Source of the DNA: Centroscyllium fabricii
Lineage: Eukaryota
Direction of reading: 5' to 3'
Assembly: GCA_051313645.2 (NCBI GenBank)
Contig: JBNRSN020000014.1
Span: 11,098,001 to 11,162,000, forward strand
Length of the DNA stretch: 64,000 nucleotides
Part shown: positions 1 to 64,000 of the stretch, piece by piece
Position numbering within the stretch: the first letter of the stretch is position 1
Layout of the letters: every line of letters begins with the position of its first letter
The notes under the pieces: generated by a model
Databases searched by the model: none
What the model was told of the DNA's origin: nothing
Seen by the model: only the letters and a program-made list of their open reading frames with translations
Translations under genes and position numbers: made by a program

Positions 1-189
1 CCTTAACACCTCAGTCTGCAAACAATGGGGCACAATTGCAAAACACAGTGTGATTTTTTTTTCCCTTTTTTAAAGCAAAAAAGACACATCAAAAGGGTGC
101 AGTCACAGGGCCTAACGCTAGTCTGCTGTAAATCCCACAGAATTAAGCCGAAGATGGTTCGGGTCTGGACGACTCCACGCCAGGCGGGG

Positions 190-440
190 TCACATGTAGC
201 GTGACATAAACCCAATATCACGGTTGAGGCCGTGCTCATGGGTGCGGAACTTGGCAATCAGCCTCTGCTCGACGATTTTGCGTTGTCGTGTATCTTGAAG
301 GCCACCCTGGAGAATGCTCACCCGAAGATCGGAAGCTGAATGTCCTTGACCGCTGAAATGTTCCCCGACTGGGAGGGAACATTCCTGCCTGGCGATTGTT
401 GCGCGGTGCCCGTTCATCCGTTGTCGTAGTGTCTGCATGG
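190..440 (-). mobile_element. Penelope-like element (PLE) fragment, C-terminal GIY-YIG endonuclease region
   Basis: ORF 190-456: TMQTLRQRMNGHR...LPVGEHFSGQGHSASDLRVSILQ...RKIVEQRLIAKFRTHEHGLNRD, typical of the PLE GIY-YIG C-terminal half; an inverted pseudo-LTR piece lies next to it at 460-556. Confidence 0.85.
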
Positions 441-459
441 TCTTTGCCTGATGCATGGT

Positions 460-556
460 CAGTTTCTCTTTGCCTGACGAAGGGGCAGACGCTCCGAAAG
501 CTTGTGATTTAAAATAAAACGTTGGACTTTAAACCTGGTGTTGTGTGACTTTTTGC
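460..556 (+). mobile_element. PLE pseudo-LTR/3' repeat with minimal hammerhead-like core
   Basis: CTGACGA-aggggcagacgctcc-GAAAgctt followed by aataaaac..ttggact..aacctggtgttgtgtgactt; the same unit recurs at 32765-33810 and 36900-38420. Confidence 0.7.
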
Positions 557-557
557 A

Positions 558-2964
558 TTGGTATAAGGGGGCCATGAGAGCGGCTGCTCCCGGGATAAAG
601 CGGTTATAAAAATTAACCATGCCTAAGAATTCCTGCAGCCCCTTAATGGAGTGCGGGCGGGGGAATTCTTGTACCGCCTGCGCCTTAGAGGGCAGGGGTA
701 TGGCCCCTGCTTGGGAAATGTGGTGGCCGAGGAAGTCGATGGTCTCGAGGCCGAATTTGCATTTAGTGGGGCTTAAGATAAGGCCGTGTTCGGTAAGGCG
801 CTGGAACAGGGTCCTGAGGTGCAGGAGATGTTCCTGAGGGGAGGTGCTGGCCACGAGGATGTCGTCTAGATAGACGAAAATGAACTTCAAGTCCCGTAGG
901 ACTGAGTCCATGAGGCGCTGGAAGGCCTGGGCCGCGTTTTTAAGGCCGAAGGGCATCCTAAGAAACTCGAAGAGTCCGAAGGGAGTAATTACGGCCGTTT
1001 TGGGAATGTCCGCCGGGTGTACGGGCACCTGGTGGTAGCCACGCACCAGGTCGTTCTTAGAAAAGATCGTGCGCCCTGCCAATCTGGCGGAAAAATCCTG
1101 GATGTGGGGTACGGGGTACCTATCCGGGGTGGTGGCGTTGTTAAGGCGGCGGTAGTCGCCGCAGGGGCGCCAACCTCCGTCGGGCTTGGGGGCTATGTGG
1201 AGCGGAGAGGACCAGGGGCTGCTGGAGCGGCGGATTATGCCGAGTTGTTCCATTGTGCGGAACTCGGTGAGTGCGATCTCCAGCTTGGCTGGGTCGAGCC
1301 TACGGGCGTGGGCATGGACAGCAGGACCTGTGGTCGTAATAAAGTGTTCCACCCCGTGTTTGGCCTTGCGGGTGGTGAACGTGTGGTTGGTAAGGGCGGG
1401 GAATTCCGCCAGGAGCGTGCTGTAGGCATCGGGGTCCCTGGAGCAGCATTGGGCTGCCGCGTGGGCCAGGAGTGCGGGCCCTGTGGAACATGGGATGGTC
1501 ATCATGGTGTTTAAATTCACCAGGCGGCGCCGAGTTACATCGACCAGTAGGCCGTAGGCGCAGAGGAAGTCTGCCCCGAGGAGGGGAGAGGTGACCTGGG
1601 TCGTTACAAAATCCCAGGTGTACGCGTGGCTTGCAAGGGTTATGGTAAGCTTGCGGGTGCCGTACGTTTTTATATTGGACCCGTTGGCTGCCGCTAGTGG
1701 CGGGCCCCGGGTGCCTCGTTTGGTTTCTGCAGGGGAGGCTGGCACAATGCTGTGCTGCGCGCCTGTGTCGCAGAGGAACCTGAGGCCGGTACCGCTGTCT
1801 GTGGCGAAGAGCAGTGCTCCTGTGTGGCCTACAGACATGGTGGAGGCTGAGTTGGGCCTGGGTTTAAACGCGCATGGCTGTACGCAGCGGTGCGCTTTGT
1901 GGTCAAACTGCGTGTGGTAGTAGCACCAGCCGGTGCTAGAGGGACGCGGTTGTTTGGGCGGGCGCGGGGCCCTAGGTTCAGGCGTAAAGTTGTGCCTGGG
2001 GGGTGAATAGTTGCGCGGGCGCGGGGCCCTAGGTTCAGGCGTAAAGTTGTGCCTGGGGGGTGAATAGCTGCGCTCTACCGATGCCGAGTTAGGTTCGCAC
2101 GTGGTGGAGCGGGTGCGCTGCGCCTCCATCAGCCTGTCGGCTTCCTCGCCGAGCTCATCGTCGCAGCGATGGCCTAGGGCCGCCAAGGCCGGTCTGATGG
2201 CGTGGGGCAATTTGAGGAGGAAGATGGTGCGAAATAGGGTGGCAGGGTTGGGAGTGAGTGCCTGCATCTGACCTAGGAGGTCCGATGGGTCTGCGTCCCC
2301 GAGTTCGGGGAGGTCGAGGAGCTGGCAGTCGCGCTCAAACTGGGAAGGGGTAAACTTCTTAATTAGCGCGGCCTTAAGCGTTTCATACCTGCCTGCAGAT
2401 GGCACGCGCTGGATCTTTGACCACATCCTATCGATGGTCGTTTGTGGAAGGGCTGTGAACACCAAGTCGTAGCGGTCGTCCCCATTGATGCCATGTGAAC
2501 GGCAGCTGGCTTCTATGCAGCTAAACCAGGCCGCTGGCCGTTGCTCCCAGAACTCGGGCAAAACAAGTCCGCGCCCGGTGCTCTGTCCAGCTCCTTGTGA
2601 TCGTGGAGCTTGGTTCCTTGTGTTGGGCATGTTTCTGTAAAAAAAGTCTTTGGCTGGAGTTCCCAGATCCTGTGGCAGCTTTTTCTTTACTGGAATTCGT
2701 TCCAGTTGTCGAGGTCACCACTGTTGCGCCGCAGGCCTAGAAAACACACGGAGCCAGAGCTAGGAGAAAACACGTCTTTACTAGACAACTGTAAAACAAG
2801 GAAGAGGCAGAACCACTCAGTACACACATATTTAAACCGTCCCGCCGTTGGTGACGTCATCACGTCAGCCGACGTGGTGACGTAGTCGCATCACCCGGAT
2901 GAGCGGGCTATGCTCCGCGGAGCCCCGTTGGCGGATTCGATATCCCAGCGGGTGTGCCGCCACA
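558..2964 (-). mobile_element. Gypsy LTR retrotransposon (CsRn1-like), 3'-truncated copy: 5' LTR 2722-2964, tRNA-Trp-type PBS, gag-PR-RT
   Basis: ORF from ATG 2630 with CHCC gag motif (CYYH..HRCVQPC), protease DTG and RT YLDD; breaks off at about 558 before RNase H; paralogous to 10292-14743; 57-nt tandem duplication in gag (about 1960-2070). Confidence 0.93.
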
Positions 2965-3334
2965 AGACTATCTTTCAACTGTCAGAAATATAAAGCAGAG
3001 ACAGACCCTCACCAGGTACAGACTAAGTGACCACCAGTTAGCAGTCAAAAAAGGAAGACAGCAGAAATCCTAGCAGCCAAGAGAAAATAGAATATGCGGT
3101 CACTGCTTGACAGATGAGGTTGAAACAGAGGTGCACTTCCTCCTAAAATGCAAAAAATTCGACAAAACAAGGAAAACATACTTTGACAAACTAAGCCTGG
3201 CAATCCCAGATTTCAAAGAACTAGATTATATCTTAAAACTAAGAATAATCCTTGGCGAGGGAAATAGGGCACAGCTTGGTGCACAATACTTAACAGCATG
3301 CCACAACCTGAGAGACAGTGAATGACCAACATGC
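2965..3334 (+). mobile_element. LINE ORF2 C-terminal fragment (Crack/Daphne/L2-group-like); its 3' UTR continues in 8189-8416 (inverted) and 8692-8745
   Basis: YRLSDHQLAV..GR..RENRICGHC..EVETEVHFLLKC, a CCHC motif typical of LINE ORF2 ends; tail ccaataaa..(ttgaaa)n at 8705-8745. Confidence 0.75.
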
Positions 3335-6300
3335 TGTGGTAACCCATATTGTATATATTACCACTGAATTATTGTCGCCAAGAATTGGCTGTGTGTGATA
3401 CACAGCCCTGTAATACTGTCGTGGAGCCAGGTCAGCCACACCTCTAACTCCTCCCCCAGGTGAGGCCTTTATAGGTGAGGACTGACCGAGGCTCCCTCAT
3501 TCTGTTCTGATGTTCGTTCGGAGGGTAGCTCCAAAGTAAGTTAATAAAAGCCTTTAGTTACGGTATTAAGACCAATTGACGATACGTCAATTTTATTAAC
3601 TTCGAAATTTTAAAATGGAGAGCGGTGCGGTAAAGCCAGAAAAGCTGGATATCAGCCCACAGGACCCAGCCGCCGCCACCACATTTGAACACTGGTTCGG
3701 TCTCCTGGAGGCCTACATGGACACCGCCAAGGCTACCACCGCCGGGAACAAGTTGCAGGTTCTCCGGTCTAGGATCTCCAGCCGAGTATTCTCCCTCATT
3801 CAAGACGCCAAAACCTACCCAGGGGCAGTGGAAAAGCTGAGGAAATGCTACGAGCGCCCGGTCCATTCGGTCTACGCCAGACATGTGCTCGCGACCAGAC
3901 CACAACTACCGGGTGAGACCAATGAACAGTTTGAGCAAGCGCTCCAGGCCCTGGTACGGGTCTGTGGCTGCCAAGCCCGGACAGCAGAAGAGGAGGCGAA
4001 CCTCCTCGTCCGAGATGCGTATGTAACTGGCCTGAGGTGCGTGGAAGCCCGCCAGCGGCTGCTCGAAAAGGACTCTTTGACTCTTGAGGAGGCGATCGCC
4101 ATAGCTAACTCCGTTGAAGGAGCACGCAATAAACTGCAGGCGTACAGTGGCACAAACCCGCAGGCCTACGACATGTGGGCCGCGCCACAACGGGCCCAGG
4201 CCTGGGCAGCACCACAACGGGTCGAGACTCCCACGATGGCTGCGACAGCCGCAAAGGACAAACGGTGCTATTTCTGCGGCCAGGGACAGCACCCGCGAGC
4301 GAGATGCCCAGCAAGGACCGCGACCTGTGAGAGGTGCTCCAAAAAGGGACACTATGCAAAGGCCTGCAGATCAGCACCAGCAGCGCCCAACTCCAGGTAC
4401 AACAGCGCAGCCTGTGAAAGCTCCGTCAGACCTCAGGTAAGCTGCAATAGCAGCGCGATCCAGCGACGGTCCGGGGGTAGAAGCAAAGCGCCCCCATCTC
4501 CCACCCCGATGCGGCAAAGGCCAGCCAAGCGCGACCCCCCAACGCCAGCAGAAGACCCAGCGCGGCCGGTTCCGTGCGAATCACGGGCACCGCCAACCCA
4601 ACCATTGCGGCTCGCTGCGTGCGAACCACGGGCACCGCCAACCCACTCACCGCGGCCCGCTGCGTGCGAACCACGGGCGCCGCCAGCGCGCTCACAGCGG
4701 TCAGCCGCGTGCGAACCATGGGCGCCGCCATCTCGCCTCCAGCGGCCCACCATGTGCGACCCCCCGGCGCCGCCATCTTGTCTCCAGCGGCCCGCCATGT
4801 GCGACCCCTCGGCGCCACCATTTTGTCTCCAGGGCCCCACCATGTGCGAGCCAGGGGCGCCGCCATTTTGTCTCCAGGGCCCCACCATGTACGAGCCAGG
4901 GGCGCCGCCATTTTGTGTACAGCCCCAACCAGCAGGGGGCCGCCACACACAAAAGCACACGTCGGCCTCAGCCATACCCAAAGTGGACCAGGATAGGCCA
5001 CACACCCTGTCAAATTCGATAATGCCAATTAAAATAAACGGCCATATTATCGATTGCCTGTTTGACACTGGAAGCACGGAGAGTTTTGTGCACCCCGATA
5101 CAGTGCAGCGCAGCGGACTGCAGATCCTGCCCACGAACTACCAAGTCTCCCTTGCTTCACAGTCCCACACCGCGGACGTCACCGGCTACTGCTCCGTCAC
5201 GCTCACAGTCAAGGGTTGTGTGTACCGTAATTTTAAATTGTACACCCTCAAGCAGTTGTGTGCCCCAGCCTTACTAGGTCTGGATTTCCAGTGCCACCTC
5301 AAGAGCGTGACAATGGAGTTCGGCGGGACCTTGCCCCCCCTCTCCGTCAGTAGCCGGGACAGTCCCTTCCCAAAGCGGAGCCCGGCCTGCGGCCTCTCCA
5401 CCCTGAAAATCGACCCCCCCTCACTGTTCGCCAACCTCGACCCCAAGTGCAAACCCATTGCTACAAAGAGTCGGCGGTACAGTGTGGGGGATCGCACGTT
5501 TATCAGGTCGGAGGTCGGGCGTATGCTGAAGGAGGAGATAATTGAAGCCAGCACCAGCCCCTGGCGGGCCCAGGTAGTAGTGGTGAAGTCTGGCGAGAAA
5601 CAGCGGCTGGTTATCGATTACAGCCAGACCATCAACCGCTACACCGGGCTCGACGCCTACCCCCTCCCCCGCATCTCGGACATGGTCAATCAGATCGCCC
5701 AATATAACGTGTTCTCCACGATCGACCTTAAGTCGGCGTATCACCAACTCCCGATCCGGAAAGCCGACCGCCCGTACACCGCCTTCGAGGCGAACGGTCG
5801 GCTCTACCACTTCCTCCGGGTCCCCTTCGGCGTGACCAACGGAGTGTCAGTGTTCCAACGGGAGATGGACCGCATGGTTGACCAGAACGAGTTGCGGGCC
5901 ACTTTCCCTTACCTGGACAACGTGACCATCTGCGGCCACGACCAGCAGGACCACGATGCCAATCTGGCCAAATTCCTTGACACGGCGGATAAGCTGGACC
6001 TCACGTATAACAAGGACAAATGTGTCTTTAATACAGACCGGCTCGCCATCCTCGGATACGTGGTGGAGAACGGGGTCCTCGGCCCCGACCCACAGCGTAT
6101 GCGCCCCCTTCAAGAACTGCCCCTACCTCACAACCCCAAAGCCTTGTGGAGATTCCTAGGATTTTTCTCCTACTACGCACAATGGGTCCCACAGTTCACG
6201 GACAAGGCTAGACCACTCCTCAAGGCTGCCGTCTTCCCCCTTTTGGTAGAAGCCCAAACGGCATTCGCCCGGATAAAGGAAGACATCATCAAGGCGACCA

Positions 6301-8188
6301 TGCTCGCTGTTGATGAATCCATTCCCTTCCAGGTGGAGAGCGACGCTTCGGACTTTGCCCTTGCTGCCACCCTGAATCAGGCAGGCAGGCCCGTAGCGTT
6401 TTTCTCCCGCACCCTACAGGGACCCGAAACTCGCCACTCTGCAGTGGAAATGGAGGCCCAGGCCATCGTGGAGGCCGTACGCTACTGGCGTCATTACCTG
6501 GCCGGTAAGCGTTTTGCCCTTCTCACCGACCAGTGGTCGGTGGCGTTTATGTTTAATAATAAACAGAAGGGTAAGATCAAGAATGATAAGATCCTGCGGT
6601 GGCGGATCGAACTCTCGACTTACGAGTACGACATTCTTTACCGACCAGGTAAACTCAATGAACCCCCGGACGCACTGTCCAGGGGAACGTGCGCCAGTGC
6701 CCAGCTAGACCGGCTGAAGGACCTCCACGACCGCCTTTGCCACCCGGGTGTCACCAGACTCGCCCACTTCGTCAGATCCCGTAGCCTCCCCTACTCCATC
6801 ACGGAGATCAAGGCTATGACCCGAGAGTGCCCTGTTTGCGCCGAGTGCAAACCCCAATTTTTCCGGCCAGACACGGTGCACCTCATCAAGGCCACCCGCC
6901 CCTTTGAACATCTCAGCGTGGACTTCAAAGGCCCCCTCCGCACCACCGATCGCAACTCATACTTCCTCACGGTCGTAGATGAGTTCTCCCGCTTCCCCTT
7001 CGCCTTCCCCTGCGCAGATATGACGAGCGCAACGGTGATAAAACACTTCACCACGCTGTTCGCCATCTTCGGTCTCCCCAGCTACATCCATATCGACCGG
7101 GGGGTCATCGTTCAGGAGCAATGAACTGCGTCAGTTTCTGCTCCAGAAAGGGGTTGCCACGAGCAGAACGACCAGTTATAACCCCCGGGGGAACGGCCAG
7201 GTAGAAAGGGAGAATGGGATCATCTGGAAGGCGGTCACCCTGGCTCTGAAGTCCAGAGGCCTTCCAGTGGCCCATTGGCAGGCAGTCCTCCCAGACGCGC
7301 TGCATTCTATACGCTCTCTCCTGTGTACGGCCACTAACGCCACCCCTCATGACTTGATTTTTTCCTTCCCCAGGAAGTCGACTTCGGGGACAGCTCTTCC
7401 TCCATGGCTCACGACACCGGGGCCGGTCTTCCTTAGGAGACACGTCCGTGGCCACAAGACCGACCCCCTGGTGGACAAGGTGCAGCTCCTGCATGCGAAC
7501 CCGCAATATGCATATGTACAGTTCCCGGACGGGCGTGAGGACACCGTATCCATCAGGGACCTGGCGCCCGCAGGATGCACCGCAGAAGAGCCCCTGGTCG
7601 GGCAGCAGCCCGCCCAGCCACAGTACCCAGAACACCCCCTACACCTACGATGGCCTCCGAGGTTTCCAGAGCCCCAGCCGTGGCCAGCCCAAGACCACCA
7701 CTCCGATAGCTCGGACCATCTGAGACCACCATCATCTGAAACCACGGCACCAGAGCCGCTGTCACCACCAACGGACTCGAGCAGCACGGACCACGAAGAA
7801 CCATCACCGGAACTCCGGCGGTCCTCCAGGCTGACACGACCGCCGGACAAACTGATATTGAACTGCTCAGTCCATTCACCCCACCGGACTTAAAATTTTC
7901 AAGAAGGGGTGAATGTGGTAACCCATATTATGTATATTTACCACTGCATTATTGTTGCCAACAATTGGCTGTGTGTGATACACAGCCTGTAATACTGTCG
8001 TGGAGCCAGGTCAGCCACACCTCTAACTCCTCCCCCAGGTGAGGCCTTTATAGGTGAGGACTGACCGAGGCTCCCTCATTCTGTTCTGATGTTCGTTCGG
8101 AGGGTAGCTCCAAAGTAAGTTATTAAAAGCCTATAGTTACGGTAACTACTCGTCCAGTCTTTTATTAAGACCAATTGACGATACGTCA
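3335..8188 (+). mobile_element. Gypsy LTR retrotransposon (Mag-like, two gag zinc knuckles), full length, frameshifted in integrase
   Basis: LTRs 3335-3589 and 7914-8188 (TG..CA); PPT aagaaggggtgaa; ORF 3615-7124 encodes gag (CCHC x2), PR (FDTGS), RT (YLDN), RH and IN; frameshift in the G-run near 7100; the rest of IN runs to about 7860-7893. Confidence 0.95.
3615..7124 (+). pseudogene. gag-pol polyprotein, frameshifted in the integrase core
   Basis: 1169-aa ORF; HIDRG is followed by an out-of-frame continuation (SSFRSNELRQFL..NGQVERENG). Confidence 0.9.
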
Positions 8189-8416
8189 ATACATCCCTAT
8201 GTTGCCAAAGTATAAAACATAACATACATAGTTAAAATGCATAAATACAGATACAGATACAGGTATACAATGTATGGGCAGATATGCCCCTGTACATATG
8301 TATATATATACACACACAATATATCTGTAACCTTTCATCGGTTGCTACATGTCATTGCAGTTACAAACAGTATAATAATTAGTGCTGATTAGTCTCTGTT
8401 TGTGTGTGCGTGCATG

Positions 8417-8691
8417 TGACGTATCGTCAATTGGTCTTAATAAAAGACTGGACGAGTAGTTACCGTAACTATAGGCTTTTAATAACTTACTTTGGAGCTA
8501 CCCTCCGAACGAACATCAGAACAGAATGAGGGAGCCTCGGTCAGTCCTCACCTATAAAGGCCTTACCTGGGGGAGGAGTTAGAGGTGTGGCTGACCTGGC
8601 TCCACGACAGTATTACAGGCTGTGTATCACACACAGCCAATTGTTGGCAACAATAATGCAGTGGTAAATATACATAATATGGGTTACCACA
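8417..8691 (-). mobile_element. Solo LTR, inverted, near-identical to the 3' LTR at 7914-8188
   Basis: Reverse complement matches 7914-8188 with one visible substitution. Confidence 0.95.
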
Positions 8692-8819
8692 TGTATCCTG
8701 CCATGCCAATAAAGTTTTTTAATTGAAATTGAAATTGAAAATTGATAAACCTGCAGAATGGATGTGTAATCGGCAAATGAGCTTCAATACAGGCAAGTGT
8801 GAGGTGGTACTTTTTGGTG

Positions 8820-9103
8820 CAGGTTGAGCACCGTTAATCCGGCACCCTCGGGACCAGGCCGGTGCTGGACCACTGAAAAATCCGAACCACTGAAGGTTCG
8901 GGGAGCGCGTGCGCAGCCCATTCAAAATTGCCGCCGCGCATGCGCAGCCCATTCAAAATGGCCACTGCGCACGCGCAGACCAGTCGGGGAGAGGCCCGCG
9001 CATCGTGAGCGTCCCTGGGATCACATGGGCCAGCCACCGGGATTCGTACCGGACTACTGAAGGTGCCGGACCATCGGGCGCCGGATTAACGGTGCACAAC
9101 CTG
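8820..9103. mobile_element. Tc1/mariner (Tigger/pogo)-type MITE
   Basis: TIR caggttgagcaccgttaatccgg / ccggattaacggtgcacaacctg, TA on the right flank; family recurs at 39752, 44698 and 49547. Confidence 0.8.
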
Positions 9104-9109
9104 TATGAA

Positions 9110-10270
9110 GAGTAAGGAGGCCGCATACTCCCTGGAAAATAAGTGTCTAAATATGGTAGAGGAGCAGAGGGATCGAGGGGTACAGATACACAAATCACTA
9201 AAAGTAGAGGCACAGGTTAATAAGGCCATTAAAAAAAAGCAAACAAAGCACTGGGGTTTATTTCTAGAGGGGCAGAATTGAAAAGTAGTGAAATTATGCT
9301 AAACTTGTATAAAACCTGGGTTAGACCACACTTGGAGCCCTGTGAACAGCTCTAGTCTCCTTATTATAAAAAGCATATAGAGGCACCGGAGAGGGTGCAA
9401 ACAATGTTTACTCTAATGTTACCAGAACTGAGAGGCAATACGGATCAGGAAAGGTCGAACAGGCGGGGGTTCTTTTCTCTGGAAAAGAGAAGGCTGAGGA
9501 GTGAGCTGATGGAGGGCTTTCAGATTATGAAAGGTAGATGTAGAGAGGATGTTTCCACTTGCGTGTGAGACCAGAACTAAACATAGAAACATAGAAGATA
9601 GGAGCAGGAGTTGGCCATTCGGCCCTTCAAGCCTGCTCCGCCATTCAATGAGATCATGGCTGATCATCCAAACCCAGTACCCCGCCCCTGCCTTGTCCCC
9701 ATATCCCTCGATCCCTATCGAGCCTGCACCGACACATATCCCACCCTATCCCCGTTACCCCACATATTCAATCCCCCTAACACTAAGGGTCAATTTATCC
9801 TGGCCAATCAACCTAACCCGCACATCTTTGGACTGTGGGAGAAAACCGGAGCACCCGGAGGAAACCCACGCAGACACTGGGAGAATGTGCAAACTCCACA
9901 CAGACAGTCACCCGAGGCTGGATTTGAACCCGGGTCCCCAGCGCTGTGAGGCAACAGTGCTAACCACTATGCCACTGAGCCGCCCGGGGCCATAAATATA
10001 AAATAATCACGAATAAATCCAATAAGGAACTCATGAGAAACTTCTTTACCCAGAGAGTGGTGGGAATGTGGAACTCGCTACCACAGGGAGTGGTTGAGGT
10101 GAATAGTTTTGATGGATTTCAGGGGAAGCTGGACAAGCACACGAGGGAGAAAGGAATCGAAGGATGTATAGCTGGGGTTAGATCAAGAAAGGTGGGAGGA
10201 GGTCCGTCTGTAGCGTAAACACTGGCATAGACCTGTTGGGCCAAATGGCCTGTTTCTGTGTTGTAATTGC
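9110..10270 (+). mobile_element. CR1/HER1 LINE 3' fragment interrupted by an HE1 SINE
   Basis: Degenerate LYKTLVRPHLE and RNFFTQRVVGMWNSLP motifs. Confidence 0.85.
9581..9985 (-). mobile_element. HE1/V-SINE (tRNA-derived, CR1-type tail)
   Basis: A/B-box head, central V-domain gtgggtttcctccgggtgctccggttt, tail gatcagccatgatc..gaatggcggagcagg. Confidence 0.88.
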
Positions 10271-10291
10271 TTTGTAATTCCATGTAATGCT

Positions 10292-13200
10292 TGTGGCGGC
10301 ACGCCCACTGGGACACCGAATCCGCCACGGGAACTCTGCGGAGCAGAGCCCCGCTCATCCGGGTGACGCGACGACGTCACCACGTCTGCCGACGCGATGA
10401 CGTCACCAACCGCGGGACTGTTTAAATATGCTTGTTGCGAGTGGTTCACTCTCTTTCTTGTTTAGGTCTAGTGTATTAAAGTTGTGTTTTCTCTAGCTCT
10501 GGCTCACGTGTGGTTCCTAGGCCTTGCCGGCGCTACAGTGGTGACCCCGAATTGGAACGACTTCCAAAGAAGAAAAGCTGCCGCAGGATCTGGGACCACC
10601 AGCCAAAGAACTTTTCAAACAGAAAACATGGCAAGACCAAGGAACCAAGCTCCACGAACGCAAGGACTTGGCCAGAACTTAGGACGTGGACTAACCCTAC
10701 CCGAGTTCTGGGAGCAACGGCCAGCGGCCTGGTTTATGTGCATCGAGACCAGCTGCCGCACACATGGCATCCAGGGGGATGACCGCTACGACCTGGTGTT
10801 CTCAGCCCTACCGCAGTCGACGATCGAGCGGATGTGGTCAAAAATACAGCGTGTGCCCACCACAGGCAGGTACGAATCCCTCAAGGCCGCGCTTATAAAT
10901 TTTTTTACCCCCTCTCAATTTGAGCGCGACTGCCAGCTCCTCGACCTCCCCGAACTCGGGGACGCAGACCCATCGGACCTCTTAGGTCAGATGCAGGCGT
11001 TCACACCCAATCCGGCCTCCCTCTTCTGCACCGTCTTCCTCCTTAAACTTCCCCGCTCCATCAGACCGGCCTTGGCGGCCCTTGGCCAACGGAGCGATGA
11101 CGAGCTCGCGGAGGAAGCCGACAGGCTCATGGAGGCGCAGCGCACCCGCTCAACCATGTGCGACCCTAACTCCGCATCGGTAGAGCGCAGCCAATCACCC
11201 CCCAGGCCTAACTTTACGCCTGAACCTAGGGCCCCGCGCCCACCTAGGCAACCGCGTCCCTCTAGCACCGGCTGGTGCTACTACCACACGCGGTTCGATA
11301 ACAAAGCGCACCGCTGCGTCCAGCCATGCGCGTTCAAGCCACGGCCCAACTCAGCCCCCACCATGTCTGTAGGCCACACAGGAGCACTGCTCTTTGTTAC
11401 AGACAGTGGCACAGGCCTTAGGTTCCTCTGCGACACAGGCGCGCAGCACAGCATCGTGCCAGCCTCTGCTGCAGAAACCAAACAAGGCACCCGGGGCCCG
11501 CCACTAGCGGCGGCCAACGGCTCCAGTATTAAAACGTACGGCACCCGCAAGCTTACTATTACTCTTGCAAGCCACACGTACACCTGGGATTTCGTCACAG
11601 CCCAGGTCACATCGCCCCTCCTCGGGGCAGATTTCCTCTGCGCCTACGGCCTACTGGTCGACGTAACCCGGCACCGCTTGGTCAACATGAATACCATGAC
11701 GACCATCCCATGCTCCACAGGGCCCGCACTCCTGGCCCACGCGGCAGCCCAATGCCGCTCCCGGAACTCCGATGCCTACGGCACACTTCTTGCAGAGTTC
11801 CCCACCCTAACCAACCCCACGTTCACCACCCGACAGGCCAAGCACGGGGTGGAACACTTTATAATGACCACAGGCCCTCCCGTCCATGCCCACGCCCGTA
11901 GGCTCGACCCGGCCAAGCAGGAGATCGCGCGCACCGAGTTCCGCACCATGGAGCAACTCGGCATTATCCGCCGCTCCAACAGCCCCTGGGCCTCTCCTCT
12001 CCACATAGCCCCCAAGCCCGACGGAGGTTGGCGCCCCTGCGGCGACTACCGCCGCCTAAACAACGCCACTACCCCGGATAGGTACCCCGTACCCCACATC
12101 CAGGATTTTTCCGCCAGATTAGCGGGCTGTACGATCTTTTCCAAGATCGACCTGGTGCGTGGCTACCACCAGGTTCCGGTGCACCCGGCGGACATTCCTA
12201 AAACGGCTGTTATCACCCACTTCGGGCTCTTCGAGTTCCTCAGGATGCCCTTCGGCCTTAAAAACGCGGCCCAGGCCTTCCAGCGCCTCATGGACTCGGT
12301 CCTACGGGACTTGAAGTTCATTTTCGTCTATTTAGACGACATCCTCGTGGCCAGCACCTCCCCCCAGGAACACCTCCTGCACCTCAGGACCCTGTTCCAA
12401 CGCCTGGCCGAACACGGCCTTATACTCAGCCCCACCAAGTGCAAATTCGGCCTCGATACTATTGACTTCCTCGGCCACCGCATTTCCCAAACAGGGGCCA
12501 TACCCCTGCCCTCCAAGGTGCAGGCGGTACAGGAATTCCCCCGCCCGCACTCTATTAAAGGGCTGCAGGAATTTCTAGGCATGGTTAATTTTTATAACCG
12601 CTTTATCCCGGGAGCAGCCGCTCTCATGGCCCCCTTATACCAGGCCACCCGCGGGCAGTCCAACAAGGCTGCGGTCGAGTGGACGGCCGATGCCGCCACC
12701 GCCTTCACCGCAACTAAAACCGCCCTGGCAAACGCCACCCTCCTAGCCCACCCTAGGCCCAACGCCAGAGTAGCCCTCACCACCGACGCCTCCGACCACG
12801 CGGTCGGGGCCGTATTTGGGCAGTGGACCGGCAACTCTTGGCAGCCCCTGGCCTTTTTCAGCCGGCAACTGCGGCCCCCAGAGGTTAAGTACAGCGCCTT
12901 CGATAGGGAGCTACTCGCTCTCCATCTGGCAGTGCGACATTTTTGTTTCCTCCTGGAGGGCCGCCACTTCACAGCCTTCGTCGACCATAAGCCGCTCACG
13001 TTTGCGATGGCTAAGGTCGCCGAACCCTGGTCGGCTAGGCAGCAGCGCCAACTCGCGGCCATGTCGGAATTTACTACTGACATCCAACACATTTCCGGCC
13101 GCGACAACGTGGTCGCTGACTGCCTCTCACGCCCCACCATTAACGCCGCCCAAATGGCGGTCGATTACGCCCAGCTGTCCGCTGACCAGCTGGCCGACCC

Positions 13201-14743
13201 TGACCTGCTCAATGCAGCAGCAAATCTCCCTGGCCTCCGCTTGGCCAAAATCGCGCACGGCCCCGCCGCCACCGTCGTCTGCTGTGACGTATCCCTACCG
13301 CAGCCCAGGCCCGTCGTCCCCCACGCTTGGAGGCGACACATATTTAGGACCCTCCATGACCTGTCCCACCCCGGCACCCGCGCGTCCATTAAATTAATCT
13401 CGGCCCGGTTCGTATGGCGCGGCCTGCGCAAGGACGTTCGCGCTTGGGCCAGCTCCTGCATTGCCTGCCAGCGCTCCAAAGTGCATAAGCACATCAGGGC
13501 ACCGCTGGAAACTTTTAAAGTACCGGCCAGACGCTTTGACCACGTCCACGTTGATCTCGTCGGGCCACTACCGCCATCCCGGGGCCACATGCACGTTATG
13601 ACCATGGTCGACCGCAACACTCGCTGGCCTGAAGCAGTCCCCCTCACCGCCACCGGCACCACGGACTTGGCCAGGGCGTTCATCGCCACCTGGGTCGCCC
13701 GCTTCGGCGTGCCCACCGACATCACCTCCGACAGAGGACCCCAGTTTACGTCGGCATTATGGGCGGCCATCGCCCGCGACCTCGGGGTAACGCTACATCA
13801 AACCACTGCATACCACCCACAAGCGAACGGGCTATGCGAACGGTTCCACCGCCCAATGAAGGCATCGCTACGAGCTACGCTCAAGTACGCGTCGTGGACC
13901 GACCGCCTTCCATGGGTTCTCCTCGAGCTGCGCTCGGCAGTTAAGGAAGACCTAAACGCCTCGGCAGCAGAACTCGTCTACGGCCAAACATTAACAGTGC
14001 CGGGCGAGTTCCTAGCCGAGCCCAACGCTCCCTGGTCAGCCGACCAGTATTTAAAAGACTTTGCCAACCCGGCACGAGCTTTCCAGCCACTACCAGTGGC
14101 CCGGCATGGAGAGCCGGCAGCTCGGGTGCCAGACGGCATCAAAAACGCTAAATTCGTGTTCGTCCGGCGCGACGGACACCGATCTCCACTACAGCCACCG
14201 TACGATGGCCCCTACAGAGTGCTTCGGGCGGGAGCTAAAACTTTTGAACTACAAATGGGCAATAGAACCGAAACTGTGACAATAGACCGGCTCAAGCCGG
14301 CACACGTTATAGCGGGCGAGACGACTGTCCCCGCACAACCACCACAACGCGGTCGCCCTTCCGCAACAAAACCCGCCCACACTCCACCGCAGAACCAGAA
14401 GCAACAGGCAACACGGTCCGGCCGCATTATCCGGCCACCACAACGGCTCACATAGACTCTTTTACTATTCCTCCCGGACGGATTCTTGGGGGAGCTGTGT
14501 GGCGGCACGCCCACTGGGACACCGAATCCGCCACAGGAACTCCGCGGAGCAGAGCCCCGCTCATCCGGGTGACGCGACGACGTCACCACGTCTGCCGACG
14601 CGATGATGTCACCAACCGCGGGACTGTTTAAATATGCTTGTTGCGAGTGGTTCACTCTCTTTCTTGTTTAGGTCTAGTGTATTAAAGTTGTGTTTTCTCT
14701 AGCTCTGGCTCACGTGTGGTTCCTAGGCCTTGCCGGCGCTACA
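10292..14743 (+). mobile_element. Full-length Gypsy LTR retrotransposon (CsRn1 lineage), apparently intact
   Basis: 246-bp LTRs 10292-10537 and 14498-14743 with 3 visible differences; 4-bp TSD tgct; PBS tggtgaccccga (10539-10550) complementary to the tRNA-Trp 3' end; PPT ttgggggagctg. Confidence 0.97.
10628..14455 (+). CDS. Gypsy gag-pol polyprotein (Gag CHCC, protease, RT, RNase H, integrase), 1275 aa, uninterrupted
   Basis: CDTGAQ; VYLDD; TTDAS; H..SH..C..C zinc finger; HVDLVG/SDRG/CERF DDE; GPY motif. Confidence 0.93.
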
Positions 14744-14804
14744 TGCTGCCATTTTCACATGCTTCTCAAAGGGGCTTCGTTTGAACCAATAAAATGGTAC
14801 TGGC

Positions 14805-15088
14805 TGTGGTAAACCACCATCTTGTATATATTGTATAGTGTCTCCCCCTTGTAATTACTGTGCTGTACTGTACTGTACTGTATGATTACAACTCCTTGCC
14901 TTCTTGTCTGGGAGGACTCATCTGGGAGGACCTCGCTCTTTGGCTTCCACCCACAGGGTATAAGAGTGCCAGCCCACCTGAGTGCTTTCACTTTGGCTCG
15001 GAAGATCATCAGACCTGTGTCCAGTTCTAAGTTAATAAAAGCCTCAGTTGCATCGAACCATCGACTGGTAGTAATTGATTGTGCATCA
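14805..15088 (+). mobile_element. Solo LTR (same lineage as the 3335 and 27635 elements)
   Basis: tgtggtaaacc...tgcatca; TATA; AATAAA; 5-bp TSD ctggc. Confidence 0.9.
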
Positions 15089-15411
15089 CTGGCCATAAGA
15101 CAAAGCCACCAGTACACAATCACGACTGCAAGTGCCTTCCTCTTGAAACAAATCCTCGTCAATTCAATGTGAGATATTCGACCATAATCTGGATTTGATG
15201 GTCAGCGATACAAAATTGTGTCCATTGGTGTTCACCGGTTGCGATTGGCTTCAAGTGAACTGGCAGGCACTGCGCGATGTCATTCTCATACGTGGCCTCT
15301 GAAGATGGGCAAGTGGTTGAATCAGCCCTCCCCACTGATACTGCAACAGTCTGGACCTGTGGATGGGGGGGCGGGGTTTGCAGTTCCAGGCGCCGACGCT
15401 CCAGGAGGTCA

Positions 15412-15710
15412 CAAGAACATAAGAAATAGGAGCAGGAGTCGGCCTATCGGCCCCTCGAGCCTGCTCCGCCAATCAATAAGATCATGGCTGATCTGATCTT
15501 AACCTCAAATCTACTTTCACTCTCCATCCCGCCCGAACCCATGTGATCTCCCGAGAGAGGCGAAAAACCAGACAAAAAACCCAATGGCCAATTTGGGAGA
15601 AGAAAATCTGGGAAATTCCTCTCCGACCCATCTAGGCGATCGAAACTGGTCCAGGAGATCACTCTGGCCCTGAATTTCCTGCAGAACCTACCTTCTGTAA
15701 GAGGTGACCA
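15412..15710 (-). mobile_element. CR1-type 3' UTR/tail fragment
   Basis: Shared with 57836-58090 and 60466-60713; ends in the CR1 tail. Confidence 0.7.
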
Positions 15711-15879
15711 GGCCACACGGCCCCCGGGCCCGCTCCAGGAGGTCCTCTGATCTCCTTGCTAGGTGACCAAAGGTAAAAAGTGCAGGAGTGAAATGAAGTC
15801 AGAAATTGAAGAGCGGCCCCCTCAGATAATGAAAAACAACCTCTCGATTCAGTGGCTGGAGCGGCAACAGGAGTTTCCT

Positions 15880-16730
15880 AGAATCTCACAGCACAGGAGG
15901 AGGCCATTCGGCCCATCGTGCCTGTGCCGGCTCTTTGAACGAGCTCTCCAATTAGTCCCCCTCCCCCCCGGCTCTTTCCCCAGAGCCCCGCAAATGTTGC
16001 CTTTTCAATTGCTTATCCAGTTCCCTTTTGAAAGTTACTATTGAATCTGCTTCCACCGCCCTTTCAGGCAACACGTTCCAGATCACAACAACTCGCTGTG
16101 TAAAAAACATTCTCCTTGTGGTAAACCACCATATTGTATATATTGTGTAGTGTCTCCCCCTTGTGTCCCCTCCCTATAATTACTGTACCTGTATTTGTAA
16201 TTGTGACTCCCTGCCTTCTTGTCTGGGAGGACTCGTCTGGGAGGACCCCGCTCCTTCGCTTCCTCTCCAGGCTCCGCCCACAAGGTATAAAAGTGCCAGC
16301 ACACCTCGGTGCTTTCACTTTGACTCAGAAGATCGCCAGACCTGTGAGCAACAGTTCTAACGTCAATAAAAGCCTCAGTTGCATCGAACCATCGACTGCT
16401 TGTAATTGATTGTGCATCACTCCTCATCTCCCCCTCTGGGTCTTTTGACGATTATCTTCAATCTGTGTCCTCTGGTTACCCACCCTCCCACCACTGGGAA
16501 CAGTTTCTCCTTATTTACTCTATCAAAACCCCTCATGATTTTGAACACCTCGATTAAATCTCCCCTTAACCTTCTCTGCTCCAGGGAGAAAAACCCCAGC
16601 TTCTCGAGTCTCTCCACATAACTAAAGTCCCTTATCCTCGGTTCCATTCTGCAAGGCCTTGCCATCCTTCCTATCGTGTGGTGCCCAGAATTTAATACTC
16701 CAGCTGAGGTCTAACCAGTGATTTATGAAT
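15880..16730 (-). mobile_element. CR1 LINE 3' fragment interrupted by a solo LTR
   Basis: YVERLEKLGFFSLEQRRLRGDLIEVFKI..TRGH. Confidence 0.85.
16117..16419 (+). mobile_element. Solo LTR
   Basis: TG..CA; 5-bp TSD ctcct; paralogous to 14805-15088. Confidence 0.9.
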
Positions 16731-17327
16731 ATTCATTCCTTTCTTTTAAGTTTCTCCATCCTGTCTGATTCGATTCTTTCCAAATTGGAGCTTCCAACAC
16801 CACCAAAACAAATCAATTGGTCATTCATCTCACTGCTGTTGTGGGATCTTACTGATATGCTGCTCCATTTGCCGATATGACAACTAACGACGTTTCAAAG
16901 ACGTCATTTATTGGCTGTGAAACGCTTGGGATGGTTTGAGAATCTACAGAAATGCAAGCTGTTTCTTCTGATAAGGTTCCCTCTCGGCCACATCCACCTG
17001 ATACCCTGCCAACAATGCAAGGAATAGAGTGTCCAGCAGACATGAACATCATTCTGATTTAGTTTTATAACTTTCCTTTTGCTTTGTTGAAAAGTACACT
17101 TCATGTTTAAGTTCCTTTATTAGTTATGCCCCTTTAAAAAAAGGGAAACGTGTCAATTTGTTTTTGCTGTTGATGACATTCAGGCCACCCAGTATCATCC
17201 TCATGGATCATTTAGAGTGTCGGCCGTGACTCAGTGGGTCGCTCTCTCGCCTCTCAGTCAGAAGGTTGTGGAGTCAAGTCTCACTCCAGGAACTTGAGCA
17301 CAAATATCTAGGCTGACACTCCAGTGC

Positions 17328-17885
17328 AGTACTGAGGGAGTGCCGCACTGTCGGAGGGGCTGTACTGAGGGAGCACCGCACTGTCGGAGGGGCAGTACTG
17401 AGGGAGTGCCGCACTGTCAGAGGGGCTGTACTGAGGGAGCACCGCACTGTCGGAGGGGCAGTACTGAGGGAGTGCTGCACTGTCGGAGGGTCAGTACCGA
17501 GGGAGCGCCGCACTGTCGGAGGGGCAGTACTGAGGGAGCGACGCACTGTCGGAGGGGCAGTACTGAGGGAGCGCCGCACTGTCGGAGGGGTGGTACTGAG
17601 GGAGAGTCGCACTGTCGGCGGGGCGGTACTGAGGGAGCGCCGCACTGTCGGAGGGGTGGTACTGAGGGAGCGCCGCACTGTCAGAGGGGCAGTACTGAGG
17701 GAGCGCTGCACTGTCGGAGGGGCAGTACTGAGGGAGCGCCGCACTGTCGGAGGGGTGGTACTGAGGGAGAGTCGCACTGTCGGCGGGGCGGTACTGAGGG
17801 AGCGCCGCACTGTCGGAGGGTCAGTACTGAGGGAGCGCCGCACTATCGGAGGGGCAGTACTGAGGGAGCGCCGCACTGTCGGAGA
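17328..17885. repeat. 33-bp minisatellite (agtactgagggagcgccgcactgtcggaggggc), about 17 copies
   Basis: Direct tandem units read from the sequence. Confidence 0.95.
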
Positions 17886-18094
17886 TGCCGTCTTTCGGAT
17901 AAGACGTTTAACTGAGACCCTGTCTGCTCTCTCAGGTGGAGGTAGGAACAAGAGGGGACCATTTAGCCTCACAAGCCTATTCTGCCATTCAATCAGATCA
18001 TTGCTGATCTGCGACCGAACTCCATCCGCCTGCCTTTGGCCTATAATACCTTTCGTTCACAAAGTTCTATCAATCGCAGATTTAAAATGAACAA

Positions 18095-18491
18095 CCACAC
18101 GGTGGCGCAGTGGTTAGCACTGCTGTCTCACAGCACTGGAGACCCGGGTTCAAATCCAGCCTCGGGTACTATCTGTGTGGAGTTTGCACATTCTCCCCGT
18201 GTCTGCGTGGGTTTCCTCCGGGTGCTCCGGTTTCCTCCCACAGTCCAAAGATGTGTGGGTTAGGTTGATTGGCCATGATAAATTGACCCTTAGAGTTAGG
18301 GGGATTGAATATGTGGGGTTACGGGGATAGGGTGGGATATGTGTCGGTGTAGGCTCGATAGGGATCGAGGGATATGGGGACAAGGCAGGGACAGGGTACT
18401 GGGTTTGGATGATCAGCCATGATCTCATTGAATGGCGGAGCAGGCTCAAAGGGCTGAATGGCCTACTCCTGCTCCTAGTTTCTATGTTTCT
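18095..18491 (+). mobile_element. HE1/V-SINE
   Basis: ggtggcgcagtggttagc..gggttcaaatcc head, V-domain, CR1 tail. Confidence 0.9.
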
Positions 18492-19079
18492 AATTGACCT
18501 AGCATCAATTGCCATTTGCGGAAGGATGTTCCAAACTGCGACTGTCCTTTGTGTGTTGATGTGTTTCCTAATTTTAGTCCTGTAAAAGATCCCATGGCAC
18601 TGTTTTGAAGAAGAGCATGGGAGTTCTCCCCGGTGTCCTGGACAATATTTATCCCTCGATCAACATCACTAAAACAGATTATCCGGTCGTTATCACATTG
18701 CTGTTTGTGTGGGAGCTTGCTGTGCGCAAATTGGCTGCCGCATTTCCGACATTACAACAGTGACTCCACTTCAAAAAAAAGTACTTCATTGGCTGTAAAG
18801 CACTTTGGGACATCCTGTGAAAGGCGCTATATAAATGCAAGTCTTTCTTCTATCTTTCATTCCGGGTTTGTTGATCTCACCTGCGACGGTGCGGATGGGG
18901 AGGGGAGGGGAGGGGTCTACACTTGGCATCAGAACCCTAGACCGGGGAAAGTAAGAAATCAGCCCCAATCACGAAGTGCTGGAAAGTGTTTGTGTGAGAA
19001 CACGGCGGGGACTTTGAATGGCCCAGTGGCTTGCTGCTGACTAACAACTGAAGAATAGCCACTTGGATGAAAAGAAAAG

Positions 19080-19790
19080 AAAAAGATTTGCATTTCTGCA
19101 GCACAATTCACGACCACCGGACATTCCAAAGCGCTTTACAGCCAATTAAGTACTTTTTGAAGTGTAGTCACTGTTGCAATGTGGGAAACACGGCAGCCAA
19201 TTGCACACAGCAAGCTCCCACAAACAGCAATGTAATTATGGCCAGATAATCTGTTTTAGTGATGTTGATTGAGAGATAAATATTGGCCCCGGGACACCAG
19301 GGAGAACTCCCCTGCTCTTCTTCAAAATAGCGCCATGTGATCCACCTCAGAGAGCAGACGGGGCCTCGGTTTAACGTCTGATCTGAAAGACAGCCCCTCC
19401 GACAGTGCGGCCGCCCTCAGTACTGCCCCTCTGACAGTGCGGCACGCCCTCAGTACTGCCCCTCCGGCAGTGCGGCACGCCCTCAGTACTGCCCCTCCGA
19501 CAGTGCGGCACGCCCTCAGTACTGCCCCTCCGACAGTGCGGCACGCCCTCAGTACTGCCCCTCCGACAGTGCACTCTTCTCAGTACTGCCCCTCCGACAG
19601 TGCGGCACGCCCTCAGTACTGCCCCTCCGACAGTGCGCTCTTCTCAGTACTGCCCCTCCGACAGTGCGGGACGCCCTCAGTGCTGCACTGGGAGTGTGAG
19701 CTTGGATTTTTGTGCTCAAGTCTCTGGAGTGGGACTTGAACCCACAGACCTTCTGACTCAGAGGCGAAGGTGCTGCCCACTGAGCCCTGG
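19080..19790 (-). mobile_element. SacSINE1-like DeuSINE with about 9 tandem 31-33-bp units (19394-19688)
   Basis: Reverse complement of the Deu domain and tRNA-like head. Confidence 0.8.
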
Positions 19791-19924
19791 CGGGCACGTA
19801 CATTATGAGACGGCACTGTAAAAGGTACTCCGTGGGCTGTAGTAGGAGGCGGTGACTTGGGGCACGGTGTGGTAGAAATGGCCATTCTGTGCGATTGATG
19901 ATGTTGGGGCAAGAGGTTGGTGCC

Positions 19925-20109
19925 TCTCAATGACATCATCGATTGCCCCTCAGTGATGTCCTCGATCTCCTCTCAATGATGTCCTCGATCTCCTCTCAAT
20001 GACGGCAGAGATCTCCTCTCAATGATGGCATAGATCTCTCAATGACGGCATAGATCTCTCAATGACGCCATAGATCTCCTCTCAATGACGGCAGTGATCT
20101 CCTCTCAAT
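19925..20109. repeat. ~19-22-bp minisatellite (gatctcctctcaatgacggca), left part
   Basis: Tandem units; resumes after the chromovirus at 25631. Confidence 0.9.
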
Positions 20110-23100
20110 TGTCATAGGTTGGATTCCCCTTTAACTCCTAGGTGGGCTCTTCTCCTTTAAACTGGTCAGCACCTCGTTAACTACTGCATGCACCTGATTG
20201 GACAGCCCAGATTAACCAGTAGTATCTAGAGCTGTATATAAGCTCCCACTTTTCACCATGAGGTTGCCAGATCGTTAATTCTTCTGACTGTGATACTTGT
20301 GTTTAGTTCCTAGCTCTCTGATCCTGTCTGTTCGTGATACTGACCTGCTTACCGGAAATTTGGATTCTCTTCTGCTTGAACTCTGTTTTTGGATTTGTCG
20401 CTCCCTTGGACGGACTACCCGGAATATTACTGTTTCTGAATTTGGATTCTCTCCTGCCTGAACTCTGTTTTGGACTTGTTGCCTCCGTGAACTTTCTGCC
20501 GTTATTGACCTACTGTTTCCCATATCTTTTGACTGCTCAGGAATAAAGGAGTTTACTTCTACGCAAGTTTTCGGTGTATTGCATTTGGGCCCCACCTACA
20601 ACCGTTACAGAACGATCTGGCCAGAAATGGACCCAGCAGACACACCGAATCGTCTTGCACAGGCCGAGTGCGCCCTAAGGCACCAGGGGCAGGCCTTGGG
20701 GAAGTTATTCACTCAATTGGAGCAGCTAACCACCGCCCTGATCCAACAAGCAGCTAAGGACGCGGAAGGGATTCCACCACCACCAGTTTTTGCTCCAGTA
20801 TCGGTGTCGGCATCAATGCCTCACCCACAGGGCCTCACACCGGAACCCCGGGTCGGGGTCCCGGAGCGTTATGCCGGTGAAGCTGGGGAATGCAATCCCT
20901 TTCTCACAAACTGTTCCATTCTTTTTTCATTGCAGCCCCACACCTTTGCCAATGAGGCGGCAAAGGTAGCCTTTGCTATTAACCACCTTACAGGAAGGGC
21001 TCGTCTCTGGGGAACCGCCGAGTGGGAAAGAGAGACTATGGCTTGCTCTTCCTTCCAGAGGTTCGCCATCGAATTAAGAAGGGTGTTCGGTATGGTGACC
21101 TATGGCTCTGAAGCAGCTCGGGGACTCATGAATCTGAGCCAGGTTAATCAGACAGTGGCCGACTATTCCATAGACTTCCGAATCAGAGCTCGTCAGAATG
21201 ATTGGAACTCTGCTGCATTATGTGACGTTTTTCTTCATGGGCTTGCTGAGTACATCAAGGATGAACTGGTCTCCTATGATCTTCCTTCCACCCTGGATGA
21301 ACTAATTAGTCTTGCCACCAGGATCGATCTCCGTATCCAGGCGCGTCGACGTGAGAGACGACTGGGAACGACTGGTCGACCTCCTCCGAAACGGTCCCAA
21401 GAGATATTCGTGGCGCCCAGGTCTACTGCGACAGCAGGGTCACAGCCAGTGGGTCCCGAACCTATGCAGTTGGGTCGCACCAGTCTCTCATTGGTGGAGC
21501 ATGAACGACGCCGCCAGGGGAATCTCTGTTTGTACTGCGGCCAGGCCGGCCATTTTGTTTCCCAATGCCCAGCAAAGGGTCCGGACTCACCAGTAGATGG
21601 TGTCGTACTGGTGAGTCGAACTCCTACAAGACTCTCTCCCAATCCACGACCCTTGTGCCAGGCCAGACTTCTTCTTCCCAGGGGATCCCAGACTCTCGTC
21701 ACCTTTATTGACTCTGGAGCCGACGTCAACATTATTGATGAGGATCTTGTCACACAGCTGGAGATTGACCGGGTTCCACTGCCACAGCCGGTTCCTGCCA
21801 ACGCCCTCGACGGTCACCTCCTGGGAACGGTGACACATCAGACCTCACCGGTTCACATGCTTATGTCTGGTAATCATCATGAAAGTATTCAATTTCATAT
21901 CCTGAGATCACCTCGGCTTCCTTTGATTCTGGGACACACTTGGCTTCGCCGCCACAACCCCCACATTGACTGGAACACGGGAGCTATTGTGGGGTGGAGT
22001 TCCTCCTGTCACCAGGTCTGTCTGAAACAGCTACCGTCTTCCGACAGCCATTAACACCTCTTCCCGCCTCAGATCTTTCGGTGGTTCCCACTGAATACCA
22101 CGATTTTAGGGAGGTATTCAGCAAGGCTAGAGCCACGTCTCTGCCTCCACATCGCCCCTATGACTGCGTCATTGATCTGCTGCCAGGTTCTTCCCCACCC
22201 AAGGGACGTCTGTATTCCTTGTCTGCACCTGAGAGGGAGGCCATGGAAACGTACATCAGCGACTCTATGGCGGCGGGGACCATCCGTTCCTCTTCATCAC
22301 CTGCTGGGGCTGGATTCTTTTTTGTGGGTAAGAAGGACGGGTCGCTGCGACCATGCATCGACTACAGGGGACTTAATGACATCACAATAAAGAACCGGTA
22401 TCCTCTTCCTCTCATCTCTTCTGCTTTTGAGTTGCTACAGGGGGCGACCATCTTTACTAAGCTGGACCTTCGTAACGCCTATCATCTAGTCCGGATCCGA
22501 GAGGGCGATGAATGGAAGACTGCTTTCAACACTCCCTCTGGACATTATGAATACCTCGTAATGCCGTTCGGGTTAACCAACGCCCCGGCGGTATTCCAAG
22601 CCTTGGTTAATGACATATTACGAGACATGCTGAACCGGTTTGTGTTCGTGTACATGGACGACATTTTAATCTTTTCTAAGTCTCGTGAGGAGCATGTTCA
22701 CCATGTCCAGACTGTCCTGCAACGGCTTCTCGAGAACTCATTATTTGTGAAGGCGGAGAAGTGTGAGTTTCACGTCACTACCGTTTCTTTCTTGGGGTAC
22801 ATCATTGCGCAGGGGAGCGTGCAGATGGATCCAGAGAAGGTGTCAGCTGTCGCGTCATGGCCTATTCCAGAGACACGTAAACAGCTACAGTGGTTTCTGG
22901 GATTCACTAATTTCTATCGACGGTTCATTCGCAGCTACAGCACGGTAGCGGCTCCGTTATCGGCTCTTACCTCCTCTAAAGTGCTGTTCCTGTGGTCTTC
23001 TGCAGCGGAGGAGGCTTTTCGAGGTCTCAGGTCCCGGTTCACCTCTGCTCCCATTCTCCAGGTGCCTGATCCGGATCAGCAGTTCGTGGTAGAGGTGGAC

Positions 23101-25630
23101 GCATCAGATGTTGGAGTAGGGGCTATTCTGTCCCAACATTCGGCTTCCGACCAAAAGCTACATCCCTGTGCCTATTTTCCCAAACGCCTGTCCTCGGCTG
23201 AGATGAACTATGACATCGGGAACCGGGAGTTACTGGCGGTCAAAATGGCATTGGAGGAGTGGCGCCATTGGCTAGAGGGGACCAAGCTGCCGTTCCTAGT
23301 CTGGACAGACCACAAAAACCTTGAATAGATTCGCACGGCCAAGAGGCTGAATTCACGGCAGGCTAGGTGGTCCCTCTTCTTTACCTGTTTCAACTTCACC
23401 CTCTCCTACAGGCCTGGTTCTCGCAATGTCAAGCCTGATGCTCTGTCCTGCCAGTTCCAGAAGGAGGAGGGTTCCGCTCTTGGATCTGACCTCATCCTTC
23501 CAGCTCCTTGTCTTATTGCTGCTGTTACATGGGAGATCGAGGAGAGGGTGAGATCAGCCGTGGAGGATCAGGCTGGACCCAGCGGTTGTCCTCCCGACCA
23601 TCTATTCGTTCCCGCGAACCTTCGACCTGATGTTCTCCTGTGGGCCCATGCTTCCAAGCTTTCCTGCCATCCGGGGGCTCAAAGGACCAAAGAGGTTATA
23701 CTGCGGAGGTTCTGGTGGGATACGCTGGAAGAAGACACCCGGGAGTTTGTCAACGCCTGCTCGGTCTGCAACCAACACAAGCCGTCTCATCGGGCTCCCG
23801 CTGGCCTTCTGCAACCTCTGCCGATACCACATCATCCTTGGTCCCACATATCCTTGGACTTTGTTACCGGTCTGCCTCCATCCAAGGGACTAACCACGAT
23901 CCTGACAGTGGTGGACCGATTCAGCAAGATGGCCCACTTCATACCTCTGCCTAAACTGCCCTCGGCGAAGGAGACAGCAGAACTTATGCTGCAACATGTT
24001 TTCCGGCTTCATGGGCTTCCTGTAGACGTAGTCTCTGATCGGGGTCCTCAGTTTACGTCAGTATTCTGGAGGGAGTTCTGCAGTCTGATCGGGGCCACAG
24101 TCAGTCTGTCATCGGGTTTTCATCCGCAGTCCAACGGGCAGTCTGAACGTATGAATCAGGAGATGGAGAAGGCTCTCCGATGTATGGTCTCCCAGAATCC
24201 CTCTTCCTGGTCCCAGCTACTCCTGTGGGTAGAGTACGCTCACAACACTCTGACCAGTTCCGCCACCGGACTCTCCCCGTTCCAGTGCGCCTATGGATTC
24301 CAGCCCCCATTGTTTCCAGACCTGGAGAGGGAGGTTTCCTGTCCGTCCGTCCAGGCATTTATTCATCGTTGTCGCCGGACATGGGACCAGGCTCGGACTT
24401 CGTTGCTTCGCTCGGCGGATCGCTACTCGGCTGCGGCCAACCGTCGTCGCTCGGAGGCTCCTAAATATCAGGCTGGGCAGAAGGTGTGGCTCTCCACTAA
24501 GGATCTGCCTCTCCAGGTGGAGTCGAAGAAGCTTGCTCCCCGTTTTATCGGGCCCTTCGAGATCCAGAAGATCATCAACCCAGCGGCTGTGAGACTCAAG
24601 CTTCCTCGATCTATGCGGGTTCATCCCACGTTTCATGTGTCACGAATCAAACCAGCACGTGAGAGTGCTTTGGTGCCTGTTGCCACGCCCCCTCCACCTC
24701 CTCGTATGCTCGACGGTGGGTTGGTCTACACTGTTCATCGCCTACTTTGCTCCCGTCGTCGAGGGAGAGGACTTCAGTACCTGGTGGACTGGGAGGGGTA
24801 TGGTCCAGAAGAGAGGTCCTGGGTTCCTGCTCGCCACATAGTGGATCCTCAGCTTATGGTCGACTTCCACAAGAGGCATCCCGACCAGCCAAGTAGGAGG
24901 ACTGCGCCCCCTGGGGAGTCTGGGCAAGGGTCCGGTTCCGTGCATTCTCTGGAAACCCTGAACGAGGAGGTACAATCTTCTGATGATGAAAATTCCCTTC
25001 ATTCTTGTGATGAGATGGACGTGGATGAGGGTCCCGAGGAATGTTAGTCCCTCCTCCGCACCCCTCCGCCCACCCGATTCCGGCATTTGGGGTTTGGGAC
25101 GTCAGGAGTCGTCCCTTGACGGGGGATTTCTGTCATAGGTTGGATTCCCCTTTAACTCCTAGGTGGGCTCTTCTCCTTTAAACTGGTCAGCACCTCGTTA
25201 ACTACTGCATGCACCTGATTGGACAGCCCAGATTAACCAGTAGTATCTAGAGCTGTATATAAGCTCCCACTTTTCACCATGATGTTGCCAGATCGTTAAT
25301 TCTTCTGACTGTGATACTTGTGTTTAGTTCCTAGCTCTCTGATCCTGTCTGTTCGTGATACTGACCTGCTTACCGGAAATTTGGATTCCCTTCTGCTTGA
25401 ACTCTGTTTTTGGATTTGTCGCTCCCGTGGACGGACTACCCGGAATATTACTGTTTCTGAATTTGGATTCTCTCCTGCCTGAACTCTGTTTTGGACTTGT
25501 TGCCTCCGTGAACTTTCTGCCGTTATTGACCTACTGTTTCCCATATCTTTTGACTGCTCAGGAATAAAGGAGTTTACTTCTACGCAAGTTTTCGGTGTAT
25601 TGCATTTGGGCCCCACCTACAACCGTTACA
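20110..25630 (+). mobile_element. Chromovirus (sushi-ichi/Tf1-like Gypsy), full length, defective
   Basis: 500-bp LTRs 20110-20609 and 25131-25630 (3 visible differences); flanks ctcaat on both sides; gag with EPMQLG and CCHC; PR IDSGA; RT YMDD; RH; IN; C-terminal chromodomain ([15 protein letters not shown]); frameshift near 22030 and TAG at 23326. Confidence 0.96.
20627..25047 (+). pseudogene. Chromovirus gag-pol with frameshift and nonsense mutation
   Basis: ORFs 20579-22054, 21994-23328 and 23548-25047 are consecutive parts of one polyprotein. Confidence 0.9.
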
Positions 25631-26175
25631 CTCAATGATGGCATAGATCTCTCAATGACGGCATAGATCTCTCAATGACGCCATAGATCTCCTCTCAATG
25701 ACGGCAGAGATCTCCTCTCAATGATGTCCTTGATCTCCTCTCAATGACGGCAGAGATCTCCTCTCAATGACGGCATAAATCTCTCAATGACGGCATAGAT
25801 CTCTCAATGATGTCCTTGATCTCCTCTCAATGACGGCAGAGATCTCCTCTCAATGACGGCAGAGATCTCCTCTCAATGACGGCAGAGATCTCCTCTCAAT
25901 GACGGCAGAGATCTCCTCTCAATGACGGCCAAGATCTCCCCTCAATGACAGCAGAGATCACCTCTCAATGACGGCAGAGATCTCCTCTCAATGATGCCAT
26001 AGATTTCCTCTCAATGACGGCATAGATCTCCTCTCAGTGACGCCATAGATCTCCTCTCACTGACACAGAGATCTCCTCACAATGATGTCCTCGATCTCCT
26101 CTCAATGATGCCATAGATTGCCTCTCAGTGACGTCATCGATTGCCCCTCAATGACGGCATAGATCACCTCTCAAT
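25631..26175. repeat. Minisatellite gatctcctctcaatgacggca, right part
   Basis: More than 20 tandem units; further remnants at 26493-26575, 32475-32545 and 33835-33888. Confidence 0.93.
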
Positions 26176-26492
26176 AAGAACATAAGAAGTAGGAGCAGGA
26201 GTCGGCCATACGGCCCCTCGGGCCTGCTCCGCCATTCAATAGGATCATGGCTGATCCGAACTTAGATTCAAGTCCACTTCCCTGCCCGTTCCCCGGAACC
26301 CCTTATTCCCTTATCAGCTAGGAAGCTGTCTATTTATTTAATGTCCCAGCTTCCACAGCTCTCTGAGGTAGCAAATTCCACAGACTCACCACCTTCTGAG
26401 TGAATAAATTCCTCCTCATCTCAGTTTTGAAAGGGCAGCCCCTTATTCTCAGATTATGCCCCCTAGTTCTAGTCTCACCCATCAGTGGAAAT
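26176..26492 (-). mobile_element. CR1 LINE 3' end
   Basis: taagaacataagaag tail; near-identical to 35301-35620. Confidence 0.85.
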
Positions 26493-26577
26493 CAATGATG
26501 GCATAGGTCTCCTCTCAATGACGTCATAGATCTCCCCTCAATTACATCATCGATTGCCCCTCAAAGACACCATAGAT

Positions 26578-27112
26578 AGCGTCTTTACCATCTCAGAAGC
26601 CTGAGGAAATTTAGAACGTCCCCCCAAATACTAAACAACTTTTATAAATGTACTATTGAGAGTATCCTGTCGGGGAGCATCACCGCCTGCTTTGGTAACA
26701 GCATTAAACAAGACCGTAGGGCCCTGCAGAGGGTAGTACGGTCGGCAGAACGTACCACCAGGGGTGCATTCCCTAACCTGCAGGATATCTACACCAGGCG
26801 GTGCATGACTAAGGCTAAGAAGGTCATTAAGGATCCTAGTCACCCGAACAGCGACCTCTTCTCACTGCTGCGGTCAGGAAAACGCTACCGCAGCATTAAG
26901 ACCAACACAGAGAGGCTTAGGAGGAGCTTTTATCCCCAAGCCATCCGGATCCTAAATGAAGACGCTGCCAAGGGTCGGCATACTGCTCCCTGACGATTGA
27001 ATGCCTTTTTCTTCCTGTAATTATTAATTATTATTTGTATTTATTGTTATCCGGAGAGCACAGACATGGAGCTTGTGATTAAGCATTTCACTACACTTTG
27101 TACATGTATAAC
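26578..27112 (+). mobile_element. Rex1/Babar LINE 3' fragment
   Basis: FYKCTIESILSGSITACFG..RALQRVVRSAER..DPSHP..LRSGKRYRSI..RLRRSFYPQAIRILN. Confidence 0.85.
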
Positions 27113-27115
27113 ACA

Positions 27116-27634
27116 GAAACTTGGAGCAGGAGCAGGCCATTCGGCCCTTCGAGCCTGCTCCGCCATTTTGATGAGATCATGGCTGATCATCCAAACCCAG
27201 CACCCCCCTCCTGCCCTCTCCCCATATCCCCCAACACCCCCAACTCTAAGAATTATATCTCACACACATACTCATGGGCAATTTTTAGCACCTCCAATTC
27301 ACCTAACCTGCATGTCTTTGGGTGGTGGGAGGAAACCGGAGTACCCGGAGGAAACCCACACGAACACGGGGAGAACATGCAAACTCCACGCAGAGAGGTC
27401 GCCGGGCCAAGCAGGATTCGAACCCAGGAGCTCCTTATTGTGAGGCAGCAGTGCTAACCACTGCGCCACTGTGTGGGTTTCCTCCGGGTACTCAGGTTTC
27501 CTCCCACCACCCAAAGACATGCAGGTTAGGTGAATTGGAGATACTAAAAAATTGCCCATGTGTATGTGTGTGAGATATAGATAGTTCTTAGAGTTGGGGG
27601 TGTCGGGGGATATGGGGAGAGGGTAGGAGGGGGG
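27116..27634. mobile_element. Head-to-head V-SINE pair; the + copy is split by a Gypsy element and completes at 32313-32402
   Basis: Inverted V-domain sequences; the tail resumes after the LTR at 32313. Confidence 0.8.
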
Positions 27635-30600
27635 TGTGACCGAAATAACGACCTCGTGGACGAGTAGTTATAAGGGTGAAACAATACGGCTTTTATTCAC
27701 TAAATGGTGGACATGCACCAGGTAGTCGACCGTCCCCAGGAATGGCCGGGGGATGGGAGACGGCCGCTTATATACCTCCTCCTGGGAGGGAGGAGTCGCG
27801 GGCGGAGCCAGCCTGGGCATGTCCAGGTAATCTTACAACAGGTTATATACAAACATGGATATAAGCATGATTACAGAGATACATCATAGGGTGGGTATAT
27901 ACAATGGAAACAGTGGTTTACCACATTCACCCCTTCTTTAAAACAAAAGTCCGGCGGGGTGAACGCGACAGTTCTTTTAAATTTACAAATTAAGTCGCTC
28001 CGGCGGCCTGGTGATCCTGGTTGAGCGTTGCACCGCTGGTGGTGTCCGCGGTCGTGGAGTGGCCGGCCGAGTTGGTTGCATCGATGGTGCTGATGCTGGT
28101 TGGCGAGCGGTGATTGACAGCGTCGATTGGTTTCTGGGTGGTGGTGCCCTTGTAGTGACAGTAGGAGGCGCGCTCTCTCCCTCGTCGTCTGACTCTAGGG
28201 GGCGTGCACTGTGGAGCCATGCTGGAGGCCATGCCGTGCTGCTCGCAGGTGCCGGGTAGATGTACTGGGGTGCCGGGTCCTCGTGCCGGGGAGCGTACCT
28301 TGGCGCCGGTGGCTGGGGTGGCGTGGCTGGCCGCGGTGGCCCGGGCGGAGTGGCTGGCCATCTTGGGTGCGCGGGCTGCTGGGCGGGGCATCTTGGGTGC
28401 GCGGGCTGCTGGGCGGGGCTGGGTTTGGGGACACCCGCTGGCGCCAGGTCCTTGATTAACATGGTGTCCTCCCTCCCGTCGGGGTACGCCACGTAGGCGT
28501 ACTGGGGATTGGCGTGCAGGAGGTGGACCCGTTCGACCAGGGGATCTGCCTTGTGGCCCCTCACGTGCTTCCGTAGTAGGACTGGTCCCGGGGATAGCAG
28601 CCACGATGGTAGCGAGGTCCCGGAAGCCGACTTCCTGGGGAAGGCAAAAAGTCATTCGTGAGGGGTGGCATTAGTGGCCGTACACAGGAGGGACCGGATG
28701 GAGTGGAGCACTTCAGGGAGGACGTCCTGCCAGCGGGAGACTCGGAGGCCTTTAGACCTTAGGGCTAACAGGATGGCCTTCCAGACAGTGGCGTTCTCCC
28801 TCTCTACCTGTCCGTTCCCCCGGGGGTTGTAGCTGGTAGTCCTGCTAGTCGCGATGCCTTTGGCTAGCAGAAACTGACGCAGCTCGTCACTCATAAAGGA
28901 TGCCCCCCGGTCGCTATGGATACAGCTGGGATAGCCGAACAGGGAGAAGATGCTGTTAAGGGCTTTGATGACCGTGGCGGAGGTCATGTCCGGGCAGGGG
29001 ATGGCAAAGGGGAAGCGGGAGTACTCGTCAATTATGTTGAGGAAGTACACATTCCTGTTGGAGGAGGGAAGGGGTCCTTTAAAATCGACGCTGAGTCGTT
29101 CAAAAGGGTGGGTGGCCTTGATCAGGTGCGCCCGGTCTGGTCGATAGAAGTGCGGCTTGCACTCCGCACAGACCTGGCAATTGCTGGTCAGGATCTTGAC
29201 CTCTTCAATGGAGTAGGGGAGGTTGCGGGACTTCACAAAGTGAACCAACCTGGTGACCCCCGGGTGGCAGAGGTCATTGTGTAAGGTTTGGAGGCGGTCT
29301 GTCTGTGCGCTGGCACAGGTACCGCGGGATAGGGCGTCTGGGGGTTCGTTACATTTCCCGGGCCGGTACAAGATATCGTAGCTGAACGCGGAGAGTTCAA
29401 TTCTCCACCTTAATATCTTGTCGTTCTTTATTTTACCCCGCTCTTTGTTGTTGAACATAAAAGCGACTGATCGTTGGTCACTCAGCAGGGTAAAACGCTT
29501 GCCGGGCAGGTAGTGCTTCCAGTGACGCACTGCTTCAACGATGGCTTGGGCCTCCTTCTCGACTGAGGAGTGACGGGTCTCGGGGCCCTGGAGGGTACGC
29601 GAGAAGAAGGCCACGGGTCTGCCCGCCTGGTTAAGCGTGGCGGCCAGGGCAAAGTCCGATGCATCGCTCTCTACTTGAATGGGGACAGATTCGTCCACAG
29701 CGTGCATCGTAGCCTTCGCGATGTCGTCTTTAATGCCGCAGAACGCCGTGCGGGCATCTGCTGACAGGGGGAATGAGGTGGATTTAAGCAGTGGGCGAGC
29801 TTTGTCCGCGTAATTGGGGACCCACTGGGCATAATAGGCAAAGAACCCCAAGCACCGTTTAAGGGCCTTGGGGGAGTGGGGGAGGTGGAGCTCCATGAGG
29901 GGGCGCATGCGGTCCGGGTCGGGACTGATGACCCCATTCTCCACAACACTGCCGAGGATGGCAAGGCGGGTGGTACTGAACACATATGTTTCGGTGTTGT
30001 ACGTCAGATTGAGTGTTTTGGCGGTGTGGAGACATTTCTGGAGGTTGGCGTCATGGTCCTGCTGATAGTGGCCGCAGATGGTCACGTTATCGAGGTACGC
30101 GAAAGTGTCTCGCAGCCCGTACTGATCGACCATTCGGTCCATCTCCCTTTGGAAGACCGAGACCCCATTCGTGACGCCAAACGGGACCCTGAGGAAGTGG
30201 TAGAGGTGGCCGTCAGCCTCGAAGGCAGTATAGAGACGGTCCTCTGGGCGAATGGGAAGCTGATGATATGCGGACTTCAGATCTATGGTGGAGAACACCC
30301 GGAACTGCGCGATCTGATTCACCATGTCCGCTATCCGGGGGAGCGGGTATGCGTCTAGCTGGGTGAACCGATTGATGGTCTGACTGTAGTCTACTACCAT
30401 CCGGTTCTTCGCTCCGGTTTTCACTACCACTACCTGCGCCCTCCAGGGGCTATTACTGGCCTCGATAGCCCCCTCCTTCAGGAGGCGCTGCACCTCGGAC
30501 TTGATAAAGTCCATGTCCCCAGCACTGTAGCGCGTACTCTTGGTGGCGACGGGCTTGCAGTCTGGGGTGAGGTTGGCAAAGAGCGAGGGAGGGGCGACCT

Positions 30601-32312
30601 TAAGGGTCGAGAGGCCACAGGTAGCGTGCCGGGGATCTGCGCTGAGCGCCGGTTGCTGACCGTGAGCGAGGGAAGGGGCCCACCGTACGCCATGGTAATG
30701 CTTTGGAGATGGCACTGGAAGTCCAGACCCAATAGTAATGGAGCGCAGAGCTGCGGCAGCACGAAAAAGCTAAAATTATTAAAGTGCACGCCCTGCACCG
30801 TTAGAGCCACTGCGCAACGCCCAGAGACGTCCGCAGATTCAGATTTAGAAGCCATTGAAATTCTTTGGCTCGCTGGCATAACCTTAAGGGAGAGGCGCTT
30901 TACTGTCTCAGGATGAACAAAACTCACCGTGCTCCCACTGTCGAAAAGGCACACCACGTCCTGTCCGTTCACTCCCACCGGCATCATCGATTTCCCGAGC
31001 GTTTGGGCCTTGTTCTGGTCCAGAGTCACCGATGCCAATATTGGGTCAGCCGATTCCTCTTGATCCGAAGAGTAGTCCTCCGGGGCCGGTCTCCAAGATG
31101 GCTGCCGCCATGCGGTGTACTGCGGAGGGGGTGGCTGGGTCCAATATGGCAACTGCTGCCACGAGTGGTACCGAGTGGGGGATGGTTGAGTCCAATATGG
31201 CTGCTCCCATGTTCCGCACGCGGCGCTGCCCGGTTTCGGTTTAGGGGCTGATGTGGTCGCCTTACAGACTTTGGCATAATGTCCCTTTTTCCCACATTTT
31301 GAGCAGGCCGCTTCTCTTGCCGGGCAGCTACGTCTCGGATGCTGAGACTGCCCGCAGAAGTAACAGTTTGCCGTCTTCGCGTGAGCGGCTGCGATCATTT
31401 CTTCCGCCGGCCGTTGCGCCGGCGCTGTCCAAGATGGCGGGGCTGGGCCCGTATAATTGCCGGAATATGACGAAAGATTTAGTGAGGCCACGTCCAGCGC
31501 ATTTCCCAGATCCGTTGTTGCCTGCAGGTCAAGGCCGTTCTGCTCTAACAGCCTCTGTCTGATATAGTCCGACCTGAGGCCTGTAACATATGCATCTCTA
31601 ATGAGACTGTCCACATGGAGCTGGGCCGATAGCACTCTGCATTCGCAGGCCCGTGAGAGCACTCTCAGCACTCTTAAAAATTCCACGCTGGACTCACCGG
31701 GTTGCTGCTTCCTGGTGGCTAGGATGTGTCTGGTGTGGACGATATTGGGTGCCCGGTTGTACTCTGCCTTGAGGATCCTGATAGCATCCAAAAATGATGA
31801 TGCGTCCACAATCATGGAGTACACCTGAGGGCCCACCCGGGCGTTGAGGAGCCGCCGTTTGTCCTCTTCGGTCCTGACGACCGCTGCGTTCGCTCTCAGG
31901 TACGCATCGAAAACATCATACCAGTGCGAGAATGTGTTTGATGCGCCTGGTGTCCGGGGATCCAGTTCAAACGTTGCTGGCTTGAGCATCGCTTCCATCT
32001 TCAAAATTTAGTGAATAAAATTGTGACCGAAATAACGACCTCGTGGACGAGTAGTTATAAGGGTGAAACAATACGGCTTTTATTCACTAAATGGTGGACA
32101 TGCACCAGGTAGTCGACCGTCCCCAGGAATGGCCGGGGGATGGGAGATGGCCGCTTATATACCTCCTCCTGGGAGGGAGGAGTCGCGGGCGGAGCCAGCC
32201 TGGGCATGTCCAGGTAATCTTACAACAGGTTATATACAAACATGGATATAAGCATGATTACAGAGATACATCATAGGGTGGGTATATACAATGGAAACAG
32301 TGGTTTACCACA
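27635..32312 (-). mobile_element. Gypsy LTR retrotransposon (Mag-like, same lineage as 3335-8188), full length, defective
   Basis: 291-bp LTRs 27635-27925 and 32022-32312 (1 visible difference); imperfect 5-bp TSD ggggg/gcggg; PPT aaagaaggggtgaa; gag ATG at 31998; frameshift near 30650; nonsense at 28652. Confidence 0.95.
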
Positions 32313-32544
32313 GCGGGTGCTGGGTTTGGATGATCAGCCATGATCTCATTAAATGGTGGAGCAGGCTCGAAGGGCCGAATGGCCTACTCCTGCTCCTATC
32401 TTTTGTGTGTCGTCCGCAATGATGTATGTGACAAATAAAGTAAACCTGAAACTTGAAAAACTTGAACTTGATATCCTCAACGACGTCATTGATGACAAAG
32501 ATTTCCTCTCAATAATGCCAAATATCTTCCCGATGACGTCATAG

Positions 32545-32765
32545 ATCATAGAATCCCTACAGTGCAGATAGAGGCCATTTTGGCCCATCGAGCCTGCACC
32601 GACACATGTTCCCACCCCATCCCCGTAACGCCACACATTTAATCCTCCTAACACTAAGGGTCACGCAGACACGGGGAGAATGTGCAAACTCCACACAGAT
32701 AGTCATCCGAGGCTGGATTTGAACCCGTGCCCCTAGCGCTGTGAGGCAACAGTGCTAACCACTAT
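32545..32765 (-). mobile_element. HE1 SINE, internally deleted
   Basis: Head and tail present, V-domain partly missing. Confidence 0.75.
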
Positions 32766-33815
32766 TGTAAGAAGTCACACAACACCAGGTTATAGTCCCA
32801 ACAGTTTTATTTGAAATCACAAGCTTTCGGAGCGCCGCTCCTTCGTCGGGTGAAGTGAAGAGATGCATATAGGCAGAGCATATATAGCGCCCGGACCTGC
32901 TGTGATTTCCAACAAAAAAATAGTTTTTGGTTTTTCATACAGACCCCAGCATCAGCATCTGCAACATTTGACCCCTTGTGAGCCCACCTCATTGTTCTTT
33001 GATGGAATGTTTTGCTGACTGACCTGTTTGGACACCATTCACACCTTTGATTGCGGTGATTGTCTCTCTGCCGAGGTGTGATAAAGGGTAGTCAGAGGAA
33101 TGACCTGCAATCAGCTAGCATTGTTTTCTGACTATATATGCTGTGTCTATGTGCATCTCTTCACTTCACTTCACCTGACGAAGGAGCAGCACTCTGAAAG
33201 CTTGTGATTTCAAATAAAACTGTTGGACTATAGCCTGGCACTGAACACTTTTCAATTCAATTCAATTCAAGTTTTATTGTCATTGCAGAGTACGAGTACA
33301 ATACAACGAAACGAAGACTCGCCGCTCCCGAGAGTAGTGCAAATAAGTTACATACAATTGCATACAATAAAGTACATTTCAGGTGTGCAGATACTGGAGT
33401 TTTTTGTTGGAGTTCAGGAGACTGACAGCCCTGGGGAAGAAGCTGTTCTTGAATCTGGTCGTGCGGGTGTGGATTGATCTGTAGCGTCTCCCGGAGGGCA
33501 GGGGGGCTAACAGACTGTGGCTGGGGTGCGTGGGGTCTTTAATAATGTTCAGAGACCTCCGTAGGCAACGTTTGAGGTAGGTGCGTTCGATTGACGGTAG
33601 CTGGGTACCGGAGATTCGTTGGGCAGTTTTGACTACCCGCTGCAGGGCCATCCGGTCCGAGATGGTGCAGTTCCCATACCAGACTGTGATGCAGTTTGTC
33701 ATGTTGTATTGTACTCGTACTCTGCAATGACAATAAAATGGAATTGAATTGAATTGGGTGTTGTGTGACTTCTTACGATTGTCCACCCCAGTCCAACACC
33801 AGAACCTCCAGCTCA
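32766..33815. mobile_element. PLE-derived inverted pseudo-LTR pair with hammerhead-like motifs, interrupted by a Rex1 fragment
   Basis: gtaagaagtcacacaacaccagg..gctttcggagc (-) and ctgacgaaggagcagcactctgaaagctt (+). Confidence 0.7.
33252..33756 (-). mobile_element. Rex1/Babar LINE 3' fragment with a second, inverted 3' tail
   Basis: TNCITVWYGN..ALQRVVKTAQRI..DPTHP..LPSGRRYRS..SFFPRAV; (ttgaa)n tails at both ends. Confidence 0.82.
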
Positions 33816-33879
33816 TGACCATCGTGCCGAGACCCAACGACGTCATAGAAACCCAATGACGACACAGATCTCCCCTCAA

Positions 33880-33932
33880 TGACGTCATGGCTTTCTGGGG
33901 GGGGAGGAGGAGAGGAGACTTCCGGCGGAAGT
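33880..33932 (+). promoter_or_regulatory. CDC37 CpG-island-type promoter: CRE (TGACGTCA 33880-33887) and paired ETS/GABP sites (ACTTCCGGCGGAAGT 33918-33932)
   Basis: Exact motifs about 200-250 bp upstream of the ATG in GC/CpG-rich context; no TATA box. Confidence 0.7.
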
Positions 33933-33971
33933 GAGGCGCAGCGGCCCGGCGAGTTTGCTGGAAGCGACGGA

Positions 33972-34082
33972 GTGAGAGAAAGAGTGTGAGAGAGAGAGAG
34001 AGAGAGAGGAAAGAAGAGAGACACGGAGAGAGAGAGAGAGAGAGAGTGTGTGAGAGTGAGTGTAAAGAGAGATAGAGTGTGA
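33972..34082. repeat. (GA)n/(GT)n microsatellite in the probable CDC37 5' UTR
   Basis: Read directly from the sequence. Confidence 0.9.
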
Positions 34083-34127
34083 GGCGGGCAGTGAGCCGGG
34101 CTGGGCGGCCCCGCTCTCGGGCTGAAG

Positions 34128-34229
34128 ATGGTGGATTACAGCGTGTGGGACCACATCGAGGTGTCGGACGACGAGGACGAGACTCACCCCAACATCGACA
34201 CGGCCAGTCTGTTCCGATGGAGGCACCAG
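34128..34229 (+). CDS. CDC37: CDC37 exon 1 ([34 protein letters not shown])
   Basis: Invariant Cdc37 N-terminus with the CK2 site S13; Kozak aagATGg; donor CAG/gtgag. Confidence 0.98.
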
Positions 34230-34785
34230 GTGAGGGCGGGGTCCCGGCCTAGCCCCAGCCCCAGCCCCCCGGGCTCCGCACACAGGCCGCACTGACCATG
34301 GGGAAGCCTGGGGCCTGCAGACAAATCCCCCCCCACCCCTGTCCCCTTGGCCCAGCAATGGCCAGAGCTCACCCTCCTCCCCGCCTTTAACTCCAATATT
34401 CAAGGTTTTGTGCCGCTCTCCTCCCTCCGCCAACTCGTGCCCCTGCAAATCTTTCTCACTTTTTACAATGGCAATGTGCTGTGTCAACATGTCACAGTGT
34501 AGTTCCAGCCTCCCGCCAGTGGGGCCCTCGAGTTTCCCTCTCTGGCCTGCGCCCGGCTGCATTCAGTGCCTTTGTTACCTCTAGACTTGACTATTCCAGC
34601 GCACTCCCGGCCGGCCGGCCTCCCACATTCCACCCGACGTAAACTTGAGCTCATCCGAAACTCGGCTGCCCCGTGTCCTAACACGCACCAAGTTCCAATC
34701 GCCCATCTAAACCCCTCTATCAAATCTCTCCTCTGCCTTCTCTGCTCTTAAGGAGGGCTTGATTTATTGCCCATCCTACTTTTGA

Positions 34786-35092
34786 GTGGCATAGTGGTTA
34801 GCACTGTTGCCTCACAGCGCCAGGGGCCCGGGTTCAAATCCGGCCTCGGGTGACTGGACTTTTCACATTCTCCCCGTGTCTGCGTGCGTTTCCTCCGGGT
34901 GCTCCGGCTTCCTCCCACAGTCCAAAGATGTGCGGCTTAAGTTGATTGGCCATGATAAATTGACCCTTAGTGTTAGGGGGATTAAATATATGGGGTTACG
35001 GGGATAGGGTGGGAATATGTGGGGTTGCGGGAATAGGGCAGGCTTGATGGGCCGAAATGGCCTCTATCTGCACTGTAGGGATTCTATGATTC
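34786..35092 (+). mobile_element. HE1/V-SINE
   Basis: tRNA-like head, V-domain, tail. Confidence 0.85.
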
Positions 35093-35300
35093 TTGCTCGG
35101 CCACTTGAGAGGGTATCGAGCCAACCATGAAGCGTGGGACTGGCACCAAGTGTAGGTCAGGATGGCAGTTTCTTTCTCCTGAAGAGCATTAGTGTACCGC
35201 CTGGGTTTTTCCATCAGCTGGGTAGCTTTTATGGTCATTTTTTTGTTGACACCATTTCCTAGAATGATTGACCTTGTAATTCTGAGTTGTCAGTGCAGTA

Positions 35301-36170
35301 TAAGAACATAAGAAGTAGGAGCAGGAGTCGGCCATACGGGCCCTCGGGCCTGTTCCGTCATTCGATAGGATCATGGCTGATCCGAACATAGACTCTCATC
35401 CACTTCCCTGCCCGTGACCCCTTATTCCCTTATCAGCTAGGAAACTGTCTATCTCCGTTTTAAATTTATTTAATGTCGCAGCTTCCACAGCTCTCTGAAG
35501 TAGCAAATTCCATAGATTCACCACCCTCTGAGTGAAGAAGTTTCTCCTCATCTCAGTTTTGAAAGGGCAGCCCCTTATTCTCAGATTATGCCCCCCAGTT
35601 CTAGTCTCACCCATCAGTGGAAACATCCTCAGCGCATCCACCCGATCAAGCCCCCTCACAATCTTATATGTTTCGATAAGATCGCCTCTCACTCTTCTGA
35701 ATTCCAATGAATAGAGGCCCAACCTACTCAACCTTTCCTCATAAGTCAAGCCCCTCATCCCCGGAATCAACCGAGTGAACCTTCTCTGAACTGCCTCGAG
35801 AGCAAGTATATCTTTTCTTAAATATGGAAACCAAAACTTTACGCAGTATTCCAGGTGTGGCCTCACCAGTACCCTGTATAACTGCAGCAAGACTTCCCTG
35901 CTTTTATACTCCATCCCCCTTGCAATAAAAGCCAAGATTCCATTGGCCTTCCTGATCACCTGCTGTACCTGCAGACTAACCTTCTGTGTTTCATGCACCA
36001 GGACTCCCAGATCCCTTTGTACTGTAGCACTTTGCAGTTTCTCTCCATTTAGATAATAACTTGCTCTTCGATTTTTTTTCTGCCAAAGTGCATAACCTCA
36101 CACTTTCCAACATTATATCCCATCTGCCAAATTTTTGCCCACTCACTTAACCTGCCTATGTCCTTTTGCA
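35301..36170 (-). mobile_element. CR1/HER1 LINE 3' fragment
   Basis: ORF 35396-35998 LYRVLVRPHLEYC..RRVRGDLIETYKI..RRNFFTQRVVNLWN. Confidence 0.92.
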
Positions 36171-36899
36171 GTCTGTTATTTTGCATTGTGTTTTTCTCTA
36201 ATTTTCTTTCCGATAGTTTTTTTCTTTCCTCAGCCAAGTGCTTGTGCAGAAATACTTCACTGCTTCAGGGTGTTTCCAAGTGAAGCTCTAGATCAGTCCT
36301 TGGGTTTACAGTGTATTTCCCTGATGCCGAGTCTACACCCTCTCAACAGTTGGGGAGAGATTCCTTTCATTTAAATGCAGCGAGTTTCAGCAAAGGTTGG
36401 TGGCGCTCAGGCTTCAGGGTCGTCCCAGGTGAGCTCGGAGTTTAATCGACTAAAATCGTGCAGTTTACTGTAGGGGGGGCAAGAGTGACCTTCCTGCTGT
36501 GTTCAACCTGAGCAGTAACGGCTCGCGTGCAGGATGACCCCTCACTGCGCTCGAGGGACCCCACTGATGAATAGAGTGGGTTGAATCACCGGCCCTTGGG
36601 ATAAGCCTGCCCCTCCTGGTCCCATAATGAGCCAGCCAGGTTCATGAAATCATCAGCGGTGCCTTGAAGTATTGAAGGCTGCAGGTTTGACCCTAGTTTG
36701 AGTCTGCTGAGCTGGCAGCTGTCTCAGTCCTGGGGAGGTTGAAGAGTCGGAAATCTACCAGAGATACTGATCCTGATCAAGAGATACCTGCTTGAAATAC
36801 TGTGGACCTTGGCTCAAAACCATATTTTGGTGTGGCACTGATTTCTACCCTTGCCTCAATAGCCTGCTGACATTCACTGTTCTTCGTGTCTGGACATAT

Positions 36900-38420
36900 G
36901 TAAGAAGTCACACAACACCAGGTTATAGTCCAACAGTTTTATCTGAAATCACAAGCTTTCGGAGCGCTGCTCCTTCCTCAGGTGTAAGAGAGATGCATAC
37001 AGACACAGCATATATAGACGGAGAGCAATGTAATCTTTCCAACTGTTCTCCGTCTATATATGCTGTGTTTAAATGCATCTCTCTCACACCTGATGAAGGA
37101 GCAACGCTTGTGATTTCAGATAAAACTGTTGGACTATAACCTGGTGTTGTGCGACTTCTTGCATTTGTCCACCCCAGTCCAACACCGGCACCTCCACATC
37201 ATGTCTGAACATAGACACAGAGTGGAGGCCAGTGGTTCTGATGGAATTAAGAACGTAAAGAGCAGGCGTAGGGCCATCTGGCCCCTCGAGCCTGCTCCAC
37301 CATTCATAGAAACTAGGAGCAGGAGTAGGCCATTCGGCCCTTAGAGCCTGCTCCGCCATTCAATGAGATCATGGCTGATCATCCAAACTCAGCACCCCGC
37401 CCCTGCCCTCTCCCCATATCCCTCGATCCCTATCGAGCCTGCATCGACACATATCCCACCTGGAGTTTGCACATTCTCCCCGTGTCTGCGTGGGTTTCCT
37501 CCGGGTGCTCCGGTTTCCTCCCACAGTCCAGAGATGTGCGGGTTAGGTAGATTGGCCAGGATAAATTGACCCTTAGTGTTAGGGGGATTGAATATGTGGG
37601 GTTACGGGAATAGAGTGGGATATGTGTCGATGCAGGCTTGATAGGAATCGAGGGATATGGGGGAGGGCAGGGGCGGGATACTGGGTTTGGATGATCAGCC
37701 ATGATCTTATTGAATGGCGGAGCAGGCTCGAAGGGCCGAATGGCCTACTCCTCCTAGTTTCGATGTTTCTATCTCCGTAACCCCACATATTCAATCCCCC
37801 TAACACTAAGGGTCAATTTACCCTGGCCAATCAACCTAACCCGCACATCTTTGGACTGTGGGAGGAAACCGGAGCACCCGGAGGAAACCCACGCAGACAC
37901 GGGGAGAATGTGCAAACTCCACACAGATAGTACCCGAGGCTGGATTTGAACCCGGGTCTCCAGTGCTGTGAGACAACAGTGCTAACCACTGTGCCACTGT
38001 ACCGCCCAACTGTTCTCTGTCTATATATGCTGTGTTTAAATGCATCTCTCTCACACCTGATGAAGGAGCAACGCTCCGAAAGCTTGTGATTTCAGAAAAA
38101 CTGTTGGACTATAATCTGGTGTTGTGTGACTTCTTGTATTTGTCCACCCCAGTCCAACACTGGCACCTCCACATCATGTCTGAACATAGACACAGAGTCA
38201 ATAAGATTCAATAAGATCATGATGTGGGGATGCTGGTGTTGGACTGGGGTGGACAAATGTAAGAAGTCACGCAACACCAGGTTATACTCCCAACAGCCTA
38301 ATTAGAAATCACAAGCTTTCGGAGCGCCGCTCCTTCACCTGACGAAGGAGCAGCACTCCGAAAGCTTGTGATTTCTAATGAAGCTGTTGGACTATAACCT
38401 GGTGTTGTGGGACTTCTTAC
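36900..38420. mobile_element. Cluster of PLE-derived palindromic repeats (hammerhead-like) and HE1 SINE fragments
   Basis: Inverted pLTR pairs 36900-37215 and 38220-38420, direct copy 38008-38200; SINE pieces 37306-38006. Confidence 0.75.
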
Positions 38421-39751
38421 AATAAGATCATGGCTGATCTTTCCCGCCCGATCCCCCTTGGTTCCCCTGGAGTCCAAAAGTCTTATCGATCTCAGCCTTG
38501 AATATACTCAATGATGTATCCTGCCAACACCTTCGGGGCGTAGAGGGGGTCAGGAGAGAAGATTTTCAGGAGAAAGAAAACAATTGATCTTTATTGCAGC
38601 GCTGCCCAGCTGTGTGAGTCATACTATAATAATCGAGTCTGATGTGTCGGGTTTTGTTTGAGAGACCATGAGGAGGACAGTGAGAAATACCTGCAGTTGA
38701 TAAAATCTTGACTGTGTTGAGTTGTTGATTGGAATGGTAGCTTGTTTATGGGATTGATATCTGCAGCCTGTCATCTTGAGTGCATCATGGTGGGTTCACT
38801 AATGATGTCATGTTCATAAGTTCCCAAGTGTATCGGCTTGATTTGTGTCTTTTAACCACTTGTGCACACGAAGGAGGAGGCATCTTGTGTGTATGTCTCC
38901 TCCACGTTTCTCAGGAGACATCGGGCACAGCAGTTACAAAGCAAGCAAGGTGAGTGATTTACTGGTTTTTTTTTGATAATTTGTTAAGGGTGGAAACACA
39001 GCCAGTTTTGTGACTTAAAAGGTTCGTTATCGTGGGAGGAATTGATACTGCTGACAGCAATGTTATTTAATTCACTAAGTTGGAGTAGAACTGAAGCTGT
39101 CTGGGATGGTGAGTATCAGTGTCTTTTTTGAGCTATTTTAGGTTTCATTTGTCCAGGTGTTGCCTCTTTGAGTGAGGTAAAGGCCCTGACATGGAGTCTA
39201 ACTTGAGCCCTACGTGAGAGTGATTGTTTATGCAGTTGTTCTCCCAATGTTTTGGTGAGTCAGTGCATTGTACAACATGATACTAAGCCGTTCAGATAAG
39301 GAAGGTTGGGGGATTTGGTCCCACGTGGTCGCTGATCTCAGTCTGGCACAGCAGTGAAGGCATTGCAGTTAGCCTCGGCATACACTGGGCAGAGAATCTG
39401 TGGCCCAGTACTCAACTGGATTCTACATTTATCCACGAAAGCTTCAGAGGTCGTTTTAAGAACTATAAGTTGGGTTATTCCCTAACCTTTTCAAATATAA
39501 ACACAGTATGTTAACTGAGATTTGCAGTGAATTGTAGTAGACTACCAGGATTTCACAGCACTTCTGAGCTTAACAGGGAATGCCTTAATCAGAATTACAA
39601 CACGCTTCCTTCCAAACTGTCATCTGTTGCCATATTTTATCCTTTTTTATTAAGGATACTCAAGCCATAGGAGCAGATATCCTGGGTAGAATTCGCTCTT
39701 CAATGTCATGATGAACTGGGAGTCACTCGCAGCAACTATTCACACTTGGTA

Positions 39752-40270
39752 CAGGTTGCGCACCATTAATCCGGCAACCGTTAATCCGGCACCTTCAGTG
39801 GTCTGGCACGAATCCCGCTGGCCGGGCCACATGATCCCAGGGACGCGCGCGCGAACCGGCAGCACCCCGCGATGGGCGGGCCTCTCCCCGGCAGCACCCC
39901 GCGATGGGCGGGCCTCTCCCCGGCAGCACCCCGCGTTATGCGGGCCTCTCCCCGGCAGCACTGGAGAGTCCCAGGACCGCGAATCTACGTACCTGCCGGA
40001 CCACCAGGTGGGCAGGCAATTTATTTCAGCACCGGAGAGTCCCAGGACTGCGAATCCCATTCCCTCCTCTTTGTAATGTTCTACGCGCGCGCAGCGGCCA
40101 ATTTGATCGCGATACGCGCGTGCAGTGGCCATTTTGACCGCTCTACGCGCGCGCTGTGGCCATTTTGACTGGTGTGCGCATGCGCTCCCCAAACCTGCAG
40201 TGGTTCGGCATTTTCAGTAGTCCGGCACCGGCCTGGTCCCGAGGGTGCCGGAGTAACGATGCCCAACCTG
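39752..40270. mobile_element. Tc1/mariner-type MITE with internal ~32-bp tandem repeats
   Basis: TA-caggttg..caacctg-TA. Confidence 0.82.
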
Positions 40271-40989
40271 TATAATGCCGCCCATGTTGCAAGGAAGCTT
40301 TGGAGTGCTTCACATCTCTGTTAACATATTGTGCAAATAAAGTCAAGGAAACCTCTTGCTGATCACCTCCTGTCCCCCAGAACCGACAAATCAATACTCC
40401 TCCATGTTGAACATCATTTGCAAGAAGTTCTGTGGAAAGCAGGGGTGCAGAATGTGCTCTGGGTGGGGACTTCAGTGTCTGCCAGTAGAAACGTCTCAGT
40501 TGGAAGTGGGGGGCCGACTCGGGGAGCATTCGTGAATTGAAGCCTTGAGGTGATGCAGGCATGGATTAGAATCCCGACAAATTGCTGTAGTGCTGACCCA
40601 GGATGGAAGCAGGAACGCCATTCCAATTGAGAATTGTTCATTTAATTATACCTTCTGATTTTGAGAGAGAATAGCAAATTGTAATCGTCCATGCCAAATT
40701 CAAATATACAGCGGATAAACCAAAGATGTCGCTAGGATTTTAGTAACGTGCGTGTGGTTGAGGTGTGAAATTTTCGCAGTGTCCACTCAACCTGTGGGAA
40801 ATATTTTGTACATTTTTCCCTTCTAAACTGGGATTGTGTATGGTGAGAACATTTTGAGCTGCCCGAATATTGTACAGGATGCATGGTTGCTTGTGTGATT
40901 CATTTAATATAGAGTTTTGGGAGAAATATTAGCAAGTGTAGTTGCTGTGCAGGCAAGCATGGGCGCCATTGTACACAGAGCAGGGCTCC

Positions 40990-41270
40990 CACCGACAGCA
41001 AATGAATGAATTCCATGTTGGTCTCTTTGGTGCTGCTTGAAGGATCATTGTTGGCCTGGATACCAGGACAATGCCCTTCTCCTCTTCAAATACTGCTGTG
41101 GGAGCATCACTATCCACCTGAAGGAGGGAGCCTTGCTTTTCTACCTTCTCTGAAAAACAGCACCTTCGGCAATGCAGCATTCCCTCAGTACTGCACTGGA
41201 GAGTTTAGGTCTTGTACCTTATTTCCGGAGTGGGGCTTGTACCCACAACCTTCTGATTCAGGTGAAAGTA
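40990..41270 (-). mobile_element. Old, diverged DeuSINE
   Basis: Degenerate Deu domain (ccctcagtactgcactgga..). Confidence 0.6.
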
Positions 41271-41439
41271 TAGTGTAGAGTAGTTCTGAGATGCCAGCCC
41301 TGCTTCCAGTGTCGCACGTTTAAAAGCCAGTCATTTCTGGTAAATTCAATTTCAAATTTTATTTGTTACATGTACTAGAATGCAACGAGCAATCTAGACA
41401 GTAAAATGCTTATTTTACGAGCCGAACGCACCGTGCAAG

Positions 41440-43164
41440 TGTAACCTGGGTCTGAAACCCAGAGTCAGGGAGAATCTCCCTAAAGGGTTAAAAGTCTAGG
41501 GATCCAGTGGTCTGAGGTCAGGTGACCTCTTCGGTGCCAGTTTGTCTGGAAGTTCAGATCACATGGGGTGGTTGTCCAGGTGTGAGATTGAACACTGTTG
41601 CAGACAGGCTGGGCTGCCATGGAAACCAGCACTCGGCTCCGGCCAGTCTGGAAAAATGTGAGGTGGGGGCTGTGTGATTGCTTTGTGATAGGCTGGCTAA
41701 AAGTGGGGTGAGTTACTGGAGGGTGGAGCCAGGACAGGATAAAAGGCTGGACACGCCTAGAGACAGGATTATTAAGATAGAGCGCAGGAGGAAGATTAAG
41801 ATAGAGCGCAGGAGGAAGAGAGAAGATTGAGCAGGAGGTTAGATTGAGAAGATCCGGGGAAGATCCAGAAGGAGGTTAGATTGAGAAGATCCGGGAAAGA
41901 TCCAGAGAAGCCATGAGAGAGGCAGTTCCAAGAGCCGTCGTTGTCTCCCTTGGGATGAGTAGGCTGTAGTGTACGGTACTCATTGCCAAGCCCTGTTCGG
42001 ACAGTCGTGAGTGGCGGCTACTGAGAGAAGGGCTTGGGGAAGACGAGGTTGCAGGAAGCAGAGGGTGGAGAAGTGTGTTGATGCCCACTGCTGGAAGATG
42101 CTGGAGGCTTTCGTGTTAAAAGGACTGAGAGACAGTCCCAAGAGCCGTCGTTGTTTCCCTTGAGATGAGTAGGCTGTAGTGTACGGTACTCATTGTCAAG
42201 CCCTGTTCGGACAGTCGTGAGTGGCGGCTACTGAGAGAAGGGCTTGGGGAAGACGAGGTTGCAGGAAGCAGAGGGTGGAGAGCTGTGTGCGACGCCCATT
42301 GCTGGAAGAGGCTGGAGGCTTTCGTGTTAAAAGGACTGAGAGACAGTTCCAAGAGCCGTCGTTGTTTCTCTTGAGATGAGTAGGCTGTAGTGTACGGTAC
42401 TCATTGTCAAGCCCTATTCGGACAGTCGTGAGTGGCGGCTACTGAGAGAAGGGCTTGGGGAAGACGAGGTTGCAGGAAACAGAGGGTGGAGAGCTGTGTG
42501 CGACGCCCACTGCTGGAAGATGCTGGAAGCTTTCGTGTTAAAAGGACAGAGGCAGATCCAAGAGCCGTCGTTGTCTCCCTTGAGATGAGGAGACTGTAGT
42601 GTACGGTCCTCATTGCCAAGCCCTATTCGGACAGTCGTGAGTAATAACTTCTGAGAAAAGGGCTTGGGGAACAAGGTGTAAGGGTGCTAAAGTGGATGCC
42701 TTGCCATTGTAAATTGCTGATTGAAATGTGTTCTGTAAGGGTGCTAAAGCGAGTGCCTTGCCATTGTAAATTGCTGATTGAAATGTGTTCTGGAAGGGTG
42801 CTAAAGCGAGCGCCTTGCCATTGTAAAGTTCTGATTGAAGTGTGTTCTTGGGAGTGGTTGTGAACTGAATGAATGCTGATTGATTTGTTGTATGACATTA
42901 ATGCTACTTTCTGTTTTTGTATCTAGTTGCTAGTTGCTTAACACTGTTTGTATTTAAACTCTATCTCCCATCCCTGTTATTAAAGTTTGTAAATAGAAAT
43001 CTTGTCTCAGATTCATCTCTCTCAAGTTAAAAAGGTTACATTTGGGTGGAGGTCACAGAGTTCTACACGTGGGGTACGTTAAGAACCTACGGGGTAATTG
43101 GTATTAACCTACCCCCCCATTCTCAGTAAAGGAGAGGGGGGGGCCAATCGTAAAAAGGGTTACA
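41440..43164 (+). mobile_element. Large solo LTR (~1.7 kb) with ~210-bp and ~57-bp internal tandem repeats
   Basis: Termini tgtaacc/ggttaca; flanks caag/caat; TATA-like gataaaag near 41738; ATTAAA near 42978; no ORF. Confidence 0.72.
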
Positions 43165-43293
43165 CAATAAATAACACTAAGCTGCCCGGCGCGTCCGGAG
43201 CCCGTAAGGCGGCAGCAACCTCACAAGCGCCATCATCATGGGTCCCGTTCCCGCACCGCTCCGGCCTCTCCTGCTCTCAAAGTTCAATGTTCT

Positions 43294-43481
43294 TGTTTTA
43301 AATCAAGCGAGCTGCTTCCTGTTCTACAGTCCCAAAGTCTGCATGAGTTATCTGCAGAACCGGCCAACACCTGCCCCGTCTCCCAGCCAACGTCCACACA
43401 CCTCACCGCTCCGTCATGTCCACCGCAAGTGCCGAGCCTCTCACCGTTCAGGGAACACCAGACACCAACAACGACATCCTT
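43294..43481 (-). pseudogene. EIF3I: Processed fragment of EIF3I (eIF3 subunit i, WD40)
   Basis: KDVVVGVWCSLNGERLGTCGGHDGAVRCVDVGWETGQVLAGSADNSCRLWDCRTG/KQLA*FKT versus EIF3I KDPIVNVWYSVNGERLGTYMGHTGAVWCVDADWDTKHVLTGSADNSCRLWDCETGKQLALLKT; intronless, frameshift and stop. Confidence 0.9.
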
Positions 43482-43638
43482 GAACTCTAAAAATATACTC
43501 CGGTACCTGCACACCTGAAAATGTACTTTACTGTATGCAATTTGCATGTAATTTATTTGTACTACTCGGGAGCGTCGAGTCTTAGTCTCGTTGTATTGTA
43601 CTAGTACTCTGCAATGACAATAAAACTTGAATTGAATT
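43482..43638 (+). mobile_element. Short Rex1-type LINE 3' end
   Basis: Paralogous to the reverse complement of 33252-33415; (ttgaa)n tail. Confidence 0.8.
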
Positions 43639-43807
43639 GTTCCGCAGGCTGATGTTTTCGGGCTTGACCACCTCCCGGTACGCCATCTTATTGCTGACAA
43701 TCGCGTCCAGCCGATGAACTGCTTCCACCACAGCCCCGGAACAGCCGCTTGGTGTGGAGGAGCTTGGAGTCTGGCTCGGCTTCGGCCTCGAGCTCCGGGT
43801 GGCTCAT
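43637..43807 (-). pseudogene. SMG5: Processed 5' fragment of SMG5 (NMD factor), with GC-rich 5' UTR to about 43950
   Basis: MSHPELEAEAEPDSKLLHTKRLFR/(+1 G)AVVEAVHRLDAIVSNKMAYREVVKPENISLRN versus SMG5 ..EPEAKVLHTKRLYRAVVEAVHRLDLILCNKTAYQEVFKPENISLRNK. Confidence 0.9.
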
Positions 43808-44313
43808 GATTGCCCCGCCGTGTCCCTCTCGGTCCCCCTCTCTCAGTCTCTTGGTTTCTCTCACGGCTCCAGCGCCGCTTCCCCCGCGGCCGCCATTGCT
43901 CGCCTTCAACCGCCGCTGGCTCTCGCGAGACTGAAAGCAGTTTGTCTTAACCTTGGTAAACTGCTGAAGACTCGCACAATGCGAATCTGCAGAGAACAAT
44001 CCTCCTTCAGTTGACCCAGAATGTGTCGAAGCACAATTAGCCTGTAACTGACCTCACTGTACATCTATGTAGCACTCATACTGTGACCTTAAAGGGCTTA
44101 GCGTTACACATAGCTCTAGCTTGAATCATCAAAGTACATCACATGGGATGATATTCCTATTCTTGTGGACCATTATATCCTCTGACATAATGTGGCAAAA
44201 CTGCGTAATATAATTTGCAAATAAAATGCAATTTGTTTCTAATATTCAGTCAGTTTCATAACTACAAGTGTTAACAGCTTCAAGAAACAGCAATTGCTCA
44301 CTTTATGTTCCAG

Positions 44314-44595
44314 GCTCGAGTCGAGCGGATGGAGGAGGCACAGAAAGAACGAGATGAGTACGAGAAGGCGTGTGGGGATTGTAAGCGGAAACTCAGTGAG
44401 TGTCAGAAGAAGCTGAAGGATATGGTGCTGGTGGAAACGGACGATGCCAAGCAAGAGATTGGAAAGTTACAGGACGAGCTCAAACAACTGAAAAAGGAGG
44501 AGAAAGAACTGGATAAGAAAGGGTCGTCACTGAAGAAGAAGGAGAAATCAATGCCTTGGAATGTGGATACACTGAGTAAAGAGGGGTTCAGTAAG
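44314..44595 (+). CDS. CDC37: CDC37 exon 2 (ARVERMEE...KKEKSMPWNVDTLSKEGFSK)
   Basis: ttccag acceptor, AAG/gttgg donor; conserved MPWNVDTLSK. Confidence 0.96.
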
Positions 44596-44697
44596 GTTGG
44601 TGTTACGTTGTCCGCTCACGGACTGTTACAGCAGGGGTGCATTCCCAACTCATGTCGGTGCTAATCCTGAATTGTTCACTGGAAAAAAGGGATTGCA

Positions 44698-45224
44698 CGG
44701 GTTGAGCACCGTTAATCCGGCACGGTCAGGACCAGGCCCGTGCCGGAATACTGAAAAAGCCGAACGAGTGAAGCTTTGGCGAGCGCATGCGCGGATCATT
44801 CAAAATGGCCGCGCGCACGCGCTGAACATTAGAAATGGCCGCAGTGCGCGCAGACCAGTCCAACTGCCCGCAGCGCGCGGGTGGAGCAGAGCGCACATCA
44901 CCGGGATTGGACCAGAAGGTCGGGCGTGGTTGCAGCCACGCCGTCTGGACCAGTGCGTATTCGGAAAAGGCCCTGGGAGGGAGCCCGGTCCAACACTCCA
45001 CGGGGCCGGAGCATCACAGACCTTCTGCATGTCAGGTCCCCCCCCCCCCCTCCCCCCATACCCTGTACAGGGGCTTTTACACAAAGCGCGGGAAGCGTCC
45101 GCTCGGAAGATGAAGAGCAGCACTGCGCATGCGCCGACCACTCGGAGATCCGTTCCGGACGACTGAAGCTGCCGGATTGACGGTTTCCGGATTGACGGTT
45201 TCCAGATTAACGGTGCTCAACCTG
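44698..45224. mobile_element. Tc1/mariner-type MITE
   Basis: TIR ..gttgagcaccgttaatccgg / ..attaacggtgctcaacctg-TA. Confidence 0.8.
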
Positions 45225-45227
45225 TAT

Positions 45228-45508
45228 TTCTAGAGCGCCTTTCACGACCACCGGACGTCCCAAGTGCTTTACAGCCAATGAAGTACTTTTCGAAGTGTAG
45301 TCACTGTTGTAATGTAGGAAACACGATAGCCAATTTGCGCACAGCAAGCTCCCACCAACAGTACAATGCTAATGACCAGATGATCGTTTTGTGATGTTAA
45401 TTGAGGGATAAATATTGGCCCGGGACACCGGGGAGAACTCCCCTGCTTTTCTTCAAAATACTGCCTGTGGGATCTTTCAGGTTGACCTGAGAGAGCAGAC
45501 GGGGACTC
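45228..45508 (-). mobile_element. DeuSINE 3' half
   Basis: Paralogous to 19100-19370. Confidence 0.75.
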
Positions 45509-45577
45509 GAGGATCTTCCTTTTGCTGTGTATCCCTCGGTCTGCTTCCGTTCACCCATCATATCTCTGCTCGCTGAT

Positions 45578-46800
45578 GCATAGAAACACAGAAGATAGGA
45601 GCAGGAGTCGGCCTTTCGATGAGATCATGGCTGATCATCCAAACTCAGTACCCTGTCCCTGCCTTCTCCCCATATCCCTATATCCCTTTAGCTCTAAGAA
45701 CTATATCTAACTCCTTCTTGAATATATTTAATGACTTGGCCTTCACTATATTCTGCGGTAGAGAATTCCACAGGTTCACCACTCTGAGTGAAAAAATTCT
45801 TCCTCATCACTGTCCTGAATGGCTTACCCCTTATCATTAGACTGTGACCCCTGGTTCTGGACTCTACGACCATCGGGAACATCCTTCCTGCATCTAGTCT
45901 GCCCAGACCTGTCAGAATTGAATAAGTTTCGATGAGATCCCCTCTCATTCTTCTAAACTCCAGCGAGTATAAGCCCAATCGACCCAATCTCTCCTCATAC
46001 ATCATTCCTGCCATCCCAGGTATCAGCCTTGTGAACCTTCGCTGAACTCCTTCCAGGGCAAGAACATCCTTCCTCAGATAAGGCGACCAAAACTGCACAC
46101 AGTACTCGAGGTGTGGTCTCACCAAGGCCCTGTACAACTGCAGCAGGACATCCCTGTTCCTGTACTCAAACCCTTTCACTATAAAGCCCAACATACCATT
46201 TGCCCACTGTGGTAAACCGTTTACCACTAATACTGCTGTATTGTATATAGTCTCTGTATTGTACATAGTTACCTCTTGCCCTGAGATCTACCTGGGATGC
46301 CTCAGCCGGCTCCGCCTCCTGGCTCCACCCACAGACGGCTGTATAAAGGTGGCAGCCCTGCTGACCTCGTGGCATTCCAGGACCTGATAGTGACAAGACC
46401 TGTACTCCAGTTCTTTGCTAATAAAAGCCTCAATTACTTTACTTCGTCGACTTGTGGTAATTGATCATGCATCACCTTCTTAACCGCCTGTTGCACCTGC
46501 ATGCTTACCTTCAGTGCACAAGGACGCCCAGGTTTCGTTGCACTTCTCCGTCTCCCAATCTATTTCCATTCAGATAATAGTCTGCCTATCTGTTTTTGAC
46601 ACCAAAGTGGATAACCTCGTATTTACCCATGTTATATTACATCTGCCATGCTTCTGCCCAATCACCCAACCTGTCCAAATCATCCTGGAGTTTCTCCGTA
46701 TCCTCCTCACAGCACACACGCCCACCCAGCTTTGTGTCGTCTGCAAACTTGGAGATATTGTATCTAGTTCCCTCGTCCAGATCATGAATGTATATTGTGA
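45578..46800 (-). mobile_element. CR1 LINE fragment interrupted by a solo LTR
   Basis: ORF 45694-46200 with CR1 C-terminal motifs; FADDTKL upstream. Confidence 0.9.
46208..46474 (+). mobile_element. Solo LTR (tgtggtaaacc...tgcatca lineage)
   Basis: TG..CA, TATAAA, AATAAA; TSD imperfect. Confidence 0.82.
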
Positions 46801-47381
46801 TCCACATTGTTACCCGGTCCAGAAAAGCTTACATTTTTAAAATTCTGATCCTTGTGTTTAAATTCTTCCATGGCCTTGTCCATCCCTATCTCTCTAACGT
46901 TCTCCAGCCCTGCAACCCTCTGAGATCTCTGCAACTCTGGCCTCTTGTGCCGCCCCCACTTCCTTCGCCCCACCATTGGTGGCCGTGCCTTCAGCTGCCT
47001 GGGCCCTCCGCTCCGCAATTCCCTCCTTAAACCTCTCCACTTCTTCACCTCTTGCTCCTCCATTTAAGACGTTCCTTAATGTACCACTTCGACCAAGCAT
47101 TTGGTCACCTGTCCTAATGTCTTCTCGTGCAACTCGGTGTCGATTTTGTGTCTGATCACGCTGCTGTGAAGCACCTTTTGGATCTTTTACTACGTTAAAG
47201 ACGCTATATAAATGCAGGTGGTTGTATCTGTACTCCAGTTGGTTGCTGCTTGCTGATGACCTGTCTGTCACGATCCATTTTCTCATTTGTGCACTTCTCA
47301 CGTTATGCTATTGAAACTCTCCTGTCTGTCGTAGCTCCGTGTATAGATTAATGTTGAAATTATAAGTAACACCCTGACTTA

Positions 47382-48125
47382 TTGGCACAGAAATTCGGGT
47401 CGGAGGCTTCCCGCGAGTGCAAGCCTCCAACCCACGCTTACCTACCGCGCCGGCCGTTGAGCTGCGCCCCTGCATGGAATTCCGATGCGGGGCCTTCCTG
47501 AAGTGCCGGCGGGCCGCACTCCCGGCGGCGAAGATAGTGCGAGGGATCGCGCGGGATCACGTGGGCCGCGGAGAGCCAATCGGAGCACCGAATGCTCCAT
47601 TCATAAGTTTGACAGGAAGAGCTGTCCAGCTTATGAATACTACAAGCCCCAAAACATCACTAAATCTTAAAATAAATTTTTTAAAACATTTTTTTAAATA
47701 ACTAGCAATTACATAAATTAGCCAATTTAAACAAAAATTTAAAATTTTGAAAAAAATAATGAAAGTATTTAACGGGGCTAAAAATCAACTTGCCTTTCTT
47801 TAAAGTATTTAAAAATGAAAAACCTGTGGAAATTGTTTTTTAAATTGAATTAATTCACCACTTACCTACTGAAAAGGGGTTTTTGCGCTTGTAAATAGGA
47901 GCCGTATCTTTCTCCAATACTTAGCCGGATAAAACGCTGTGAAAAAAATCGCAAGTGTATTGCGCTGCCGCGCACGTGTTCCGATCCCTGACCCTTTCTT
48001 TCAGGGGATCGGAAGTGCCGGTTTCGTGTGCATGCGCGGCGCATGCTGGAAACCAGCACTTCCGATGGGCCCACGGGTGAGTACCCAGCGCGTACTCGCC
48101 CGGGGCCATCAGAGGTTCTGGGCCA
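47382..48125. mobile_element. Non-autonomous DNA transposon with ggcccagaa-type TIRs and AT-rich core
   Basis: tggcacagaaatt..ttctgggcca; paralogues at 55821-56962 and 58338-59188 (inverted). Confidence 0.7.
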
Positions 48126-48336
48126 ATGACTACAGTAACTGGCTATCGGCGATAAAGTGGAGCCGGAGTAAAACAAAATCTGCAATAGATTTTTAATAAG
48201 TTAGATGCAATTGTTTTTCTGCTGTTTGAAATGTCTTGTGTGATATTTTCGGGGAAGTCTTGTGATATGCTAACAGATCCACAGACACAGATTGGACATT
48301 CTATAAACACTGATGTTTTCTGCTTCTGTCCTTCAG

Positions 48337-48445
48337 AGTGTATTTAATATAAAAACAGAGTCAACCAAGGCTGAAACAGAGGAAGATAAAGAAAAGAAGC
48401 ACAAGACCTTTGTGGAAAAATATGAGAAACAGATTAAGCACTTCG
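48337..48445 (+). CDS. CDC37: CDC37 exon 3
   Basis: SVFNIK..KHKTFVEKYEKQIKHF(G); cag/..g/gtaag; 109 nt. Confidence 0.96.
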
Positions 48446-48843
48446 GTAAGAGGAAGTAACTTCTGAGTAGCCGGTCACAGTGACTTGGCTGCATTTTCCA
48501 TCAGCTTTCTAAATACCATTTCCTGTCTGGTATACAGTCTGAAAGCAGGCACTGCAGCAATATGTGTGCTACAACAGACACCGTTCGTACTGGATAGGCA
48601 TTGTGTGTGCATCTGAGATTCCACGTCGATGGGCTGCAGCCTGGCCTGCTGTTGGCTGTCTCTTCTATTGTGGGGCCTCCGTTTGCAACACGCAGTGTAC
48701 AGGAGCGGATACTGAACCTGTCCAGACAAGTCAGACCCAGGAATGAGTGGATTATTCATTTGACTCTGATTGCATTACGTATCCTTGGTGCTTCCCCTTT
48801 CGTTTCAAATCTCACCTGGTTTTCTCATCATTTTCCTTTTGTG

Positions 48844-49333
48844 CAGGTACACAATCGCTTATCCGCAACTCCAAAAACTGAAGTTTTTCTTAAAATAAAT
48901 TGAAGCTGCAGCAGAAAAAACACGTTCCTATCCCGATCTCGTGCTGTTGATGCCGTGCTGAGGAAAAACAACGGCCGATCTCCCCCCTGCAAATGGCCGA
49001 TCTCCCCCCTGCAAATGGCCGATCTCTCCCCCTGCAAACGGCCGATCTCTCCCCCTGCAAACGGCCGATCTCTCCCCCTGCAAACGGCCGATCTCCCCCC
49101 TGCAAACGGCCGATCTCCCCCCTGCAAACGGCCGATCTCCCCCCTGCAAACGGCAGATCTCCCCCTGCAAACGGCCGATCATATGCCGTTCCCCGACTGC
49201 AAGTTGGGCTGCAAACATGGGAATGCGCATGCAATCTGCGCATGCGCACTGGGGCCAACTGTAAAAACCGTATTTATCCGAAAACCGAGACCCGCCCGGG
49301 CCCGAATTTTTCGGATAAAGGGTTGTGTACCTG
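48844..49333. mobile_element. MITE (caggtacacaa..ttgtgtacctg) with ~23-bp minisatellite at 48970-49180
   Basis: TIRs with ttatccg/cggataa; unit acggccgatctcccccctgcaa. Confidence 0.75.
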
Positions 49334-49546
49334 TATTTAGCTTGGGGCTTGGCACCAGTTACTGAATTCACCCAGTCAGCTAAACTTCCTCTCACTATTA
49401 CTGCCGAACATGAGTAATATTTTGCGCTGTTTCCAACATAAAAGTCGGCTACAGGTAATCCCGCACCCTCGGGACCAGGCCGGTGCCGGACCATTATTCA
49501 TCGTGCCGTAGAGCCCCAATCCATTTTGGCCTTTGTTTTCTTTGTA

Positions 49547-50256
49547 CAGGTTGTGCACCGTTAATCCGTTACCCGATAAGCCGGCAGCTTCAATCTTCCA
49601 GAACAAATTGCCCCGACTGTCCTGCGCATGCGCAAAATGGCCGCCCCGATCGATGCTTAGGCGAATGTTCTGCGCATGCGCCGCCGAACGCATGCACAGA
49701 TCATTCAAAACGGCCGCCGGAAGAGAAGTGGTGCCTGTGCTCCCAGAATGCTGCGGGTGAGGAAGGTGGCGCTGAGTGGCCGGCGGTGCGGACACGGAGC
49801 GGCTTCCTTGTAAAAGCTGGGCTGAAACCGGTGGGAGAGTAATGCGAGTGTGAAATGTATCCCGTGCCGACATTGTGGATGAACAGGCCTGCTCCCTCTA
49901 CGTGCGCGAGGAGTGAGAAGCTCCGCGGGTGCAGCTATCACATCCATAAACATTCCCCCCCAAAATTTAAAATCTATCTCCCCATCCGGCTTCTCTAGTT
50001 TTGAAAAAAGGTCATCGACCTGAAACGTCAACTCTGCTCCTCTCTCCACCGATGCTGCCTGGCCTGCTGAGTTTCTCCAGCGTTTTTCTGTTGCTATTTA
50101 ACATTTCTTTAGGACTCTTCAAAACTTCGGCGGCCATTTCCAATGTTTTGCGCATGTGTGTGGCCATTTTGAATGGTGCGCGCTGGCCGGCTTCATTCTC
50201 CCGTTTTTTTTTTTCGTATTAGTCGCGCCCGTGCCGAATTAACGGTGCACAACCTG
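49547..50256. mobile_element. Tc1/mariner-type MITE with an internal PLE-like insert (~49990-50095)
   Basis: TA-caggttgtgcaccgttaat..attaacggtgcacaacctg-TA. Confidence 0.8.
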
Positions 50257-50586
50257 TAATGTATATTCAGGTGCCACATGTACTTTACTGGCCAGTTTTA
50301 TAATGTGTGCATGGAATCAACTTGCACAGCAAGAGCATCAGGTGCCAACTAGGCAATGGGGATTGTGAATCTGGGCATCGATGATTCTGTCTTGTGTCCT
50401 CTCCCCATCAGAGGTGTGGATGTTCCGTTTAACTGTGATGCCCCTTTACAAAACCCAGTGTGCAGGTTCTTGCATGAATAGTGGCAAATTGGGTCGAGGT
50501 ACTGCCGAGGCCTGTGGAACTGAAACTTGGCCAGGGTCAGAGGAGGGTGGGAAAAACAAATAACTTCTTTGCAATTTTGCACACAG

Positions 50587-50702
50587 GCATGCTAAATCGC
50601 TGGGACGATAGCCAGAAATACCTGTCCGATAATCCGCACCTCGTGTGTGAGGAGACAGCCAACTACCTGGTCATCTGGTGCATCGACTTAGAAGTTGAAG
50701 AG
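50587..50702 (+). CDS. CDC37: CDC37 exon 4
   Basis: GMLNRWDDSQKYLSDNPHLVCEETANYLVIWCIDLEVEE; 116 nt; AG/GT. Confidence 0.97.
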
Positions 50703-50979
50703 GTACAGTGGGCCACACTGCTGTTTTGACTTTACGCGTTTGCCACTTAATGGTGCGATATTCACCATATAATTCTAAGTAATACGCCTTTTTTAACCAG
50801 TGTGAAGGTGAAGTTTGTGTATTTCTGCTTCTGGCAGTGTTGTTCCACACTGATGCATGTGGAGTGCACCCTGTATAGTGGGGAGTCTGTTCCCGACTGA
50901 GCGGTTTATCACTGCAGACAACTGGCGGAGCCCTGGAAGAAGGTTGGGCCGATATCCAAGGCATGGTTTCCGATTTAGG

Positions 50980-52135
50980 CAGTCAAGACCATTCGGCTCC
51001 TGACCTCACTGCAGCCTTGGTCCAAACATGGACAAAGGAGCTGAATTCCAGAGGCGAGGTGAGAGTGACTGCCCTTGACATCAAGGCAGCATTTGACCGA
51101 GTGGCATCAAGGAGCCTTAGTAAAACTGAAGTCAATGGGAATCGGGAGGAACTGGCTGGAGTCATACCTAGCACAAAGGAAGATGGTTGTGGTGATTGAA
51201 GGTCAATCATCACAGCCCCAGGACATCACTGCAGGAGTTCCTCAGGGTAGTGTCCGAGAGCCAACCATCTTCAGCTGCTTCATCAATGACCTTCCCTCCA
51301 ACATAAGGTCAGAAATGAAGATGTCCGCTGATGACTGCAGTGTTCAGCGTTATTCACAACTCCTCAGATAATGAAGCAGTCCATGACCGTATGCAACAAG
51401 ACCTGGATAACGTTCAGGCTTGGGCTGATAAGTGCCAGACAATGACTATCTCCAACAAGTGAGTGTCTAATCACCTCCCCTTGACATTCAGTGGCATTAC
51501 CATCGCTGAATCTCCCACCATCAACATCCTGGGGGTCACCATTGACCAGAAACGTAACTGGACCAAGCATTCTGTGGCGAGTGTCTCACCTCCTGACTCC
51601 CCAAAGCCTTTCCACCATCTCCAAGGCACAAGTCAGGAGTGTGATGGAATACTCTCCACTGGATGAGTGCAGCTCCAACAACACTCAAGCTTGACAGCAT
51701 CCAGGACAAAGCAGCCCGAATGATTGGCACCCCATCCACCACCTTAAATATCCACTCCACCACCGGCGTACCGTGGCTGCAGTGTGTACCATCTACAAGA
51801 TGCACTGCAGCAACTCGTCAAGGCTTCTTCGGCAGCACCTCCCAAACCCGTGACCTCTTCCACCTAGAAGGACAAGGGCAGCAGGCATGGGAAAACCACC
51901 TCCTGCAAGTTCCCCTCCAAGTCACACACCATCCTGACTTAGAAGTTTATCGCCATTCCTTCATCGTCACTGGATCAAAATCCTGAAACTCCCTCCCTAA
52001 CAGCACTGTGGGAGCACCTTCACCACACGGACTGCAGCGGTCCAAGAAGGCGGCTCACCACAACCTTCTCGAGGGCGATTAGGGATGGGCAATAAATGCT
52101 GGCCTTGCCAGCGATGCCCATAAACGAATAAAAAG
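50980..52135 (+). mobile_element. Degenerate CR1/L2-group LINE 3' part (RT domain)
   Basis: ALDIKAAFDRV..GVPQGSV..FINDL..SADD. Confidence 0.85.
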
Positions 52136-52284
52136 TGTTGAGAATGAAATGGGAATCCAGCAAGGGTGGAAACACACTTGGGGTGTCATACAGACAGTAG
52201 GGGTACAGTCAGTTCTCATCTGGAGAGAGTGATTGCCTTCAGTTTGTAATATGTTAAAACAATGTTTATGGGTTCCCCCTGCAG

Positions 52285-52407
52285 AAGCATGCGCTGATGG
52301 AGCAGGTAGCCCACCAGACAATCGTGATGCAGTTTATCCTGGAACTTGCCAAGAGTCTGAAGGTGGACCCCAGAGCTTGTTTCCGACAGTTCTTCTCCAA
52401 AATCAAG
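52285..52407 (+). CDS. CDC37: CDC37 exon 5
   Basis: KHALMEQVAHQTIVMQFILELAKSLKVDPRACFRQFFSKIK; 123 nt. Confidence 0.97.
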
Positions 52408-52726
52408 GTACAGAAATGGCTGGCAGTCAGTTTAATTTCAAGCAATTCGGAGTCTGCTGCACCTGTTATTTTAAGTTTGGCCCCCTGTGAAATATTAATT
52501 CATATTTGCTCTCGTGATCCAGCGCACTATTAACTGTGTATTGACCAGTGATGAGTATTAACATTAGTTCAGCCAACTCAATTATTCAACCAACAGAGCT
52601 GTGGTTAAATAACTGACTTAACCAGAAGATTTTTAGTTCTCCTTTATTACTTACAAGTTTACTTTTTGTTAACCATTAATGTAAACCTTGTGGTTTAATT
52701 TCCTTTCTGCCATTCTTGACACACGG

Positions 52727-54668
52727 CAGGATGCTACAAAAAAATTTTTTTTCGTTTGCCCAGTCGGGCAAGTGGATTTCTAAAACACTTGCCCGAACAC
52801 AAATTTCACTTGCCTGAAATTTTAAAAGAAAATAATAAAGATTTTACATTTTTATTAAAATGCTTCAATATAAAGCCATAGATTGTGATTGTGCCTTTTG
52901 TTGCATTGGCCCGGTTTCTACCCCTCTCTTAGAAACATAGAAGATAGGAGCAGGAGTAGGCCATTCGGCCCTGCTCCGCCATTCAATGAGACCATGGCTG
53001 ATCATCCAAACCCAGCACCCTGTCCCTGCCTTGTCCCCATATCCCTCGATCCCTATCGAGCCTGCACCGACACATATCCCACCCTATCCCCGTAACCCCA
53101 CATATTCAATCCCCCTGACACTAAGGGTCAATTTATCCTGGCCAATCAACCTAACCCGCACATCTTTGGACTGTGGGAGGAAACCGGAGCACCCGGAGGA
53201 AACCCACGCAGATACGGGGAGAATGTGCAATCTCCACACAGATAGTACCCGAGGCCAGATTTGAACCCGGGTCTCCAGTGCTGTGAGGCAAGTGCTAACC
53301 ACTATGCCACCGTGTCGCCCTCTTACAGGGTCGGTCTCTCTCTACTCTGAACATTCTTCCCTCATTTACCAAACTTTCTGTGAAGCCGCCGCGGGCTCCC
53401 TCACTCTCTCTCCCCGCCTACCTTCGTCCAGCAGCCGCTCCAGTTTTTTCTCTCCCTCTCAGCGGGTCGGCGGCACCGACCCACTCCTGCCACGCGCCAC
53501 CAGCCTGCTCCACCTAACCTGACTGCTGCCCCGTCCCCTGATTGACAAACCGCCTCCTCCAATCCCCGCCATGCCGCCCGGCCCCGCCGGCCAATCCGCA
53601 CCCGCCTCCAGGGCGGGATCCACCCACCTGTGCCCATGGCCTCGATCATCGAGCGGGCAAGCGGTTTTATCGTGCCCTGGATTCGGTCTGTGGGTGTCAG
53701 CGTCCCTGGATTCGGTCTCTGGGTGTCAACGTCCCTGGATTCGGTCTCTGGGGGTCAGCGTCCCTGGATTCGGTGTCTGGGTGTCCGTGTCCCTGGATTC
53801 GGTCTCTGTGTGCCAATGGCCCTGGATTCAGTCTCTGGGTGTCAGCGTCCCTGGATTCGTTCTCTGGGGGTCAGCGTCCCTGGATTCGGTCTCTGGGTGT
53901 CCGTGTCCCTCGATGCCAGTGTCCCTGGATTTGGTCTCTGGGTGTCAGTGTCCCTGGATTCAGTCTCTGGGTGTCAGTGTCTCTTCATTCGGCCTCTGGG
54001 TGCCAGTGTCCCTGGATTCAGTCTCTGGGTGCCAGTGTCCCTGGATTCGGTCTCTGGGTGCCAGTGTCCCTGAATTCCGCAGGCGGGCGACCTGTACCCC
54101 TAATGGGAGGTGCATCAGAGCTCTGTCAGACTACTGACAAGCACCACTCCCCAGGACACACACTGGAAAAGCTGCCATGCCGCTCGCACTGCGCCCACGT
54201 GAGACGGGCTGCCCCGCCAATCAACTGCCAAGGAGGTGGGGCTTGAGCGTGGCTCGGTAAGTTCAAAGGTTCCCCTCTGCCGCGGACGCAGTGAAGTGAG
54301 TTGGGAAACGCCGCCTCACTTCACTGCTGGTTCGAGCTGCTACGAGACGTGGAGGAGTTGTCGCGGCGGCCGGACGGAACGAGCTATGATTGGCCGAGTG
54401 CGGGCAGGGGGCGGGACGCAGGGCGCAGCGCGAGAAAACTGCCGGGCTGTGATTGGCCGAGCTCGGGCGGGGCAGAGTTGAAAACCCACCGGTCGAGGCG
54501 CACACGGGGCCCCCCCCCCAGGGCCAATCTGCACCCGCCTCCAGGGCGGGATCTACCCACCCGTTCCCATGGCCTCGATCACTTGCCCGGTTGGGCAAGT
54601 AAGATTTTCATTTACTTGCCCGGCGGCACATTTTACTTGCCCCGGGCCAGCGGTTTTGTAGCGCCCTG
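52727..54668. mobile_element. Non-autonomous DNA transposon (cagg-gctacaaaa TIR, 5-bp TSD cacgg) carrying an HE1 SINE (52931-53318) and a 29-bp minisatellite
   Basis: caggatgctacaaaa / ttttgtagcgccctg; subterminal ttgccc/gggcaa repeats. Confidence 0.7.
53672..54072. repeat. 29-bp minisatellite gtccctggattcggtctctgggtgtcagc, about 13 copies
   Basis: Direct tandem units. Confidence 0.92.
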
Positions 54669-55820
54669 CACGGGTTAATGGATTTGTTAAATTTCTGCCT
54701 GTGCTGCTCTTAACGGATTCATCAGCTTGTTTGAAAAAGGGCCAACACCTGTGGTTCAATTCTTCGCCAGCGCCTCCCAAACCCACGACTTCTACCACCT
54801 TGAAGGACAAGAGCAGCAGGCACATGGCCGCACCACCACCATCAAACTCCCCTCTGAGTCTCACGCCATCCTGACTTGGAAATATCAAATTCAAATTTTA
54901 TTTGTCACATGTACCAAAATATGACGAGTGCAATCTAGACACCGATATTGCCGTTCCTTCATCGTCACTGGATCAAAACAAAATCCTGGAACTCCCTCCC
55001 GAACAGCACTGTGGGGATACCTTCACCACACGGACTGCAGTGGTTCAAAGGGCAGCTCACCACCTCAATTAGGGATGGGCAATAAATGCTGGCCTTGCCC
55101 ACATCCCGTGAACAAATTTAAAAAAAGGAGTAGACTATGCAAACATGTTAACCACGCGGTGAAAATTAAACTCTGTTCACATAGTTGACCAAAGAAATTA
55201 TTGCTCCCAAGGTGACTCAGTCAGGAGATAGACAACCTAGTGTGGAACTGGGATTGCAGCACAGGAAGGGTCTCGAGGTAACTCTCCAATCTGCTGAGTT
55301 GATGGATTTCCTTTGGGGCAGCAGTGGAGTGCTCTGTGCCCCAAGGCTAAGTTGGGAAAAAAATCAAGTCCGCAATCCTGCTTCTAATTAGTATAGAAAT
55401 AGGAGGAGGCCATTTGGCCCCCTCGAGCCTGTTTCGCCTATTTAATCCGATCGTGGCTGATCTGTACCTCCACTGCATTTACCTGCCGTTAATGCATATC
55501 CCATAATACCCTTAACCAACAAAAATCTGTTGACCTCCGTTTTGAAAATTTCAACTGACCCAACATCCTTCTTTGGAGAAAGTTTCAGCTTTCATTACCT
55601 TTAGTGTGAAGAAGTGCTTTCTGATTCACCGAATGGCCAAGCTCGAATTTTAAGGTTGTATCCACTTGTTGTGCATTCCCCCACTAGCGAGAATAGTTGC
55701 TCTGTATCTACCCTATCGAATGCTTTTGCCATTTTAAACACTGCGATTAGGTCGCCCTTCAACATTCTAAACCAAGGGAGTATAAGCCAAGTTTATGCAA
55801 CCTACCGCCTCCAAAGCTAA

Positions 55821-56962
55821 TGGCCCAGAAATTCGGGTCAGAGGCTTCCCGCGTGTGCAAACCTCCAACCTGCACTTAGCTTGCGCGCGGCCGTTGAGCT
55901 GTGGGCCTGCGTGGAATTCCGATGCGGGGCCCTCCTCAACTGCCGGCGCGCTGTGCTCGCGTATCCCAGCAGCGCAGTTAGTGCGAGGGATCACGTGGGC
56001 CACGGAGAGCCAATCGGAGCACAGAATGCTCCATTCATAAGTTTGACAGGAAGACCTGTCGAAAGTATGAAAACTGCAAGCCCCACGGTGGCATAGTGGT
56101 TAGCACTGTTGCCTCACAGCACCAGAGACCCAGGTTCAAATCCGGACTCGGGTGACTATCTGTGTGGAGTTTGCACATTCTCCCCGTGTCTGCGTGGGTT
56201 TCCTCCGGGTGCTCCGGTTTCCTCCCACAGTCCAAAGATGTGCGGGTTAGGTTGATTGGCCAGGATAAATTGACCCTTAGTGTTAGGGGGATTGAATATG
56301 TGGGGCTACGGGGACAGGGTGGGATATGTGTCGGTGCAGGCTCGATAGGGATCGAGGGATATGGGGTCAAGGTAGGGACGGGGTACTGGGTTTGGATGAT
56401 CAGCCATGATCTCATTGAATGGAGGAGCAGGCTCGAGGGGCCGAATGGCCTACTCCTGCTCCTATCTTCTATGTTTCTATCACTAAATCTTCAAATAAAT
56501 TTTTGAAAAAACACCGCATTTTTAAAAATCACTATCAATTACTTAAATAACTATTTTAAACAATAATTTAAATTTTTGAAAAAATTAATTACAGTTTTGA
56601 ACGGGGCTAAAAATAAACATACCTTTCTTTGAAGTATTTAAAAATAAAAAACCTGTGGGGGAAAAAATGTTTTAAATTGAATTAATTCACCACATACCTT
56701 CTGAAAACCATTAAAGAAGCTGTCGTAACTTTTTCCATACTTACCCGCACACAGAACCTGTTTAAAAAAATAAATAAATCAGAAGTCCATTGCGCTCTCG
56801 CTCCCGCGCACGCGTTCCGACCCCTGACCCCTTCTGTCAGAGGATCGGAAGTGCCGGTTTCGCACGCATGCGCAGTGCATGCACGGAACCGCCACTTTGG
56901 ATGGGCCTACGGGTGAGCACCCAGCGCGTACTCGCCCGCTGGAACCTGAACTTCTGGGCCAT
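55821..56962. mobile_element. ggcccagaa-TIR DNA element with inserted HE1 SINE (56083-56479)
   Basis: Paralogous to 47382-48125. Confidence 0.72.
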
Positions 56963-57399
56963 TATATCCTTCCTGATGTGCGGCGCCCAAAGTTGAACGC
57001 AGCACTCCAGATGGGGTCTGGCCAAGGCTGCATCCAACTGAAGCAAAACTTCCTCCTCTTGTTATTCCAATCCCCTTGCCATGAAGGCCAGCATCCCATG
57101 AGCCCTTTGATGACGTTTTGTATCTGTGCACTCGTGTTTAGTGATTTGCAAACTGTTACACAATGTGACTGTGATGAGGACAGAATTGGGCTTGGTTGTG
57201 CTGTCCATTCTCTGGTTGAGTAGCCTGCTGACACTCGCTGTCTAGCTGCGAGATGAAGAATGTCTGCTTTGGTGAGAGCCTGTGGAACCTGACCCGGCCT
57301 AAGTTGGCGCATTGAGCGGGCCGGCTGTGTTCCAAAATCATGGTATTGAAGCTGTGACATTGACTTGAGCTGTTTTTTAAACTTCTTCCCTATCTCCAG

Positions 57400-57582
57400 A
57401 CAGCAGATAAACAATACATTGAGGCGTTTAATGATGAGCTTGAAGCATTTAAGGAGAGGGTGAAAGGTCGTGCTCAGGCAAGGATAGAAAAGGCAATGAA
57501 GGACTATGAAGAGGAGGAACGTCAGAAGCGGATGGGGCCTGGTGGGCTCGACCCTGTGGAGGTGTATGAAAACCTTCCAACA
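57400..57582 (+). CDS. CDC37: CDC37 exon 6
   Basis: TADKQYIEAFNDELEAFKERVKGRAQARIEKA..KRMGPGGLDPVEVYENLPT; 183 nt. Confidence 0.97.
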
Positions 57583-58337
57583 GTGAGTACATTATTTTGC
57601 AATCATAGCAAAAACTGCTACAAAAGGCATTAATACTCCGGATGCTGAAAATCTGAAATTTTACCCACAATGATCTCTTTGAGCTGCGCAATCGTGCAGC
57701 GCTCCAGGGATCCCACGCAGCTGGCTTGCGGCCATTTCAATGCACAGTGTGCGCGCGGTATTTGGAATGGGCCACGGTATTTTGGCGCAGTGCCAAAAAA
57801 AACTGACCGGGAACACTGCTCAGCAGATGAGGCATCATAAGAACATAAGAAATAGGAGCAGGAGTAGGCCAATCGGCCCCTCGAGCCTGCTCCGCCATTT
57901 AACAAGATCATGGCCGATCTGATCCTAACCTCAATTTTATTTTTACTCTCCATCCCGCCCGAACCCATGTGATCACCCGGGAGAGGCGAAAAACCAGATA
58001 AAAAACCCAGTGGCCAATTTGGGAGAAAAAATCTGGGAAATTCCTCTCCGACCCATCTAGGCGATCGAAAACTGGTCCAGGAGATCACATGGCCGATCTG
58101 AACCTAGCCTCACGTCCACTTACCTGCCCGCTCACCATAACCCCTAATTCCCTTTACTTCCAGGAAACTGTTTATCTCTGTTTTAAATGTATTCAATGTA
58201 GTATTCATCTGTGGAGAGAGAAACAAGAGAAACGTTTCGGGTCCGTTTTGACGAAGGGTCCCAGACCTGAGACATTAACTCTGTCTCCACAGATGCTGCC
58301 TGACCACCTGAGTATTTACAGCTTTCTGTGTTTGCAT

Positions 58338-59188
58338 TGGCCCAGAAATTGGGGTCTCCGCGGGTGAGTATGCATGGGGTACTCCCCGTAGGCCCCACGA
58401 AAGTGCCAGTATTGTGCATGCACTGCGCATGCGCGGGAAACCGGCACTTCTGTTCCCCCCCTGAACTCGGGGAGCGGCAGTGCGTGCGCATTGCACTCAC
58501 GGGTTTTTATTTACAGGTTTTTCTGTCCGGTTAAGTCTGAAGATTTTACACTTTTAAACAGCAGGCGCAAGGCCTGCTTTTAGCAAGGTAAGTGGTGAAT
58601 TAATTAAAATTAAAACATTTTTTCCACAGGTTTATTATTTTAAAATACTTTTAAAGAAAGCTAAGTTTACTTTTAGCCCCGTTAGAAAATATAATTAATT
58701 TTTTCAAAAATATAAATTAGTTTAAAATAAAAGTTATTTCATGTAATTTATAGTTATTTTAAAAATGTGATTTAAAAAAAAAATTTTATTTGAAGTTTTA
58801 GTGATGTTTTGGGGGTTATAGTATTTTTGGTTTGACATTTCCTGTCAAACTTATGAATGGAGCATCCTCTGCTCCGATTGGCTCTCCATGGCCCACGTGA
58901 TCTCAGGGGACGCATCGCACTAACTGCGCCGCTGGGACACGCAAGCACAATGAGCCGGCAGTTGCAGCGGCTTTGCTGGACTCTTGGGAGCTTGCAAGAT
59001 CACATTTCGTTGTTCATGTACTTGTACATTGTATAATGACAAATTTGAATTATTATTATTATTATTATTATTAGCAGGCCCAGGATCGGAATTCCACGTG
59101 GGCCAGCAGCTCAACGGCCGGCCCGCTGGGTAGGTGCAGGTTGGAGGCTTGCACCCGCGGGAAGCCTCCGACCCGAATTTCTGGGCCA
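58338..59188. mobile_element. ggcccagaa-TIR DNA element, opposite orientation
   Basis: Reverse-complement paralogue of 47382-48125. Confidence 0.72.
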
Positions 59189-59393
59189 TTATATTTTAAA
59201 AACTGCATTTGACTTATTCAGTTACCTTAAATCAATGATGCTGCTCGAGCCTCAACTGGCAGTGATTGAATGATCCCCAAAGTTACTCTGCATCCAGTAA
59301 ATATTGACCGTTTATGGGAGAGTTTCCTCTTTCGTTGTGATGCTTCTAAAACTTTAGAAAGCTGCTCATCATTTTTCTAACATGTCTTTGCAG

Positions 59394-59465
59394 GAGATGA
59401 AAAATTGCTTTGATGCAAAAGATATTCAGTTGCTGCAAGATGTTATCAGCAAAATCGATCCAACA
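59394..59465 (+). CDS. CDC37: CDC37 exon 7
   Basis: EMKNCFDAKDIQLLQDVISKIDPT; 72 nt; AG/GT. Confidence 0.95.
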
Positions 59466-60261
59466 GTGAGTATATCCTGCTGCTAAAGCACTCTCCTTCG
59501 CTTCCAGCTTCACCTGATGGCTAATTCTGTGCTCGTGATGCTTTTTCTTGGGGTGCTGGTTCACTCTCACTTCCCACGCCTCTTGCTCTTGACTGTTGGA
59601 GGCATGGTGTAGTTTTGGCACCACTTTTCCAAATCTCCCGGAAATTGGTTGTCGAATATCAGAGTATATTGAAATGGCTGAGTAACTGTGTGTCTGTGAG
59701 GGACGGGGGGGGGGAGAGAAGTGGATTTCAGAGAGGAAAGAAAAAGAATTTGAGATGACGGTGCTCTGTGGAAGTTGGGTCGCAGTGCCAACCCTTGCCC
59801 TTCGCGTGCTGAGTTCCTGACCTCGGCCTGGTCATGGACCGAGGAACAGGTTGGTCACCTGCTGCTTTAGTGTATGGTATGGGAAGACTTCAGAAAGAGG
59901 AGCGTTAAATGAGCACGATATCGCAGTTAAAAGATGTGAAACACTAATTTTGGATTGATGAGGGTTCTGAATTGGAACACGTGGTTTATAAAAATCGCAA
60001 TGCAGCACTCCCTCAACGAGCGTCGGCCTCGATTGTGTGCTCAAGTCCTGAAATAGGATTTGGACCCACAGTCTTCTGACTCAAGGGGATCGTGCCACCA
60101 ACTGAAGCAAGTGGTCACTTGAGATTTGGTGCTGTGTCCCTGGCTTCTGCTCAGTGTCCATTTACCCCCAGCTGAAAGCAGGGCATGTCTGGATATTGGA
60201 TGAAGCTCAGGCTTGCTTGTTGTGTCCTTGATGGTCATCGAGCCAAATGATACTTCACACA

Positions 60262-62305
60262 CTTCAGAGGGACCTTGGTGTGCATGTACATAGGTCCCTG
60301 AAGGCAGCAGGACAGGTGGATAAGGTGGCTAAAAAGGCATATGGGATACTTGCCTTCATTAGCCGAGGCATAGAATATAAGAGCAGTGAGGTTATGATGG
60401 AGCTGTACAAAACGCTGGTAAGGCTACAGCTGGAGTACTGTGTGCAGTTGTTCTGGTCGCCACACTACATAAGAAATAGGAGCAGGAGTAGGCCAATCGG
60501 CCCCTCGAGCCTGCTCCGCCATTTAACAAGATCATGGCTGATCTGATCCTAACCTCAATTTTATTTTCACTCTCCATCCCGCCCAAACCCATGTGATCAC
60601 CCGGGAGAGGCGAAAAACCAGATAAAAAACCCAGTGGCCAATTTGGGAGAAAAAATCTGGCAAATTCCTCTCCGACCCATCTAGGCGATCGAAAACTGGT
60701 CCAGGAGATCACATGGCCGATCTGAACCTAGCCTCACGTCCACTTACCTGCCCGCTCACCATAACCCCTAATTCCCTTTACTTCCAGGAAACTGTCTATC
60801 TCTGTTTTAAATGTATTCAATGTAGTAGCTTCCACAGCTCTCTGGGGCAGCAAATTCCACAGCCCCACCACCCTCTGAGTGAAGAAGTTTCTCCTCATCT
60901 CAGTTTTGAAATGGCAGCCCCTTATTTTAAGATTATGCCCCCTAGTCCTAGTTTCACCCACCATTGGGAACATCCTCACCGCATCCACCCGATCAAGCCC
61001 TCTCACAACCTTATATGTTTCAATAAGATCGCCCCTCATTCTTCTGAACTCCAATGAGTAGAGGCCCAATCTACTCAGCCCCTTGAGTAGATGTTAGCCC
61101 CCTCATCCCCGGAATTAACCTAGTGAACCTTCTTTGCACTGCCTCGAGAGCAAGTATGTCCTTTCTTAAATATGGATACCAGAACTACACGCAGTACTCC
61201 AGGTGTGGTCTCACCAATACCCTGTACAACTGCAGCAAGACCTCCCTGCTTTTATACTCAATCCCCTTAGCAATAAAAGCCAACATTCCGTTGGCCTTCC
61301 TGACCACCTGCTGCACCTGCATATTAACACTCTGTGTTTCCTGCACCAGTGCCCCCAGATCCCTTTGCACTGAAGTACTTTCCAGTTCCTTTCCATTTAG
61401 ATAATAACTCGCTCTATTATTTTTCCTGCCAAAGTGCATAACTTCACACTTTCCAGTATTATACTCCATCTGCCAAATCTCTGCCCACTCACTTAGCCTA
61501 TCTATGTCCTTTTGCAGGTTCTTAATGTCCTCCTCACTCATCACCCTCCCTCCCATCTTTGTGTTATCTGCAAACTTTGATATGTTGCACTTGGTCCCTT
61601 CTTCCAAATCATTAATATAGATTGTAAAGAGTTGAGGTCCCAGCACCGACCCTTGCGGAACACCACTAGTGACTGACTGCCAGTCTGAGAACGAACCATT
61701 TATCCCAACTCTCTGTTTTCTGTTAGAAAGCCAATCCTCCAACCATGCCAGAATATTTCCCCCAACCCTGTGATTTTTTATCTTGCACTATAGGAAGGAT
61801 GTGATTGCTTTGGAGAGGGTGCAGAGGAGATTCACCAGGATGTTACCTGGGCTGGAGCGCTTCAGCTATGAAGAAAGACTGGACAGGCTGGGGTTGTTTT
61901 CCTTAGAGCAGAGAAGGCTGAGGGGTGACTTGATTGAGGTGTACAAAATTATGAGGGGCATAGATAGGGTAAATAGGAAGGAACTTTTTCCCTTGGTAGA
62001 GGGGTCAATAACCAGGGGACATAATTACAAGGTAAGGGGCGGGAGGTTTAGAGGGGATTTGAGGAGGAACTTTTTCACCCAGAGGGTGGTTGGAATCTGG
62101 AACTCGCTGCCTGAAAGGGTGGTAGAGGCAGGAACCCTCAACATCCAAGAAGCATTTGGATGAGCACTTGAAATGCCACAGCATACAAGGCTACGGACCA
62201 AATGCTGGAAAATGGGATCAGAGGAGACAGGGCTTGATGGCTGGCGAGGACACGATGGGCTGAAGTGCCTCTTTCTGTGCTGTATCACTCTATGACTCTA
62301 TCTTG
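60262..62305. mobile_element. Nested CR1 LINEs: a + copy (60262-60465 and 61783-62305) interrupted by a - copy (60466-61782)
   Basis: The + copy reads ..LEYCVQLFWSPHY / HYRKDVIALERVQRR across the insertion; the - copy has GVPQGSVLGP..FADNTK. Confidence 0.88.
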
Positions 62306-62499
62306 CTGTGCCCAAATTGGCTGCGACGGCTGCCTCTAAATAACGCTGTATGACTCTATGACGCTCTTCCAAAAAAACAGGCAATTGTGAGATACTGGAG
62401 GGTTTCCTGAAACTCTGGAACTGTTTTTCATTGCCTTCACTGGAGGGGGAAGTTTAAATACTAGTATTAAAAGGTGAATCCACTCTGTGCTGTTTCTAG

Positions 62500-62646
62500 G
62501 AAGCCAAATACCACATGCAGCGCTGCATTGACTCTGGGCTCTGGATTCCAAATGCCAAGGCTGCAGAGGAGGAAGGAGAGAAGAGTACAGAGGATGAGGA
62601 TCCTGTGTACGAAGAAGTTAAGAAGGAAAGCGGTGAAGAAAAATAG
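62500..62646 (+). CDS. CDC37: CDC37 exon 8 (last coding exon, TAG)
   Basis: EAKYHMQRCIDSGLWIPNA..SGEEK*; spliced CDS totals 1134 nt = 377 aa + stop. Confidence 0.97.
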   Translation, partial: EAKYHMQRCIDSGLWIPNAKAAEEEGEKSTEDEDPVYEEVKKESGEEK

Positions 62647-63283
62647 ACTTGTTTTGTTTCTGTATCTGCTAGTTTTAAGTGCTGTGTTGAGTTACAGACA
62701 GCATCCTGTTCACTGACCCATAGGGGTTCACATAAGTTCAATGTATCAGTCAATTGAATGAAAGCTAAAAGTCCTACACCAATCGACTGCTTTTTGCATA
62801 AAGCAAAGAAGTTTTGAGAGCATACAGGCTGCTTCACTCCTACGCAGTAACGCTCTGGATCAGCTGGCATCTGTGCAAGTGAAACCATCACAATTGTCAA
62901 GAGTGAGTGACTGCTTCCCCACTGCTTCATTTGAGTTAATGCATGCCACTCCATGTGGTGCTGAGCCACACAGACTGGAAGGCGCCAGGTTCAGCTCCGG
63001 ACCTGTGCCGAGTTACCCCATGAGACTCTGCAATGATGCCCCCCTCTGAGCAGCCCCCCGATACTCGCTGTCGAGGCCTGTACAGAAAGATCGGTCACTC
63101 GGGAGGGGTACTGGAGGGAGACAGAGAGAGAGAGCTGCTGCTGCCGCCCATGGAACCATATCCCACTCGAGTTACCGTCTTATGGGGGGGGAGGGTGGTG
63201 GAGAGAGATAATTTTGGTAAGAACTTGTGGCTTGTTGAAAATCCTTTCAGGAAGTGGGGGGGGGGGGGGTGGGGGTTGCCGAC

Positions 63284-63450
63284 CAATGTTCCCTCTAACT
63301 GCGTTGGCACGCAGCTAATATGAAAGGTCCCCCGCAGGTTGCTCGCCAGCTTCTCCTTTGTAAATAGCGGGCCGGCGCAGAAATTTAAAGGGACCGTGCA
63401 CTAAAAGAAACCGGCCGCGCAGAAGGAAGTGCAGCTTACAGCGAACATTG
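63284..63450. mobile_element. hAT-type MITE in or near the CDC37 3' UTR
   Basis: TIR caatgttccc/gcgaacattg; 8-bp flanks ttgccgac/gtgccgac. Confidence 0.72.
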
Positions 63451-63545
63451 GTGCCGACAGATGTCACTAAATTCAAATCATAATATTAGGGGAGAAATCG
63501 AAGAAAACGTCTGAGAAGCGTATTTCTACTTGCAATTGGAACAGG

Positions 63546-63551
63546 AATAAA
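63546..63551 (+). terminator. Candidate CDC37 polyadenylation signal AATAAA
   Basis: First canonical AATAAA noticed downstream of the stop codon; no transcript evidence. Confidence 0.35.
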
Positions 63552-64000
63552 ATGAAAATGCTGACTGTATATTCCAAAAAAAGAGAGAACCACCCCTGAC
63601 CTAAATTATTGCTGACAGAATTTTAAAACATTTCTGTTTGGCAAATGCGTCATATTTTCTGGTGTCCTTGCTGTTTGACTCCACAGCCAAATGTTTTGCT
63701 CCCTCAATCTGAACACATTTCTCTGAGGTGATGGGGCGGGATAATAAGCAGAATAACTAGCAAAATTGTGTAGATTTTTGGATTTTTGAGTGCTCGGTTT
63801 TTAGTACAAGATCCTTATTTTGTCAGTTTTGAGGTTAGGTGACTGATTTACATCTCTCGATAGGTGCTTTTATTTTCAGCTCTTTTGAACACTCGGAAGA
63901 AACCACCGTAGTATTGTCCACCGGGTTTAACTCCTTACGTTCTGTACATATATTTTAATGAAAAGCTGCGCATTGCACAGATTGTGGCTCGCAATGACTT

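Follow-up and report, generated by a model that had tools for sequence, protein, structure and literature searches.

Exchanged target-site duplications are a published signature of transposon-mediated inversions, and the accessible text on Galileo in Drosophila buzzatii describes them for inversions such as 2z3, which it ascribes to ectopic recombination (PMC2775673). The locus described here, part of a 64,000-nucleotide stretch of DNA that was analysed as a whole (the window), resembles the Galileo cases in having two opposite-orientation copies of one element with exchanged duplications. It differs in that the element is an LTR retrotransposon in a fish-type genome, the reversed DNA is 228 bp of unique sequence, and one partner is a solo LTR; moreover, its LTRs are not reciprocal chimeras, and it is known from one, inverted, sequence. 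A second parallel is provided by the Alu/L1 recombination-mediated inversions of human and chimpanzee, for which, in the available portion of that study, the ancestral state was read from mismatched duplications (PMC2603318). These too are small inversions between inverted retrotransposons; however, the elements in that account are non-LTR and are accompanied by outgroup and PCR support, whereas here the breakpoint appears to be hidden by solo-LTR formation.

Template switching between the arms of inverted repeats may likewise leave near-perfect arms around an inverted spacer, as far as the accessible account goes, with arms of 7–16 bp and spacers of up to 70 bp (PMC8604942). The present locus falls outside this short-repeat class, having 275-bp arms and a 228-bp spacer. 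Gene conversion and recombination are described as limiting LTR dating, such that divergence need not measure insertion age (PMC7251063), and recombinant, chimeric elements have been flagged by mismatched duplications (PMC4806543), both according to the accessible parts of these papers. In the former, the converted regions lie within an element's own LTR pair, whereas the partner here is a neighbouring inverted insertion. A literature search for the exact arrangement returned no direct report, most subscription papers and supplements lying outside the search.

Layout of the locus

The LTR of another Gypsy family cuts a LINE remnant at position 2965. The remnant (2965–3329, plus strand) comprises an ORF end, with one in-frame stop and a terminal stop at 3323–3325, and the start of the 3′ UTR; the ORF end matched no Pfam family and only unnamed Atlas clusters. 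It is followed by the left copy of target-site duplication 1 (3330–3334, plus) and by a full-length element, all of whose features lie on the plus strand. The 5′ LTR (3335–3589; 255 bp, TG...CA) is without 20 bp found in the other two LTRs, and the primer-binding-site position (3591–3602) is a 12-nt perfect complement of the 5′ LTR stretch with the poly(A) signal. The gag-pol region (3615–7893) has a tandem array of a 45-nt unit inside gag (4510–4923) and a single frame break within integrase near 7100. A polypurine tract (7901–7913) then precedes the 3′ LTR (7914–8188; 275 bp).

The inverted LINE 3′ UTR spacer (8189–8416, minus; 228 bp) carries the inverted copies of both duplications, that of duplication 2 at 8189–8193 and that of duplication 1 at 8412–8416, in addition to the first half of a conserved LINE 3′ motif (8202–8210), all on the minus strand. 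Beyond it lie a solo LTR in the opposite orientation (8417–8691, minus; 275 bp), the right copy of duplication 2 (8692–8696, plus), and the LINE 3′ end (8697–8745, plus), which has a TTGAAA-type tail and contains the second half of the motif with a poly(A) signal (8702–8714, plus). Homologous Gypsy copies in opposite orientation thus stand at both ends of the spacer, and the coordinates given in a preliminary description of this DNA are correct.

The full element is a Ty3/Gypsy LTR retrotransposon, with TG...CA LTRs, a polypurine tract, and the pol order protease, RT, RNase H, and integrase (Pfam matches at residues 476–563, 663–821, 884–1008, and 1038–1168). The matching 4–6 bp duplication that also characterises Ty3/Gypsy elements is seen only once the spacer is reversed. 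No env-like ORF was seen in the element, and the exact gag-pol protein was absent from the protein collection searched. Rfam gave 0 matches in 2700–10300; within the window, BLAST with the LTRs, the spacer, and the LINE flank as queries gave no further close copies; and neither the LINE motif nor the LTR end had a match (0 each) in a viral contig collection.

Orientation of the spacer

As assembled, the flanks of both elements are mismatched. Reversal of 8189–8416 brings both duplication pairs into register over exactly 5 bp, but not over 6–9 bp, as had been proposed earlier. Two specified 5-mers would match by chance with a probability of about 1e-6, or about 1e-3 with the left one discounted. 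The left 5-mer is present twice, 3 nt apart, in LINE copies (contigs aligned on 2900–4500) and is hence natively repeated; the copy at this locus thus lacks a single 8-nt unit, so that the match on the left does not by itself prove a duplication. Exchanged target-site duplications are present, the left site being partly confounded by the native repeat, and with that caveat the matches demonstrate two insertions, each with a 5-bp duplication. A related element at 27635–32312 has a 5-bp duplication pair with 1 mismatch. A larger inversion involving the other Gypsy pair (559–2966, minus; 10290–14743, plus) was rejected, since the element on the right still has a 4-bp duplication of its own.

Outside evidence on orientation came in part from four of 15 sequencing runs, all 15 of them consisting of contigs; the four were aligned on 2900–4500 only. 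Among the matches listed, the loose end behind 3334 continues into the start of the reversed spacer in three of the four runs (X10, X12, and X1); the remaining run, X6, barely covers the 3334 junction. The two-part LINE 3′ motif is contained in the window only with the spacer reversed, its halves then being separated by 18 nt, which is the commonest gap among relatives (27/100). The same LINE ORF end accompanies the motif in 18 of 100 metagenome loci carrying it, and lies on the same strand in all of these (18/18). Because the motif pattern was derived from the flipped model, motif order was itself selected, and it is the ORF link and the loose ends that count as independent. The flipped spacer scored better than the spacer as given at 49, worse at 22, and equally at 3 of the 74 loci (out of 100) with enough upstream DNA, a weak result given that the loci are related and AT-rich. 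The LINE relatives confirm that the spacer runs backwards relative to the ancestral order, and the 3′ UTR continuity that had been claimed on reversal is borne out by the loose ends, the ORF strand, and the motif gap. The LINE flank carries 4–5 near-private differences in 370 bp; the contigs on 2900–4500 have little or no depth for locus-private LINE letters, which is no proof of absence.

The same junctions would arise had the assembly wrongly oriented the spacer across the 275-bp inverted repeat, possibly merging its arms. The contigs are unable to span this repeat, and assembly errors lay behind mismatched duplications and solo LTRs elsewhere, in the accessible part of one paper (PMC4806543). 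Nevertheless, four LTR elements of about 4.5–5.5 kb are assembled end to end without N, three of their LTR pairs differing at 1–3 sites, which suggests that long reads underlie the assembly. In addition, the arms have one difference between them and share minority forms in place of those usual in the family, and wrong orientation alone leaves the difference between the 5′ and 3′ LTRs unexplained. An artefact is considered quite improbable.

Three LTRs and the route of exchange

The 3′ and solo LTRs differ by 1 substitution and 0 gaps, in keeping with the near-identity reported earlier, and this substitution (LTR position 128) is private to the solo LTR. Comparison of the 5′ LTR with the 3′ LTR gives 5 substitutions and 4 gap events (2, 1, 1, and 20 bp), and with the two others together 5–6 substitutions and 4 gaps; the previously described substitutions and indel are real, albeit the indel measures 20 bp and not about 21 bp. 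The full element thus has unlike LTRs, while the window's remaining three LTR pairs show 3, 3, and 1 substitutions and 0 gaps. Equal gap rates in LTR (3–4 events) and coding sequence (1 frame break in about 4270 nt) gave p = 0.004–0.0006, in a test that takes no account of slippage-prone runs, where two or three of these gaps lie. A change at LTR position 210 is shared by the 3′ and solo LTRs; it breaks the poly(A) signal and the primer-site pairing and looks like a post-insertion mutation. At 3376 and 3406 the 5′ and 3′ LTRs have different forms, both of which apparently occur among other copies in the contigs on 2900–4500, which points to two lineages. The commonest letter at 3367 occurs in neither LTR type, and no piece spanning a whole LTR was among the matches listed.

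Two Gypsy insertions in opposite orientation most probably recombined here, and we place the probability of this general event, an exchange-type inversion of inverted copies, at about 90%. Two members of one high-copy Gypsy family, from different sub-lineages X and Y, inserted into the LINE 3′ UTR about 220 bp apart and in opposite orientation, with a 5-bp duplication each, subject to the caveat on the left site; homologous recombination between the inverted copies would then have turned round whatever lay between the points of crossover and swapped the duplications. To this extent the history in the preliminary description stands. Its 228-bp size and its LTR mediation do not follow, as a label-only simulation gave the observed junction order by three routes: a short flip, an inversion of ~4.9 kb against the other element's 5′ LTR, and an internal crossover with solo-LTR formation. 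The 228 bp is thus the minimum inverted DNA only.

We tentatively favour, at somewhat less than even odds, the route in which both elements were full length, crossed over internally, and the right-hand one collapsed to a solo LTR. Inverted arms of ~4.9 kb would have surrounded the 228 bp, the crossover falling within the extended internal homology or else at an LTR tip, and the right-hand chimera would later have become the solo LTR. The 3′ LTR would then be Y's own 3′ LTR, the U3 of the solo LTR would derive from Y's 5′ LTR, and the 5′ LTR would be that of X; over the last ~65 bp of the solo LTR, the match would call for conversion along a short tract or for a change already inherited. Both this route and the ~4.9-kb inversion would make the 3′ and solo LTRs largely twins of one insertion with little conversion. 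The gene conversion formerly invoked for their identity is accordingly not established as necessary, since such twin-LTR routes give the same junction order. When the favoured route was simulated, the 3′ LTR and the solo LTR U3 both stayed joined to duplication 2, their common pair, and it was counted in its favour that the 3′ and solo LTRs differ about as little as true LTR pairs elsewhere in the window, whereas the 5′ and 3′ LTRs differ more. The internal homology, which at 4.3 kb is about 16 times as long as an LTR, would also favour an internal crossover on expected rates. As the position-210 change looks post-insertion, this route too requires some copying or a birth defect. The crossover was sought on 2900–4500 only, among the differences and loose ends listed, where its position was not located.

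The short flip is a possible but less probable history, in which full X and an inverted solo LTR Y recombined via their 275-bp LTRs, 228 bp was flipped, and Y overwrote the 3′ LTR of X at positions 16–220 at least. It explains the common position-210 change directly and the agreement of the primer-site stretch with the 5′ LTR, and the arms lie close, all 275 arm bases pairing in a single-strand DNA fold. Its cost is one-way copying of at least 205/275 bp—whether in a long tract of conversion, by flipping repeatedly, or through a single inter-strand template switch—whereas a plain crossover would leave reciprocal chimeras, of which none are seen. Template switching is able to homogenise arms and invert the spacer, but in the accessible text the arms are at most 16 bp and arm conversion accompanies only 1/10 spacer inversions (PMC8604942).

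Were the copying reversed, the 3′ LTR would be the genuine twin of X's 5′ LTR and would have overwritten the solo LTR, such that the 5′/3′ divergence truly reflects how old X is and dating would hold. The 5 substitutions in 255 bp fit an X that inserted soon after the LINE, judged by the near-private differences in the LINE flank (P(>=5) = 0.66–0.82). This variant is unlikely, however, given its 4 gap events, when the window's other LTR pairs, three in number, have none, and a commonest letter at 3367 found in neither LTR type. Furthermore, of the near-private gag sites listed, only 3/8 are non-synonymous, which suggests that the internal region is younger (about 0.45% or less), and at that age P(>=8 differences) is 0.003.

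Histories without recombination of this kind are highly improbable. Two cDNAs may have co-integrated with crossed ends, and indeed one U3 end and one U5 end serve each duplication pair, but after crossed integration the 5′ and 3′ LTRs should be identical, contrary to what is observed. Alternatively, the LTRs may have been unlike at birth, through intermolecular strand transfer, and a later simple flip against an identical solo LTR would require no conversion; unlike LTRs at birth and an identical neighbour are, however, two rare events.

Dating, continued flipping, and priming

Dating from the 5′ and 3′ LTRs is unsafe under the favoured internal crossover and under the short flip with whole-LTR conversion alike, and the earlier warning against it is upheld. 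Under the internal crossover the surviving element would be a chimera whose two LTRs are not a dating pair. Its age by LTR dating is probably an overestimate. The locus is thus a worked example of how an apparently intact LTR element can be recombinant, with LTRs from different insertions: dating pipelines without a target-site duplication check would age it wrongly, and solo-LTR formation can hide the size of an inversion. Such rearrangement is well known in repeat-rich DNA. The inversion was not seen to affect any gene and the mechanism class is already published, which makes for little wider importance.

The inverted repeat of about 780 bp in the preliminary description is right as a span (778 bp), but its arms are just 275 bp. 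It is doubtful that this structure, as the core left after a ~10-kb near-palindrome of two retrotransposons collapsed, still flips recurrently, with both orientations segregating and arms copying mutations. If the segment does still flip, inverted-repeat recombination in a vertebrate germline would have a natural reporter here that can be dated.

Where a tRNA-primed primer-binding site is expected, the element has a stretch complementary to its own LTR. Positions 3591–3602 pair at 12/12 nt with the 5′ LTR (0/300 shuffles reach 12) and only with that LTR, the pairing being broken in the 3′ and solo LTRs, an observation counted against the internal-crossover route. The complementarity recalls Tf1-type self-priming, under which the paired LTR stretch would be the 5′ end of the transcript. 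A literature search for the feature in this Gypsy clade, with most subscription papers and supplements outside its reach, gave no direct report. In the related element, the complement between its own LTR and primer site extends to 15 nt, and cross matches reach 7.

Gypsy element, LTRs and target-site duplications

The Ty3/Gypsy element at 3335-8188 has the domain order protease, RT, RNase H, and integrase, with a single frame break within integrase near 7100. Its 5′ LTR occupies 3335-3589 (255 bp) and its 3′ LTR 7914-8188 (275 bp), and an inverted solo LTR lies at 8417-8691 (275 bp), positions identical to those in the preliminary description. In the assembled order, the flanks of both the element and the solo LTR are mismatched; reversal of 8189-8416 restores both pairs of target-site duplications (TSDs), as had been proposed, over exactly 5 bp and not over 6-9 bp. 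The related Gypsy element at 27635-32312 (minus strand) has a 5-bp flanking pair with one mismatch, which makes this TSD length plausible for the lineage. Among the contigs aligned to 2900-4500, LINE copies have two occurrences of the left 5-mer separated by 3 nt, and the window's copy lacks one 8-nt unit found at this site in others; hence, the left match could partly be a native LINE repeat. Within gag, 4510-4923 is an in-frame tandem array of 45-nt (15-codon) units that the gag of the related element lacks.

A single site separates the 3′ LTR from the solo LTR, whereas the 5′ and 3′ LTRs differ by five substitutions and gaps of 2, 1, 1, and 20 bp. The window's three other LTR pairs are gap-free and show 3, 3, and 1 substitutions; the 3′/solo pair (one substitution, no gaps) is like them and the 5′/3′ pair is not, and the 5′ and 3′ LTRs are probably not twins of one insertion. 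The LINE flank carries 4-5 near-private differences in 370 bp (1.1%-1.4%), an upper bound on the age of both insertions; five substitutions between true twins would fit at that age, and twinship, though very unlikely, therefore keeps a small probability. A comparison of the 3-4 gap events in the LTRs with the single frame break across approximately 4270 coding bases yields p = 0.004-0.0006 under equal rates, although some of the LTR gaps fall in slippage-prone runs. Among the differences listed for 2900-4500, where depth fractions are not copy numbers, the 3′ LTR's form at 3406 (shorter by one base) accounts for 8%-15% of depth and the letter it carries at 3376 for 69%-92%; the 5′ LTR's letter at 3382 reaches at most 0.25%, and the commonest letter at 3367 is shared by neither LTR type. 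Five of the eight near-private gag sites listed are synonymous and three non-synonymous, which suggests a rare sub-lineage and, for the internal region, an age of at most about 0.45%. The 20-bp gap in the 5′ LTR (window 3563-3564) is probably derived, because it has 2-nt microhomology at its borders and the absent segment contains a motif retained in the LTR of the related element.

Orientation of the spacer

The spacer at 8189-8416 is, on sequence evidence, inverted relative to the LINE, and three lines from outside the window support this. Contigs of 4 of the 15 sequencing runs found were aligned to 2900-4500, and in runs X10 (13 contigs), X12 (16), and X1 (9) the listed loose end behind 3334 continues with the beginning of the reversed spacer; run X6 barely covers this junction. 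The labels of the runs suggest that the host is a fish. A metagenome scan for the two-part LINE 3′ motif returned 100 loci, of which 18 include a sequence related to the end of the window's LINE ORF (15/55 among loci with at least 500 nt upstream), on the same strand as the motif in 18/18. In 16 of these, 138-564 nt separate the ORF from the motif, the remaining two being one contig bearing two motifs; the corresponding distance in the window after the flip is 210 nt, and the complete motif is missing from the window in the given orientation. With the spacer flipped and the right TSD (duplication 2) in single copy, the gap within the motif is 18 nt, the most frequent value in relatives (27/100), and a 23-nt gap occurs in 1/100 loci. 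All three lines agree with the continuity of the LINE 3′ UTR claimed previously. When the remainder of the UTR was scored in 74 loci, a weak test, the flipped spacer did better in 49, the given orientation in 22, and 3 were tied. Across the 100 loci, the conserved motif terminates many fish-type LINEs, and in 29 a TTGAA-type tail comes after it; a Pfam search of the LINE ORF end matched no family.

Mismatched duplications have elsewhere arisen from mis-assembly, according to the available text of PMC4806543. Such an origin for the spacer orientation is very unlikely here, since the assembly runs through four LTR elements of the window from end to end, and the two arms are distinguished by one site and have minority forms in common.

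Possible routes of recombination and LTR dating

The exchanged duplications argue strongly (probability about 0.9) for two Gypsy insertions, X and Y, in opposite orientation, followed by recombination, the explanation established for such exchanges in PMC2775673 and PMC2603318. They support the two independent insertions and recombination of inverted copies previously proposed; the accompanying 228-bp LTR-mediated flip with LTR conversion is one of three routes fitting the junctions. These routes all reached the observed junction order in a label-only simulation, and the crossover position is, in this model, not given by the junctions.

In route 1, full-length X would cross with solo Y within the LTRs, flipping 228 bp. 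This demands one-way copying of at least LTR positions 16-220, yet it directly explains the change at position 210 common to the 3′ and solo LTRs; on balance it is possible but doubtful. The position-210 change disrupts the poly(A) signal and a 12-nt pairing with the primer-site stretch, and has the look of a mutation that arose after insertion and was then copied; it counts against routes 2a and 2b, which jointly fall somewhat short of an even chance but stay ahead of route 1.

In route 2a, solo X would recombine with the far LTR of Y, inverting approximately 4.9 kb with the crossover close to the LTR tip. In route 2b, presumably likeliest as the first event given the length of homology, both insertions would be full length, with a crossover within their 4.3-kb internal homology, and the right-hand chimera would next collapse into a solo LTR. 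In both, the 3′ LTR and the U3 of the solo LTR would remain joined to duplication 2, making their identity one of descent; a collapse inside the 137-bp perfect tract (LTR positions 73-209) in route 2b would leave only positions 210 and 220 and the 20-bp gap unexplained.

Template switching is able to convert arms and invert a spacer at once; in the cases covered by the available text of PMC8604942, conversion accompanied 1/10 spacer inversions and arms measured up to 16 bp, in contrast to the 275-bp LTR arms here. A single-strand DNA fold paired 275/275 arm bases, which shows opportunity, not activity.

Under routes 1, 2a, and 2b alike, the 5′/3′ LTRs are not a dating pair, and the earlier view that LTR-LTR dating is invalid for this element holds in all three. 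Gene conversion is an already known limit on such dating in the available text of PMC7251063; the signature and mechanism class are likewise known, and the locus is a new instance. A literature search covering few subscription papers returned no direct report of the exact LTR arrangement, and the rearrangement had no apparent effect on a host gene.

Primer site and neighbouring repeats

The primer-site position 3591-3602 is a perfect 12-nt complement of LTR 3538-3549, a stretch with the poly(A) signal, and 0/300 shuffles reached such a match. A separate 15-nt match occurs within the related element at 27635-32312, cross matches between the two elements being 7 nt only. The complementarity covaries between the two families and resembles the self-priming listed for Tf1 and related elements in the available text of PMC6934838; a literature search for this feature in this Gypsy clade returned nothing direct. 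A third Gypsy element (20110-25630) has an 11-nt complement between primer-site stretch and LTR. Its 500-bp LTRs show 3 differences, its flanks match over 6 nt, and short-period tandem repeats lie at its borders.

A second Gypsy family forms an inverted pair around the locus, at 559-2966 (minus) and 10290-14743 (plus), with 86% identity across 2.4 kb. Because the right copy retains an uninterrupted frame of 1327 codons and keeps its 4-bp duplication intact, an inversion between this pair was rejected. Fold-back repeats lie at 27201-27636, 36891-37171, and 38061-38337, the first made from a SINE and adjoining the related Gypsy element. The SINE near the locus presumably resembles the HE1 elements of sharks and rays. 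Immediately right of the locus, a different LINE fragment is split by a MITE-like insertion (8820-9103) whose terminal inverted repeats are 28 nt long.
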